A stretch of 64,000 bases of DNA from an uncultured Gemmatimonadaceae bacterium (GCA_963716745.1 OY970320.1:896001-960000); one strand, 5' to 3'; shown: positions 1-64,000, numbered from the stretch's first letter. Notes: generated by a model from the sequence alone, not told the origin. Translations and numbers: made by a program.

Positions 1-2454
1 GCGAGCAATAAGCAGAATGCCGACGGGCTGCTCAGCGTGCGGCGCAGATTGTCCAGCATCTTCCAGCGGTGGATGAGCGGGAAGCGCTCTCCCAGGATCC
101 ATGGCAGCAGTTGCCAATCGCCGCGTGCCCAGCGGTACTGCCGCCCGGCGGCCGACAGATAGTTCGCCGGCGCGCTCTCGAACAACTCCACATCGGTCAC
201 GAGCCCGGAGCGCGCGAAGAGTCCCTCGAACAGATCGTGGCTGAGCAGCGTGTTCTCGGGCACGCGCCCTTCGAGTGCCGCCTCGAACGCGTCCACGTCG
301 TAGATGCCCTTGCCCGTGTACGATCCCTCGGCGAACAGATCCTGGTACACATCGCTCACCGCGCCGGCGTACGGGTCCACACCGGTGGGTCCCGAGATCA
401 TGCGCTGGAAGTGCGATCCGCCGCGCCCGGGCAGCGGCGCCGTCACGCGTGGCTGCAACACCGCATATCCCTCCACCACGCGGCGCGACGCCGGATCGAT
501 GCGCGGGCGGTTGAGCGGATGCATGATCGTGCCTACGAGACGCCCCACCGCGCCGATGGGAATGCGCGTGTCGGCATCGAGCGTGACGACGCATCGTACG
601 CCCTGCGGCGCGCCGCCCTCTATGGGCAGGAAGGTCGTGTCGGTGGCGCCGCGCAGTAGACGGTTCAGCTCGTGCAGCTTGCCGCGCTTCCGTTCCCAGC
701 CGATCCACGCGCCTTCGCTCTCGTTCTTCATGCGGCGGCGGTGCGCGAGCAAGAAACGCGCACCGCCGCCGGGCGCGGGGCCGTGCCGCGCATTGAGCCG
801 CGCAATGCCCTCGCGAGCCGCCGCGAGAATGGCGGCGTCCCCGGGCATCTGCTCGCTCGGCGCATCGTGGAAGTCGGAGACGAGCGCGTAGTACACATCG
901 CCTTCGGCGTTGGCGATGAAGTGCACTTCGAGCCGCTCGATCTGTTGCCGCGCGTCCTCCGGGGACGCCAGAAGCGTCGGCACGGCCACAAGCGTGCGGG
1001 CGTTCTCCGGGATCCCGGTTTTCCATTGGAGGCGCGGCAGCAGGCCCGGCATGACGATGGTCGTGATCAGCCGGTTGAGCACGGCGACCGCGAGATCCGA
1101 TGCGGGCACGAGCGCCAGCGCGCCCAGCAGGATGAGGCCGCCAAGTGACACGCCCGCCTGCGCCGAGAGCAGGAGCGGCGCGGCGATGATGGCTGCGGTC
1201 GCCAGGAAGAGCGACCCGAGGTACACGGGCGCCGCGCCATCCAGCAGCATGCGTCGCGCGCGCACGCCGAGCGCGGGACGATGTCCGATGAGCCGCTCGA
1301 ACGCGCGGCGGCCGTTGCCGAGCAGGTAGTAGCCGGGGTCGGCACGCCGCGCGTCGGCATCGGGCGACGGAGTCGCGGTGCGCGACGCCTTCGCCTGCTC
1401 GAGCGCCTGCTGCGCGACGCCGAGCTCCGTGAGCGGACAGCGGCGTGCGAGCGCCTCGATGGCATGGCGGTACCGGTCGCGGCTCACGAAGTCCATCGCG
1501 CCGAAGTCGCTGCCTTCGCGCAGCGCATCGTCCACGAGGCTTACGCTCTCGAAGAACGATGTCCAGTCGATGGCCGACATCAGCCGCATGCTCACGATGA
1601 TATTCCGCACCGTGACCGTCATCGCGGCCTGGCGGCGGTGGTCGAGCTGCGCGATCTCCTCGGCCGTGGTGCCCTGCGCCGCGAGCCGCTCGCGCAGCCA
1701 GACGAGCGCCGGCGTGACGGCCGGATCGCGGTCGCGCAGGCGCTGCACGAGCTCTACGGCGAACGCCGTAACGAGCCGCGGGCTGTCGTCGCGCGACATG
1801 AGATCGGCGAGCGACACAGCGCCGCGCGCGCTCAGCCCCAGCAATTCATCGGCGAGCGCGTCGGCCTGGAGCCGCGCCTCGCGGCTGCGCGCGATCGCGT
1901 CGGCCACGCGCCGCAGATTCTCCACGAGCACCACGCGCAGCGAGATCGCCACGGCCCAGAGTTCGCCGATCGTGAGCGGCTGCACGCGCTGGTATGCGCG
2001 GATGAAACGGCGCAGCGCCTCGGGATCGAACCGGCTGTCGGTGTGCGCCACGAACGCCCACGCGATGCCGAACACGCGCGGGAAGCCTTCGAGATGGCCC
2101 TCCGCGAGCGTGGGCAGTTCGCGGTAGTAGCCCGGGCGGCAGATCCGCGCGGATCTCGCGCAGCTGCTCGTCCACGACGAAGAAATTATCGAGGAGCCAC
2201 TCGGCGGCGGGGGTGATCCACCGCTCTTCCTTCACCGCGTCGGCGATCGCGCGATTCACCCCGCGAAGCACTCTCCCATTCTCCTCGACGCGCGGCAATA
2301 GCGGCTGCCGCGGCGAGTCGCCCTTGTGCACGAGCTGCGCCGCCGCGAGCGACTCGGCGTGCTGCTCGAGTCGCTCTATGCCGAACAGCTCCGCGCGGAT
2401 CGGTTCGTCGAGCGGCGGGAGCGAAGGAAAGAAGATCGGGATCGGGAGACGCAC
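1..2454 (-). CDS. Cyclic beta-1,2-glucan synthase / GH94-type glucosyltransferase (NdvB/ChvB-like), N-terminal part; runs off the window; frameshift near 2130
   Basis: N-terminus PIRAELFGIERLEQHAESLA...TPAAEWLLDNF continues in another frame as YYRELPTLAEGHLEGFPRV...HTDSRFD; typical NdvB-family sequence. Confidence 0.85.
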
Positions 2455-2538
2455 GATTCCTTTCTTAATGCGGGTGAGACATGGATATCCTTTTCCTCTC
2501 GAACTCTAGTCGGCTGACGGGCCACGCGGGAGGTACGG

Positions 2539-2650
2539 CGCGGGAAGCGGGAAGCGGGAAGCGGGAAGCGCCGCGGGATGCGAGAAAGGCGCGCGGAGAC
2601 TACGCGCCCTTCTCCGATCCCGCGGCGCTTCCCGCTTCCCGCTTCCCGCG
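2539..2650. repeat. Heptamer-tandem palindrome (family F): (CGGGAAG)n-CGCCGCGGGA ... TCCCGCGGCG-(CTTCCCG)n
   Basis: Four CGGGAAG units on the left arm and three inverted units on the right arm, read directly. Confidence 0.9.
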
Positions 2651-2696
2651 TCCGACAGTCTCTTGCGCCCGCCGGCCTCTCGGAACACAATGCCTC

Positions 2697-3347
2697 ATGG
2701 GAATCGCCCCGCCCCCGAAGGAGACTCCAGAGGTCATCGCCTACCAGCAGCTCCGGCTGGTGATCGGGATCCTCGGCCTCGCGCTGCCGATCGTCGTGCC
2801 CATTGGGGCCGCGATCGCGCATTTCCCGCTCCAGAGCTCGCTCAGCAGCTATTACTACACGAACATGGGCGACGTTTTCGTGGGGACGCTGTGCGCGATC
2901 GGCGTGTTCCTGTTCTCGTACAAGGGCTACAGCGACGATAAGGGCGCGCCGGGAAAATGGGCGTGTCTGTTCGCGATCGGCGTCGCGCTCTTCCCCACCG
3001 ATCCCGTGTGTCCCGCCGGTTGCGGCCCGCCGCACCAGTTCAGCGTGCACCTCTTCTTCGCGACCCTGCTCTTCCTCACGCTCACGTATTACTCCGGCGT
3101 GCTCTTCCGGAAGAGCGACCCCGCGGCCACGCCCACGCCACGAAAGATCCTGCGCAACAAGATCTATCTTGTGTGCGCGATCGCAATGGGGCTCAGCATC
3201 GCGCTCATCGCGCTCTGGATCTTCGTGCTCGAGGCGAAGCTGCCGCAGGTCGAGCCGGCACAGCCGGTGTTCTGGCTGGAGGCGATCGCGATCGTCGCCT
3301 TCGGATTCTCCTGGCTCACGAAGAGCGAAGTGATCCTGCCGGGCTAG
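2697..3347 (+). CDS. Multi-pass membrane protein (DUF998-like)
   Basis: LRLVIGILGLALP...SLSSYYYT..DVFVG..C.IGVFL.SYKGY motif and several hydrophobic helices; start placed at ATG 2697 after the repeat. Confidence 0.7.
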   Translation: MGIAPPPKETPEVIAYQQLRLVIGILGLALPIVVPIGAAIAHFPLQSSLSSYYYTNMGDVFVGTLCAIGVFLFSYKGYSDDKGAPGKWACLFAIGVALFPTDPVCPAGCGPPHQFSVHLFFATLLFLTLTYYSGVLFRKSDPAATPTPRKILRNKIYLVCAIAMGLSIALIALWIFVLEAKLPQVEPAQPVFWLEAIAIVAFGFSWLTKSEVILPG

Positions 3348-4615
3348 CGCGGCGCGCGCCCGCGCGCTTCATCGATTCGAAGGCCCCATCGTCCGCCCTC
3401 GCTACGAATGCGGAGGTTCCGGTACTTCACCAGGTACCGCACGCCCACGGCGGCCGCGGCGAAGCCCGACGCGGCGCCAACCGCCACTCCCCATCGCGGA
3501 CCGAACGTGTCCGCCACCCAGCCGACGATCGGCGCGCCGAGTGGCGTGCCGCCGAGCATTACGGCGAGCAGGATCGCGATCACGCGCCCGCGCATCGCCG
3601 GCTCGGTGGTGAGTTGCACGGTGCCATTCACCGTGGTCGTCACGGTCTGCGCCGACGCGCCGGCGAAGATCAGCGTGAGTCCGAACAGGTAATAGTCCGG
3701 CATCAGCGCGCCCACCGCGCAGCTCACACCGAACACCGCCGCTGCCATTGTGAGCACACCCGGACGCCGGCGCTCCCGCCCCGCGGCGAGCAGCGCGCCC
3801 AATACTGAACCGAACGCCATGGTGGATGTGAGCACGCCGTACTCACCGGCCCCCGCGTGGAACACGCTCACGCTCATCGTCGAGATGTAGATCGGGAAAT
3901 TGAGACCGAACGTGCCGACAATGAACACCATCGCGAACAGCGTCTTGAGGTCCGGACGGTTCCACACATAGCGGAATCCCTCGAGCAGACTGCCCGGCGT
4001 CCGCGGCGCACGCACGCTCAGGTGCAGTTCGTTCACGCGGATCGCCAGGAGCGAGATGATCACCGCGACGAAGCTCACCGCATTGATGATGAACACCCAA
4101 CCCGACCCCACCGCCGCGATGAGTACGCCGGCCACCGCCGGTCCGATCATGCGCGCGGCGTTGAACGACGTGGAGTTGAGCGCCACCGCGTTGGGCACGT
4201 ACTCCTCGATCACCAGTTCCGACACGAATGTTTGCCGAACCGGCGCGTCGAAGGCGCTCACGGTACCCAGCAGGAACGCGAACGCGTACACGTGCCACAG
4301 TTGGACGACGCCCGTGATCGTGAGCACGCCAAGCGCGAGTGCGAGGAGGCCCAGCGAAGATTGCGTCGCCAGCAGCAGCTTGCGACGGTCGAGATGGTCA
4401 GCTGCGTATCCGGTGATCGGCAGGAACAGCACCTGCGGCCCGAACTGCAGCGCCATCACGATGCCCACGGCCGTCGCGTTGTTGTGCGTGAGCTGCGTGA
4501 GCACCAGCCAGTCCTGCGCGATACGCTGCATCCATGTGCCGACGTTCGACACGATGCCGCCCGCCATCCACACGCGATAGTTGAATCCGCTCAGCGAGCG
4601 GAAGGTGCTCCGCAC
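3344..4615 (-). CDS. MFS transporter
   Basis: 423 aa, about 12 TM segments, SNVGTWMQRIAQDWLV and ADHLDRRKLL MFS signatures. Confidence 0.92.
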   Translation of the reverse strand: MRSTFRSLSGFNYRVWMAGGIVSNVGTWMQRIAQDWLVLTQLTHNNATAVGIVMALQFGPQVLFLPITGYAADHLDRRKLLLATQSSLGLLALALGVLTITGVVQLWHVYAFAFLLGTVSAFDAPVRQTFVSELVIEEYVPNAVALNSTSFNAARMIGPAVAGVLIAAVGSGWVFIINAVSFVAVIISLLAIRVNELHLSVRAPRTPGSLLEGFRYVWNRPDLKTLFAMVFIVGTFGLNFPIYISTMSVSVFHAGAGEYGVLTSTMAFGSVLGALLAAGRERRRPGVLTMAAAVFGVSCAVGALMPDYYLFGLTLIFAGASAQTVTTTVNGTVQLTTEPAMRGRVIAILLAVMLGGTPLGAPIVGWVADTFGPRWGVAVGAASGFAAAAVGVRYLVKYRNLRIRSEGGRWGLRIDEARGRAPR

Positions 4616-4623
4616 GTTGGGGC

Positions 4624-5178
4624 TCAGGCGCCGAGGAGGGCGATGATCTCCTGCGTCGTGCCGGTCTCGCCGAGCCGCGGGAAGATGCGCGTGAGGCTAT
4701 TCGTATGCGCGTCGAGATTGAGATCGGTCATGGCATCGGTGGCGAGCGTGACATTGAATCCGAACTCGAACGCCTGTCGCGCGGTGGATTCGACGCCGAT
4801 GCTCGTCGAGATGCCGCAGAGCACAATTTGCGTCACGCCGAGGCGCTGCAGCAGCGCGAGCAGTTCGGTATTCGTGAAGGCGCCCCACGTGCGTTTCGTG
4901 ATCGTGTGATCGCTCGACTGCTGATTCAACTCCGGCACGAGCTCCGACCAATCGGCGGGTCGGCCGGCGGTCGGGCGCGCTTGCTCCACCCGCCCCGGCG
5001 CGCCGCCGGTGACATTCACGAGGATCACCGGCTTCTTCGCCGCGCGAAAGGCCTCGGCCAGTATAGCGGAATACTTTACGATCGTGGCCGACGGGTGCGC
5101 GGTGTTCGCCGAGACAATGCCCTTTTGGAGGTCGATGACGACGAGGGCTGTCTTGGGATCGAGTTGGGTGATTGGCAT
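4624..5178 (-). CDS. Isochorismatase family cysteine hydrolase
   Basis: ALVVIDLQKG, KRTWGAF and GISTSIGVESTAR motifs; the ORF-track extension upstream lies in a repeat. Confidence 0.9.
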   Translation of the reverse strand: MPITQLDPKTALVVIDLQKGIVSANTAHPSATIVKYSAILAEAFRAAKKPVILVNVTGGAPGRVEQARPTAGRPADWSELVPELNQQSSDHTITKRTWGAFTNTELLALLQRLGVTQIVLCGISTSIGVESTARQAFEFGFNVTLATDAMTDLNLDAHTNSLTRIFPRLGETGTTQEIIALLGA

Positions 5179-5204
5179 ACAGAATTCTATACGAGGGAGA
5201 GCGA

Positions 5205-5300
5205 AAACAACTGCTTTGACAGGATTAACATGATTGACAGGATTGACCACGCCCGCGGTCAATCCTGTCAATCATGTTAATCCTGTCAAAGCAGTTGTTT
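5205..5300. repeat. Near-perfect 96 bp palindrome with 9-bp internal periodicity (family B, copy 1)
   Basis: AACTGCTTTGACAGGATTAACATGATTGACAGGATTGACC ... GGTCAATCCTGTCAATCATGTTAATCCTGTCAAAGCAGTT. Confidence 0.95.
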
Positions 5301-5331
5301 CCCGTAACCCCAATATTTCGTAAGATATCGA

Positions 5332-5766
5332 ATGCGAAAGCACGTCCTTCTCTACGGTATCCTCGGCGGCGCCGTTGTCGTGTTGCTCAAGTTGATCGAG
5401 TATCGCTGGCTCGTCGTGGAGTATTCGGTGGAGATCTACGGCGCGCTGGTGGCCGCGGTCTTCGCTTCGGTGGGTATTTGGTTGGGGCTGCGTCTGACCC
5501 GCCCTACCATAGTACTGCAGCAGGTGCCGGCGCCCGCGGAATTCGTGCGCGACGAGAAGCAGGTGGAGTCGCTGGGCCTCACGCCGCGCGAACTGGAGAT
5601 CCTCGAATTCATCGCGCAAGGGCTGAGCAATAAGGAGATCGCCGAGCGCGCCTTCGTGAGCGAGAATACCGTGAAGACCCATTCCAGCCGGGTATTCGAC
5701 AAATTAGGCGCGCAACGGCGTACGCAGGCCGTACAGCGGGGCAAGGAGTTGCGGCTGATCCCATAG
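5332..5766 (+). CDS. Membrane-anchored LuxR-family transcriptional regulator
   Basis: Two N-terminal TM helices plus LTPRELEILEFIAQGLSNKEIAERAFVSENTVKTH LuxR HTH. Confidence 0.9.
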   Translation: MRKHVLLYGILGGAVVVLLKLIEYRWLVVEYSVEIYGALVAAVFASVGIWLGLRLTRPTIVLQQVPAPAEFVRDEKQVESLGLTPRELEILEFIAQGLSNKEIAERAFVSENTVKTHSSRVFDKLGAQRRTQAVQRGKELRLIP

Positions 5767-5768
5767 GG

Positions 5769-5821
5769 TACGACTTTCGGATGATTTCGTGGCGGACCGT
5801 GAAAATCACCCATTCGGGTGA
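5769..5821. promoter_or_regulatory. Putative LuxR-type operator pair upstream of the DUF4199 gene
   Basis: Perfect palindrome TCACCC-ATTC-GGGTGA (5806-5821) and related box TACGAC-TTTC-GGATGA (5769-5784). Confidence 0.5.
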
Positions 5822-5878
5822 CGCGCGTTCGCCGCGCCCGTGGCAGGTTGCGCCGTCCCCAACCTGAGAGGAGTTCCA

Positions 5879-6415
5879 ATGCGTAAGATCATCCTGACCT
5901 TCGGCCTCATCGCGGGCGCCATCCTGGCCGTCATGTTCAGCATCTCGCTGGCATTGCACGACCGGATCGGGCTGGATGCAGGGATGTACATCGGCTACAC
6001 GTCGATGGTGCTGGCGTTCCTCATGGTGTTCTTCGGCGTGAGAGCGTACCGCGACAACGTGGCCGGCGGCAGCGTGAGGTTCGGCCGCGCGTTCCTGGTG
6101 GGGCTGGGCATCACCGCGGTCGCGACCGCGTGCTACGTGGCCACCTGGGAAGTGATCTACTACAAGTTCATGCCCGATTTCTACGACAAGTATGCCGCCG
6201 TCGTGATCGACCGCGCGAAGAAGAGTGGCGCGAGCGAGGCGGCGATCGCCGCGAAGGAGAAGGAGATGGCCGCGATGACGGAAGCCGTGAAGAATCCGCT
6301 GGTGGTCATCGCATACACGACGCTCGAGCCGCTGCCCGTGGGATTGCTGTTCACCCTCATCGCGGCGGGCGTACTGAGCCGCAAGAAGCGGATCAATGGG
6401 TTGGCGACGGCGTGA
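5879..6415 (+). CDS. DUF4199-family membrane protein
   Basis: MRKIILTFGLIAG...GYTSMVLAFLMVFFGVRAYRD..GG..FGRAF; GAGGAG RBS. Confidence 0.8.
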   Translation: MRKIILTFGLIAGAILAVMFSISLALHDRIGLDAGMYIGYTSMVLAFLMVFFGVRAYRDNVAGGSVRFGRAFLVGLGITAVATACYVATWEVIYYKFMPDFYDKYAAVVIDRAKKSGASEAAIAAKEKEMAAMTEAVKNPLVVIAYTTLEPLPVGLLFTLIAAGVLSRKKRINGLATA

Positions 6416-6419
6416 ACTC

Positions 6420-6516
6420 AACTGCTTTGACAGGATTAACATGATGGACATGATGAACAACTAACCGGCGGTTAGTTGTTCATCATGTCCATCATGTTAA
6501 TCCTGTCAAAGCAGTT
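6420..6516. repeat. Family B palindrome, copy 2
   Basis: Same AACTGCTTTGACAGGATTAACATGAT outer arms as 5205-5300 with a different self-complementary core. Confidence 0.95.
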
Positions 6517-6543
6517 TTTTCGAAACTATAGGAGGCAAGAACC

Positions 6544-6957
6544 ATGTCGGAAAACAAGACTAAAGCCACGAAGGCGAGCGTCGCGGGCTATCTCGCCGCG
6601 ATCAAGGATCCCGCGCGTCGCAAGGATTGTGAAGTACTCGCGAAACTCATGACCAAAGCCAGCAAGGAAAAACCGGCAATGTGGGGAACGAGCATCGTCG
6701 GATTCGGCAGCTATCACTACAAGTACGACAGCGGCCGCGAGGGCGATTCGTGCATCACGGGTTTCTCCTCGCGTGCGGGCGACATCACGATCTACATCAT
6801 GGCCGAGTTCCCGAAGCGCGAGGCGCTGCTCGGGAAACTCGGGAAGCACAAGACGAGCGGCGGGTGTCTGTACATCAAGTCGATGAGCGACGTCGATCCG
6901 AAAGTGCTGGAGCAAGTGATCGCCGGCGCCGCGGCGGAGCGGAGGGCGAAACATTGA
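6544..6957 (+). CDS. DUF1801 (YdhG-like) protein
   Basis: MWGTSIVGFGSYHYKYDSGREGD...LGKHKTSGGCLYIK; AGGAGG RBS. Confidence 0.88.
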   Translation: MSENKTKATKASVAGYLAAIKDPARRKDCEVLAKLMTKASKEKPAMWGTSIVGFGSYHYKYDSGREGDSCITGFSSRAGDITIYIMAEFPKREALLGKLGKHKTSGGCLYIKSMSDVDPKVLEQVIAGAAAERRAKH

Positions 6958-7379
6958 GCCGCGATCATCTGCGACTCATTTTCCACGCGGCGATCGTGCT
7001 GTTCGTGGGCCTCATGTGCGGATTGCCGACCGTCCTCGAAGAAGGGCCTGATGCCTCGCGCCATTGGCATACCGCGCATGAGGCCCTGATCATGATGGGC
7101 GTCTGGATGCTCGCGACCGCCGCCGTGATGCCTGCCCTCTCGCTCGAGCGCCGCGAGATGACCGCGTTGCGCTGGTCGATGCTGGGCGTCGGCTATGGCT
7201 TCATGCTGACGCTGCTCATCCAGGGCGTGACCGGCTTTCCGTCATTCGAACCCGGCGCGTCGCCCATCCGCATCGTGGAGTTTACGGCAAGCATTCTGGG
7301 AATACTCGGCGCGGTGATGACTTCGCTGATCACGCTCCGCGGCGCGAAGGCGGCGCTGGACGGCCGGCCTCGAGAATAA
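6954..7379 (+). CDS. Small membrane protein, styrene-oxide isomerase (StyC)-like
   Basis: Four TM helices; H..IVLFVGL..G and W..AH motifs; TTG start overlaps the previous stop. Confidence 0.5.
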   Translation: MSRDHLRLIFHAAIVLFVGLMCGLPTVLEEGPDASRHWHTAHEALIMMGVWMLATAAVMPALSLERREMTALRWSMLGVGYGFMLTLLIQGVTGFPSFEPGASPIRIVEFTASILGILGAVMTSLITLRGAKAALDGRPRE

Positions 7380-7384
7380 GAACG

Positions 7385-7484
7385 CGGGACTCGGGACTCG
7401 GGACTCGCCGCGGGATTCGAAACGGAAGATGAATCCCCGTCCCCTTCCCGCGTCCCGCGGCGAGTCCCGAATCCCGAATCCCGA
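7385..7484. repeat. Heptamer-tandem palindrome (family F): (CGGGACT)n ... (ATCCCGA)n
   Basis: Shares the inner CGCCGCGGGA/TCCCGCGGCG arms with 2539-2650; lies between convergent genes. Confidence 0.85.
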
Positions 7485-7542
7485 ACACTACCAAGCTTGT
7501 GCTCCCGATGGAGCGCGGAGCGTGACCGACCAGGAAGCGGAT

Positions 7543-8109
7543 TTATCTCTTGTAGACCGCCACCAGCTCCGCCTTCCCCAACATATTCCCATGCAGGTTA
7601 AAGCCCACATACGCCGCCGTCGCGCCGGCCGGAAGATCCAGATGCTCCACCTTCAGCGCGTACACCGTGATCTGATAGTGGTGGTCCTTGGATCCCGGCG
7701 GTGGGCACGGGCCGCCATACCCCGGCGTTCCGAAATCGGTGTTCCCCTGCGTCGCGCCGGTCGGCAACAGATTCTTGCTCGCGTCGCCCGCGCCCGCCGG
7801 CAGTGACGTGGTGCTCGCCGGAATGTTGTACACCACCCAATGCCACCACCCGCTGCCCGTGGGCGCGTCGGGATCGTACATGGTCACGGCGTAACTCTTC
7901 GTTCCCTCGGGCGCGCCCTTCCATGACAGCTCGGGCGACATGTTCTGCCCCATGCATCCCATTCCGCTGTAGACGTTCGCGGCCGGGATCATCTTCCCCT
8001 CGTGCACGTCAGTGCTGCTCAGCTCGAACTTGAACGCCGCGTGGTCGCCCGAGCTCAGCGCGGCCGTGAGCATCGCAATGATCGCGTAGCCAGAAAGTGC
8101 TTTGAGCAT
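7543..8109 (-). CDS. YbhB/YbcL (PEBP, Raf-kinase-inhibitor-like) secreted protein
   Basis: YDPDAPTGSGWWHWVVYNIP and GYGGPCPP motifs; signal peptide. Confidence 0.93.
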   Translation of the reverse strand: MLKALSGYAIIAMLTAALSSGDHAAFKFELSSTDVHEGKMIPAANVYSGMGCMGQNMSPELSWKGAPEGTKSYAVTMYDPDAPTGSGWWHWVVYNIPASTTSLPAGAGDASKNLLPTGATQGNTDFGTPGYGGPCPPPGSKDHHYQITVYALKVEHLDLPAGATAAYVGFNLHGNMLGKAELVAVYKR

Positions 8110-8190
8110 GACAATTCTCCTTTCGAGAGACTTTCACTGCTCCGGAAAACTGGAAGAACAACTCCGATTCCGAAAGGCCAGCTGCCCTCC

Positions 8191-8342
8191 GGCGCGTGTA
8201 GGCCTTAGTACCGCTGAAAGGGCGCGTCTAGCAACTGAGCGTATGGTACGGCTCTGCGGGAGTAGGCCCACTCGCGCCGAGCCGTACCATACGCTCAGTT
8301 GCCAAACGCGCTGTTTCAGCGGTACTAGAGCCTACACGCGCC
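8191..8342. repeat. 152 bp imperfect palindrome with GTAG...CTAC near its ends (REPIN-like, family E)
   Basis: GGCGCGTGTAGG...GCAACTGAGCGTATGGTACGGCTC / GAGCCGTACCATACGCTCAGTTGC...CCTACACGCGCC. Confidence 0.85.
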
Positions 8343-8350
8343 TGTAGCTT

Positions 8351-9967
8351 GTGGCGAGTGACCGGCAGCCGCATCTTCGCCAAGTGATCCATCGCAGCCC
8401 CTACCCCGACGTCGTGATCCCCGACGTCCCTTTCCATCAATTCGTGCTCGCGCGCGCGAAGGCACTCGGCGACAAGCCCGCGCTCATCGACGGACCAACC
8501 GGCCGCGTGCTGTCGTATGCCTCGCTCGCCGCCGGCGTCGAGCGCGTCGCCGCCGGACTCGCGGCGCGCGGATTCGCGAAAGGCGATGTATTTGCGATCT
8601 TCGCGCCGAATTGTCCCGACTTCGCGCTCGCCTACCTCGGCGCCGCCGCTGCGGGCGGTGTGATCACCACGATCAGCCCGCTCGCGCCACTCGATGATCT
8701 CGCCAAGCAGCTCGCGAATTCGCGCGCACGGTATCTCGTTACGATCCCGCAGTTCCTCGATCGCGCGGCCCCCGCAGCCGATCGCGCCGGCGTCGAGGAG
8801 ATCTTCGTCTTCGAGACCGCCGATAGTGCGACGCCATTCGCATCGCTCGCTGAATTCGACGGCCGCGCCCCCGCGATGATCTTCGATCCCGCCAACGACC
8901 TCGTCGCACTCCCCTACTCCAGCGGCACCACCGGCCTGTGCAAGGGCGTGATGCTCACGCACCGGAACCTGGTCGCGAACGTGCTGCAATCCGCCGCAAT
9001 GCTGCGGATCGGCGAACACGATCGCGCTATCGCGCTCATGCCCTTCTTTCATATCTACGGCATGGTCGTCGTGATGGGCCTCCATCTTTCACAGGGCGCG
9101 ACGCTGGTCACGATGCCGAAGTTCGAGATGGAGACGTTCCTCGCGCACCTGCAAACGCATCGCATCACACACGTGTGCGTCGCGCCGCCGGTGATCGTCG
9201 CGCTCGCCAAGCATCCCGCACTCGGCACGATTGACCTTTCGAATCTCAGGATCCTCTTCTCCGGCGCCGCGCCAATGGACGCCGAGCTGCAGCGCGCGTG
9301 CGCCGCGCGTCTCGGATGTGACGTGATGCAAGGGTACGGCATGACCGAGGCGAGCCCCGTCACGCACGCGACCAGCGCGCTCCCGGGTAAGAATCGTCCC
9401 GGCACCGTGGGCGAAGTCGCGCCGAACACGGAGTGCCGCATCATCGACGTCGCGACGGGCACAGACGCCGCGCCCGGCGCACCCGGCGAACTCTGGGTGC
9501 GCGGCCCTCAAGTCATGAAGGGATACCTCGGCGACGCCGCCGCCACCGCGTTAACGCTCGACGCCGACGGATGGCTGCACACGGGCGACATCGGCTGCGC
9601 CAATGCGGATGGGTATTTCACCATCGTCGACCGACTCAAGGAGTTGATCAAGTACAAAGGATACCAGGTGCCGCCCGCGGAACTCGAAGCGCTGCTGCTC
9701 ACGCATCCGTGCGTGGCGGACGCGGCGGTGATCGGTGTGCCGGATGCAGATGCCGGTGAATCGCCGAAGGCATTCGTAGTGCTCAAGGGCAACGTGAGCG
9801 CGGAGTCGCTCATGGAGTTCGTTGCCGAGCGCGTCGCGCCGTACAAGCGGATTCGGAGCGTTGAGTTCATCGACGCGATTCCCAAGTCGCCGTCGGGGAA
9901 GATACTGCGGCGCATACTGAAGGACCGAACGACTAACAGCCGGGAACCGATTACCGGGAACCGGTGA
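8351..9967 (+). CDS. 4-coumarate-CoA ligase-like AMP-dependent acyl-CoA synthetase
   Basis: YSSGTTGLCKG, QGYGMTE, GWLHTGD, DRLKELIKYKG and PKSPSGKILRR motifs; stop codon lies inside a family A repeat. Confidence 0.93.
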   Translation: MASDRQPHLRQVIHRSPYPDVVIPDVPFHQFVLARAKALGDKPALIDGPTGRVLSYASLAAGVERVAAGLAARGFAKGDVFAIFAPNCPDFALAYLGAAAAGGVITTISPLAPLDDLAKQLANSRARYLVTIPQFLDRAAPAADRAGVEEIFVFETADSATPFASLAEFDGRAPAMIFDPANDLVALPYSSGTTGLCKGVMLTHRNLVANVLQSAAMLRIGEHDRAIALMPFFHIYGMVVVMGLHLSQGATLVTMPKFEMETFLAHLQTHRITHVCVAPPVIVALAKHPALGTIDLSNLRILFSGAAPMDAELQRACAARLGCDVMQGYGMTEASPVTHATSALPGKNRPGTVGEVAPNTECRIIDVATGTDAAPGAPGELWVRGPQVMKGYLGDAAATALTLDADGWLHTGDIGCANADGYFTIVDRLKELIKYKGYQVPPAELEALLLTHPCVADAAVIGVPDADAGESPKAFVVLKGNVSAESLMEFVAERVAPYKRIRSVEFIDAIPKSPSGKILRRILKDRTTNSREPITGNR

Positions 9968-10062
9968 TGCATGACAACGCATGGTGTTACGGCAGTGCGC
10001 GACGTCGTAATACCATGTTTGGTCATGCCACACCGGTTCCCGGCAATCGGTTCCCGGCAGTT
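9935..10062. repeat. Family A hairpin element, copy 1
   Basis: CCGGGAACCGATTACCGGGAACCGGTGATGCATGAC...GTCATGCCACACCGGTTCCCGGCAATCGGTTCCCGG. Confidence 0.95.
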
Positions 10063-10098
10063 CGAACGAACCCACTCACTCGCGTGTATTGTTAGCAC

Positions 10099-11050
10099 AT
10101 GCCTGGAAACCGCGAAGACGCCGAGTCCATCAGCCGCCGCAACGCGATCCAGACCCTCATCGCGATCGGCGCGGGCTCATTGATCGCGCCCAAGTTCGCC
10201 GAGGCACAAGGGGCGGCCGCGCTCAACACACGCACGATCCCGCATTCGGGCGAGAAACTCCCCGTGGTCGGACTCGGCAGCTGGATCACGTTTAACGTCG
10301 GCAACGATCCGGACGCGCTCAAGAATTGCGCGCAGGTCGTGAGTCACTTCGCCGCGCGCGGCGGCCGGCTTATCGATTCATCGCCAATGTACGGCAGTTC
10401 ACAGGCGACGATCGGCTACGCGCTGCGCACGCTCAAGGACAAGAGCGCCATCTTCTCCGCCGACAAAGTTTGGACCTCGTCGGCGAGCGAGGCCGCGCCG
10501 CAGATCGCGGAGACGCGAGAAACGCTGGGGCGTCGCGAAGCTCGATCTGCTCGAGGTGCACAACCTGGAAGGCTGGGAACTTCATCTTCCAAAGCTCTTC
10601 GCGATGAAGGCCGCGGGTCAACTGCGATACGTGGGCGTCACCACGTCGCACAATCGCCGGCTCGACGAGACCGAGCAGATCATGCGCTCGCAGCCGATCG
10701 ACTTCGTGCAGTTCACGTACAACATCAGTGACCGCGAACCCGAGCAGCGCCTCCTGCCGCTCGCGCAGGAGCGCGGCATCGCGGTGATCACCAACCGTCC
10801 GTTCCAGGAAGGCGAACTCATCCAGCGCTTTCAGGGTCGCCCGCTGCCGCCGTGGGCCGCGGAGATCGGCGCGCCCACATGGCCGCGCTTCCTGCTCAGC
10901 TACATCGTGTCGCACCCGGCGGTCACGTGCGCGATCCCGGCGACGAGCCAGGTGGCGCACGTCGAAGAGAACATGAGCGCCGCGTACGGTACCCTTCCCG
11001 ACGCACCGACTCGCAAACGCATGGCGGCGTACGTCGACTCGCTCTCATGA
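10099..11050 (+). CDS. Aldo/keto reductase with Tat-like signal; frameshift near 10530
   Basis: SRRNAIQ leader, LPVVGLGSW, IDSSPMYG; continues as VHNL..W..HL and AIPATS in a second frame. Confidence 0.85.
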
Positions 11051-11700
11051 GCGAATGGTGGACGTACCGCCCTCACGATCTCCTCATGTACTCGGCGCGG
11101 GCCTATTACGGTCTGTTCGCGCTGGAGAATTCGCGAGTGTGGCCGTTGCAGCTCATGGCCATCGCGATCGGCGCCACCGCGATCGAGTGGCTCTGGCGAG
11201 GACGCGCGCGCGATCAGCGGATCGCGATCGTGCTCATCGCGGTAGCATGGTGCAGCGTGGCGTGGCTGTACTTCGTGAACGAGTACAGCACCATCCACAC
11301 GATGGCCCGCGGCTTCGCGATCGCGTTCGTCGCGCAGGCGGTGCTGCTTGCGATCGCTGCAGGGAGACTCGCACCATCCGATGCGCGCTCGCGCGCCGGA
11401 GTCGCGCTCGCCCTGATCGCACTCGCAGGTATCCCACTCCTAGCGCCACTCACTGGACGCCCGTGGTCACAAGCCGAGCTATTCGCGCTCGCGCCTGACC
11501 CGACCGTCGGCGTCACGATCGGCGCACTGCTCCTGCTGCCCGGGGAGCAGATGGTGGCTCTGGCCCATCCCTCTCCTGTGGACACTCTACAACGGAGCAA
11601 CGTTGTGGCTGCTCCACGCCTACGCCGGCCTGGCGCTGCCGGCGATCGCGGTCGTCGCGTTGTTCACACGCATCATCGGCAGGAATTCAGTCGATGCGGC
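11047..11700 (+). CDS. DUF6064-like membrane protein; frameshift near 11545, 3' end uncertain
   Basis: MSEWWTYRPHDLLMYSARAYY..F.L.N..VWPLQ and LAPDPT motifs; ATGA overlap with the AKR gene. Confidence 0.7.
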
Positions 11701-11893
11701 CTCCGTCCCATCCGTTCCATCCGTCCGATCCGTGTAGAATATGAACCGTGATCTCCGCGCGCCCGCAACGATCGATGCGGTTTCGAGGGATCACGGTTCA
11801 TGTTTTGAACGGATCAGACGGATGGAACGGATGGGACGGAGACCGCGTGAAGGGCATCGGCGCGCAAGCAATACTGCATTTTTTGGGAACGGC
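11696..11893. repeat. Family C element: inverted pair of 9-bp-periodic arms (ACGGATCAG-ACGGATGGA-ACGGATGGG-ACGGAGACC)
   Basis: Left arm 11696-11753 is the reverse complement of the right arm 11789-11846; ends with TTGGGAACGGC. Confidence 0.85.
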
Positions 11894-11916
11894 TAGCGCA
11901 TGTTAGGTGGAATTAA

Positions 11917-11958
11917 TTGTCATGCCACACCGGTTCCCGGCAACCGGTTCCCGGTAGT
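11917..11958. repeat. Family A, right half only (copy 2)
   Basis: TTGTCATGCCACACCGGTTCCCGGCAACCGGTTCCCGGTAGT. Confidence 0.9.
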
Positions 11959-12146
11959 AAGAACTACGCACTCGTGACATTTCCGAGTCGTGCATCTCTC
12001 CGGTCCCGACAATATCCTTCGAACCCTATCTCACCTCCGGCGCGCCAAGCGCGCCGACGGTCCGGGAGAGCACCGGCACATCCGCCGGCCTCTGGCGTTG
12101 CCCAATCGGCCACCCGGATCGCGCACGAAGAACAATGGGAGGCACC

Positions 12147-12755
12147 ATGCACAACGGAAGCGCAGTGCTCGTGATCGACATGGCGAACGACTTCGTGTTC
12201 CCTTCCGGAGTCATCGCCGGCGCCGGCGGCGCGGAGTACCAGGAGCGCGCCCAGGCGATCATCCCGCGATTGAGCCGATTGCTCGACGCGGCCCGTCACA
12301 ACGGCACGCTCGTCGTGTACGCGACCGACGCGCATACGCCGGACGACGGCGAGCTCAGGAAGTGGCCACCGCATTCCATGAAGGGAACGAAGCTCGCCGA
12401 GATCGTCGACGACCTGCGTCCGGGCCCGGATGATCTCGTGCTGGAGAAGAACACCTACAGCGCGTTCGCTTCCACCGACCTCGAGCGGCTGCTGCGCGAC
12501 CGCGGCATCACGCGCCTCTACATCACGGGGCTGCACACCGATTGCTGCGCTCGACACGCGAGCGCCGATGCGTTCCAGAAGGGATTCGATCTCGTGTGGG
12601 TGACGGACGCGTTGCAAGCGTTCACTGAAGAGGCCCACCGATCGGGGCTGGAGTACATGAAGTCATGGTACGCGACGGATCCGGATAAACAATTCCGGAC
12701 GGCAAGTGAAATCGAGACCGAATGGAGTCGGGTGCCGGAGATGGCAGAAGCGTAA
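12147..12755 (+). CDS. Isochorismatase/nicotinamidase-family cysteine hydrolase
   Basis: VIDMANDF, D.H, WPPH, K..YSAF and GLHTDCC motifs; GGAGG RBS. Confidence 0.9.
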   Translation: MHNGSAVLVIDMANDFVFPSGVIAGAGGAEYQERAQAIIPRLSRLLDAARHNGTLVVYATDAHTPDDGELRKWPPHSMKGTKLAEIVDDLRPGPDDLVLEKNTYSAFASTDLERLLRDRGITRLYITGLHTDCCARHASADAFQKGFDLVWVTDALQAFTEEAHRSGLEYMKSWYATDPDKQFRTASEIETEWSRVPEMAEA

Positions 12756-12887
12756 CTGCAACGGCCGGGAACCGATTGCCGGGAACCGGTGTGGCATGAC
12801 AACGCATTCCTTAACGACATAGCGCGAAGTCGTGATGTCATGCGTTGTCATGCATCACCGGTTCCCGGCAATCGGTTCCCGGTAGTC
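12754..12887. repeat. Family A hairpin element, copy 3
   Basis: Full palindrome; left end overlaps the TAA stop of the upstream gene. Confidence 0.95.
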
Positions 12888-12929
12888 GCCGTGTTGCGTG
12901 AACCCGCCGTGGATGGCAAGCTCACGGCC

Positions 12930-13700
12930 ATGCGCGTCACCGTTTGCGAACTCCCTCACGACCCCGTCGCGTTCGCGACAGCCTGGGCCAAGCTGTGCGC
13001 TCACGCCGATCGTCAAGAATCCGAACTCGTGCTGCTTCCCGAGTTCGCGATGGTCGAGCCGTTGTGGGAGACGGAACGATTCGATGCGGCTCGCTGGACC
13101 TCCGCGGAGCAGAAGGGGAATGACTTGCTCGCGCGACTTCCCGAGTTGTGCGCTGGGTTCGTCGTGTGCACACGCCCGGTGACGCGTGACGGGCGGCGAT
13201 TGAACGAGAGTTACATCGCTAGCGCGGGTGCGGTGACGCCCCTGCGCAGCAAGCATTTCTTGCCCGATGAGTCCGGCGGTTGGGAAGCAAAATGGTTCGA
13301 CCGCGGCGACGCCGAATTCCCCGTGTATCATTTTGGCGCGATCCAGTTCGGTCTGAACATCTGCACGGAGCTCTGGGCACTCGAGAGCTACGCCGCGTAC
13401 GCTCGCGACGGTGCGCAAGCCATCCTGTGCCCGCGCGCGACCGCCGCCGCCACCACGCCAAAGTGGATGGCGGCCGGTGTCGTGGCGGCCGTGCGTTCGG
13501 GTGCGTACTGCCTCTCATCGAACCGCGTGGATCCTACCGGGGCGACTGGCGGGGTCGGATGGATCATCGGCCCGGACGGCCAGACGCTCGCAACCACCTC
13601 GCGCGAATCTCCGTTCGCGACGATCGAGATCGATCTCGCGGCGCCCGCGAGAGCGCGCGCGACGTATCCGCGATACGTGTTCCGTGATCCAGCGCACTGA
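12930..13700 (+). CDS. Carbon-nitrogen hydrolase (nitrilase superfamily)
   Basis: LVLLPE, K.FLP.E and ICTELW catalytic-triad motifs. Confidence 0.9.
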   Translation: MRVTVCELPHDPVAFATAWAKLCAHADRQESELVLLPEFAMVEPLWETERFDAARWTSAEQKGNDLLARLPELCAGFVVCTRPVTRDGRRLNESYIASAGAVTPLRSKHFLPDESGGWEAKWFDRGDAEFPVYHFGAIQFGLNICTELWALESYAAYARDGAQAILCPRATAAATTPKWMAAGVVAAVRSGAYCLSSNRVDPTGATGGVGWIIGPDGQTLATTSRESPFATIEIDLAAPARARATYPRYVFRDPAH

Positions 13701-13723
13701 TCGCTCGCGAAGAGGCGGGGAAA

Positions 13724-14040
13724 GATCACGGTTCATGTTTGAACGGATCTGACGGATGGAACGGATGGGACGGAGACCGCGTGAAGAGCGTTAGCGCGCG
13801 AACAAATGCAAGCGTTGGGAACAGCTCGCGCGAATCGAGATCGAGCAAGGGAGCGGCGGCGCCCCCGGCGCAGCCGCGGCAGCGAAAAGCGAGAGACTCG
13901 CGCGTCGTCTGCGCGAGGCTCGAAGCGGTTTGAGCGAAAGCGGCCTAGCCGGGGGCGTCGCCGCGACCGGCGGCGCGACGACCCCACGCGCGGTTTGAGC
14001 GAAAGCGGCCTAGCCGGGGCGACGCCGCGACCGGCGGCGC
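13724..14040. repeat. Family C composite repeat (~230 bp) plus a second copy of its GCGGTTTGAGCGAAAGCGGCCTAGCCGGGG subunit
   Basis: Closely matches 17280-17536 along its length. Confidence 0.88.
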
Positions 14041-14050
14041 GAAGTCGTAA

Positions 14051-15463
14051 CTATCGCGCCCGCCATATGGTCATCGTGCCGGTCGTCGCATGCCCGTTCG
14101 AACTTCCCTCCGGCATCGCGATGCGCCCGTCCACCACGATCGGGCTGTTCCAGTGCCCCTTGCCGCAGTCCAGCGTTGCGAGCACCGCGCCGGTCGCCGG
14201 CTCGTACACGCGCAGCTTGCCATCCGCGTCGTACACGTACAACAATCCCCCCGCGATCACCGGACTCGTGCCGCCGTTCGCATTCTTCCACTTCAGCTCG
14301 AGCTTCTCGTTCGCGAACGTGAACGCCTCGGTGCCGCCCTTATCCGCCATGAAGATCCACGTCGCGCCGGCGCTGTGCCACACCGCGGGTGACGCGAACA
14401 ACTTTGCGCCGCTCGGCGTGCGCTCCTTCTGCGATTCGCCGCCGGTGTGCGGCGGCAACGCGCGGAACTTCTTCCAGTCGAGCAGTCGCACATCCCCGTC
14501 CTTCCCGGTCTGCACCACCCATCCGTCGAGCAACACGGGACTCGACGAGCCGAGGTCCTGGTCGGAGCTGTCGAGCTGATCGGTGTTCGTCGGCGTGTAC
14601 GCGCCGAGTATGCGCGACGCGTCCGGCGACAGCTCGATCACGGCGTCGCCCCAATGGTACGTGCCATCCCAGAGTCCGTTGCCGGTGGCGACGAAGAGGT
14701 TGCCCGTCGTGCTATCCACCACGGCGCCCGTGCGTCCCCAGATCGCGCTCCCGCTCTCGCCGCACGAACTCGGCGCGATCAATGCCGCCTTATCGCTGCA
14801 CAGCGAGTTCCACACGCTCAGCAATTTCCCGCTCGCGGCGTCGAGGATCGCGACGTGCCCCTGATACGGTGCGGCGTCTCCAATGTAGCCACCTGTCGTC
14901 GCGATCACGTGCCCGTGAAACACATTGATCGCGCTCGCGATCTTCTCGCGACGCGGGAGCATGGTGATCGACGTGCTCCACACGGCACTGCCGTCGGTCA
15001 CTGACAGCTTCTCGATCGTGCCGCCGGGATTCGCCGCGTAGATGAACGCCCGGCTCGCGTCCGCCGCGGGCGTGGCGGTGGTCACCTGCGCCGTACCCAC
15101 CCACGTGTCGTAGTCGGACGGCGAATGCTGCCAGAGGATCATGCCCGAGTCGGCGTCGATCGCGGCGGTGATGCCGTACGACGTGGTAACGAAGAACACG
15201 TCACGCTTCGCGCCGCGCACCTGCACCCCATGCAGATACATGGCCGACGCGTCCACCGTGCCGGGCAGCGTGATGTGTCGCACGCGCAGTTGGCTCAGGT
15301 CACCCGCGGCGATGCCGGCGGGCGCCGTCGACGCGTTCGATCCGGCGACGTCGAAGCCGAAGCGCGGCCAATCGTGCGTGGCGTCGCCATCGGCGACGGG
15401 AAGCAACACCGCGCCGAACGCGAGGAGCGCCGCCGCGAGGCGCCAGTCATGTGTGTGAGTCAT
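14051..15463 (-). CDS. Secreted PQQ-type beta-propeller protein
   Basis: Signal peptide, DWPRFGFD, repeated A.DA..G...W motifs, DQDLGSSSP. Confidence 0.75.
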   Translation of the reverse strand: MTHTHDWRLAAALLAFGAVLLPVADGDATHDWPRFGFDVAGSNASTAPAGIAAGDLSQLRVRHITLPGTVDASAMYLHGVQVRGAKRDVFFVTTSYGITAAIDADSGMILWQHSPSDYDTWVGTAQVTTATPAADASRAFIYAANPGGTIEKLSVTDGSAVWSTSITMLPRREKIASAINVFHGHVIATTGGYIGDAAPYQGHVAILDAASGKLLSVWNSLCSDKAALIAPSSCGESGSAIWGRTGAVVDSTTGNLFVATGNGLWDGTYHWGDAVIELSPDASRILGAYTPTNTDQLDSSDQDLGSSSPVLLDGWVVQTGKDGDVRLLDWKKFRALPPHTGGESQKERTPSGAKLFASPAVWHSAGATWIFMADKGGTEAFTFANEKLELKWKNANGGTSPVIAGGLLYVYDADGKLRVYEPATGAVLATLDCGKGHWNSPIVVDGRIAMPEGSSNGHATTGTMTIWRAR

Positions 15464-15876
15464 GGTGATAGCTCCGCTCGAGTGGGCAGCAGTTCCCGCA
15501 GTCTCGGCTCGCGTGGCCAGAGTCCCGCCCACACGAGAACGCCGAGCACGACCGGAAGGACGCTCAACCCGACCGGCATGCCGGCGTGGAAGTTCGCTTC
15601 GGTGGCGCCGCCCAGATAACCGGTGAGGAGCAGCGCGCCGAGCACGGCGGTGCGCGGGAAGACGTAGAGCACGAGACAGACGAGCAGCGTGATGCCGATG
15701 CCGAAGATGTAGGCCGGAGAGAATCCGTTCTTCGCCGACGCGGCGAGCACCGCGGGCACCTGCAGGATCTTGGTGAGGCAATCGAAGAGCAGGAACAACA
15801 CGACGAGCGTGGTGATTATCCGGCCGGCCCAGATCTGGGCCTTGCTGGGCTGATAGGCAGTGGGAGTGAGTTGCAT
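15460..15876 (-). CDS. DoxX-family membrane protein
   Basis: LFLLFD...K and PRTAVLGALLLTGYLGGA; GGAGG RBS. Confidence 0.85.
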   Translation of the reverse strand: MQLTPTAYQPSKAQIWAGRIITTLVVLFLLFDCLTKILQVPAVLAASAKNGFSPAYIFGIGITLLVCLVLYVFPRTAVLGALLLTGYLGGATEANFHAGMPVGLSVLPVVLGVLVWAGLWPREPRLRELLPTRAELSP

Positions 15877-15929
15877 TCGTGATCCTCCGGGTTCGAGAGA
15901 GGACTGTTCCGAATGATACACCTATCGGA

Positions 15930-16062
15930 TCGGACTGGCATCAAGGTGTGCGCTGATCGATCCCGTGAGACCGGAGGGATCACGGTTCATGATCTGAACG
16001 GATCTGCGCATGGAGACGGATCGAGCCGCGGAATGCTCGTGCGCAAGGAACTTCTTGGGAAC
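15930..16062. repeat. Degenerate family C element
   Basis: GGACTGGCATCAAGGT...GATCACGGTTCATGATCTGAACGGATC...TTGGGAAC. Confidence 0.6.
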
Positions 16063-16073
16063 TACTCTCGCCG

Positions 16074-16132
16074 TGTCGTGATGTAATGCGTTGTTATGCC
16101 TCACCGGTTCCCGGCAACCGGTTCCCGGTAGT
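16074..16132. repeat. Family A, right half only (copy 4)
   Basis: TGTCGTGATGTAATGCGTTGTTATGCCTCACCGGTTCCCGGCAACCGGTTCCCGG. Confidence 0.9.
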
Positions 16133-16184
16133 CGCATGGCGAGCGGCACTGGACGAATTCGCCAGTCGCATTTAGAGTAAGAGC

Positions 16185-17084
16185 ATGAAGTGGTCCCCGG
16201 TTCTCCTCATCGCGCTCGTCGCGTGTTCGCAGAAGACTGCGAAGGATGCCAAGTCGATCTCGAAGTCGCAGATCGACTCGGCGATGGACGCGCTCAACAA
16301 GAAATTCGCGGACACGCTTCACCCCTTCGCCGCGGGCGCGCACAAGTACGGGCCGCCCACGGGCAAGATCCGAGTCGCGAACATGATCGAGATCAACGGC
16401 ACGCCGGCCGGTCCGGTGGACCTGTACGACGTGTCGCGCCCCGACTCCGCGGCGGTGCCGCTCATCAAGAACTTGGCGTACGGGCAGATCTCGGACTACG
16501 TGTCGCCGCGCGCGGGCGATTCTGCGGCGCCGCGCAGCAATCTCTGGATGTTCCCCGCGGGAACGAAGCAAGCGGCGTTCCCGTACGGCACGAACATCGA
16601 CCACGCCTTCTATGAGCCCGACGACCAGATCACCGTCGCGCCCGGGCCAACGTCAATGGTCGGCTCGATCGGCTACCCGGACCTCGTCGAAGGAGGAAAG
16701 CGCAAGAACTCCTACCGCGACTCGTTGCGCATCATCCCCGCGGGCCAAGCACTGCTCGTCGTGCTCCAATCGAACGTGAATGCCGATTCGTTGCCTGGAC
16801 TGTATCTCATGATCGACGGCGTGTGCCCGCTCACGACCGTGTTCCCCAAGAACACGCATCCCACGGGTCTCGGCACGGACATCAACTTCGGCGTGACACC
16901 CGGCACGCACACGCTGGGCATCATCACGGCGAAGCGCGGATTCGGGCTGCTGAACTGCAACGGCTTGAAGCCCGGGCCAACGACATCGATCACCGTCGAT
17001 GCCGGACATCGGTACGTGGTGCTCGTGTACGGGCTCGCGAAGGACGGGTTCCGGATACTGACGGCGCCGATCGCGGGGCAATAA
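16185..17084 (+). CDS. Putative lipoprotein, beta-rich (DUF4397-like)
   Basis: Lipobox LVAC; KIRVANM..GPVDLY...LAYGQISDY. Confidence 0.6.
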   Translation: MKWSPVLLIALVACSQKTAKDAKSISKSQIDSAMDALNKKFADTLHPFAAGAHKYGPPTGKIRVANMIEINGTPAGPVDLYDVSRPDSAAVPLIKNLAYGQISDYVSPRAGDSAAPRSNLWMFPAGTKQAAFPYGTNIDHAFYEPDDQITVAPGPTSMVGSIGYPDLVEGGKRKNSYRDSLRIIPAGQALLVVLQSNVNADSLPGLYLMIDGVCPLTTVFPKNTHPTGLGTDINFGVTPGTHTLGIITAKRGFGLLNCNGLKPGPTTSITVDAGHRYVVLVYGLAKDGFRILTAPIAGQ

Positions 17085-17113
17085 CGAACGGCCGGTTGCC
17101 CGAGGCATCATTC

Positions 17114-17536
17114 TAGGCCGGACTGACATCAAGGTTCAAGTTTCGACCGGATCAACCGGATGATACGGATCATCCGGATACTTCATCGCGCGTGGAAGGC
17201 TCGTGTGCGCGACTACCTCTGATTTTTTTGGGAACGGCCGAAGCGCGACGCGCCGATCGATTCCAGCGAGGCCAGTACAGATCACGGTTCATGTTTTGAA
17301 CGGATCTGACGGATGGAACGGATGGGACGGAGACCGCGTGAAGAGCGTAAGCGCGCGAAGAAGTAAGACTTGGGAACAGCCCGCGCGAAACGAGATCGAG
17401 CGAGGGAGCGGCGCGGCCCCGGCGCAGCCGCGGCAGCGAAAAGCGAGAGACTCGCGGCGCAGTTCAGCCGCGAGGCTCGAAGCGGTTTGAGCGAAAGCGG
17501 CCTAGCCGGGGCCGCGCCGCGACCGTCCGCGCGACC
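17114..17536. repeat. Family C region: GGACTGACATCAAGG..TTGGGAACGGCC unit followed by the ~250 bp composite repeat
   Basis: 17280-17512 matches 13724-13955; 9-bp CCGGATCAA/CCGGATGAT/ACGGATCAT units at ~17150-17180. Confidence 0.8.
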
Positions 17537-17538
17537 TA

Positions 17539-19353
17539 CTACCCACTCACTCGCGCGCGCATTTTCGCCAACGCAATGATCGCGTCCATCTCCGACCGGT
17601 GCTTCGTGAACGTGTCGTCCACCACTTGCAGCGTCGGGATCCGATCGGGCGTGAGGCTCAGCGTTTGCACATCGAACTTGGAGAATCCCGACTCGTGCAC
17701 GCCGCTGCTGCCCCGCCCCGGCGCGGGGCTGCTCAGGTGCTGGTAGTACCGTGAGTACTTGAGCCAGCGCGGCGAGAAACCCGCTTGGTACATCGGGATG
17801 AAACCGTGCAGCGCGTCGTACGGCATCTCCCCCACGGGCGCGACGCCCGGGAATTTCTCGCGCAAGTTCTTCACCAGGCGCTGCGTGCCCTCGTGCATGT
17901 CGCCGTTCGTGCTGTTCACGTGACCGCCGACGATATCCAGGAAATACGCGTCCACCTCGTATCGTTCGATCGTCTCCGCGATGCGCCCCTCGAGATGACC
18001 CCGCCACGCATCGGCGCCAAGATTCATATAGGCGAGCCACCCGTCCTGATGGCGGTCGTTGTTCCAGTCCACCCATGAGATGTCGTACGCGTTGCCGTCG
18101 ATCTTCTGCGTCTGCGCGGCCGCAATATTTCGCCACACGGGCTGTTTCCGGTTCGCGGCGTTGGTACCGAACATCGGCATGATCCTGAAGCCGAGTGCGC
18201 GTGCGCCGGTGATGAGCGCCCGGAACGCGCCTTCGCCGCCCATGCGCGCGGGCACGGTGTAATTCGGATAATCCCAGTAGTAGCGGCCGTCCCACGCGGG
18301 GAGGAAGACGAGCACGCGCGCCGGCGGGATGCGCTCCGATATCCATTTCAGGATCGCGAGCTGCTGGGTGAAATCGTTGAAGATGAATCCGGTGTAGTGC
18401 ATGCCGTGCAGCGTCACGACGAGTGCGATGTCGCGCATCCACGCGGGCACGTCGGTGCGTTTGTCCCACGACACGAGACCGAATGCGCGTTCGGTCTGGT
18501 CCCAGTGCGCGTCGAGCGCGGCGTCGAGCGACGGCGCGCGACCAATGCGCCACGCGGGCACGGTGACCTGCGTATCGTCGCGCCAGCCGTCGTGCTCGTA
18601 CACGGCTTCCACGCGATACGCGCGCTCGCCCGCCTGGAAATAGTACCGCTTGGGACGCACGCGATCGTCGCGCGAATCGATCCACCAGACGTCGCGATCC
18701 CCCGCCTGCACCGCGGCCACCGGCGTGCTCATGCTCGCCGGCACTTCGTCGCCGTGCAGATCGCCGGCGCAGAACGGATAGCCGCCGATCACATCGTCAT
18801 CGCCGTGATCTCTCAGCGCTCCGCCGCCGAGCGAGATCTTGCCGCGCGGCACATCGCGGATCACAGTCGTGACGCTCCTGATGGGTCGTTCCATCTGCGC
18901 GCGGATCGTCCACTCGATGGTGGACCCGGTTCGAGTGAACTCCGCGCGTACTTGTCCCGCCAATTCCTGCTGCCCGCCCGCGAACACCAGCCGGTCGCAC
19001 GTGAGCACGAGCGCCTCGCCGTTCCCCTCGGCGCGCATGCTCGGCAAGTGCAATCCGTAGGTGTTCTCCGCGGTGAACAGCAAGAAGCTGAACCGGTGCC
19101 CACCGAACGCGACGGCCGGCTCAGGGAAATCGAAGCTGAACTTCATCCACGAATCGCCTCTGGGCGGGATGAACACGTCGCTCGTGGAATGCAGATCGAT
19201 GATCGCGCCGGCGCTGTACCGCGGCGTCAGCGAGATGGTGGCCTTGAGGGGAGAAACGAGTTCGGCAGCCATTTTACTGAACGGCACGAACGCGCTCGCG
19301 CTGGCGGCACTCAGTGTTTTCAGCCAATCCCGTCGCGACCAGCGATCACTCAT
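17539..19353 (-). CDS. Tat-exported putative glycoside hydrolase (TIM-barrel type, family unassigned)
   Basis: SRRDWLK Tat motif; WDGRYYWDYP, YMNLG...W and YFLD motifs typical of (beta/alpha)8 GHs. Confidence 0.55.
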   Translation of the reverse strand: MSDRWSRRDWLKTLSAASASAFVPFSKMAAELVSPLKATISLTPRYSAGAIIDLHSTSDVFIPPRGDSWMKFSFDFPEPAVAFGGHRFSFLLFTAENTYGLHLPSMRAEGNGEALVLTCDRLVFAGGQQELAGQVRAEFTRTGSTIEWTIRAQMERPIRSVTTVIRDVPRGKISLGGGALRDHGDDDVIGGYPFCAGDLHGDEVPASMSTPVAAVQAGDRDVWWIDSRDDRVRPKRYYFQAGERAYRVEAVYEHDGWRDDTQVTVPAWRIGRAPSLDAALDAHWDQTERAFGLVSWDKRTDVPAWMRDIALVVTLHGMHYTGFIFNDFTQQLAILKWISERIPPARVLVFLPAWDGRYYWDYPNYTVPARMGGEGAFRALITGARALGFRIMPMFGTNAANRKQPVWRNIAAAQTQKIDGNAYDISWVDWNNDRHQDGWLAYMNLGADAWRGHLEGRIAETIERYEVDAYFLDIVGGHVNSTNGDMHEGTQRLVKNLREKFPGVAPVGEMPYDALHGFIPMYQAGFSPRWLKYSRYYQHLSSPAPGRGSSGVHESGFSKFDVQTLSLTPDRIPTLQVVDDTFTKHRSEMDAIIALAKMRARVSG

Positions 19354-19410
19354 CGAGTGCTCCATTCGAAACGGGAACCAGCGCCCCCGACAACTTACGC
19401 CCTCCCAGCC

Positions 19411-19485
19411 GCGCGCAATGTCGTGACACCATTCGTCGTCATGCCTCACCGGTTCCCGGTAACCGGTTCCCGGCAGTCAGCCGTT
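19411..19485. repeat. Family A, right half only (copy 5)
   Basis: GCGCAATGTCGTGACACCATTCGTCGTCATGCCTCACCGGTTCCCGGTAACCGGTTCCCGG. Confidence 0.9.
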
Positions 19486-19558
19486 CGGACGCTTTCCATC
19501 CCCTATCAAATAGGGTATAAATAGGTGCTGTCGCCACAACCTCAACCACGAGGCTACC

Positions 19559-20023
19559 ATGAGACGTTCCATTCTCGCCGCGACACTGCTGTTCGCCGGC
19601 GCCTCCCTCTCGGCTCAAGCCGCCCCCGCCGCCGCGCCCGCACTCAAGTGGGGACCCGCGCCGCCAGTCTTCCCCGCCGGCGCGCAGATGGCCGTCGTAT
19701 CGGGCGACCCGTCGAAAGCGGGACCGTTCGTGATCCAGCTCAAACTGCCTGATGGGTACACGATCGCGCCGCACTTCCACCCGACGATGGAAAGCGTGCA
19801 GGTCATCTCGGGCATGTTCATGGTCGGGATGGGAGATACGGTGAAGACCGCCGACATGAAGATGTTCATGGTCGGCCAGAGCGGGAGCATCCCGGCGACC
19901 ATGCACCATTACGCACGCGCCCAAGGCCCCACGATCGTGCAGGTGACGTCGACGGGCCCGTTCGCGCTCACGTACGTGAATCCGGCGGACGATCCGTCGA
20001 AGATGGCGAAGCCGGGACAGTAA
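19559..20023 (+). CDS. Secreted cupin-domain protein
   Basis: Signal peptide; GDPSKAGPF, APHFHP..E.V.VISG and MHHYA cupin motifs. Confidence 0.85.
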   Translation: MRRSILAATLLFAGASLSAQAAPAAAPALKWGPAPPVFPAGAQMAVVSGDPSKAGPFVIQLKLPDGYTIAPHFHPTMESVQVISGMFMVGMGDTVKTADMKMFMVGQSGSIPATMHHYARAQGPTIVQVTSTGPFALTYVNPADDPSKMAKPGQ

Positions 20024-20152
20024 CTGCTAACTACCGGGAACCGATTGCCGGGAACCGGTATGGCATGAACACGCATGGCATCACGACTTCGCCCAATGTC
20101 GTGATGCCATGCGTTGTTATGCCTCACCGGTTCCCGGCAATCGGTTCCCGGC
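20022..20152. repeat. Family A hairpin element, copy 6
   Basis: Full palindrome abutting a TAA stop. Confidence 0.95.
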
Positions 20153-20186
20153 TTGCTCACGCCATGTGACAATCCCCGGAGGCCCA

Positions 20187-20774
20187 ATGAATCGCACGCG
20201 CGCCATTGCGGCGGCACTCGTCCTCGGCGCTCCAACAATGCTGTTCGCGCAACAGCCGATGGCGCCCGTGCCCAGCGGCCCAGGCATGGTGATCACGGGA
20301 ACCATGCACACCTCCGCCATGTTATACGGCGGGTGGCTGAAAACAGCCTTCGATTCGATCCCGGCGAGCAAGTTCGGGTTCCGTCCGACGCCGCAACAGC
20401 AGACCATCGGATATATCGCCCAGCATCTCGAGGCCGCGAACTATCTGCTCTGCTCGCGCTTCGGCGGCCTGACGCCGCCGATGACCGCCAGAGATTCACT
20501 CGCGGACACGATCAAGGCTCAGTGGCCGAAGGACACCCTGGTAGCTCGCCTCAAAGCGTCGCTCGAGTTCTGCCATCGCGCGTTCGCGACGGTCAACGAC
20601 GCGAATCTCACCGACTCGATCCCCGCGGGCCCGCCGGGCTCGGGGCGCAAGAGCGTGAGAGTCCGCGCGGTGCAGATCTTCGTGCTCGACCTCGCCGATC
20701 ACTACAGTCAGCTCGCGAATTACATGCGGCTCAATGGAATGGTGCCGCCGTCGTCGTTTCCGCCGCTCAAGTGA
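20187..20774 (+). CDS. Secreted DinB-family protein
   Basis: FRPTP...IGYIAQHL and DHYSQLANYMRLNGMVPPSS. Confidence 0.85.
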   Translation: MNRTRAIAAALVLGAPTMLFAQQPMAPVPSGPGMVITGTMHTSAMLYGGWLKTAFDSIPASKFGFRPTPQQQTIGYIAQHLEAANYLLCSRFGGLTPPMTARDSLADTIKAQWPKDTLVARLKASLEFCHRAFATVNDANLTDSIPAGPPGSGRKSVRVRAVQIFVLDLADHYSQLANYMRLNGMVPPSSFPPLK

Positions 20775-20792
20775 AGAGGCGGGGCTGCTGGT

Positions 20793-20919
20793 ACTGCCGG
20801 GAACCGATTACCGGGAACCGGTGATGGCATGAAACGCATGGCATCACGACTTCGCCCGATGTCGTGATGCCATGTGTTTTCATGCCACACCGGTTCCCGG
20901 AAATCGGTTCCCGGTAGTT
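20793..20919. repeat. Family A hairpin element, copy 7
   Basis: Full palindrome between convergent genes. Confidence 0.95.
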
Positions 20920-20926
20920 GAGTAGT

Positions 20927-21951
20927 TCACCATCCCGCCACTTCGATGATCGCATCCGCGAACGCCTTCGGCGCTTCCTGCGGCAGATCGTGCCCATGCC
21001 GCCGTCGATCACCCTGTGCGCGTACTTGCCGGTGAATTTGTTGGCGTAGGTGCTCGCGTCCCCGTGCGGCGCCCCGTTCGCATCGCCTTCCAGGGTCATG
21101 GTGGGCACGGCGATCGTCGGCAACTTGGCCAGCTGCGCGTCGATCGCGTCGTACTTGGGATCGCCTTGGACCAGCCCGAGCCGCCAGCGGTAATTGTGGA
21201 TCACGATGCGAACATGATCCGGATTGTCGAACAATGCCGCCGTGCGATCGAACGTGGCATCGTCGAATCGCCACTTGGGCGACGCGAGCTGCCAGATGAG
21301 CTTGTTGAAATCGTGCCGGTACTTGTCGTATCCGGCTTGGCCGCGGTCGGTCGCGAAGTAGAACTGATACCACCACTGCAACTCCGCTGCGGGCGGCAGC
21401 GGCACTCTGCCGGATGCTTGACTGCCGATCAGGTAGCCGCTCACGGACACCATCGCCTTGCAGCGTTCGGGCCAAAGTGCCCCGATGATGTTCGCCGTTC
21501 GCGCTCCCCAGTCGAAGCCGCCGATGATCGCCGTCTGGATCTTGAGCGCATCCATCAGCGCGACGATGTCCAGCGCGACCGCCGAGGGTTGTCCAGTGCG
21601 GAACGCGTCGCTCGACTGGAACTTCGTCGTGCCGTATCCACGCAGATACGGCACGATGACCCGGAAACCCGCGGCCGCCAGCAACGGAGTCACATCGTCG
21701 AACGCGTGAATGTCGTACGGCCAGCCGTGCAGCAGGATCACCGCGCGGCCGCCGGCGGGACCGGCTTCCGCGTAGCCCACGTTGAGAACGCCGGCATCGA
21801 TCTGCTTTACGGGGCCGAGTGGCGTGGTCGGGCCGAGAGTCACGCTGCTTCGGCTGCGGGCAAGATCGAACTCGCCAAGCCTTGCGGCGGCGATCGCCGC
21901 AGCCGCCGCTACCAGAAAGTCGCGGCGCGCTTCATCGATCACGTTGGACAT
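20927..21951 (-). CDS. Alpha/beta hydrolase (epoxide hydrolase-like), Tat-like leader; frameshift near 20995
   Basis: LLHGWP, GFDWGA nucleophile elbow; C-terminal GHDLPQEAP in the shifted frame. Confidence 0.9.
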
Positions 21952-22029
21952 GGGGCGCTCAGGAAAAAGAGAGATTCCACGATATGATTCGATCGAGAAT
22001 AAGGCAAGCGTGCTCTCACTAGAAGATCG

Positions 22030-22157
22030 AACTACCGGGAACCGATTGCCGGGAACCGGTGATGCATGACAACGCATGGCATCACGACATCGTGCGAAGT
22101 CGTGATGCCATGCGTTGTCATTCCATACCGGTTCCCGGAAACCGGTTCCCGGCTGTT
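22030..22157. repeat. Family A hairpin element, copy 8
   Basis: Full palindrome between divergent genes. Confidence 0.95.
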
Positions 22158-22214
22158 TGTCCTTAGCGTCGCCTCGCTATACTAATACTCACGGACTTCG
22201 ATCAGGAGTATTCC

Positions 22215-22694
22215 ATGTCGCAATCAGCCAAAGTGGGCGAGCCGGCGCCCGATTTCGAGCTGGCCACCGCGGACGGCAAGCGCATGTCGCTGCGCAGTCT
22301 TCGGGGCAAGCCGGTGATCCTCGTCTTCTATCCGGCCGACTGGAGCCCCGTGTGTGGCGACCAGTTGGCTCTCTACAATGAAGTACTGCCCGAGTTCGAG
22401 CGCTCCGGCGCGCAACTCGTCGGGATTTCTGTAGACAGCATGTGGTGTCATCGCGCGTTCACGGGCGATCGCAAATACCATTTCCCCCTACTCGCGGATT
22501 TCGAGCCCAAGGGTGCGGTCGCCCGGCAGTACGGCGTGTACCATACGAAGGACGGCACGAGCGAGCGCGCGCTCTTCGTGATCGATGCGAACGGCGTGAT
22601 CCGCTGGCGTTACGTGTCGCCGATCGACGTGAATCCCGGCGCCGACGGCATTCTGAAAGCGCTCGACGCACTGACGGCGAAGGTGACGTCATGA
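22215..22694 (+). CDS. Peroxiredoxin (AhpC/TSA family)
   Basis: FYPADWSPVC, GISVDS, ERALFVID. Confidence 0.9.
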   Translation: MSQSAKVGEPAPDFELATADGKRMSLRSLRGKPVILVFYPADWSPVCGDQLALYNEVLPEFERSGAQLVGISVDSMWCHRAFTGDRKYHFPLLADFEPKGAVARQYGVYHTKDGTSERALFVIDANGVIRWRYVSPIDVNPGADGILKALDALTAKVTS

Positions 22695-23239
22695 CCCGAC
22701 GCGCATCGGTGGTGCAGCTCACGGTGCCGGTATCGAAGCGCGATCACCTCATCGGGCCGGACACGGCGCCCGTGACACTGCTCGAGTACGGCGACTACGA
22801 ATGCCCCTACTGCGGCCGTGCGTTCCCGATCGTCCAGGAAGTGCGGAAGCGCCTGGGCGACAAACTACGATTCGCGTTCCGGAATTTCCCGCTCACGCAG
22901 GTGCATCCGCACGCCGAGCACGCGGCCGAGGTGGCCGAAGCGGCGGACGCGCAGGGGAAATTCTGGGCGATGCACGACTGGATCTACACGCACCAGGAGA
23001 CGCTCGAAGATGAAGAGCTGCTGGACGGCGCGCGCGAAGTAGGACTCGACGCCGATCGCGTGGCACGAGAGCTGGCGGACGGCACGCATCGATCACGCGT
23101 GCACGACGATTTCGCGAGCGGCATAAGGAGCGGCGTGAACGGCACGCCCACGTTCTACATCAACGGAGCACGGCACGACGCGGATTATAATTTCGCGACG
23201 CTTATGGGGGCGATAGAGAAGGCTGGGGGAAAGAAATAA
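22691..23239 (+). CDS. DsbA-family thioredoxin-fold protein
   Basis: EYGDYECPYC, FRNFPL..HP, GVNGTPTFYING; ATGA overlap with the peroxiredoxin gene. Confidence 0.92.
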   Translation: MTRRASVVQLTVPVSKRDHLIGPDTAPVTLLEYGDYECPYCGRAFPIVQEVRKRLGDKLRFAFRNFPLTQVHPHAEHAAEVAEAADAQGKFWAMHDWIYTHQETLEDEELLDGAREVGLDADRVARELADGTHRSRVHDDFASGIRSGVNGTPTFYINGARHDADYNFATLMGAIEKAGGKK

Positions 23240-23364
23240 CTACCGGGAACCGATTACCGGGAACCGGTATGGCATGAACACGCATGGCATCACGACTTCG
23301 CCGATGTCGTGATGCCATGCGTTGTCATGCATCACCGGTTCCCGGAAACCGGTTCCCGGTAGTT
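23238..23364. repeat. Family A hairpin element, copy 9
   Basis: Both ends overlap the stop codons of the convergent flanking genes. Confidence 0.95.
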
Positions 23365-25292
23365 CAGGTCCTTTCGATCCTGAAATACGCCGCGTATCTC
23401 TCCCCGAACACATTCACCAGCGGCACGAACGTCATCGGCGTCCCCTGCCCCACCGTGGTGAACTCGAGCGGCTTTCCCGCCACCGGCGAAAGCCAACTCG
23501 CCGGGTCATCGCTCGGCGCTTTGATCGGCGCGGCGTGGATCTCGGGAATGTCCGGATATTCCGGTATCGTGCGCGGCGCCGTGGGTTTCGCGAGAACATT
23601 CTCGGGCGTGAGGTCCTTCTTCCCCATGAGACCCACGAGCACGAGCGGTCCGTACATGATCGCCTGCATCCGGTGATCGTCGGGCATGGGATGCGCGTGC
23701 AGGTGCATGGGCAGCGTCACCTCGAGCGTGTCGCCCGATTTCCATTCGCGATCGACAACGAGCCAACTCGACGGGCCCGCGAACGCGGTGAGCGGTTTGC
23801 CGTTCACTCTCGCGCTTCCGCCGCGCGTCCAGTACGGAACTCGCACGCGCAACGCGAGTCTCACCGGTTTGTCGGCGATCACGGTGAGCGTCGTCGTGTC
23901 CCCGACCGGGAATTTCGTCTCCTGCCGGATCTTCACGCCCTTCGCCGCCCACGTCACTTCGCTCGGCACGAAAAGATTCACCCACACGCCCGAGTCGTCG
24001 TGGAAGTACACGCTGTCGCCGAGCTTCGAGAAATTCTCGACGCCCGTGCCCTGGCAACACCAGAATCCCTGCTCCGGCGTGCCGAATAGTTTCCAGTATC
24101 CGTCGGCGAGCGGCGTGTAGTAGATCTTCTCGCCATTCGCGGGATCCATGGTCGGCATGATCCCGTTCCAGTACGCGCGCTCGTAATAATCCGCATAGCG
24201 CACGTCGGGGCGCCACGTGAACAGGTGCCGCGTGAGCTTCAGCATGTTGTACGAGACGCACGTCTCCTGCGTGTAGCCGCTGAGCGCGCCCGCGAGCTGG
24301 CCGGGCTCGAATTGCCACTCCTCGCCGTTGCTCGTTCCGCCGGTGGCGTACGCGCGGCGCTCGGTCACATCCTCCCAGAAGAACTCACTCATCCCGCGCG
24401 GACGGTCGTCGCCCGTCATCTCGTGCCATCGCGCGGCGCCGAGCACTTTGGGGACGTTCGTGTTCGCGTGCACCGATTTGAGTTCATCGCGCCCAACGGC
24501 CAGCGGCGCTAGGAACGTCTCCTGATCGAAGCGGCTCGCGATCTTCGCATACTTCGCGTCGCCCGTCGCCTGCGCGAGCTCGCGCAGCGCATCATTCATG
24601 CCGCCGTATTCCGTGTTGAGCAGCGCGTGCCACTGCGTGTCCGGAATGGGTTCGGCGTACGCGATCACCCAATCGCCCATCCCTCTCGCCATCGCGAGCG
24701 CCTGCGCGTTGCCGCCCAGCGTGTACGTGTCGACGAGTCCGGCCAGGATCTTGTGATACGTATAGAACGGCGCCCAAACGCGCCGGCGCTCGGCGAGGCG
24801 CTCGAAATATTCTTTCGGGAACGCGCTCAGATACCCGCCGCCGAGCGCGGCTTGGCAGGGCGCGAGCTGCGCGACGATCAGATCGCCGCGCGCTTTGATC
24901 GTGGCGTCGCCCGTCTGCGCCGCCATGAGCGCACACGCGCTCATGTAGTGACCCACGAAGTGACCGCGCAGTTCGTTGTTGGGCGCTTCCCACCCGCCAT
25001 ACGGTTTCGCATCGCTCGCGATGCCGGCATTCACGCGGAACACGTGGAGCAGCCGGTCGGGATCGAGCGCGAGCATGTACTTGCGATTGATCTCCAGCGC
25101 GGTGAGCTGCGGCCCCGGAAGCAATCGCACGTCGTGCAGATCGAACGGCAGCGCCGCGAATGTGATCGGCGCCGCGGCGAACTCGCGGGCAAGACGGGAG
25201 AGGCGCGCGAGATGCGACTCGGCGCTCTGGAGCACCGGAAGCGCCGCACCCGCGATCGCGGCCTTTTCGAAGAATTCTCGACGATTGATCAT
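23364..25292 (-). CDS. Beta-L-arabinofuranosidase-like glycoside hydrolase (GH127/GH146), Tat-exported
   Basis: NRREFF leader; YGGWE...ELRGHFVGHY, EYGGMN, HANT, ETC..YNMLK and FWCC.GTG motifs. Confidence 0.9.
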   Translation of the reverse strand: MINRREFFEKAAIAGAALPVLQSAESHLARLSRLAREFAAAPITFAALPFDLHDVRLLPGPQLTALEINRKYMLALDPDRLLHVFRVNAGIASDAKPYGGWEAPNNELRGHFVGHYMSACALMAAQTGDATIKARGDLIVAQLAPCQAALGGGYLSAFPKEYFERLAERRRVWAPFYTYHKILAGLVDTYTLGGNAQALAMARGMGDWVIAYAEPIPDTQWHALLNTEYGGMNDALRELAQATGDAKYAKIASRFDQETFLAPLAVGRDELKSVHANTNVPKVLGAARWHEMTGDDRPRGMSEFFWEDVTERRAYATGGTSNGEEWQFEPGQLAGALSGYTQETCVSYNMLKLTRHLFTWRPDVRYADYYERAYWNGIMPTMDPANGEKIYYTPLADGYWKLFGTPEQGFWCCQGTGVENFSKLGDSVYFHDDSGVWVNLFVPSEVTWAAKGVKIRQETKFPVGDTTTLTVIADKPVRLALRVRVPYWTRGGSARVNGKPLTAFAGPSSWLVVDREWKSGDTLEVTLPMHLHAHPMPDDHRMQAIMYGPLVLVGLMGKKDLTPENVLAKPTAPRTIPEYPDIPEIHAAPIKAPSDDPASWLSPVAGKPLEFTTVGQGTPMTFVPLVNVFGERYAAYFRIERT

Positions 25293-25336
25293 GACATTCG
25301 ATTTGCGTGAGCGGATGAGTATTTGCAAGGGGGGAG

Positions 25337-25463
25337 AACGGCCGGGAACCGATTACCGGGAACCGGTGATGCATGACAAAGCATGGCATCACGACATCGC
25401 GCGAGTCGTGATGCCATGCGTAGTCATGCCACACCGGTTCCCGGTAACCGGTTCCCGGTCGTT
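25337..25463. repeat. Family A hairpin element, copy 10
   Basis: Full palindrome between divergent genes. Confidence 0.95.
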
Positions 25464-25538
25464 CTGCTCTCGCGCTTCCTGGCCCTCTCAACTAAATATT
25501 CACGTTGTCAGTGGTCTCTCAACTGGGGGCCTAATGTC

Positions 25539-26960
25539 ATGATGATCTCTCGTCGAACTGTGATCCTGGGCGGCCTGGTCCTGTTGGCCGAACGCTACAT
25601 CTCGTGGCCTCTTCGAGGTAACGCGCCCGACGAAGAGTCGACCCTGAACGATGCGGTCGATGCCTATCTGTACGGCTATCCTCTGCTCGTCATGGACACG
25701 ATGCGCCGGCAGCTCACCAACGTTCCTTCCGCTGAGCCAGCTCGTGCGCCCATGGGCCAACTGCGCCGGCTGAGGACCTACCCGGCGGTGAACGACCATT
25801 CCGTTCCGGCGCCCAATGCCGACACTCTTTACACCGACGCGTGGCTCGACCTCCGCAAGGAGCCGATGGTCCTGTCCGTGCCGGACATGGGCGATCGCTA
25901 CTTCATGCTGCCCATGCTGAGCGGCTGGACGAATGTCTTTCATGTGCCCGGCACCAGGACCACGGGCGAAAAATCGCAGACGTACGTGATCTCGGGTCCC
26001 GATTGGTCCGGCGCGCTTCCCGCAGGTGCCATCGAGTACAAATCGCCGACTTCGATCGTTTGGATGCTCGGCCGCATCTATTGCACCGCCACGCCCGAGG
26101 ACTACGCCGCCGTCCACGCGCTGCAAGACAAGATGTCGCTGGTGCCGTTAAGCCAATTCGGCAAAGCGTACACGCCTCCGGTGTCTCCCGTGGATCCCGC
26201 GATCGATATGCGCACGTTGCCGCGCGACCAGGTGAACGCGCTCGGCGTCGACGAGTATTTCAAATATCTGGCGGAGTTGATGAAGACCAATCCGCCGCTG
26301 CCGCAGGACGGGCCGATGATCGCACGCATGGCGAGCATCGGGCTGACGCCCGGGCGCGACTTCGATCCGGCCCCGCTGCGTGCGCTCGGTGCGAGTGCCA
26401 TCAGCGACATCCCGAAGATGGCCATGCAGCGCATGCTGGCGCGTTTCGGACAACTGCAGCATGCGAACGTCAACGGGTGGATCTTCTTCGGCCCGAGCAT
26501 CGCGAGCTGGGGCACCGACTACGAACTGCGGGCCCTGTGCAACTTCTTGGGACCGGGGTGGAATCTCCCCGCCGACGCCGCGTATCCCGCCACCGAGAGG
26601 GGCACCGACGGCAAAGAGTATGATGGCAACGGCAAGTACGTGCTCCGCTTCAAGCGGGGCGAGATGCCGCCGGTGAACGCGTTCTGGTCACTGACCATGT
26701 ACGACAGCGATCGCTTCTTTGTGCCCAACGCGCTGAACCGTTACACCATCAGCCAGCGCGATGAACTCGTCGCCAACGCTGATGGCTCAACGGACATTTA
26801 TCTGCAGGCCGATTCGCCCGGCAAGGACCGAGAGGCCAACTGGCTTCCGGCGCCGAAAGGGAAATTCAGCGTCATGCTGCGATTGTACTGGCCGAAGGAT
26901 AAACCGGTTTCGATCCTGAACGGCACGTGGACGCCGCCGAAGGTGGAAGCGGCGGGCTGA
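25539..26960 (+). CDS. DUF1254/DUF1214 domain protein
   Basis: AYLYGYPL, PNADTLY, PPVNAFWSLTMY, NWLPAP and LRLYWP motifs. Confidence 0.92.
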   Translation: MMISRRTVILGGLVLLAERYISWPLRGNAPDEESTLNDAVDAYLYGYPLLVMDTMRRQLTNVPSAEPARAPMGQLRRLRTYPAVNDHSVPAPNADTLYTDAWLDLRKEPMVLSVPDMGDRYFMLPMLSGWTNVFHVPGTRTTGEKSQTYVISGPDWSGALPAGAIEYKSPTSIVWMLGRIYCTATPEDYAAVHALQDKMSLVPLSQFGKAYTPPVSPVDPAIDMRTLPRDQVNALGVDEYFKYLAELMKTNPPLPQDGPMIARMASIGLTPGRDFDPAPLRALGASAISDIPKMAMQRMLARFGQLQHANVNGWIFFGPSIASWGTDYELRALCNFLGPGWNLPADAAYPATERGTDGKEYDGNGKYVLRFKRGEMPPVNAFWSLTMYDSDRFFVPNALNRYTISQRDELVANADGSTDIYLQADSPGKDREANWLPAPKGKFSVMLRLYWPKDKPVSILNGTWTPPKVEAAG

Positions 26961-26971
26961 CTGCGAGGCAC

Positions 26972-27097
26972 ACGGCCGGGAACCGGTTGCCGGGAACCGG
27001 TGATGCATGACAAAGCATTGCATCACGACATCGCGCGAGTTGTGATGCCATGCGTAGTCATGCCACACCGGTTCCCGGTAACCGGTTCCCGGTAGTT
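26972..27097. repeat. Family A hairpin element, copy 11
   Basis: Full palindrome, very similar to copy 10. Confidence 0.95.
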
Positions 27098-27102
27098 CGC
27101 CT

Positions 27103-29764
27103 CTAAGGCTGCGGCAAGAAGATCGCTCTGGCTCCTTCAGTCTTCATCCCGCCCGCGATGATCACGCGCTCCCCCTCGATCTTGCCGGCCGAAACCAGAT
27201 AATCGAGACAAGCCTTCGCCCGCGCACTGGCCAGTGCGTGCAAGTCGCCCGCCTTCTTGTCCGCGGTCGAGTCCACCGATCCCGCGATCTGGATCTTGAG
27301 CCCCGGATGTTCGTGCATCTCCTTCGCGATCGCGTCCGAGCTTCTTCTTGTCAGCGTCCGTCAGAGCGCGTGGGCTCCGTGCGCGAACTCGACATACGTG
27401 AGATCCTCGTCGCCTCCTCCCTTGCTCAGTCCCAGCAGCGCGAACGGCGACGTCGCGATGCGAATGATCAGGCTCTTGAATTGGTCGTAGACCACTTGCT
27501 CGAGGCGGAAGCTCGGATCGTCCAGATTCCCTTCCACCGGGACCTCGAGCACGATGCGCCCCGACCGGTCGCGCATCACGGTGAACGCGGTCTTCACCGG
27601 GAGCTTGGTGGCGTCGGGGCTGTTCGTCGCATGCGCCCCACTCGAAGCCATTCATCGTGATCTTCGTGTGCGACGTGAGGCGGCGATCGGCCACTCTGTA
27701 CGTGATCGCGAGGCTCAACTTTCCCGCGGCGATCCCGTACCCCACGTGCTTCCCGAAGTACGGGCCGAGCGGCACCATGTCCATCCCCTGCATTCCAACG
27801 GTGAGCTCGCTCCCTTCGCGTTGGTTCAGGAGATTGATGCGCCCTTTCACCGTGAGTGGCGCCGCGTTGTTCACCGCCGCCGTCACTTCGAGCGTGCCCA
27901 CGCCGATCGAGTCGGTGGAGAGTTTTCCGGTGGTGACGTTCAACTTGTTGACGGTCACGGAGAACGGCGGCTTGATCGAACTGTCCGCGACGCCCACGCG
28001 GCCGTTCGTGAGGTTCAGTCCGCCAATGGATATGTGCATCTTCGGCGCGGCGTGCGCCGCGGAGTCCGGCTTGGCGGGAGCGGGCGCACTGTCGGTCGGG
28101 AAGATCAGGCTCGTGCTCGGCGAACCATTCGCGAGCAGCGCGATCTCGACATCCGGCGCATCGAGCGCGATCGCCGCGATGCCGAGTTGGGATTTCCGCT
28201 GCGAGAAATCGATCCCCTTCACGCTGAGCGACGCGAAGGAGACGAACGGACCTTTGACCACCGCGTCCGTCGTCGCGAATTTGTCGACGCGCACATCGCC
28301 GGTGAACACAATGTCCGGCTTCTTCGCGTCCGAAACGTCCATGCGCAGCTTTGCTGTGGCACTCAGCGCGCCATCGCTGATGAGGAGCATCACGCGCGGC
28401 GCGAGATACGCATCGAAGGGCGCGAGTGACATCTTCGACAGAGTGATCGCGAGCTCGCCGCGCTTCTGCCAGATGTTCACCGCGCCCTGGGCACCGAGCG
28501 TGCCGGTGCCCTGCCAGGTGAGCGCGGCGCGGATGCGAGTCGCGGCCGCCGTGTCGCTCGCAATGCCATCCGCCTGCACTGAGAGCCCGGTGATCGCGAA
28601 CTTCGCCGGCCGGCCGGCGGCGGAATCGGTGACGCTCACCGCGAAGCTGTCGAGGGAAACGCGTGACACCGACCAATTCCACGCGGGCGCCGGCTTCGCC
28701 GCTGCCGCCGGCGCGGGAGCGGCCTTCGAGTCGCTCGCAGCCAATTTGCTCAGATTCAGCGTGCCGTTCGCACCGCGCACGACGCTCACTCCACCGCCCC
28801 GCAGATCCACCGCGCTCACGTACGCCGAGTGTTGCAGCGGATCTACGTCGAATGCCAGAGATCTCGAGGCGCCGCAACAGGACAACGCTGTCGGCCATGC
28901 CCGCGGATCATGAGCGCGAGCCGGTCGAGTCGAAGCGTTCCCTCCGTGACGCGAACGATCTCCCGCTTCGGCGTAAGGTCCACCGTGTACTTGGCGCGCA
29001 CGGCGCCGAGTCCGTTCGCGACGTCGAAGCCCACCGCGTTCTCATAGAAAGTCGCCGTACTTGGCGAGCCGAATGCTGTCGAAGGAGAATTCTCCGGTGG
29101 AGCGCACGGGATCGATGGCGAAGCTGCCGGCCAGCGAGAATTTCTCGCCACTCTCGGTGCGCCCGGCGAAGGAGTACTGGTTGTGACTGTCGCTGCGCGT
29201 GGCGAAGTCGCGCAGGTCGATGAACCCGGGCCCGACCGTCGTCGCGAACGGACGCGTTGCCGAGCTGTCGACGAAGGCGACGTGCGCGTCCTCAATGTGC
29301 AGTACGGTTATCGCGAGCACCGGCGGAGGCTTCGGGTTCGGCGGCTCGGGCTCCTTCGGCGCGGCGTTCAGTGAGTCGATGATGTCCGAGATGTTCATCC
29401 GGCCATCCGCGCGGATCGCGATGCGCGCGTACGGTCCCACCAAGCGCACTTCGGCGAAGGTGAATTCGCGCTTGAAAAGCGAAACGAGCTGGAAGTTGAT
29501 GTAGAAGCGGTCGAACGAGAGGAGCGTCGTCGTGTCCCGGTCGGCGACGCGCAGACTGTCCACCGTGAGGGAGAGCGCGAAGGGATTCACGCGCACGCGC
29601 GCGACGGTGACCGTGCGGTGGAGCGTGGCACTGGCCTGCTTCACGAGAATGCCTCTCACGATCCCCGGCGCGACGAAGAAACCGGCGATCGCGTACAGGG
29701 CCAGGAGCACGGCGAGAACAATGAGCACAATGCGCGGCCAGCGGCGCGGTCTTACCTGTGGCAT
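27103..29764 (-). CDS. DUF748-domain envelope protein with OmpA-like C-terminal segment; several frameshifts
   Basis: N-terminal anchor plus VRVNPFALSLTV; LPVK.A..VMRDRSGRI.LEVPVEGNLDDPSF; fragments spread over 4-5 frames. Confidence 0.75.
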
Positions 29765-29806
29765 ATGCCCAAAGTATGAAGGGCGCGGCGGTCGCGCTAT
29801 ACGACA

Positions 29807-29940
29807 AACGGCCGGGAACCGGTTACCGGGAACCGGTGTGGCATGAACACACATGACATCAGGACTTCGCGCACTGTCGTGATGCCATGCGTTGTCATGC
29901 CACACCGGTTCCCGGTAATCGGTTCCCGGCCCTTGCCGTT
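29807..29940. repeat. Family A hairpin element, copy 12
   Basis: Full palindrome between divergent genes. Confidence 0.95.
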
Positions 29941-30007
29941 ACCACAGCGCGCGGCCGTTCACGCGCGTATAGTGTAAGAGCTTCAGCGACAAACCCCAGG
30001 AGAATCC

Positions 30008-30898
30008 ATGATGCCGATCCCCCGCCTCGCGCTGATCGCCGCCCTCGCTGCCGCGCTCGCCGCGTGCGGCAGCACCTCCTCCACGGGGCCAGGCAGCAAC
30101 TTCACCGTCATCGGCGACAGCGCAGTCACCATCGGGCCGCCCGGGGGGAGTCTGACCTACGCCGCCGGCATCAACGATTCGGGAACAGTGGTCGGCGTCG
30201 TGGTGGATGATGTCACGAGCATCCAGTATGGCTGGCTGCTCAAGGGTGGCTTCCTGCAATATCTCACGGCCACCATCCCGAGCTCCGCCAACACCACGCC
30301 GCAGACGATCAACGATAGCGGCAACGTGGCAGGGTTCTTCACGGTCGGCACCGTCGCTCACGCCTTCCTCTTCAATGGCACCGCGTACTCCCAGTTCGAT
30401 TATCCAGCCGCGGCGTCGACGGAGGCCGACGGGATGAACGCGTCCGGCACCATCGTGGGCGCCTACTTCGTGAGCGGGTCCGCGAACGGGCACGCCTTCA
30501 AGTTGAGTGGGGGCACCTTCACCAACATCGAGCCGCCGTCCGTCACCTCGTCGGTGGCACTGGGGATCAATGCGCTGGGCGACGTCGTCGGCGAGTTCAC
30601 CGACAACGCCGGCCAGCATGGGTATGTCTGGCTGCACGGCGCGACTGCCCCCACCGAGATCACGCAGAGCGGCGTCGACCAGATCACGCCCTACTCGATA
30701 AACGATACCGGCACGATCGTCGGAAGCTGCACGGTGTCGGGAGTATCGTACGGGTTCCTCCTCGCGGGCACCACATTCAAGATCATCCAGGCGCCGAGCG
30801 CCTCGTCCACGCAGGCGTACGGCATCAACAATGCCGGGGTGGTGGTGGGAGAGTACACGAACTCGGTGAATTACGCGTTCGAGCTGACGACGCAGTAA
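30008..30898 (+). CDS. Lipoprotein with extracellular HAF-type repeats
   Basis: Lipobox LAAC; six A.GIN..G.VVG...H(A/G)F repeats. Confidence 0.85.
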   Translation: MMPIPRLALIAALAAALAACGSTSSTGPGSNFTVIGDSAVTIGPPGGSLTYAAGINDSGTVVGVVVDDVTSIQYGWLLKGGFLQYLTATIPSSANTTPQTINDSGNVAGFFTVGTVAHAFLFNGTAYSQFDYPAAASTEADGMNASGTIVGAYFVSGSANGHAFKLSGGTFTNIEPPSVTSSVALGINALGDVVGEFTDNAGQHGYVWLHGATAPTEITQSGVDQITPYSINDTGTIVGSCTVSGVSYGFLLAGTTFKIIQAPSASSTQAYGINNAGVVVGEYTNSVNYAFELTTQ

Positions 30899-31030
30899 CT
30901 ACAACGGCCGGGAACCGGTTACCGGGAACCGGTGTGGCATGAACACGCATGACATCACGACATCGCGCAATGTCGTAATGGAATGTGTTGTCATGCATCA
31001 CCGGTTCCCGGTAACCGGTTCCCGGTAGTT
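30897..31030. repeat. Family A hairpin element, copy 13
   Basis: Full palindrome; contains the stop codon of the minus-strand oxidoreductase. Confidence 0.95.
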
Positions 31031-32422
31031 TCCTCGGCCCGCGCCACCAACTCTCCCAGCCTCGCAAGCCCCGCCCCCACATTCTCCTTGAACCGCTGGG
31101 AGGCCGCCTGCACCGCCGGATCCTCGGCCCTCGCGCGTATCCCACGGAATGGATTGAGTCTCGCCGTCTCGAGCCACGCTTGGATGTCGGGTTCCTTCGA
31201 CATCGCGCGATCGGCCCTCGCCTGGATGAGCGTCGAACGCGCCCAGTCGAGCCGCGAATGAAATAGCGGATTCGGCGGGCAGAGCCGGTTCTTCTCGATC
31301 GTATCGTCGCGGTGCGCCTCCACGAATCCGACCAGCGCCCCGTTGAACGTCGGGAGTCCCGCCCGCACCGGTTGCAGCGTGATCCGGTCATTCGCGAAGA
31401 TCGGCACCGCGGGCGGCCGCCGGAGTCCGTCGGCGGCGCAATGCACGTGGAGATGCGTTGGCTTCGTTGGCACTTCGCCGCGCTCGAGCACAATGCGGTT
31501 CCGCTCGATGCGCGTCACGTGGCCGAGCCGCACGACGTTCGTGATGCCGCGCAGCAGCTCGAGTTCCCAGTCGGCGATCGTCGCCGACTTGTACATCGTG
31601 GCCGGCACGCTCTTGTCCACCCGGCGGAACTGATCGCGCGCCCTCGAGGCGCACGAACAGATCCTCCTCACTCTCGGCGTGCGCGGCCGCTTCCATTTGC
31701 GACGCGACGCCATCGAGCAGCGTGCCGACGAGTTCTCCAGCTTGTGAGAAGCGGCGGTTACGGATCCAGGAGTCGCGCGGCTTGATCCACTGGATGCGAT
31801 CCGCGCTCACGCCCTGCTCGAGCAGCCAGACGCACGCGTCCATCGCCGTCTTGCCGCCGCCGATGATGACGAATCGCTCCGGTTGACTCGCGAGGTTGGC
31901 GATCGCGTTCACGGGCACGCACGCGACTCCGTCGGCGACGTCGAACGGAGGCGGAGAATTCGCGGGGATCGAGGGGGAGAGATACGTCGCGTTCACGATT
32001 CTCTTTCGCACCGAAACATCGTACGTGTCGCCCGAGACCATCGACTCGAAGCGCCGGCCGCCGTCCGAGTTGCATTCGGGAAAGAATCTCACCCGCCCCG
32101 ATTTCACGAGCCGCTCGTTCATGACGCGGCCGAAGTACTCGCGGATCTCGGCGCCGCTCGCGCGGCCGTACATGCCCGCCTCGCGGCCGCTCGTCTGGAT
32201 CGCCTCCGGCCCAAGCGGCATCGAGTTCACACCATAGTAGAGCGACGGCTGGTGCAGCTGGACGAACGGATACGCGTCGTTCCAATGCCCGCCCGGCGTG
32301 GCGCGCCGGTCCACGACAATGACCTCGGCGTCGGACTCCGTGATCAGCGAATCCGTGAACGCGAGGCCCGCGGCTCCGGCGCCGATGACGAGGTAGTCCG
32401 TTTCCAGGGAGCGGGACGGCAT
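30991..32422 (-). CDS. FAD/NAD(P)-binding oxidoreductase; frameshift near 31630
   Basis: DYLVIGAGAAG, PGGHWNDAYPFV.LHQPS and IIGGGKTAMD dinucleotide-binding motifs. Confidence 0.85.
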
Positions 32423-32604
32423 GCATCGATGATGCGGAGCGCGCGCCTCGGTCGCCAGGCGGTTCACCTTATCGCGCCCGCCGAAATCACGGTGCTGATT
32501 CAGCAATATCATAGTGCTAAAATTGCATTTGACGCACCACGCGCCTGGACCTAGACATTCGTCCATCGGCGCGGCGAGCGCCGCCCGTCATCACGAGGAG
32601 GGTT

Positions 32605-35087
32605 ATGGACGCTCTGCTGCAGGACCTGCGCTATGCGATGCGGACGCTGAGCAAGAGCCCCGCGTTCGTGACGATCACCGTGCTGACGCTCGCGCTCGGC
32701 ATCGGCGCGAACCTCGCGATCTTCACCGTCGTCAACGCCGTGCTGCTGCAGCCGCTGCCCTTCCGCGAACCCGAGCGCATCGTGCGCGTGTTCGATGATC
32801 TGGGCGGCGCGGGAGCCAAGAACGTCGGGATGTCGGTCCCCGAACTGTATGATCTGACCGAACGCTCCGGAGTATTCGAACAGATCAGCGCGACCTTTCC
32901 TTCGAGCGGGGCTCTGTCCGGCGGCGGAAGGGTGGAGCGGATCGTGTTGATCGGTACGAGCCCGAACTACTTCGAACTCCTCGGCGCGACGCCGGCACTC
33001 GGACGGGTCTACACCCAGTCCGAGTGGGTGCCGGGCTTCCTGGACGGCGTCGTCATCAGCGACGGCCTCTGGAAGCGCCAATTCGGATCGGATCCGCATA
33101 TCATCGGGCGGCGCGTTCGCATGGACGAGGACCCGTACACCGTCATCGGCGTCATGCCGCCCGACTTTCGCCACCCGGGCAATACGGATGCCGGCGACAT
33201 CGAGATGTGGACGGCAGCCGGCTTCACCGGCGATCCTTGGCCGTCGCCGCCGCGTGCGCGGCGCGCGGCGTTTGCCCGGAGCGTTGGGTCGCTTGAAACC
33301 GGGCATCACGCTCGAACAGGCACAGCGGCGACTCGATGCGTTCACGACTTCGCTGCAGCAGACCTACCCCAATGAATATCCCAAGCAGTTGGGTTGGTCG
33401 CTTCGGCTCGAGCCCGCCCAAAGCAGCCTCACCGGCAATGTGCGACCGACGCTGGTGATCCTGCTCGCCGCCGTGAGTTTCGTGCTCCTGATCGTGTGCG
33501 TCAACGTGGCCAGCTTGCTGATCGCGCGGGCGTCGGCGCAAATGCGTGAGTTCGCCATTCGCCAGGCGCTCGGCGCATCGCGCGGCCAGCTCGTTCGACA
33601 GGTGCTGACCGAGAGCGTGCTCATTTCGCTGGCCGGAGGCACGGCGGCCCTTGCGGTGCTTCTCGTCGCGCAACGATCGCTGCTTACGCTCGATGCCCGC
33701 GGATGTGCCTCGACTCGCCGAGGTGCATGCGGATTGGCGAATGGTGGCGTTCGCGCTGGTGCTGTCGCTCGCGACCGGAGTGTTGGTCGGACTGATGCCG
33801 GCGCTCCACGCATCGGCGATCGATCCCAATCGCGACTTGAGGGACGGCGGACGCACGGGTGGTGGACAGAGCCTGCGCCAGAACCGATCGCGCGCCACGC
33901 TGGTCGTGACGGAGGTCGCGCTATCGGCGGTGTTGCTCATTGGCGCCGGGTTGCTTGTCCGCAGTTTCTCGGCCGCGCTCGGTCAGGATCCCGGTCTCGA
34001 TCCGGAGAGGCTTGTGGCGGGCCAGATCTGGGTGCCCATTCCGAGCGATCCCAAGGCGAATCCATACTGACCGCCGCCGCAGCGCGCCGGGCTTGCCAGG
34101 GAACTGCTCGCACGGATCGCGCTGCTCCCCGGCATGGAGCGAACGGCGATCGGCACGTCGAGCGCTGTCCCGCTCCTGAGCAATCGTGAACAATCCCGTC
34201 GCGTTCTCCATTGCCCGACGAGGTCTCGACGCAGGAGAACGATCACGCCGCGGAGTTCGTCGCCGTGAGCGCAGGGTATTTCGACGTGCTCAGGACGCCG
34301 CTGAAAAAGGGCCGCGTCTTCACCGATCACGATGCGGACTCCAGCGCGAGAGTCGTGGTGGTCAATGAAGCGTTCGTCCGCAGATTCTCACCGCAACGGG
34401 ACGTGGTTGGCCGGCGGATGCGGTTTGTTTGGCGGGGTAGAGGAACAAGAAGCCGAAATCGTCGGCGTGGTCGGGGATGTGCGCAATGACGGACTGGACG
34501 TGGCGCCGCCGCCGCGCGTGTACCAATCCATTCTTCAATATCCCGGCATCAGGCTCGCCGTGTTTCTCCGCACGCGTTCCGATGTGGACGTGAAGGCGAC
34601 CAAGGAAGCCCTCACCGCGACGGTACACAGCATCAATCCGGAAATTCCGGTGTTCGACGTCAGGACCATGGCGGACCTGATGTCGGCTTCGATGGCGCGG
34701 CGCCAGTTCTCACTCTTCTTGATGTCGGTCTTTGCCGTGTCGGCGCTCCTGCTCGCCGCGCTGGGGATTTATGGTGTGATGGCCTTCGTCGTCGGCCAGC
34801 GCGCTCAGGAATTCGGCATCCGGCTGGCCCTGGGTGCGAAGCCGCGGGATATCCTCGGCCTCGCGTTCCGCCCCGGCCTCATTCTCACCGCCACGGGAAC
34901 CATCGTCGGTCTGGGTGCGTCGATCGTCGTGACGCGGCTGATGTCGAGCCTCCTGTTCGGCGTGTCGGCGAGCGACCCGATGACGTTCGCCGTTGTGCCG
35001 GTGCTGCTGGGGATCGTTACGATGGCCGCGTGTTTCATTCCGGCGAGACGCGCCACGCGCGTTTCTCCGATGGAGGTGCTGAAGTAG
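32605..35087 (+). CDS. ADOP-type duplicated ABC permease (MacB/FtsX domains); multiple frameshifts
   Basis: [15 protein letters not shown]...[50 protein letters not shown]. Confidence 0.9.
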
Positions 35088-35138
35088 TTATCATCGGATG
35101 ACTGTCTCACCACCTCCCTCTCACCAGACAACGATCAT

Positions 35139-35518
35139 ATGCCGCTCAAAGCCCATTACGTCCGACCGTCTGGCCAAGCCCGTCGGTCCATTCTCACCGG
35201 CCGTTCGCGATGGCGACCGCGTGTACACGAGCGGCCAGGTCGCACAGGACCCGGCCACGGGAAAACTCATCGAGGGCGGCGTGGCTGCCCAAACGGAGCA
35301 GATCTTTCAGAACATCAAAGTGATCCTGGATGCGGCGGGCAAGTCGCTCGCCGACGTGGTGAAAGTGAATGTCTATCTCGTGGACATACAAGCGATTCGC
35401 CGAAATGAACGAGGTGTATGCCCGGCATTTCGCCGCTCCGTATCCAGCTCGCACCACTGTCGCCGTCGCCGCGCTGCCGCTGAATGCGGAAGTCGAGATC
35501 GAGATGATCGCCAGCTGA
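35139..35518 (+). CDS. RidA/YjgF family protein; two frameshifts
   Basis: PVGPFSPAV..G.RVYTSGQV...QTEQIFQNI; MNEVY..HF..PYPARTTVAVAALP..AEVEIE. Confidence 0.85.
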
Positions 35519-35525
35519 TTCGCAC

Positions 35526-35540
35526 TTGCACCAAATGCAA
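35526..35540. promoter_or_regulatory. Putative LysR-type binding site
   Basis: TTGCA-CCAAA-TGCAA dyad (T-N11-A) about 45 bp upstream of the LysR gene. Confidence 0.5.
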
Positions 35541-35584
35541 TCTCTACCATATCATCGTGCTCGACCGGCAACTGGGAGTCTGTC

Positions 35585-36544
35585 ATGCTCGATGAGATGC
35601 GAACGTTCGTCGTCTTGGCCGAGTCGGGTTCGTTGCAGCGGGCGGCCGAACGGCTGTTCCTGACGCCATCGGCGGTCACACGGCAGATCCAGCGCCTCGA
35701 AGCGGCGCTGAAGACGCCCCTGCTCGATCGTCGCGTGAAACCGGGGCGGATCACCCGTGAAGGCCGCGCGGTGCTCGACAGCGGGCGGCACATGCTGCGC
35801 ATCATGGACGATCTCAAGGCGAGCGGGGCGAACCGCGCCGAGCCGAGCGGACCATTCCGCGTCGGATTGTCGCATGCGCTCGCGCAACCGAGCCTCGTCG
35901 CGTCGATCCAGCGCTTGACGAGCCGCTTCCCCCGGCTTCAACCGGTGCTGAGCACCGATCTCAGGCAACAGCTCATCGAGCAGACGCGCACCGGCGAACT
36001 CAATGTGGCACTGGCCTTCCTCTCGGCGGCCGACACGCCGCCCGCCGATGTGGCCAGCAGCGTCTTGGCTGCGGAACGTCTGGTATTGGTGAAGGCGAGA
36101 GGGCCGCACCCTCGCGCACGGCGCAGCAGCAAGTCGAGAGATCGCGATCTCGACGCACGCTGGGTGCTCAACCCGCCGGGTTGCTTCATTCGAGCCGCAC
36201 TCGAGGCGAGGTTGCGCGAACTCGGCTCTCCGTTCGAAGTCGCCGCCGCGATCAACAATATCGACATGCAATTGTCTCTCGTGGCGAGCGGCATCGGCCT
36301 CGGGCTCATCCCCGGGCGATTCCTCGCCTCGCATCCGAAGCGCCGGCGGCTGGAGCGTATCACGCGGAGCGGCATCAGCATTGAGGCATCCATCGTGTTC
36401 ATGCAAGCCGGCCATTTGGGCCGGCTCGAACCGGCGGCGGCATTTCTCCAAGAAAGAGTTGCGAGACCATTTCGCTCCCGTCAAAGGCGCAGCTCCATGA
36501 AGACCGCACTGGAGCGATACCGGTCCATCGTGTCGCGTGGCTGA
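35585..36544 (+). CDS. LysR-family transcriptional regulator
   Basis: FVVLAESGSLQRAAERLFLTPSAVTRQIQRLE HTH. Confidence 0.9.
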   Translation: MLDEMRTFVVLAESGSLQRAAERLFLTPSAVTRQIQRLEAALKTPLLDRRVKPGRITREGRAVLDSGRHMLRIMDDLKASGANRAEPSGPFRVGLSHALAQPSLVASIQRLTSRFPRLQPVLSTDLRQQLIEQTRTGELNVALAFLSAADTPPADVASSVLAAERLVLVKARGPHPRARRSSKSRDRDLDARWVLNPPGCFIRAALEARLRELGSPFEVAAAINNIDMQLSLVASGIGLGLIPGRFLASHPKRRRLERITRSGISIEASIVFMQAGHLGRLEPAAAFLQERVARPFRSRQRRSSMKTALERYRSIVSRG

Positions 36545-37022
36545 TACTCCGTCATGCTGTTCTCGGCATACGGAGTGATCTCAGCGAACCCGACCGACTT
36601 GTAGAGCGCGTGAGCTGCGGACAGGAATTTCAGACTTTCCAATCGCACCGACTTCGTACCCGATCGCGCGCGCGTCTGACAGGAGCTGCTGCAGCAGGAG
36701 GCGGCCAGCGCCGGCTCCCCGAACGTGCGGCTGCACATACATCCTCTGGATCTCGGCGACCAGACGGCGTGATGCGCTTAAGACATCCGACTCCGACGTT
36801 CGCGCTATCGCGGCGGATCACGTAGAACCGGCCGCTCGGCGGATAGAACTTCGCCGGATCCTCGATATCCGATGTGACCATCGCATCGATATCGAAAGAC
36901 AGGCCGTAGTTCGCGGCAGCAGCGCTCGCGATCCATCGCAAATACTCGGCGATCAGGTGCCGCGCGGCTTCTCGCATTGCCGCGTCATCGACGGCAACCA
37001 GCTCGATCGCGGCAACGGTCAT
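36481..37022 (-). CDS. GNAT-family acetyltransferase; frameshifted
   Basis: VGVGCLK...EIQRMYV.P..RG; VRLES..FL.AAHALYKSVGF.EI.PY. Confidence 0.8.
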
Positions 37023-37023
37023 T

Positions 37024-37548
37024 CTATCGGGTCACGATGGGCAAGTACGCGCGCCACGGCCCGATCGCGTCCCGGTACTGTTTCGCCATCACACGGGCGG
37101 TTTGTGCGATATGTCCCAAGTCGTGCACGACCCAAGTCGCCAACAGCTGCCGGAGCGTGACCGTGCCGAACTCCGGATGCTCTCCATCCAGCGCGAGTTC
37201 TGTGTCCGTCAACCGCCAGGCCGCGAGCGTCGCGAGATTCTCCGCACGCAATCGCCCGAACTCATCGAGGAGGACGGACAGCGATTTGCCCTGACTCTCG
37301 CGGAGCTGTGCGAAACGATCGTACGGCGGAAGGCGGCGGCTCGTACTTTGAGAAAGGATGACCCGGGCGCGCGGGATCCAGTCCGTGCGCTCGCCGTGGA
37401 CGAGATGTCCGACGATGACGTACGGGCTCCACGTTTCGGGCCCTTCCGTCGCGTCGATCCACGCCGCACCCAAGTCGCGCAACATCGCATTCAGCGTCCC
37501 GGGCGTGCGTTCGAGGATCGCGATGCCCTGCGTGATGTCGAAGTCCAT
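37024..37548 (-). CDS. DinB-family protein
   Basis: LERTP..L, WSP...VGHL.HGE..DWIPR, TWVVHDLGH. Confidence 0.88.
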   Translation of the reverse strand: MDFDITQGIAILERTPGTLNAMLRDLGAAWIDATEGPETWSPYVIVGHLVHGERTDWIPRARVILSQSTSRRLPPYDRFAQLRESQGKSLSVLLDEFGRLRAENLATLAAWRLTDTELALDGEHPEFGTVTLRQLLATWVVHDLGHIAQTARVMAKQYRDAIGPWRAYLPIVTR

Positions 37549-37722
37549 TGCTCTCTTCCGTATGATGTTTGACCCCGCGCAAGGAACGCGCTTGCTCGAA
37601 GCCGTGTTCGCTGCGCGTTGCACGTCTCAGTGACGGTGCGAATGAACGTTTAAGCCAAGTGATCACGTGCGTCAACTGCAATCTTTTCACTATGATATTG
37701 CTCGACTGACGTTACCCCCGGC

Positions 37723-37980
37723 TTAGGCCAGAAACCTATCGGAGGATCGCGACAGCGGAGGGTTCCTTCGCCAGGGTGAGTTCCCGGCCGACCGCACGGC
37801 CAGCTCGTTCATGACGCGGCCGGAGCATTCGCGGATCTCGGCGCCACTCGCGCGGCCGTCCATCCAAGGAATGCGATGGCATTCACCGATTGTGCGGCGC
37901 ATTCTCTGGGGTCGCCCGCATCTCCCACGGTCCATCCGATTCTCGCGGGCAACGACGACGAAGTCGACGATTCGCGGCAA
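37723..37980 (-). pseudogene. Relic of the FAD oxidoreductase at 30991-32422
   Basis: 37803-37863 matches 32113-32173 with few mismatches (GRASGAEIRECSGRVMNE vs GRASGAEIREYFGRVMNE). Confidence 0.6.
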
Positions 37981-38237
37981 GTGTTGACGCTGATCCGCAT
38001 CCTCTTGCGACTACTGCCTAGAACAGCGACGTTCGAGCTGCTGCGGAACTATCGGAGAGCGCCGACATCAAGCCAGAGCATGGGCGCCATGACGGCGGGA
38101 AGGATGGTACTCTGCACCGGCGCTGTTGGAACGTGGCTGGCCCAACGTAGGGTTCGACTTGATATCGGGGAAGGGCCGACTCGACTCACACGTCGAGCAC
38201 CATTCGGTGACTCGGTGAGCCGCACGGCGAGGATATA

Positions 38238-38483
38238 ATGTCGATCACCAGGCACCGCTCTCAAGAGCAAGGAGACTCCCGTGGCGTGGATCGACCAAAT
38301 CTTCGATGCCAAGATTGTGAGAGAAAGAAGGCATTGTGCGGCGGAGCAAGAGGGACGTTCACCGGTTCTCATTGTTTGACGAGCTACTCCTTCAAGTGCA
38401 AGACCGAGGATATCATTCTCATTGAGACCGGACACCAATATGTCATTTTGTGCCACAAGGGGGCTCTTGTTATTCACTGCTAA
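38238..38483 (+). CDS. Small conserved hypothetical protein (~80 aa), frameshifted
   Basis: Joining frames gives WIDQIFDAKIVRE.GIVRRSKRDVHRF..FDELLLQVQDRGYH.IETGHQYVILCHKGALVIHC, a small-protein family I recall but cannot name reliably. Confidence 0.55.
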   Translation: MSITRHRSQEQGDSRGVDRPNLRCQDCERKKALCGGARGTFTGSHCLTSYSFKCKTEDIILIETGHQYVILCHKGALVIHC

Positions 38484-38684
38484 CCGTGGCCGGACTTGGA
38501 CAAGCGTTGGTTGCGCGGGTGGAATCGATCATTTGAATTACGCTACAGCGTATCGAGCTGTCACGCGTGGGATGGGACGAGGCGCGGCTCGGCGCAACAG
38601 TAGTCGATTGACGACAATCCCCGCGCAGCTTCTGGCGGGGCCACGCGCACTGGATCGCCACCACATAGCCCATCAGGTACTTCC

Positions 38685-39308
38685 ATTGACATTGCCGAAC
38701 TAGTCAGAGACTTTTCCGCCGCTCTGAAGGCTGTCGATTCGGAGAGGCCTGTGGGCGCGCGAATTCAATTCAAGCCGGGTGCCGGTCCCCTCACGGAAAC
38801 CGAACTGACGAGGTTGATTCTAAGCTACATGAAGTCTATGCAGGGCACGGTGTACTCGGACGCGGGTGAGCGCGCCTACCCGGGAAGTCGCCAGACTTGC
38901 GACATAGTCGTTCCGGGCAGGTGGGCAATAGAGGTCAAGCTAGCGCGCCCGTTTGGAGACAACGGCAAGCCGGCGGAGCGCTGGTCTGAGAACCTACTCT
39001 ACCCGTATGTGGGAAACACAAGCTCAATCGGCGACTGCCTGAAACTTGTCGAGTCACGCTTTCCTGAGCGAAAGGCCGTCCTCGTGATCGGGTACGAGCA
39101 TTCTCCACCACGGATTCCGCTGGAACCTGCCGTGCGAGGATTTGAGTTACTTGCTTCGGATATCGTTGGAATAGCAATCTCTGCTCGAAGCGAAGAGCTC
39201 GTTGTTGGCCTGGTTCACCCTTTCCATCAGCAAGCGCGGGTTTACGGATGGGAGGTCTTGGGCCGCACGATCGCGGCAGCTGACGCGTCCAGGGATTTTG
39301 ACGCTTAG
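38685..39308 (+). CDS. PD-(D/E)XK-superfamily nuclease-like protein (start uncertain: ATT 38685 or GTG 38751)
   Basis: E..YP....CDIVV...WAIEVK catalytic pattern. Confidence 0.7.
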   Translation: MDIAELVRDFSAALKAVDSERPVGARIQFKPGAGPLTETELTRLILSYMKSMQGTVYSDAGERAYPGSRQTCDIVVPGRWAIEVKLARPFGDNGKPAERWSENLLYPYVGNTSSIGDCLKLVESRFPERKAVLVIGYEHSPPRIPLEPAVRGFELLASDIVGIAISARSEELVVGLVHPFHQQARVYGWEVLGRTIAAADASRDFDA

Positions 39309-39513
39309 TGCCGCGCGCGGGCCTGCCAGGCGCCCGAGAATTTCGGTGGACCGACCTAAACCGCTGTCCTTCTGGCGCCCCGCACCGCGCGCTGCCGCGA
39401 TTTTAAGTGGGCCCCTGCCAGCCGCCGGCGCGCTCTCGCGTCCTCTCCGAGAGCTGAGGGGGCTGCAGGTCAGTCTGTCGCTTGATCTCCATCATGCCAT
39501 CCGCGAGGGATGA

Positions 39514-41061
39514 ATGCCTGACAAGGGTCACAAGCTCAACGAGAGGGTCTGGCGGCTCTTCTCCAAGGCGGGGTTCGACACCAAGCCGAACGCAACCGAC
39601 GCCTCCGAGGAGCAGGTAAGCCTGGGCACCGGCAATCCCCGCACGCTTGACTTGTCGGCAGCAGACTCGGCTCTCGGCGTCAAGATCATCGGCTGGAACA
39701 AGTCGAGAAAGCAATTCAGCGAGTCCATCAGCGTGCACATCCACGACGTGAGCGATCTTCTTATCCCGGCAGCTGCAGATGCTGGAGTGATGATCTCTCT
39801 AGAGAAGGAATTCACCGATAGCGACAAAGTTCTCGGTCGCGCGCGCAAGATAGCGATGTGGAACAAGGCGGACCTAGAGTACTTCGAAGCGCTAGTCGAG
39901 GCAGTTGGCGATCAAGCCAAGTTCGAAATCTTAAACGCGCTTAATGTCCGAACTAGAGAAGAGACGGGTGTGTTCAATGTTCTCGCGATAAAGTTCAATC
40001 AGCCAGCACCCGGATCCGCCGCTGAGTTGTTCATGTTCACAGCCCCTCCAAGAGTCCTTCTGAGAACGTGTGTCGTCTTGAGAAAGGCACAAGGCAGCAA
40101 GTATGCATATCAACGAATTCTTCAGGCGAAGCGACTCGGAAAGATAGCCGCCTTCGTTAGCAGGGCCGACGCGCTTCTTCCGCCGAATATTATCGTCCAC
40201 TTCGGCGACGAAGTTCGGTGGGAGCCGATTGCACATCCGAGTCAGGATCAGTCCGGTCGGAGAATCACTCTCGCCCGCGAACACGACTACGAACTCGGCC
40301 TTCTGGGCATCCCCTTGCGATACGCGTCGCTCGAACTGATCGATGGCCAGCACCGACTATTCGGATTTGCCCACGCCAACGCGGCGGCGCAGGACACGTT
40401 CAACTTAGCCGTACTTGGAATGCGTGCGATAAGGCCCGCTGGCCGAACCGAAACGTTTATCGCAATCAATGACAACGCGAAGCGAGTAGACGCAAATCTC
40501 GTCGCTTATTTGAAGTACGTTGCGGACGAGGCGACTTGTCAGGCGAACAACGAGCTCATGGCCATCAAAGTCGTCGTCGAATTGAATAAGACCAGTCCAT
40601 TCAAGGGAAGGATCAGAATACTGGATTTCGGCTCAGAGAGAATCACGCTCAAAGGATTCGCGGGTTATGACCTCAAGGGCCTTCTCGGCACGAGAGGACT
40701 TCTCCGCAAGTACTACAAGAATGACTCAGCGGAATTCGTTGGTGCACTCCGGATCTACTTTAGCGTCATGAAGACGATCTTCCCGAAGCAGTGGACCGAT
40801 CCAGATCGATACATTGTGTTTACCAAACGAGGAGTATCTGCATTTCTTAAGCTGCTGAGATCGATCCTGAAGAGCGAGAAGGCTCCACTAACGGCTGTCA
40901 TGGCCAATAAGTACCTGCAACCTCTACGCAATGACTGGGCGGACACCCGCTGGGAGACTGCGTCCCTCGCCAGCGGATATGTCGGATCGAAGGGGTGGAA
41001 GGATTTCCACCGAGACCTCGTCAAGATCATCCGCAGGAAGTACAAGAAATTCGAGGCCTAA
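39514..41061 (+). CDS. DGQHR-domain (DndB/ParB-like) protein with N-terminal restriction-endonuclease-like domain
   Basis: YQRIL...RL.KIA.F, PPNII, IDGQHRLFGF and F..IN..AKRV motifs; intact 515 aa ORF. Confidence 0.88.
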   Translation: MPDKGHKLNERVWRLFSKAGFDTKPNATDASEEQVSLGTGNPRTLDLSAADSALGVKIIGWNKSRKQFSESISVHIHDVSDLLIPAAADAGVMISLEKEFTDSDKVLGRARKIAMWNKADLEYFEALVEAVGDQAKFEILNALNVRTREETGVFNVLAIKFNQPAPGSAAELFMFTAPPRVLLRTCVVLRKAQGSKYAYQRILQAKRLGKIAAFVSRADALLPPNIIVHFGDEVRWEPIAHPSQDQSGRRITLAREHDYELGLLGIPLRYASLELIDGQHRLFGFAHANAAAQDTFNLAVLGMRAIRPAGRTETFIAINDNAKRVDANLVAYLKYVADEATCQANNELMAIKVVVELNKTSPFKGRIRILDFGSERITLKGFAGYDLKGLLGTRGLLRKYYKNDSAEFVGALRIYFSVMKTIFPKQWTDPDRYIVFTKRGVSAFLKLLRSILKSEKAPLTAVMANKYLQPLRNDWADTRWETASLASGYVGSKGWKDFHRDLVKIIRRKYKKFEA

Positions 41062-41234
41062 CAGGAGCGCGTTGCGCGCTACAAGGGGATCACGCGAAGA
41101 CGTGTGCCCCATTGCGTTCGAGAGGGCGGCGGTAGGTCAGCTGCTCTTCCACCCGATCTGGAGCAGCTCATACCGTAATGCCTCCAATCGCACTTCCGCC
41201 CTCTCGGTTTGCGCCTCTAGATACTCCGACCGAC

Positions 41235-43645
41235 TTAGCGGACACCATTTAGCTTGGGCACGCGAAATCCATCCACAAACTGGCGGAAGACATCTTCCTC
41301 GACGTCCGCCTTGAATCTCTCGATGTTCTGCCTAATACTGCCGACCGGATCATCCTTATCGACAAGAACCTCCGAGTCCTGATAAGCAACCGCCAACATG
41401 TGATAGAGACACTGATCGACCACGACCTCAGCAAGGCGATACTGTGAGGTCCGCTCCGCGTCAATCGAATCGCGAAACGATTTCTCGTCAGTGCCAAATG
41501 CTGCGCGATTGACTGCATGCAGGCTATTGATCGTGATCATGCCGGTGATCCGATCGAACTCGCTGGCATTCTTCGACAAGCCGCCCGGCAGCGCCCGATA
41601 TTGCAGTCCCTTGAAGACACCGCCAAATGGGCTCTTGGTCTCCTCGATCGAAACCAGCGCCTCTGCACGAACATTCACCTTTGGCTTCGGGAAGCAATCC
41701 GCGGTGATATGCGCCTTCTGGCCAAATCCATAGCCGCGATATGAGAGTCCAATGCGACCAACTGTCCCCGGTGGCAACAAATGGTCCTTTGTGAACTTGA
41801 CCTCTAGCTCGTCCTTCTCCACGCCCTTCGCATTGACGAGCTTCACTGTTGAATCACCCTGTGCCCTCCGCACCGAAATGAGAGTGCCAGTTGGCACAAT
41901 TAGCGGATTAACGAGTAGAGTCAGCCCCCCCAATCGATTCGGCGCTGCCTTACTCGCTTTCGGGTGAACTCAAGGCCCGAAGCGGGCGGTTCCGCAATTT
42001 CGGGTGGTATGACGTCGACCACATTCAGGCGCGCCTCTACATTGTTACCGTCAACGTCCTGGCCGAGTGCGAGAATCTCCGCCTGAGAACCAAGCTTGAA
42101 GCCGGCGATTGTGAAGCTGACCGTCAGCAGTCGCTCATTGGAGAGCACAGGCTCGAATACGGTTGAGCTTGGCTCGATACTAACATTGCCATTGTTGCTG
42201 TCCACGATAACCGTGTATTCTGGCTAGTACCCTAGCGCTGTTTGCGAGCAACCGAACGCGACGAGTTTGTCCGACCTTCAGTTGGATCCGTTCGTCCTCG
42301 AAAGCCATGACATTCGGAATGGCGGGACCTACAGAACCGGGGCCGCCTCCGGGCTGTTGTTTCGTGACGTCCTCGAACAGCTCATTCAGCTTCTGCAGCG
42401 CCTTCTTCACCTTCTTCTCTGCAGCATTGGAAAGGGCCTTCGTCGGCTCCGAGCGTCGGTCGATCTCCTTCTTCAGAATGGGTTCAAGCAGCGGCCTAAG
42501 GGTCGCGTCGAGCGCCTTGTAAAAATCGGTCCTAGTGTCGAACCCGTCGCGAGACTCGGTGAGAAGCGCCTCGCCTGCATTCAGGCGCTTCCTAATCACC
42601 TCGCGAACTCCCGTGAGTCGCACTACACCGTACACCTGGTCCAAGTAAGGTGAGCCCTCAAAGCCGAAAAGCGTCTGATCATATACGGTATCGACTTCAT
42701 CAACGACCAAGAGCCCACCCGCACGATCGTCACCAGCATCCGCACTGGGCAGAGTAGTGTCAGCGCGCACAACAATCACTTCCGCGAGAATCTCGCCATA
42801 CTCCTGATACTTCAGCTTGCAGTCGAACCTGCCGATCACCTGACCGCGTGGAAAATTGTATGTGAGATGGTGACGTTGGTCCCCTCCTCCGCGGCTCTGT
42901 TCGAGATTGACATCACAATGCGGATCGGCATTGATCAGGCGGAGCATGTAGAAGCCTGACAGGCGTGCAACAAGGCCTTCGGCATTCGGTACGCGACACT
43001 GCTCATTGAGCAGACACGAGACGTTCGTGCCGTTCTTCGAACCGATACCCCGAGTCCTGCCGCTGTTTTCGCGTTGCAGCGCCAATATCCATTACTTCAT
43101 AAACTGGTTCCTCCTGGCCAGGCCCACCCTCCCATTCAAAGGAGCATATGCTGGCGCGGTTCTCCTTTATGGTGCGCACTTGGCCCTGGTGTGTGTGAAT
43201 ACACGACATTGCCAATTCCTTGGCCAAAAAGACCCCGGGACAGCGTGTCCCTCGCCCGCACCACTCTTCTCCTCACCGTACTTCAATAATCTTCCGCATC
43301 CATCTCACCGGCAGTCATTCCTTCGGCGTGATCAATTACTTGGCACTCACGCTTTTCCAGTGAAGCCGCGGCAGCAGTAGTGCTAACTCGAATTGTGACT
43401 TCTCGGCGGGGTCTGCCCGGAAGCTCCTTGAGGAGGTCGTCGTGAATCACGTGAGTTCCAACCGGAAGGCCGAGTAGCTTCGCGATGATGCCCGTCGATG
43501 AATCCGCCGCGCCGTACATTCTCTTGTACGAGTCGTAGCTGTTGGTAACTGGTTCGGTAATCGTCTTCGCGATGCTCTGTTGGACAGCCTTGTTAAACTG
43601 TCGTTTCCACTTTCTTGTTGCGAGGGTCAACTTGCGCTTCGTCAT
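41235..43645 (-). CDS. Large (~800 aa) GHKL (Hsp90/MutL/MORC-like) ATPase; about five frameshifts
   Basis: ITEPVTNSYDSY (motif I), VIDHAEGMT (motif II), YGEEKSG...VRGLFGQG (motif III, after frame correction), NGTNV (motif IV); LLTESRDGFD in the S5-like region. Confidence 0.8.
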
Positions 43646-44357
43646 TCGTATCTCCTACGGTTCGGCGGTGGTAGTCGCGAGGTCAGCGCTTCCTGGAACA
43701 ACGTCGAGAATCGTTCGCGAAGTTCATTAAGAAGTTGACCACATCGTCGTCTCCGACTGAGGCGGCGGTCGTTCTTAGTCGCGCTAAGCGGTGCGTCAGC
43801 GCCTCGGGCGGCGTGTGCGAGTATGCCTCCAGGACATCAAGAGCCTCGAGTGCGTCCGCATTCTCCCAGCCAAGCTGGAATTTTTGCCAAAGCGCTGAGG
43901 TGCGTATTCGCGCAACTCCATCTTCAGCATGCACCGTTCGTTTTACCTTGCCGCCTGGTTCCGCCTGGAGGTCAGATGGCGAGAGCTTAAGATTCACGCT
44001 CGCGTTCGTCCCGAGCTTCCCCATCAACGCGCGCGCCTCTTCTTCTCCTCCGACCGTTAGCTGCCATCCCAGTCGAGTCTTACCGGTGGCCCAATTCCGA
44101 TACTTGGGGCGGAGCTGCAGGAGTGCTCTGTTGACCCGCGTCGCATCTGGGTACTCCGCGAAGCCAACCATTGCAAACCTTCTCGGAAACATTCGAAACA
44201 ATGCCACCGCAATGTTCTCGAACGTTGCCGGTACATCAAGATCAGAGAGCACTTTGATGGCGAACACGGTCAAGCGATTCAGATCGATGGCCGAGTACCG
44301 ATCTGCCTCATAGGGCTTCAGGCCCATGATCGCCGTGGGAGTTGAAGCTTTACTCAC
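43642..44357 (-). CDS. Hypothetical protein, probable winged-helix; frameshift near the C-terminus
   Basis: TFENIAVALFRMFPRRFAMVGFAEYPDATRVNRALLQLRPKYRNW..G....GWQLT..G; GTG start overlaps the corrected MTase stop and the corrected stop overlaps the ATPase ATG. Confidence 0.7.
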
Positions 44358-45259
44358 TTGAGCGTGGGTTCTGGAATTGTGAGCTCCTTGGTCCAAGGAT
44401 TCCTTGTCAATGAGCTGTCGGCGGGTGGCACGTAGATCGGGCGTCCATACGCCCGAAGAGGAAGTTTGCCCGCCGCGGCCTGCCGAGCTCGCGTACGACA
44501 ATCCGGACATACGATGCATGTATGTCAGATCCTATCGCGCGCCGACCTCGCAAAACGGCGGCGGCGATCGTCGTGCCTGAACCCATGTATGGATCACACA
44601 CCGCGTCGCCGCGATCCGTAAGGGCGAGGATCAGGCGATCGGCCAGCTCAAGCGGAAACTGACAAGGGTGATCAGTTTTTTCGGGATGATTGTGCTTGAC
44701 GTTGGGGATTGCCCAAACATTGCCGGGATTCTGACCATTGGGGTTTGATGAGAACTGACCCTTCTTTGGCCCCTTGTAGTGCCTCTTGCCTGGGTATTTT
44801 TGCGGAACACGCACATGCTCGAGATTGAACTTGTAGCGTTTGCTCTTTGTGAACCATGAGATAGTCTCGTACCTTCCCGAGAATCGCTGGTTGCAATGCA
44901 ATCCATGCTCGAAATGCCACACGATTCTATTGCGCATTTCTGAATCCGGAGTCGATGAACTCCCTATAAAGCAGTGAATCAAGAGGGTACACCTGACCCG
45001 AGCGCACATAGTTTCCAACCTGCCAGCATATGCTACCGTTGGGCTTCAGGACGCGCGCGCACTCAGAAATCACAAGCCGCTGGTTCGCCAAGTATGAATT
45101 GATGTCTGTCCTCTCCTCGTAACTCTTGCCGAGGTTGTACGGCGGCGATGTCAGCACCAGCATTACTGATTCGTCGGGTAGTGATCGCAGGAACGCCAGA
45201 CAGTCGCCTGTATGCAGCACGACGTCTGCGTCGCTGCGGTGAGACTTGCTAATCTTCAT
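44354..45259 (-). CDS. Site-specific DNA methyltransferase, beta class (N4-C/N6-A); two frameshifts
   Basis: Motif IV TSPPY near the N-terminus, HPCQFP, motif I DPYMGSGTT near the C-terminus. Confidence 0.92.
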
Positions 45260-46345
45260 TCTCCTCCCCCGGAGCTATTGTGGATCGGGTGCCTATGCGT
45301 TGCATGTGCGCCTGCGTTCCTGAGTTGGTCCAACGCGGACTCGCCACCGCGTGCGATCGCGAACCGAGCGGACCTACCGGTCTTGATGCGGGTAATTAGT
45401 CGCAAGTCTTGCATGCGTCCCAACGCACCAGCTTTCATGGTCTGTACCGTCGCTTCTGACAGGCGGGAAGGAAGGTTTTGTTTTGCGAGTTGATCCAACT
45501 CTTCAACAGACAGTTCACTCTCGAGGAGGCCAGTAAGAATTGCCATCAGGCAAGAACGTTCACGGGGAATTCTCTCCGCGGCGTTATCGAGATACCATCC
45601 GGATCTCGTCGGCCGAGAGCGCCGTACTTAGGTCACCAGCGTCGAGGGCAGGATTAGGCAGCTTGGCAAACGTGAGTCCGCCGGCGGTCAGCCCCACGCG
45701 ATTCTTTTCAGCGACGCCCGCGAGGCCAAGTTCAAACAGAGCTCCGCTCGCTCGCCCCTTCCTGTCGACTCTGCCGAAATAGTGGTCCCCAAATCGTTCT
45801 CTGGCTCTAAAGAGCGGCTCGCGGCTCGGCAGGCCTGTGAGAAGGCTTTCGTCGCCTGGCGGCCTGGCCACTCCGTATCGCGTAGCGATCCACCTGCCCG
45901 CCGCTTCCGCGCGCACGCTCGCGAGATTCTTGGCGGCTTCGAGGTCAGTTGGCCCCATCGCCGACTCTCTGAGTAGTGAGCGCAACGCGATCTTGATCGG
46001 GAACACGCGATTTACAATTCCCCAAAGCCAACCGTGATCAGCCACTCTCATGCTGGCGGCAGCCGATAAGTCCAGCGTTGCTACTGGCTCCCCGTGGAGC
46101 ACGCCAAGATCAGAGAATGAGGTATTCTCGGAAGGCTGATGTGCGAAGACTGATCGGCTCCGCATTGATTCACGATCGCCTGCGGCGAGCGAAGGCCCCT
46201 CCTCGCGCCCAGTCGGCGCCTCCAGCGAGAGCTGATTCTCAATTGCGAGAGTAGCGAACTGGCCCACAGAGGCAAAGCCGCCGGCTTCCACTGCCCGCTG
46301 TACCCTATCGAATAACCCCGACGGGACGTCAATTAGAATTCTCAT
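45256..46345 (-). CDS. Hypothetical protein with N-terminal RHH-like and C-terminal wHTH-like segments; frameshift near 45590
   Basis: MRILIDVP..LFDRVQRAVEAGGFASVGQFATLAIENQL; WGIVNRVFPIK; GALGRMQDLRLI.R; stop overlaps the MTase ATG. Confidence 0.65.
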
Positions 46346-46378
46346 GGCAACGGATCCTCTATGACTGCGACCGGATGC

Positions 46379-46434
46379 ATCATATAATACAGCTGATGTC
46401 TTGTCAATAGCAACCGATGTATCAAATCGATACA
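46379..46434 (-). promoter_or_regulatory. Sigma70 promoter of the island operon with an upstream inverted repeat
   Basis: Minus strand TTGACA (46407-46402), 17 bp spacer, TATGAT (46384-46379); palindrome TGTATC-N5-GATACA at 46418-46434. Confidence 0.75.
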
Positions 46435-46574
46435 ACCGTTCCTCGTTCCCCATCGACAGACTCGGCGGCCGTCCAAAGATCCGGTTTGCCATCGGGGGAG
46501 GCTTCTCAGGATGGAGAGTTCTTCCCTCGGAACCTGGCAGCATCAGAGGTACCGCCCACCGACGCGACGGTAAG

Positions 46575-46610
46575 AAAAAAAAGCCCCACCGCGATATCGC
46601 GGCGAGGCTT
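46575..46610 (-). terminator. Rho-independent terminator downstream of tRNA-Pro
   Basis: Minus strand AAGCCTCGCCGCGATATCGCGGTGGGGCTT followed by a T-run. Confidence 0.8.
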
Positions 46611-46624
46611 CATCTTCAATTCAA

Positions 46625-46698
46625 TCGGGACGGCGGGATTTGAACCCGCGACCCCCTGAACCCCATTCAGGTGCGCTACCGGGCTGCGCTACGTCCCG
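46625..46698 (-). tRNA. tRNA-Pro (anticodon GGG); CCA not encoded
   Basis: CGGGACG-TA-GCGC..GCGC-A-CCTGA-ATGGGGT-TCAGG-GGGTC-GCGGG-TTCAAAT-CCCGC-CGTCCCG-A cloverleaf. Confidence 0.97.
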
Positions 46699-46792
46699 CT
46701 CCTCTGCCTCGGAGCAAGGACCGGAATCTACTCGCGCGACGATGCCCCGACAACCGCCGCCGCACTCCGCGCCCGCGCGACGCCCCCGGCGC

Positions 46793-47446
46793 TCACTCCC
46801 TGCCCCGGCGCACGCCGACGAACGGCAGCAGCGCCCGCACCTGCTCGCGATACTCCGCGTACGGCCGGCCGAGCGCGGCAACGAGCATCTCGTCTTCCAC
46901 TCTCACGCGGTACGCGTACGCCGCGAGGGTCGCGACGAGACTCGCGGCGAGGGTCACGGCGTTCCCGCTCGCCATCGCGACGCCGTTCAGACAGAGCAGT
47001 GATCCGAGATAACCGGGATGCCGCACCCACCGGTACGGACCGTCGCGCGACACTCTGTGCTCGGCGTTCACGAGCAGCGTCCGCGTGTAGCGCTCGCGCA
47101 GAGTGAGCACGGCCCACAGCCGCAGCGCGAAACCCGCGACGCCGAGTGCCACGCCCGTCCACGCGGCCGCGGGCATGCCGGGGATCGCGGCGTCGCGGAA
47201 CCAATGCGGCAGCCACCCCGCGTAGCCGGGCGAGTTGGCCTTCATCGCGAGGACGAATCCGAACACCGGCACGAGCGACGCGGCGGACAGGATCCACGTG
47301 CTCTTCCGGTCGTACTCGCCGCCGCGATGAGCCCGCGCGCGCGCGCCGAAGCGGAGCTCGGCCTGCAGCATGTACAACAGGAGCACGACGATGGCGGACT
47401 GGCCGTACGCGGGGAGTTCGGCGAAGCGGTTGATCCAGTCGGACAT
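46793..47446 (-). CDS. Isoprenylcysteine carboxyl methyltransferase-family membrane protein
   Basis: GPYRWVRHPGYLG and RVRVEDEML...G..YAEY motifs. Confidence 0.88.
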   Translation of the reverse strand: MSDWINRFAELPAYGQSAIVVLLLYMLQAELRFGARARAHRGGEYDRKSTWILSAASLVPVFGFVLAMKANSPGYAGWLPHWFRDAAIPGMPAAAWTGVALGVAGFALRLWAVLTLRERYTRTLLVNAEHRVSRDGPYRWVRHPGYLGSLLCLNGVAMASGNAVTLAASLVATLAAYAYRVRVEDEMLVAALGRPYAEYREQVRALLPFVGVRRGRE

Positions 47447-47458
47447 CAGCTGTCGCCG

Positions 47459-47870
47459 CTACGGCAGCGCGGTGCCGCTGAGCGTCACGTGCACGTGCGC
47501 GCTGCCCGGTTGGGCCACGACGTCGAGGGTCGCATTCTTCGTGCCGATGCTGCTCACGGGAGTGAACTCGACCCTGATGGTGCACGTGGCGCTGGCGACG
47601 ACGGCGCCCGCGGCGGCGCAACCGTCGGCGATGATCGTGAAGTCACCGGCGTTCGGTCCGCTCAATCCGTTGGCGAACGATGTCGTCGCTGCGTTGCCCG
47701 CGTTGGTGATCGTGAAGTCCTTGAACGCCGAGGAATCGCCGAGGTTCACGTTCCCGTAGCCCCACGTCAGGGGGTTCGCGAGGAGGATGATGCGAGGACG
47801 GAGTCGTTGGGGTGCTGCTGCAGGCTCCGACGAGAGCGGCGAGCGCGAGAAGGATCGGCGTGCGCTTCAT
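47459..47870 (-). CDS. Small lipoprotein with Ig-like (choice-of-anchor D/ASH) domain; frameshift near 47790
   Basis: Lipobox VGAC; FTITNAG...DFTI..DGC.....ATCTIRVEFTP...G.KNATL. Confidence 0.7.
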
Positions 47871-47923
47871 CCAGGGGCTCCCGCGGAATCTACGCGCGCA
47901 GCGGGGGCGACAACGGCTACTGC

Positions 47924-48050
47924 AACTACCGGGAACCGATTGCCGGGAACCGGTGAGGAATAACAAAGAATGCATTACGACATCGCGCGATGTCGTAACA
48001 CCATGCTTTGTCATGCAACACCGGTTCCCGGCAATCGGTTCCCGGCAGTT
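47924..48050. repeat. Family A hairpin element, copy 14
   Basis: Full palindrome. Confidence 0.95.
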
Positions 48051-48076
48051 ACAGGCCACTCAGATCGGCGGAGTGG

Positions 48077-49424
48077 TCACGACCTGCGCGAGAAGCCGCT
48101 CAGCAGACCGCCGCCGTCGGAACCGATCGTGTACGCACGGTGGTCACGTGGAGATTCGCCGCCGCGGTCGCATTGCCGAGCGCGCCAAAGAACACGGTGG
48201 TGGTGCCGAAATCGGGTGAGGTCGCTTGGGCATCCCCCTGGCAACAGGAAGGCCTTCACGAGGCCATCCACGCAGAGAAGATACAAATTGACCGACCCTT
48301 CCTTCCTGACCCGGTACTTGTGAGAGGACAGTCGCAGTCACGTTGAAGGAGGCTCCGGGGGTAGCGACGTCGCTCCACAAGCCGGTGACCGGATCCAGGT
48401 GCACGAACGCGACGTGGTCCTCATAGAACCCCAGGACCGCTTGCGTCCCCGTCGCGCCAGGCTGGACGATACCGATCACGGCCTGTATGGGAACGCCAGC
48501 GATGGCGCTTCCAAGCTTTCCTTCCAGGAAAATGGAGGCGAGGCTCGGCGCATCCAGAGAATCGTTGCGCGCGATGTAGATGGAGCTGGTGCCGGTCGCG
48601 GCCGTGAGCACCAGGTCGGTGCCAATGTTGAACGTCTCGCTGCCCAGCGTTGTGTACTGATTGACCTGCGTGTACGGCGTCTTCCATCGCGGCTTCGCGA
48701 ACTGGTCGGGCAGCGAATCGGTCTTCCCGCTATATGAGTAGGCCCACAACGTGTCATTCGGCGGCGGCCACGCGGCGTTCACCATGAGCACGAAGGTGAA
48801 TGAATGCACGGTATCGCCGGTGGACGGCTTGAATGAGCCGGTGAACTTCCACTGCTGATCGGATGTGAGATCGGTTCCGGGCGAACCCTGCACTGCCGTG
48901 GGGCGGTCCTTGTACCAGAAGAACGGCTGGTTCAGGGCCGTGAAGAAGCCCAAGCCAGCGTAGTTCGCAACCGTGATGGTGCAGGCGACGCACGGCGTAC
49001 TCTGCGTGATCACCGGCGAGCTCGAGAAGCCGATGAACACGCCGCTCGTGTCAGGCGGCGCCGGATTGGTCGCCGAGTAGTTCGACCCGATCGGGAAGCT
49101 CAGCAGATTCTCCATGTGGACGTTGAACGTCCACGTCCGATTCACGGGCGCATTGTCGACGAGACTCACGAAAGTCCCGGTGATCGCCACGGTGGTAGAG
49201 CCGCCGTAAATGGCTGGACTGACAGCGCTGTTCTTCCCGACCGCGGCCTGCGCGCCCATTGGCACGAACTCGGCCGTCATCGTCTTTCCAGTCACCGTGC
49301 CGCGGATCATGCCGAGAGGCGCAGGACGCCCGCGCGGAGCGAGGGGTGCATTGCCCGTCGGGCCGTCGCTGCAGGCAGCGACGGCGAGGAGAATGAACGC
49401 GGCTTGGAAGAGGCGGTTAGTCAT
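48077..49424 (-). CDS. Putative lipoprotein of unknown function; C-terminus frameshifted
   Basis: Lipobox VAAC-SDGPT; long beta-rich Ser/Thr/Pro-rich ORF. Confidence 0.6.
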
Positions 49425-49548
49425 GGGGGAAATGTACACCATTTGGGCGCAAGAGGTGCCTACTAATTCTGACCAGTAAGACCCGAAGTTGCAACAAATT
49501 GTGGCGGAAGGGGAGGGCTAAGGGGCTCGGGGAATGTTCGGGGCCTCT

Positions 49549-49682
49549 AACAGCCGGGAACCGGTTGCCGGGAACCGGTGAGGAATGACAATGCATGGTG
49601 CTACGGCACCGCGCAATGAAGTGATGTAATGCGTTGTCATGCCACACCGGTTCCCGGCAATCGGTTCCCGGTAGTTGCAGTT
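49549..49682. repeat. Family A hairpin element, copy 15
   Basis: Full palindrome between divergent genes. Confidence 0.95.
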
Positions 49683-49754
49683 AACCTCTGGCACCCCGCC
49701 CAAGCTCGGGCCATGTTCGGCGCTCGCGCACGTCTCCTCTGCCCCGGGCCCGAC

Positions 49755-51344
49755 ATGAATCGCACTGCTCGTTGCCTCCTATTCTGCCGCTGCCATCATT
49801 CCGGCCGCCCGAGGCGCCGCCCAGCAGCTGCCCGGCTGCGCAATTCACCGATCCCGATCGAGCCGCGAAGCTCGCCGCGGCGTATCCGGCTATCGATTCG
49901 CTATTCGCGGCCATGGCGCTTCGCGAGCATATCCCCGGCGCGGCGTGGGGCATCGTGATCGACGGGAGACTCGGCCACATCGGCGCGGCCGGTGTTCGCG
50001 ATATCGCGACGAAGTCCCCAGTGGACACGAATTCCGTGTTCCGCATCGCGAGCATGACCAAGAGCTTCACGGCGGCGAGCATCCTACTATTGCGTGATGA
50101 GGGCAAGCTTTCGCTCGATGATCCTGCGGAAAAGTGGGTCCCGGAGCTGAAGGGACTTCGCGCCACAAAGGACTCGCCGACGCTCACGATCCGCATGCTC
50201 CTGTCGCACGACACCGGTTGGCCCGAGGACAATCCGTGGGGCGATCAGCAGCTCTCGATCGCCGACAGCACGCTGAGTCGCATGATCGCGCACGGCATTC
50301 CCTTCTCGCACGCGCCCAACACGGCGTACGAATATTCGAACTACGCATTCATGATCCTTGGCCGCATCGTGTCGCGCGCGAGCGGAATGCCGTACCGGCA
50401 ATTCGTGCAAACGCGCCTGCTCACGCCGCTGGGCATGAAGTCGAGCACGCTCGAAGTCGCCATGGTGCCGAAAGACAAGCTCACGCTCGGATACCGCTGG
50501 GAAGACGGCACCTGGAAGCTCGAGCCGCAGCTGCCCGACGGCGCCGGCGGACCGATGGGCGGCATGCTCGTGAGTCCGCACGACATGGGCGTGTGGATCG
50601 CGAACATGCTCTCGGCGTGGCCGCCGAGCGATGCGCCGGAGACGGGACCGGTGAGGCGGAGTTCGCTGCGCGAGATGCAGCAGATGCACCGCACGCGGCC
50701 GCCGCAGGTCACGTACGACACGCTCACGAAGCACGTGACGCTCTTCGCGCCCGGTTATGGATTTGGTCTGCGCATCGTTGCCAATTGCAATTTTTCGCAC
50801 ATCGTGGCGCACGCGGGCGGACTGCCGGGATTCGGATCGTCTGATGATCTGGCTGCCGGAATACGGAGTGGGGCTGTTCGCGTTCGGGAATCGCACATAC
50901 ACGGATTACAGCGCGGCGAGCGATTCGGTGTTCGCGCTGCTGAAGAGGACGGGCGGGCTCGAGCGGAGAACGCCGGTGCCGGCGCCGGCGCTCGTGAAGG
51001 CGCGCGACCAGGTGAGCCGCCTCGTGATCAAGTGGAGCGACGCGCTCGCGGATTCACTCGCGTCAATGAATCTCTACCTCGACCACTCGAAGTCCCATCG
51101 CATCGCGCAACTCGACTCGCTGCACGCGAAAGTCGGCGCGTGCACGGCCGCAACGAATTGGTTCGTGGTGGAGAATGCGCTGCGCGGACAGTGGATCATG
51201 CCGTGCGAACGAGGAGCCATATGGGTGAGCATCACGATGGCGCCGACAATGCCGCCGTCGGTGCAATTCCTCGATGTGGCGGAGGAATCGACGGCGATGG
51301 CGAATGCGGTGAGGCACCCGGAGGAACGGAACTGCAGGAACTGA
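49755..51344 (+). CDS. Serine hydrolase, beta-lactamase (class C-like) family; frameshifts near 49790 and 50840
   Basis: FRIASMTK (SxxK), YEYSN, HAGGLPGF motifs. Confidence 0.88.
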
Positions 51345-51477
51345 ACTGCGACTGCCGGGAACCGATTGCCGGGAACCGGTGATGCATGACAAACGCATGG
51401 TGTTACGACATCGCGCAATGTCGTAACACCATGCGTTGTTATGCCTACCGGTTCCCGGCAATCGGTTCCCGGTAGTT
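51344..51477. repeat. Family A hairpin element, copy 16
   Basis: Full palindrome abutting a TGA stop. Confidence 0.95.
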
Positions 51478-51485
51478 CCGCCTCA

Positions 51486-52323
51486 CTATCTCACGACCGT
51501 CCCCTCCCTGATCGTGATCGTCTGCACGTGCTCCTTCGCGCCGTCGAGCGTCAGCACCGCGTTCCAGCCCTCGAACGCGTAAGTCGCCAGCGAGCCATTC
51601 ACGAATTGCGGCGCGCCCCAACCGGAGAGCACGTCCTCGCGCCCGCTGCCGATGTGCACGCCGAGCACATCGGCGTTGGACAGCCGGCCTGCCGCGATGA
51701 GAATCGCGCCCGACCGTGGGCGCGAGCTTCACTTCCATCTCGCGACTCGGGAATCGAAGCGTCACGATGCCTTCGGCGAGCGTGCTGTCCTCCGGATCGC
51801 CGAGTGCCGCCGCGATCGCCGCCCGGCTGGCACCGAGCATGACGCCCGCGATGTTCACTTTCGGATCGCCCGTCTTCCACACCGGCACGAAGAGCGCGGT
51901 GGTCGGCCGACTCGCATCAGGCGCGCGAAGCTTGTGCGCGAGCTTGTAGTACGTCGGTTCGCCGAACCAGGCGAGGAAATCCGACAGCGGCTGCTCCCCT
52001 TCGCGCGTTTCGATCGGCCCCCGAGGACCCGCGGTCACGGCCATGTACCAAGGCCACCAAATGATGTAGCCGTCGCCGGGCACATCGACGCGATTGAATT
52101 GCGGATCGCCCGGCACCAGCTCGGCCGGCGTCATGTGATAGTGGAAACCGCCTCGGCAATACTTGGACCACACCGTCCACGCGCCGTCCCGATCCTCCTC
52201 TCGCGACACGGGAAGCGTATGCACCGTTGAGTCGCGAACGCCGCAATAGGGGCCCCATGCCGCCTGGGACCGGGCCACGACAGCGGTGGCGACGACGAGC
52301 GATGCAACGGCAACGAGGCGCAT
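51486..52323 (-). CDS. Secreted hypothetical protein; frameshift near 51700
   Basis: Signal peptide; two related IAGVMLGASRAAIAAALGDP / MLGVHIGSGREDVLSGWGAP units. Confidence 0.55.
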
Positions 52324-52425
52324 GCTGCGCAGGACCACGAATGCCTCCGGGTGCGAACGGGTCTGAACTGCTGGAGAATAGGTCGGTTCCCGGGCACGGA
52401 AGCAAGTGTGGGTGAACGACAGCCG

Positions 52426-52548
52426 CCGGGAACCGATTGCCGGGAACCGGTGATGCATGAAAACGCATGGTGTTACGACATCGCGCGAGTGTCGTAACAC
52501 CATGCTTTGTTATGCCTCACCGGTTCCCGGCAATCGGTTCCCGGTAGT
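52426..52548. repeat. Family A hairpin element, copy 17
   Basis: Full palindrome, very similar to copy 16. Confidence 0.95.
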
Positions 52549-52612
52549 ACAGCAGTTGCCTCCTCGGCCCCGATTGGTGTAACTACAAGTATCACTCCAA
52601 CGGGGCGTCCGT

Positions 52613-53731
52613 ATGTCTCGCGTAAGGGTCCTCGCCGGCACGAAGAAAGGCGCATTCATTCTCACCGCCGACGGCAAACGGAAGAAATGGGAAGTGTCCG
52701 GTCCGCATTTCGCGGGCTGGGAGATCTACCACATGAAGGGATCGCCGGCCGATCCCGATCGCATTTACGCGTCGCAGACGAGCGGTTGGTTCGGGCAGGT
52801 GATGCAGCGCTCGAGCGACGGCGGGAAAACGTGGGAAGCGGTGGGCAACAAGTTCGCGTACACCGGCACGCCGGGCACGCATCAATGGTACGACGGCACG
52901 CCGCACCCGTGGGAATTCAAGCGCGTGTGGCACATCGAGCCGAGTCTCAAGGATCCGAACACCGTGTACGCCGGCATCGAGGACGCCGCGATCTTCAAGA
53001 GCACCGACGGCGGCACGAACTGGAAGGAGCTGCCGGGCCTGCGCGGGCACGGCACGGGCCCGGACTGGACGCCGGGCGCGGGCGGCATGTGTCTCCATAC
53101 CATTCTGCTCGATCCCAAGGATCCCAAGCGCATCTTCGTCGCGATCAGCGCGGCCGGCGCGTTCCGCACCGATGATGGCGGCGAAACGTGGAAGCCCATC
53201 AACCAGGGGCTGCGCTCGAATCACATTCCCGATCCCAAGGCCGAAGTGGGCCACTGCGTGCACCGCATCGCGATGCACAAGTCGAAACCGAAAACGCTGT
53301 TCATGCAGAAGCACTGGGACGTGATGCGCAGTCGGACGACGCGGGCGACAGCTGGCGCGAAGTGAGCGGCAATCTCCCCACCGATTTCGGTTTCGTGATC
53401 GACGTGCACGCGCACAAGCCCGAGACCATTTACGTGGTGCCGATCAAGAGCGACTCCGAGCATTTCCCCATCGGCGGCAAGCTGCAGGTGTTCCGCAGCA
53501 CCACGGGCGGCAACGAGTGGGAGCCGCTCAAGAAGGGACTGCCGCAGAAGAACTGTTATGTGAACGTGCTGCGCGACGCGATGGCGATCGACACGCTCGA
53601 CAAGTGCGGCGTGTACTTCGGCACCACCGGCGGGCAGATCTACTGCAGCGCCGACAGCGGCGACAGCTGGGGCGCGATCGCGCGCGATCTGCCGGCGGTG
53701 CTGCAGCGTGGAGGTACAGACGCTGCAATGA
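52613..53731 (+). CDS. BNR/Asp-box beta-propeller protein (sialidase-like/WD40-YVTN); two frameshifts
   Basis: Repeated S.DGG.TW Asp-boxes; GTKKGAF N-terminus. Confidence 0.88.
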
Positions 53732-54027
53732 CGGTGCGCGTGGTGCTGCCGCATCACCTGCGGATCCTCGCGCAGGTGGGAGACGAAGTCACGGTGAACG
53801 TGAACGGCGGCGGGACTCAGCGCGACGTGCTCGACGCGCTGGAATCTCAGTATCCCGTGTTGCAGGGGACGATGCGGGATCATGACACGCTTAAGAGGCG
53901 GGCGTTCATCAGGTTCTTTGCGTGCGAACGAGACCTCACATTCGAGCCGGCCGATGCGCCGCTGCCGGAGGCGGTGCGGAAAGGGGACGAGCCTTTCTTG
54001 GTGATCGGAGCGATCGCGGGAGGCTGA
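53728..54027 (+). CDS. MoaD/ThiS-family ubiquitin-like protein
   Basis: VRVVLP.HLR.LA...C-terminal AIAGG; ATGA overlap with the upstream gene. Confidence 0.88.
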
Positions 54028-54160
54028 ACGGCAACGGCCGGGAACCGATTACCGGGAACCGGTGATGCATGAAAACGCATGGTATTACGACATCGCGCAC
54101 TGTCGTAACGCCATGCATTGTTATTCCTCACCGGTTCCCGGTAACCGGTTCCCGGCAGTT
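54027..54160. repeat. Family A hairpin element, copy 18
   Basis: Both ends overlap the TGA stops of the convergent genes. Confidence 0.95.
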
Positions 54161-55320
54161 CAGAATCCCATCACGCGCGCGGTCACAGAGATCCGCGCTC
54201 CGTTCCTCTCCAGCACCAGCACTCGAGTTTCTCCGGGTGTCCCGTGCATCGCGGCAGTATATCTCCCCGAACGATGCGCCCGTCGCCTCGAGTTCGCCGA
54301 TCTTGACGAGACGATCGCCGATCTCGACGCCGGATACCGTGGGTGCGCCGTTCTTGGTCGCGATCCCCGCCACGAAATACGATCCGCCTTCGGCGCGCAG
54401 CGTCAGGCCGATCTGATCCTGGTCCGTCGCATCGGGATCCGATTCTCGCAGCCAGTAACTCGTGCGGCGCGGGTAGTCGATCGTGAGCTGTGAATCCCTT
54501 CAGCACGTTCCCGCCGATCCAGCCGAGCACGGGCACCGCGTTCTTCTGCGAGTACCAATCGAAGAATTCGAGGCCGCCGGTCAAGTTCCGTCCACCGGAA
54601 ACGGCGAGCGCGCCCACGCTGTGCAGCGTCAGCGAACCCAGAGCGATCTCGGGAATGCGCATGAGCGTGCCCGTGATCTCCGAGCTGTCGCCCAGACATC
54701 ATCATGTTGCTCGCGCCCACGGCGCCCGTGCCGCGCGCCCACGCGGGATGCGCGCGCAGCCAATCGTTCGCGGCGCTCTTCCGCACCCACGTGTACGCCG
54801 ATCCGTTGTCGATGGTGATCGCGTACGGCCGGCCATCGATCGTTGCATTCACCGCGATGAGACCCGTCGCCGAGTCGAGCTGGAATGGAACGGCGATCCC
54901 CTTCGGCGTGAGTGTGCCGGGCTGTGCGAAGGTGAGCGTGCGCTTCGCATAATCGATCACGACCACATATCGCTGGAGCACACTCGCCGGAATGATCGCC
55001 GCCACGCGCAGATCGGATCCGCCGAGACGGCGCGGCGGACGGTGCACGCTCGCGATCCCCGCGGCCGGCGTCTCGACGGTCAGCGCGCCGATCGTGAATC
55101 GCAGCGGACGAATGGAGTCGAGCTGCAACTCGCGAAAGACGGAGTCCGCGAGCACGAGCGATGTGCCGCCCATGTCGATGTACGCGAGGGCGCGATGCGC
55201 CGAGCCGTCGGGGCGCAGAAAGTCGATCTGCGCGTAGACCCTGTTCCCGTCGAGGATGAAAGGCGTCGTGCCCGAATGTCTGGGCGCGCGAGCGCCGAGC
55301 ACGCGACGGCAAGACGAGCA
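54160..55320 (-). CDS. Retropepsin-like aspartyl protease with PDZ-like C-terminus; frameshifted, start uncertain
   Basis: Two lobes with IDMG and IDNGSAYT motifs; VVIDYAKR; GVEIGDRLVKIG. Confidence 0.65.
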
Positions 55321-55447
55321 ACAGCCGGGAACCGGTTACCGGGAACCGGTGAGGAATGAAAACGCATGACGTTTCGACATTGCGCGATGTCTCTACGAAA
55401 TGCGTTTTCATGCCAGACCGGTTCCCGGTAACCGGTTCCCGGCCGTT
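55320..55447. repeat. Family A hairpin element, copy 19
   Basis: Full palindrome; right end overlaps the TGA of the Zn-ribbon gene. Confidence 0.95.
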
Positions 55448-55680
55448 CAAGACCATCGCTGCAATTTCTTCGTCGACCCCGCGAGCCACTTGGCCACGAA
55501 TCCCGGCATTCCCTGTTCTCGCAGCTTCTGCTCCACGAGCTGCGTCATTTGCTCGAGCGTGAAGTCGGGCTGCTTGAACTTCGATCCATCGTAGCAATAA
55601 CTGCAGAATGCGGCTCCGGCGAGCGGTGCGGGATCTTTGCTGAGGGGCATGCCGCAGGATTGGCATCGGGTACTGGACAT
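55447..55680 (-). CDS. Zinc-ribbon domain protein
   Basis: CQSCGMPL...FCSYCY..G.F..PD.TLEQM...L.RW. Confidence 0.85.
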   Translation of the reverse strand: MSSTRCQSCGMPLSKDPAPLAGAAFCSYCYDGSKFKQPDFTLEQMTQLVEQKLREQGMPGFVAKWLAGSTKKLQRWS

Positions 55681-55694
55681 GGGTCCTCCGTCGG

Positions 55695-55781
55695 AACTGC
55701 AGACCTAGACGCTAGACCTAGACGCTAGAATACAACGGCGGCGCAGTCTAGCGTCTAGGTCTAGCGTCTAGGTCTGCCGTC
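55695..55781. repeat. Heptamer-tandem palindrome: AACTGC-AGAC(CTAGACG/CTAGAC)n ... inverted ... GCCGTC
   Basis: Read directly; right end overlaps the sulfatase stop. Confidence 0.9.
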
Positions 55782-58215
55782 AATCGATCCCCAACGCCGC
55801 GTCGTTCTCCCCCTGCTGGATCGCCTTGATCTGCTCGGGGGTGAGTTTCACTTCGCTGGTGTTGAACTTCACGCGCGCGATGGTGCCGGTGTAATCGTTG
55901 TGGAACTGTCCGTACTCGGTCGTCACGGGCGTCCCCTCATCGGCGCCGACGTCGGCGGCGTCGTCCAGTCCGTACGTGAAAGCCTGCGTCGCCGGGATCT
56001 TCCCGGTGGCCACCTTCTTCCCGTTGATGTAGAGAACGCCCGTGCCGCCCGCACCGGGCTTGCCGCCGTCATAGAGGAACGCCCATCGCATGGTGACCTT
56101 CCCCGCCGGCAACTTCTCTGGGGAGCGGATGGTCGTGAGCTGGAGCCCGAGATAGTTGTACGCGAACACCGGCTTGTTGTCCTTCACGTACAGACTCCAG
56201 CCGCCGAAGCGGCCGCCCTGCGCCATGAGTACGCCGTTCGCGCCGCCGGCAGGCACCACGATATCGGCAGTGATCGCGTACGAGCGGTTCTTCGTGTTGA
56301 TGAACGCATTCTCGCCCATCCCCACCATGCCGGGGTAGACTGTGAGCTCGGTGCGTCCGCCCATGAGGTCGGGGCGGCCCGCGATCTCGGCGTCGAAGCG
56401 TTCGATGGTGCGGTCGTCGATCGGCAGCACGTGGTACTTCAGCGCCTCGCTCATGAAGAGATCCTGCATTTCCTTGAGCTTCGCCGGCTGCGCGGCCGCC
56501 AGATCGTTGGACAGCGAGAAATCGGAATCGGCGTGATAGAGCGTCCACACATCCTGATCCAGCGTGTGCTCCGGCTTGAAATCCCACGGCGCGCGATGCA
56601 CGGTGCCGGCGAGCCATCCGTCGTGATAGATGCCTCGGTTCCCGGCGATCTCGAAGTACTGCGTATTGTGGCGGCTCCTCGCGCCTGCGCTGTCGAAGCT
56701 GTACATGAAGCTCGTGCCATCCATCGGCCACTGCATGACACCATTCACGGTGCGCGGCGCGGGAATGCCCGTGGCCTCGAGCACGGTGCTCGCGATGTCG
56801 GTCGCGTGGGTCCACTGCGTACGGAGTTCGCCCTTCATCTTGATGCGCGCCGGCCATGACACGACGAGCGGGTTCTGCGTGCCGCCGTAACTCCCGGCGA
56901 TCTGCTTGGTCCACTCGAACGGCGCGTCGGTGGCCACCGCCCAGCCGGCGGCGAAATGGCCGTAGCTGTGCGGACCACCGAGGTCGTCGAGATGCTTCGC
57001 GATGTCCTCCACCTTCTCGTTCACGCCGTTGAAATACGTCATCTCGTTGAGCATGCCCACCATGCCGCCCTCGGCGCTCGAACCGTTGTCGCCCACTTCG
57101 TAGAAGACGAGCGTATTGTCGGCGACGCCCATCTCGTGCAGCGAAGCGAGCACGCGGCCGATCTCATAGTCCGTTTGCGCGGCGAAGCCGGCGAAGACCT
57201 CCATCTCGTGCGCGAACACTTTTTTCTCGAGCGGCGAGAGCGTGTTCCAGTCCTTGATCGCCTTGGGCTTGGGGGCGAGCTTCGTGCCCGGCGGCACGAT
57301 GCCGAGCTTGAGTTGCCGCGCGAGCGTCTGTTCGCGATAGGCGTCCCAGCCGTCGTCGAATTTCCCCTTGAACTTCGCGATCCACTCCTTGGGCACCTGG
57401 TGCGGCGCGTGCGTGGCGCCGGTGGCGAAATACACGAAGAACGGCTTGTCGGGCGTGAGCGAGTGCTGCGCCTGCATCCAGCCGATCGCGCGATTCGTCA
57501 TGTCGATCGTGAAGTGATACTTGGGATCGCTCGGCGTGGGCATCAGCGTCGTGCCGTCGTACAGGAGCGGTGAGTACTGATTCGTCTCGCCGCCAATGAA
57601 GCCGTAGAATTTGTCGAAGCCCGAATGCGTGGGCCACCGGTCGAATGAACCGGAGACGCTCACTTCCCAAGGCGGCGTCTCGTGATACTTGCCGAAGGCG
57701 GCCGTGCTGTAGCCGTTCTGCCGGAGGATCTCGGCGAGCGGCGTCGTCTCGAGCGGACGAATGCCGGTGTTGCCGGTGAATGCCGTGGCGATCTCCATGA
57801 TCGCGCCGGTATTCACCGTGTGATGGTTGCGGCCCGTGAGGATCGCCATGCGCGTGGGCGAACAGAGCGCGGTGGTGTGATAGTTGTTGTACTTGAGCCC
57901 CTGCCCCGCGAGCGAATCGAGCGCCGGCATTGGGAGGGCGCCGCCGAACGCGCTGGGAGCGCCGAAGCCCATGTCATCGATGAGAATGAAGACGACGTTG
58001 GGCGCGCCCTTGGGCGCCTTCACCTCGAACGGTGGCGGCGCCTTGGCGTTGCGCGCATCGAGCGTGGTGATCACTGGGTTCACGGGACGCGCGATCGGAA
58101 GGACGCTCCGATCGAGGGCGCCCGACGGTTGCGGTGTGGCGGGCGTGGGCTCGGTGCGGCACTCGACTGCGGCGAGCGAGGCCAGTGCGAGGGCGAGTAC
58201 GTTTACGGTACGCAT
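55780..58215 (-). CDS. Arylsulfatase (Cys-type)
   Basis: NVVFILIDDMGFG, LCSPTR (CxPxR), GKYH, GDNG; signal peptide. Confidence 0.95.
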   Translation of the reverse strand: MRTVNVLALALASLAAVECRTEPTPATPQPSGALDRSVLPIARPVNPVITTLDARNAKAPPPFEVKAPKGAPNVVFILIDDMGFGAPSAFGGALPMPALDSLAGQGLKYNNYHTTALCSPTRMAILTGRNHHTVNTGAIMEIATAFTGNTGIRPLETTPLAEILRQNGYSTAAFGKYHETPPWEVSVSGSFDRWPTHSGFDKFYGFIGGETNQYSPLLYDGTTLMPTPSDPKYHFTIDMTNRAIGWMQAQHSLTPDKPFFVYFATGATHAPHQVPKEWIAKFKGKFDDGWDAYREQTLARQLKLGIVPPGTKLAPKPKAIKDWNTLSPLEKKVFAHEMEVFAGFAAQTDYEIGRVLASLHEMGVADNTLVFYEVGDNGSSAEGGMVGMLNEMTYFNGVNEKVEDIAKHLDDLGGPHSYGHFAAGWAVATDAPFEWTKQIAGSYGGTQNPLVVSWPARIKMKGELRTQWTHATDIASTVLEATGIPAPRTVNGVMQWPMDGTSFMYSFDSAGARSRHNTQYFEIAGNRGIYHDGWLAGTVHRAPWDFKPEHTLDQDVWTLYHADSDFSLSNDLAAAQPAKLKEMQDLFMSEALKYHVLPIDDRTIERFDAEIAGRPDLMGGRTELTVYPGMVGMGENAFINTKNRSYAITADIVVPAGGANGVLMAQGGRFGGWSLYVKDNKPVFAYNYLGLQLTTIRSPEKLPAGKVTMRWAFLYDGGKPGAGGTGVLYINGKKVATGKIPATQAFTYGLDDAADVGADEGTPVTTEYGQFHNDYTGTIARVKFNTSEVKLTPEQIKAIQQGENDAALGID

Positions 58216-58234
58216 ATTCCAAGCCTCTTCGCGT

Positions 58235-58260
58235 TCGGGATTCGGGACTCGGGACTCGGG
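58235..58260. repeat. Heptamer tandem (CGGGATT/CGGGACT), family F half element
   Basis: TCGGGATTCGGGACTCGGGACTCGGG. Confidence 0.75.
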
Positions 58261-58375
58261 GAACCACGACAGAATCTAGGGATTCGAGAATGGAGTCGGG
58301 CGTAGGACTTTCGTCGTACGGCTGGCTCCGCTCACCTGGCGCCGGCCGTCGATGCCCCCGCATAATCGGTCAATC

Positions 58376-58892
58376 ATGCGCGACTCCGCATCCATCAAGG
58401 CCAGTGTCGAGCGCAGCGTCAAGGCCGTCTCCATGCGCGCGAGCATCGCGCAGGGAACGGCGCGCACGGTCGCGACGCTCGGCGACGGCCTCTCGTGCAC
58501 GATCACCGAGGGCGAACACTCGATCGCGGTAGGGCTCACTGAGAAATACGGCGGCACGGGCACGGATGTGAATCCGGGCATCCTCGGGCGTGCGGCGCTC
58601 GCGAGTTGCCTCGTGCTCGGCATCGCGATGTGGGCCGCGCGCATGGACGTCGCGCTCGACGCGCTTTCCGTGGAGGTGGAGGCCGACTTCGACGTGCGCG
58701 GCGAGCTCGGCGTCTCCCCCGAGGTGCTGCCAGGTTATGCGGCGATGCGGTACGTGGTGGATGTGGCGAGCCGAGACGCCGGAAGCGGAAGTCCGCGCGA
58801 TGCTGGAGGTCGCGCTGCGCACGAGTTCGTGGGTGGACAACATGACGCGCGCGATGCCGGTCACTGGCATGGCGCGCGTGAATGGGAAATAG
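58376..58892 (+). CDS. OsmC-family protein; frameshift near 58765
   Basis: GG....NPG....AALASC...V.VEADFD.RG. Confidence 0.8.
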
Positions 58893-59709
58893 ATGGATCC
58901 CAAACTGCAGCTTCGCGTCCAGCGATACGGGTGGGACAAGGCGGCAGCGGAGTACGAGCGGTACTGGGCACGAGCTCTCGAGCCAGCGCAGAACCGATTG
59001 CTGCAACTGGCATCGCTTCGGAGCGGAGAGCGCGTGTTGGACGTGGCGTGTGGGACGGGACTCGTCACGCTGCGCGCGGCGAGCACGGTGGGCGAGCGCG
59101 GGAAAGTGATGGCGGTGGATCTGAGCGATGAGATGGTGAGAGATCTCGAGCAGAACGCCGCCGAGCAGTCGCTGTCGAATGTGATCGTGAAGCGCATGGA
59201 CGCGCAGGAGCTCGCGCTGCCCGACGGGACGTACGATGCGGCGCTGTGCGCGTTCGGGCTCATGTACGTTCCCGATCCGCTCGCGGCGCTCAAGGAGATG
59301 AAGCGCGCGCTGCGCGCCGGCGGGCGCGCAGTGATGGCCGTGTGGGGCGCGCGGGACAAGTGCGGATGGGCGGAGATATTCCCGATCGTCGAGCGGCGGG
59401 TGGAATCGGATGTGTGTCCGCTGTTCTTTCAGCTCGGGACGGCGGACGCGCTCGCGCTCAATCATGGAGCTGGCGGGGTTCACCGCGATCACGTCGGAGC
59501 GGATGAACACCACGCTCCACTACGACTCGGGATCGGATGCGTGCGGCGCGGCGTTCGTGGCGGGGCCGGTGGCGCTCGCATATTCACATTTTTCCGACTC
59601 GGACAAAGCGGCGGCTCGCGCAGAATATCTGGAGTCCATCGCGGCGTTCAAGTCGGGAGATGCGTATGAGATCCCGGGTGAATTCGTGATCGCAACCGCA
59701 ACGGCGTGA
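58893..59709 (+). CDS. Class I SAM-dependent methyltransferase (UbiE-like); frameshift near 59460
   Basis: VLDVACGTG, VDLS..MV, MDAQEL, YDAALC.FGLMY. Confidence 0.9.
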
Positions 59710-59714
59710 GTCGC

Positions 59715-59821
59715 ACCGCTGACGGCGGGACTGGGCACCGCGAGGGGCGGGATTAGCGTTAGATGGTGCCGCATCCAACGCCAATCCCGCCGTCAGCGGT
59801 ACCAGTCCCGCCGTCGGCGGT
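59715..59821. repeat. Family D palindrome, copy 1
   Basis: ACCGCTGACGGCGGGACTGG..GGCGGGATTAGCGTT / AACGCCAATCCCGCC..CCAGTCCCGCCGTCGGCGGT. Confidence 0.85.
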
Positions 59822-59916
59822 TCCAGCTACCGGAATTCGGGGAACCGCTGTAGAATTCAGGAGTAGAAGTAACTAGGTAATGCCTTGATGTGCGAGTGAT
59901 CTCGACTCGTAATTCG

Positions 59917-59957
59917 AAGGCGCGAAGGGACTCTCTCAAGTCCCGCGCGCCTTTTTT
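59917..59957 (+). terminator. Intrinsic terminator-like hairpin 30 bp upstream of the metallothionein start
   Basis: AAGGCGCG-AA-GGGACT-CTCTCA-AGTCCC-G-CGCGCCTT followed by TTTT. Confidence 0.7.
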
Positions 59958-59987
59958 CGTTCATACCGATCCTTCGGAGGATCGATC

Positions 59988-60157
59988 ATGACACCCAACG
60001 CATCTTCACCCGCGGGCTCGCCGCAGAGCGCTGTGCGCATGCCGGATGCAAGTGCTCGCCGCGCCCGGGACAGAAATTCTGCAGTGATCATTGCGCGAAG
60101 GCTGGCACCGCGAGCACCGGCGCAGCATGCGGCTGCGGACACGCGGGCTGCAACTGA
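59988..60157 (+). CDS. Bacterial metallothionein-like peptide (~56 aa); one-base frameshift near 60025
   Basis: GGAGG RBS and ATG 59988; shifted frame reads ERCAHAGCKCSPRPGQKFCSDHCAKAGTASTGAACGCGHAGCN*. Confidence 0.8.
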
Positions 60158-60285
60158 ATTCGAATTACGTTGGGCGGTAGGGAGGTGGAGGTCGAGAGTC
60201 GGTGCAGTCGACGGCTCCGAATCCGAAGTTCCAGCCTCCCTAACGCCCAGACCTCCTCGCGACCTACTCCCGGACGGTTCGCGTC

Positions 60286-60391
60286 TGTACCGCAAGGAGC
60301 GGGATTGGCGTTGGATGAGGCGACTCCACGCGAGTTGCAGTATCCAACGCCAATCCCGACGCTAGCGGTGCCAGTTCGGCCGCCAGCGGTT
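60286..60391. repeat. Family D palindrome, copy 2
   Basis: GCGGGATTGGCGTTGGAT...ATCCAACGCCAATCCCG. Confidence 0.8.
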
Positions 60392-61510
60392 CTACCGCGC
60401 CGTCAGCGATTCGCCTGTGCCGTAAGCAAGCACCACGAGCTGCTGCGGCACCCCCTGTCCGAATAATTGATCATTCGCCACCGCGACGATCTCCGCCCTC
60501 GGTCCACGCGGACCCTCTGATCCAACCGGTCCCGTTTGTCCCTTGCGGCCGACCGCGCCATCCGACGCATCGGCGACATTCGTGCCGTCGGAATTCGCCT
60601 TGCCCTGCCCTCCTCGTCCGCCAACTCCACCGTTGCCGCCGATGCCACCGGGCCCACCATAACCACCGGGCTCGCGTGCAGTCACCAGCCCCGCCATGAA
60701 CGGTTCGTCGGCCGGCACGACGATCGTCACCGACGCCGCCGCGTCCGCCGGGCGCGCCGGGTCCGCCGCTGCCGCCGTCGCCGCCCGTGCCGCCCGCCTG
60801 CGCGGGACACCCCGCCGCTCCATTCGCGCCGTCACCGCCCTTGCGGACCCGTGACGCCGACGCCGCCGCGGCCGCCGCGCGTCGCGATGCCAATGAAATC
60901 CGCGGGCGGGATCGTCGCGGCATCGTACAATTCGTAGAACGGCGCCTGCGCGCCCACCTGGATGCCGGCGACGATCAGCTTCTCGTAGAACGGCGAATGC
61001 GCGCGCGCGAGCGTGACGGTCACCGGCGGTCCGTTCTCTCCCGATTGTGCGCGGCCGCCGGGCGCGCCTTCGAACTCGAACGCGTGCTGCGCGCAGCTGT
61101 AGTCCGGTTGCACGGAGACGGTGCCGCCGATGCTCGGCTTCGCTCTGAGCGTCGCCGTGAGACGGAATCCGGTCGCTCGCCGAGAGCAATGGATCCTGCG
61201 CCGATACCCAACTGCCGTCGGAGCGGCTGCGCGCTTCGTCACTCGAGAGCGCGAGGAAATTCACGTGCAGCCGCGGCGGATGCTTCTCGTCGTAGCTGTG
61301 CACGAATGGGATATGCGTACCATCCGCGAGCACGGCTTCGTACTGCGCGGGGATCGCGGCGCCGGGGCAGACGCGCGAATAACCGGGCATGATCTGAATG
61401 GAGCGGATCTGCGCGACGAGTGCCGGATCTGGTGCGAAATCCGCCGGCGGCTGGTGGCCGCAGGCGGCGAGGGTGGAGAGGAAAAGTACGCACAGGATCG
61501 AGCGGTTCAT
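60392..61510 (-). CDS. Lipoprotein with collagen-like Gly-X-Y tract; several compensating frameshifts
   Basis: Lipobox LAAC; GGYGGPGGIGGNGGVGGRGGQG and GAVGRKGQTGPVGSEGPRGP. Confidence 0.65.
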   Translation of the reverse strand: MNRSILCVLFLSTLAACGHQPPADFAPDPALVAQIRSIQIMPGYSRVCPGAAIPAQYEAVLADGTHIPFVHSYDEKHPPRLHVNFLALSSDEARSRSDGSWVSAQDPLLSASDRIPSHGDAQSEAEHRRHRLRATGLQLRAARVRVRRRARRPRTIGRERTAGDRHARARAFAVLREADRRRHPGGRAGAVLRIVRCRDDPARGFHWHRDARRPRRRRRHGSARAVTARMERRGVPRRRAARAATAAAADPARPADAAASVTIVVPADEPFMAGLVTAREPGGYGGPGGIGGNGGVGGRGGQGKANSDGTNVADASDGAVGRKGQTGPVGSEGPRGPRAEIVAVANDQLFGQGVPQQLVVLAYGTGESLTAR

Positions 61511-61600
61511 CGAGGATCCTCACGAGTCGAGAGTCCAACGGGTGCTGTACCAGGACTGTTACGCTCTGCTAAGGGAAACCCGGCTCCGTGCGATCGTAAA

Positions 61601-61738
61601 ACCGCAAGGGGCGGGGTTGGTACCGCGAAATGCGTGTGTAGCGCTGGCATTGGGAACTGCGGCCTCCAGGGAGCTCGCAGTACACAACGCCAACGCTAAC
61701 GCGCCTCTCGCGGCACCAACCCCGCCGTCGGCGGTACC
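61601..61738. repeat. Family D palindrome, degenerate copy 3
   Basis: ACCGCAAGGGGCGGGGTTGGTACCGCG...CGCGGCACCAACCCCGCCGTCGGCGGT. Confidence 0.7.
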
Positions 61739-61801
61739 AGCACCGCAGTTCGTGCCCTTCTGCACTGGACTCCCCCCGTCCCCATTCGCACATTTGGGGT
61801 C

Positions 61802-63902
<2,101 letters not shown>

Positions 63903-63906
<4 letters not shown>

Positions 63907-64000
63907 CCGATGGAAAGCGCGTGCTGCTGGTGGAAGACAACGAGATGAATCGCGACATGCTCTCGCGCCGGCTGGCGCGGCGCGGATTCGAGGTGGGCAT
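63903..64000 (+). CDS. Response regulator receiver domain (partial, runs off the window)
   Basis: [30 protein letters not shown] overlap with the kinase. Confidence 0.88.

Follow-up and report, generated by a model that had tools for sequence, protein, structure and literature searches.

Known systems with GHKL ATPases

Several of the described systems closest to the locus reported here contain GHKL ATPases. Iyer, Abhiman and Aravind (2008; PMC2292703) reported MORC and paraMORC GHKL ATPases in restriction-modification (R-M) operons. As described in the parts of that paper on which we draw, these proteins resemble our module in having N-terminal GHKL and S5-like domains, in sharing operons with DNA methylases, in their patchy and laterally mobile distribution and in their predicted ATP-driven handling of DNA in R-M-like systems; the same parts describe operons with SF-II helicases and nucleases (RE fold, HNH, Vsr, TIR) and mostly cytosine-5 methylases. 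The paired proteins HEF_HK (PF19191) and Response_reg_2 (PF19192) occur near Type II R-M genes (Bellieny-Rabelo et al., 2021; PMC8011034) and, in the available portion of that report, form a two-gene unit in which a small partner adjoins an HATPase_c_3 GHKL protein, again as in our module; they are enriched beside Type II methylases and were proposed to be paraMORC-related. Lastly, Tiamat and GHKL-Shedu (paraMORC3) are, in the excerpts available, single-gene ATPases of anti-phage defense with a PD-(D/E)xK nuclease (DUF4263 in GHKL-Shedu), Tiamat having a DUF3684 core and some Tiamat genes neighboring methyltransferases (10.64898/2026.09.30.754977; PMC12137116).

The locus lies in a window of 64,000 nucleotides from an uncultured Gemmatimonadaceae bacterium, the whole stretch of DNA that was analyzed (GCA_963716745.1 OY970320.1:896001-960000). 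It is set apart from the MORC/paraMORC operons, as far as the consulted text describes them, by its constant partners, an SPPY methylase of the beta class and a winged-helix protein, by an ATPase whose C-terminal domain is unclassified and which also has beta-sandwich domains, and by a core without helicase or recognized nuclease. In contrast to the HEF_HK pair, again by partial description, the partner is a winged helix and not receiver-like, and the methylase is N6_N4 SPPY and not C-5; PF19191 and PF19192 were absent from 21 GHKL and 14 g3 homologues. The module comprises several genes, whereas Tiamat and GHKL-Shedu are single genes in the portions of those sources available, and neither DUF4263, DUF3684 nor PD-(D/E)xK was found with Pfam or PADLOC on 21 full-length homologues or 15 isolated C-terminal domains of the ATPase. 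An earlier note on this DNA had not recognized the combination as a named system; consistent with this, no named system was matched in PADLOC-DB v2, Pfam or NCBIfam 2026, and the literature yielded the general class only, with no system of the same combination.

A genomic island with a four-gene operon

The features of the locus are as follows.

37574..46576, no strand: island of ~9 kb, missing from the same-genus genome G002
37723..38477, minus: at the island's left end, two short ORFs of 85 and 142 aa
38685..39308, plus: small restriction-endonuclease-like protein, 185-207 aa, D...E-[VI]-K signature
39514..41061, plus: DGQHR-domain protein, 515 aa, TIGR03187, frame intact, ~150-aa N-terminal extension
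41235..43645, minus: GHKL ATPase, ~800 aa, from homologue P0001 and a structural model
43642..44357, minus: g3, ~225-238 aa, winged-helix domain and C-terminal helical domain
44354..45259, minus: beta-class N6_N4 DNA methyltransferase, ~300 aa, SPPY (PF01555, PADLOC MTase_II)
45256..46345, minus: g1, ~350 aa, a single gene, first after the promoter
46379..46407, minus: sigma-70-like promoter TTGACA-17-TATGAT, upstream of g1
46625..46698, minus: tRNA-Pro(GGG) (ARAGORN), bordering the island

In G002, the matches to window positions 37005-37573 and 46577-50500 are only 255 bp apart, and the GC profile gives 55-58% for the island vs 63-65% for its flanks. Apart from a 355-bp piece of the methyltransferase gene in G021, the island was not found among 40 relatives. 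Searches at the island found no integrase and no flanking direct repeat; a terminator-like hairpin (46611-46580, terminator scan) follows the tRNA gene. The two left-end ORFs had no match in Pfam or NCBIfam, and the longer has a GC3 of 0.54.

As assembled, the minus-strand unit is broken into many ORFs; intact homologues cover it end to end, and after reading through the shifts it resolves into the four genes that had been claimed, g1, the SPPY methyltransferase, g3 and the GHKL ATPase. The near-consensus promoter was found where proposed (46407->46379, minus strand), matching 11 of 12 positions and ranking first of six promoter-like sites in 38000-47000, where shuffles average 3.3. The 4-bp overlaps at all three junctions were likewise reproduced once frameshifts were read through: ATGA at 45256-45259 between g1 and the methyltransferase gene, visible without frame correction, and, in three-frame translation, GTGA at 44354-44357 before g3 and ATGA at 43642-43645 before the GHKL gene. 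Frameshift-aware alignment and three-frame translations placed about ten single-base frameshifts in the 5.1 kb of the operon.

~45603, minus: frameshift in g1
~44937 and ~44500, minus: frameshifts in the methyltransferase gene
~43725, minus: frameshift in g3
~43296/43289, 43237, 43185, 43052, 42220 and 41966, minus: 6-7 frameshifts in the GHKL gene

Three extra g1 shifts in the alignment were discounted; they fall within a linker that is not conserved and can be read through in one frame.

With about ten frameshifts, the operon may therefore be non-functional in this assembly. It is possible, if somewhat improbable in our estimation, that the operon here is a decaying cluster of pseudogenes without present function, whatever its relatives do. 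In favor of decay, the two plus-strand island genes have no shifts in 2.2 kb, and only about four split genes are visible among 59 flank ORFs (roughly 55 kb). However, those split flank genes (DUF748, MacB/FtsX, aldo-keto reductase and a BNR protein) show that the breaks extend beyond the operon, and the genome, although a single 3.29-Mb contig, has a completeness of only 89.8%; same-genus genomes with few contigs score 63-83%, a pattern as in indel-rich long-read assemblies. Furthermore, the frame segments are each 58-80% identical to P0001 and contain no in-frame stop codon, which counts against decay because a cluster that had truly decayed through ten indels should also have gained some nonsense mutations.

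Proteins encoded by the operon

In the methyltransferase gene, PF01555 was detected in two ORFs (E 2.9e-39 and 7e-12) and PADLOC MTase_II at 9e-52, and the SPPY motif is present, in agreement with the beta-class SPPY assignment made earlier. PF01555, MTase_II and SPPY together identify the DNA methyltransferase expected of a Type II R-M system. SPPY was also found in 53 of 57 methyltransferase ORFs of related loci, the remaining four being truncated or weak matches. Judged by its motif, the enzyme is probably of the N4-cytosine type.

Residues 1-801 of P0001, the homologue used to trace the ATPase, span 43645-41238 at 58-80% identity. Its structural model (pLDDT 80.4) combines a GHKL+S5 module of MORC-like type with beta-sandwich domains and with a C-terminal domain that is conserved but has no known family. 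The GHKL+S5 fold modeled for the N-terminal half is like that of MORC, SMCHD1 and Hsp90: residues 7-400 resemble MORC3 (5ix2_B; Z 18.8, rmsd 4.0, 301 aligned) and SMCHD1 (6mw7_C; Z 18.6), with which the Hsp90 and TopoVI-B matches (Z 16-17.7) are statistically tied. Residues E31, N35, D105, G109, G140 and G142 are invariant among 21 homologues, and the GHKL motifs, which we take to be I (E...N), II (D.G.G-like) and III (glycine-rich), are also legible in the window's own frames. The invariant motifs and the modeled fold bear out the claim of a GHKL ATPase of ~800 aa.

PF13589 (HATPase_c_3) is a weak match to this protein family, reaching E <= 0.01 in 15 of 21 homologues (best 4.7e-06) and 19.8-23.6 bits on the long forms described below, under the 25-bit cut-off; the window's GHKL fragments had no HATPase match in Pfam. 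The GHKL profile had no match to PDB sequences at E <= 1, and Pfam returned nothing at E <= 5 for the 15 isolated C-terminal domains. There were no PADLOC-DB v2.0.0 matches for six short-form GHKL, five g1 and nine g3 homologues or the window fragments; NCBIfam 2026 likewise gave no match to the ATPase, to g1 or to g3, and no nuclease family was recognized in these three proteins with Pfam or PADLOC.

The AlphaFold model of g3 (pLDDT 84.4) supports its description as wHTH-like, since residues 17-125 resemble the winged-helix proteins 2qvo (Z 9.6, rmsd 2.4, 83 aligned) and 1tbx (Z 9.4); g3 matched no family in PADLOC, Pfam or NCBIfam. In g1, labeled RHH/wHTH-like earlier, the N-terminus looks RHH-like by eye, and the rest is winged-helix-like. 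Homologues of 335-383 aa (L003, L004, L005, L007 and L015) align across both window pieces of g1. No family was found for it in Pfam, PADLOC or NCBIfam, and its profile had no PDB match at E <= 1; in the ESM Atlas it comes closest to clusters of FokI/AlwI/BpuJI recognition domains (0.75-0.79), which we treat as a lead only.

Recurrence of the module in other genomes

We found 90 other loci related to the module in uncultured microbial genomes of at least eight phyla, with loci in Gemmatimonadota, Armatimonadota, Acidobacteriota, Nitrospirota, Syntrophobacteraceae, Saccharibacteria, Thermoleophilia and one Thermoplasmata archaeon. Two of these loci (L061 and L062) have a four-gene order identical to that of the window; overall, gene order varies among loci and the spread across phyla is patchy. 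Directly upstream of the GHKL gene, g3 is present in 78 of the 79 loci with room for it (at least 700 nt; the sole miss is L094) and its pairwise distances follow those of the GHKL protein (r = 0.96, 39 distinct loci), while, of the 49 loci with a complete short-form GHKL gene, 45 also hold a homologous SPPY methyltransferase (28 of the 29 that have room on both flanks) and GHKL-methyltransferase distances give r = 0.49, reached by none of 999 permutations; these counts and correlations overstate the support because loci from related organisms are not independent. The minus-strand unit is a real conserved module, the gene neighborhood whose conservation the earlier note had left to be checked being retained for both g3 and the methyltransferase.

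A longer sister form of the ATPase is present in 19 loci. Only one of these has the methyltransferase (none of the six with room), and fused Sigma70_r4 and Bac_DnaA_C domains were found in all nine long forms scanned. Loss of the methylase therefore accompanies gain of a built-in DNA-recognition domain, and the long forms without methylase show that g3 and the ATPase, as a pair, are not necessarily methylation-dependent. PADLOC matches to MzaA on the long forms were rejected as an identity; they correspond to the sigma-70 region 4 HTH.

Defense genes adjoin several genome loci: CBASS in L010, SoFic and PDC-S05 in L012, a DpnI-like enzyme in L015, PDC-S41 in L003 and a DpdB-like gene in L004. 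About half of the 14 genome loci are without defense neighbors. Only in L077 and L078 does the operon include DUF2130 genes.

Proposed function

On a modest balance of probability, we consider the unit to be a conserved, horizontally mobile R-M-type module whose effector is a MORC-like GHKL ATPase and not a recognizable nuclease. The SPPY methyltransferase would mark the host's own DNA, and g3 would bind the ~800-aa ATPase as its obligate partner. If MORC, SMCHD1, MutL and TopoVI-B are a guide, the ATPase may dimerize on ATP and clamp or remodel DNA. We infer that methylation would gate the distinction of self from non-self, the predicted target of g3 and the ATPase being DNA without the methyl mark and the predicted phenotype, if any, being defense. 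This could proceed through an unrecognized catalytic site in the conserved C-terminal domain of the ATPase, or through ATP-driven clamping or silencing without cleavage. The product of g1, whose gene comes first behind a strong promoter, may be an operon regulator, a sequence-recognition subunit, or both, with the DGQHR protein as a putative occasional accessory and the small endonuclease-like gene presumably a separate neighbor.

The module might instead not be immune at all but serve mobile elements or the host as a chromatin-like or replication-controlling device, in which the MORC-like ATPase and a winged-helix loader would compact or silence particular DNA sites or block replication there, and the methylase would be an epigenetic regulator. 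We think this unlikely. It would fit the DnaA-box-binding Bac_DnaA_C and Sigma70_r4 domains of the long forms, the silencing ATPases MORC3 and SMCHD1 as closest folds, the core without a recognized nuclease, and the replication or mobility neighbors of some loci (DnaB_C in L010, primase/AAA_25 in L016, a serine recombinase in L013 and PolA in L014). However, its close association with a Type II-like SPPY methylase, a gene order that varies and a patchy spread across phyla are typical of R-M-like selfish or defense modules, and defense genes adjoin several loci. Nor was any of the 90 loci placed on a plasmid or phage; no relative was found in viral contigs, a result that is in itself uninformative for or against defense.

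Plus-strand neighbors

The PD-(D/E)XK label attached earlier to the small endonuclease-like gene has a single basis, the signature D-x(8-11)-E-[VI]-K, present in all four aligned homologues. The gene matched no family in Pfam, PADLOC or NCBIfam and lacks a start codon (ATG, GTG or TTG) in the vicinity of 38685; homologues span 92-98% of its 207-aa reading. It has 465 homologous clusters; the 120 listed show 45-77% identity, and none of these is named. In the relative G250, the genes after a homologue with 54% identity encode a PF00145 m5C methylase and an MTaX1 protein, and the small gene itself occurs in none of the 90 other GHKL loci. It is probably not part of the module, and the earlier note's alternative of "two adjacent systems" is therefore right for this gene.

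A further division, into a classical Type II R-M pair (endonuclease-like protein and SPPY methylase), a g3/GHKL pair and a lone DGQHR gene as three unrelated neighbors within a defense island, seems to us very improbable. The endonuclease-like gene is intact and only ~5 kb from the methyltransferase gene, its family pairs with a methylase in G250, and DGQHR genes are infrequent at the other loci. Against this, the methylase that accompanies g3/GHKL in most short-form loci is homologous throughout, the endonuclease-like gene is missing from all 90 other loci, and the window methylase is translationally coupled to g1 and g3 by the 4-bp overlaps.

The plus-strand DGQHR protein is as first described, scoring 120.1 bits against TIGR03187, above the curated cut-off of 58.85. 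It shares this domain with DndB and DpdB of the Dnd and Dpd DNA-modification systems but, unlike them, has an extra N-terminal domain, and it falls far below the equivalog cut-offs for DpdB (63.8 vs 300) and DGQHR_dnd_1 (68.6 vs 450); no dnd or dpd genes were found among the island or flank ORFs scanned. With this protein as query, only two other genomes of 400 from the phylum gave matches at E <= 1e-10. Proteins that share its DGQHR architecture adjoin the module in 3 of the 90 other loci (L004, L048 and L078), making this protein a recurrent but rare accessory of the module. In L078, the DGQHR gene lies between the GHKL and methyltransferase genes on the same strand.

Conservation of the Module

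The gene content, promoter and gene overlaps that an earlier note had described in this part of the window were all reproduced, and its observation is real and accurate. The minus-strand unit consists of four genes:

46345-45256, minus strand, g1
45259-44354, minus strand, methylase
44357-43642, minus strand, g3
43645-41235, minus strand, GHKL ATPase

With an alignment of 21 ATPase homologues as the query, we retrieved 90 loci encoding a related ATPase, 14 from species-representative genomes and 76 from metagenome contigs, and searched all their stop-to-stop ORFs with profiles built in this analysis. Among the organisms carrying the 14 genome loci are Gemmatimonadaceae, Armatimonadota, Terriglobales, Nitrospirota, Syntrophobacteraceae, Saccharibacteria, Thermoleophilia and one Thermoplasmata archaeon; a scan of viral contigs yielded no relative. 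The neighbourhood, whose conservation the earlier note had proposed to check in other genomes, is strongly maintained: of the 79 loci that leave 700 nt or more for it, 78 have g3 immediately upstream of the ATPase gene, and the single miss (L094) is a fragmentary match. A homologous methylase was identified in 45 of the 49 loci with a complete ATPase shorter than 880 aa (the short form), and in 28 of the 29 such loci having room on both sides. Three of the four short-form loci that lack it (L014, L020, L052 and L068) are cut contigs, and L014 bears a sigma-region-4-like HTH. The methylase lies upstream of the ATPase on the same strand (28 cases) or downstream and convergent (21), and more rarely upstream on the opposite strand (5) or downstream on the same strand (3). 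Its SPPY motif is present in 53 of 57 methylase ORFs, the remaining four being truncated or weak matches. The first gene, g1, was found in 11 of the 90 loci, and the order g1-MTase-g3-ATPase of the window recurs in two of these, L061 and L062.

After removal of identical copies (45 to 39 loci), the distances for g3 and the ATPase were correlated at r = 0.96 and those for the ATPase and the methylase at r = 0.49, a value as high as which was reached in 0 of 999 permutations. Since shared ancestry inflates such correlations, we take them only as an indication of co-inheritance of the module. Known defence genes (CBASS, SoFic, a DpnI-like enzyme, PDC-S41 and a DpdB-like gene) adjoin several of the 14 genome loci, which fits a defence role and is not proof of one.

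Individual loci have further features. On the contig of the Thermoplasmata archaeon, a gene for a DpnI-like methyl-directed restriction enzyme (L015:101-1027; PF06044, E 5.4e-52) is divergent beside g1-g3-ATPase, and the contig stops short of any methylase position. In two loci (L077:3966-5297 and L078:711-1925) a DUF2130 gene separates g1 from g3, and in a third (L011:4913-6229) one lies close by; DUF2130 proteins are possibly accessory effectors of some variants of the module. In L088 the match to the ATPase gene (4002-6359) is interrupted for about 1.1 kb between 4002-4844 and 5940-6359, which may reflect an insertion or an assembly break within the gene.

A Long Sister Form

A longer ATPase of 931-1044 aa, with its g3 partner kept, is encoded in 19 loci, three of which are listed here as examples, alongside 16 others:

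L010:10001-12802, long-form ATPase
L030:5977-8823, long-form ATPase
L072:4419-7262, long-form ATPase

A methylase was detected near the long form in one of the 19 loci, as a weak match (L038), and in none of the six with room on both sides. All nine long forms scanned have C-terminal Sigma70_r4 and Bac_DnaA_C domains fused to them, and an NCBIfam scan matched the DnaA equivalog region. The absence of the methylase thus coincides with the gain of built-in, sequence-specific DNA-binding domains, and nothing else hints as strongly that target discrimination in the short form is supplied by its methylase.

Predicted Structures of the Module Proteins

The ATPase fragments of the window had no match in any of the family libraries; 15 of the 21 full-length homologues weakly matched HATPase_c_3. 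The AlphaFold model of P0001, an intact homologue of 819 aa (pLDDT 80.4), begins with a GHKL+S5 module (residues 7-400) whose best structural matches are MORC3 (Z 18.8, rmsd 4.0, 301 aligned) and SMCHD1 (Z 18.6); Hsp90 and TopoVI-B follow within about 1-2 Z units. Residues E31/N35, D105 and G140/G142 are invariant in the alignment of 21 homologues. The module is followed by two long helices, by beta-sandwich domains at about 445-665, for which the Foldseek rows included transglutaminase and intimin Ig-like domains, and by a conserved C-terminal beta-beta-alpha plus helical domain. The latter matched no Pfam family, 15 such domains searched in isolation gave chance-level rows only, and the C-terminal part (660-819) matched only unnamed clusters in the ESM Atlas (0.90-0.92). 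Interpreting the beta-beta-alpha element (residues 693-715) as HNH-like was considered and rejected because, judged by eye, the first strand has no conserved histidine. Profiles of the GHKL and g1 alignments had no matches at E ≤ 1 among PDB sequences.

The methylase belongs to the beta-class N6_N4 enzymes and has the motif SPPY; SPP(Y/F) is associated with N4-cytosine methylation and DPPY with N6-adenine methylation. The model of g3 (pLDDT 84.4) has a winged helix at residues 17-125 (2qvo, Z 9.6; 1tbx, Z 9.4) followed by a helical C-terminal domain, and no conserved acidic or histidine cluster that would hint at catalysis was found in this protein. A predicted complex of the L004 GHKL protein (1-764) with its own g3 scored 0.00 against a mark of 0.32, a result that is neutral on binding. 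No family match was obtained for g1. Its N-terminus resembles a ribbon-helix-helix by eye, and among the named clusters of the ESM Atlas it comes nearest to the winged-helix DNA-recognition domains of FokI, AlwI and BpuJI (0.75-0.79), a likeness that we treat as a lead only.

Comparison with Known Systems

The earlier note did not recognize the gene combination as a named system, and we likewise matched none: the ATPase, g1 and g3 are without a model in both PADLOC-DB v2 and NCBIfam release 20, and literature searches on GHKL with methyltransferase or anti-phage, on paraMORC or bacterial MORC, and on DGQHR with GHKL returned no description of the module. Two candidates were rejected, Mza because the PADLOC "MzaA" matches were traced to a sigma-70 region 4 HTH, and Tiamat because neither DUF3684 nor a nuclease was recognized. 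Both Tiamat (bioRxiv 10.64898/2026.09.30.754977) and GHKL-Shedu (PMC12137116) carry a nuclease, of a kind not recognized in the module. MutL/MORC-like GHKL ATPases in R-M operons are a predicted class (Iyer et al., 2008; PMC2292703), although the operons described there centre on SF-II helicases and recognizable nucleases. The HEF_HK/Response_reg_2 pairs (Bellieny-Rabelo et al., 2021; PMC8011034) are comparable GHKL units of two genes located near Type II methylases, but the module proteins have no match to these Pfam families. The module is a conserved, widely scattered and unannotated member of the kind "GHKL ATPase in an R-M-like operon," with a partner set that is new and without a recognizable nuclease.

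We infer that the module may act on foreign DNA through a MORC-like clamp gated by methylation. A full scheme of this sort, a nuclease-free immune or silencing system, strikes us as improbable in its entirety. In it, the methylase would mark self DNA and the winged-helix partner would load the MORC-like ATPase, which would then topologically clamp and shut down unmarked incoming DNA; in the methylase-free sister form, the fused DnaA-box-binding domain would direct the same machine to the replication origins of invaders. If true, bacteria and archaea would have a counterpart to the MORC/SMCHD1 silencing of eukaryotes. To our knowledge, very few GHKL/MORC ATPases have been tested so far. Those of known activity, Tiamat and GHKL-Shedu, have their own nuclease, and the 2008 paper predicted that such ATPases work within restriction-modification systems (PMC2292703). 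The module is compact, with three or four genes, and is found intact in many lineages. It combines a tightly co-inherited adaptor with a dedicated methylase and lacks a recognizable nuclease, and its sister form, which trades the methylase for HTH domains, offers a natural comparison. The module thus allows a direct test of how an ATPase of the MORC type might recognize a mark on DNA and block foreign DNA, and of whether such a system was the ancestor of MORC silencing in eukaryotes. Models for the three unannotated protein families would enrich defence-system finders.

Condition of the Window Copy

The claimed promoter is present (TTGACA-17-TATGAT, 46407 to 46379 on the minus strand, 11 of 12 positions) and is the best of six sites in 9 kb. 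The coding sequence below it is assembled as about a dozen ORFs, onto which public intact homologues align gap-free. For example, residues 1-801 of P0001 cover 43645-41238 at 58-80% identity per frame segment, and the PF01555 match of the methylase is in two pieces. As for the first gene named in the earlier note, homologues of 335-383 aa show it to be a single gene of about 350 aa (g1) that spans both window pieces. Frameshift-aware alignment and three-frame translations located the following single-base shifts, all on the minus strand:

~45603, g1
~44937 and ~44500, methylase
~43725, g3
~43296/43289, 43237, 43185, 43052, 42220 and 41966, ATPase (six or seven shifts)

With these read through, the 4-bp stop/start overlaps that had been claimed are found at all three junctions (ATGA at 45256-45259, GTGA at 44354-44357 and ATGA at 43642-43645).

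The operon has about 10 shifts in 5.1 kb, a density far above that of the rest of the window, and both plus-strand genes of the island are intact, as would be expected had the operon truly decayed in this genome. We consider such decay possible, if somewhat doubtful, since stop codons are absent from every correct-frame segment. Moreover, the genome is a single contig of 3.29 Mb yet has a completeness of 89.8%, and same-genus genomes in few contigs reach 63-83%, the pattern of indel-rich long-read assemblies. In the flanks (59 ORFs over about 55 kb), about four genes are split across neighbouring ORFs:

10099-11050, aldo-keto reductase
27137-29905, DUF748/AsmA-like
32605-35087, MacB_PCD + FtsX
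52613-54027, BNR/sortilin-like

These suggest indel errors or pseudogenes beyond the island as well. The window copy of the module may be broken.

The Plus-Strand Genes

The DGQHR protein (39514-41061, plus strand) is genuine, scoring 120.1 bits against 58.85 for TIGR03187; scored against DndB and DpdB, it is an equivalog of neither. The same architecture, an N-terminal extension plus DGQHR, adjoins the module in L048 and L078, the latter having g1, DUF2130, g3, ATPase, DGQHR and methylase all on one strand, and a shorter DndB-like protein adjoins it in L004. Since the DGQHR query matched, out of 400 genomes in the phylum, just two more (E ≤ 1e-10), a chance association with the module is unlikely. 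Clustering in defence islands could contribute, and we treat the protein as an occasional accessory of the module.

The small endonuclease-like family is large and strongly conserved; it comprises 465 clusters, and the 120 listed share 45-77% identity, none of those being named. Two members are:

38685-39308 of the window, plus strand, small endonuclease-like gene
L100:7053-7673, family member

The window protein, described earlier as PD-(D/E)XK, keeps the D...E-[VI]-K signature, and the gene occurs in 0 of the 90 other module loci. From sequence, it is most simply read as a separate, putative Type II-like endonuclease gene. The possibility that it corresponds to the gene upstream of the L004 DGQHR gene was rejected, as BLASTP gave no similarity (E 0.91). 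The window gene has no canonical start codon. In genome G250, a homologue with 54% identity precedes genes for a C-5 (m5C) methylase and an MTaX1 protein.

Genomic Setting of the Island

Across about 37.6-46.6 kb of the window the GC content falls from 63-65% to 55-58%. In the same-genus genome G002 the counterparts of 37005-37573 and 46577-50500 are separated by just 255 bp, and the intervening ~9 kb of the window is therefore an insertion. It ends just downstream of a tRNA-Pro(GGG) gene (46625-46698) and its terminator-like hairpin. Among the ORFs scanned in the island and flanks no integrase was found, no att-like direct repeat of at least 14 nt brackets the island, and a blastn search of a plasmid collection with the GHKL gene gave no match. 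In 40 relatives the island had a single match, to 355 bp of the methylase, in G021 (70% identity).

Beyond the tRNA gene, a near-perfect palindromic element of about 135 nt occurs at 47915-48060 and 49544-49682. It folds as single-stranded DNA at -59.3 kcal/mol (z -13.8), accounts for the bulk of the 93 matches that were listed for this genome, and has many more matches, in both orientations, in the same-genus genomes G002, G004 and G005. The element resembles a repeat family of the REP/MITE type.
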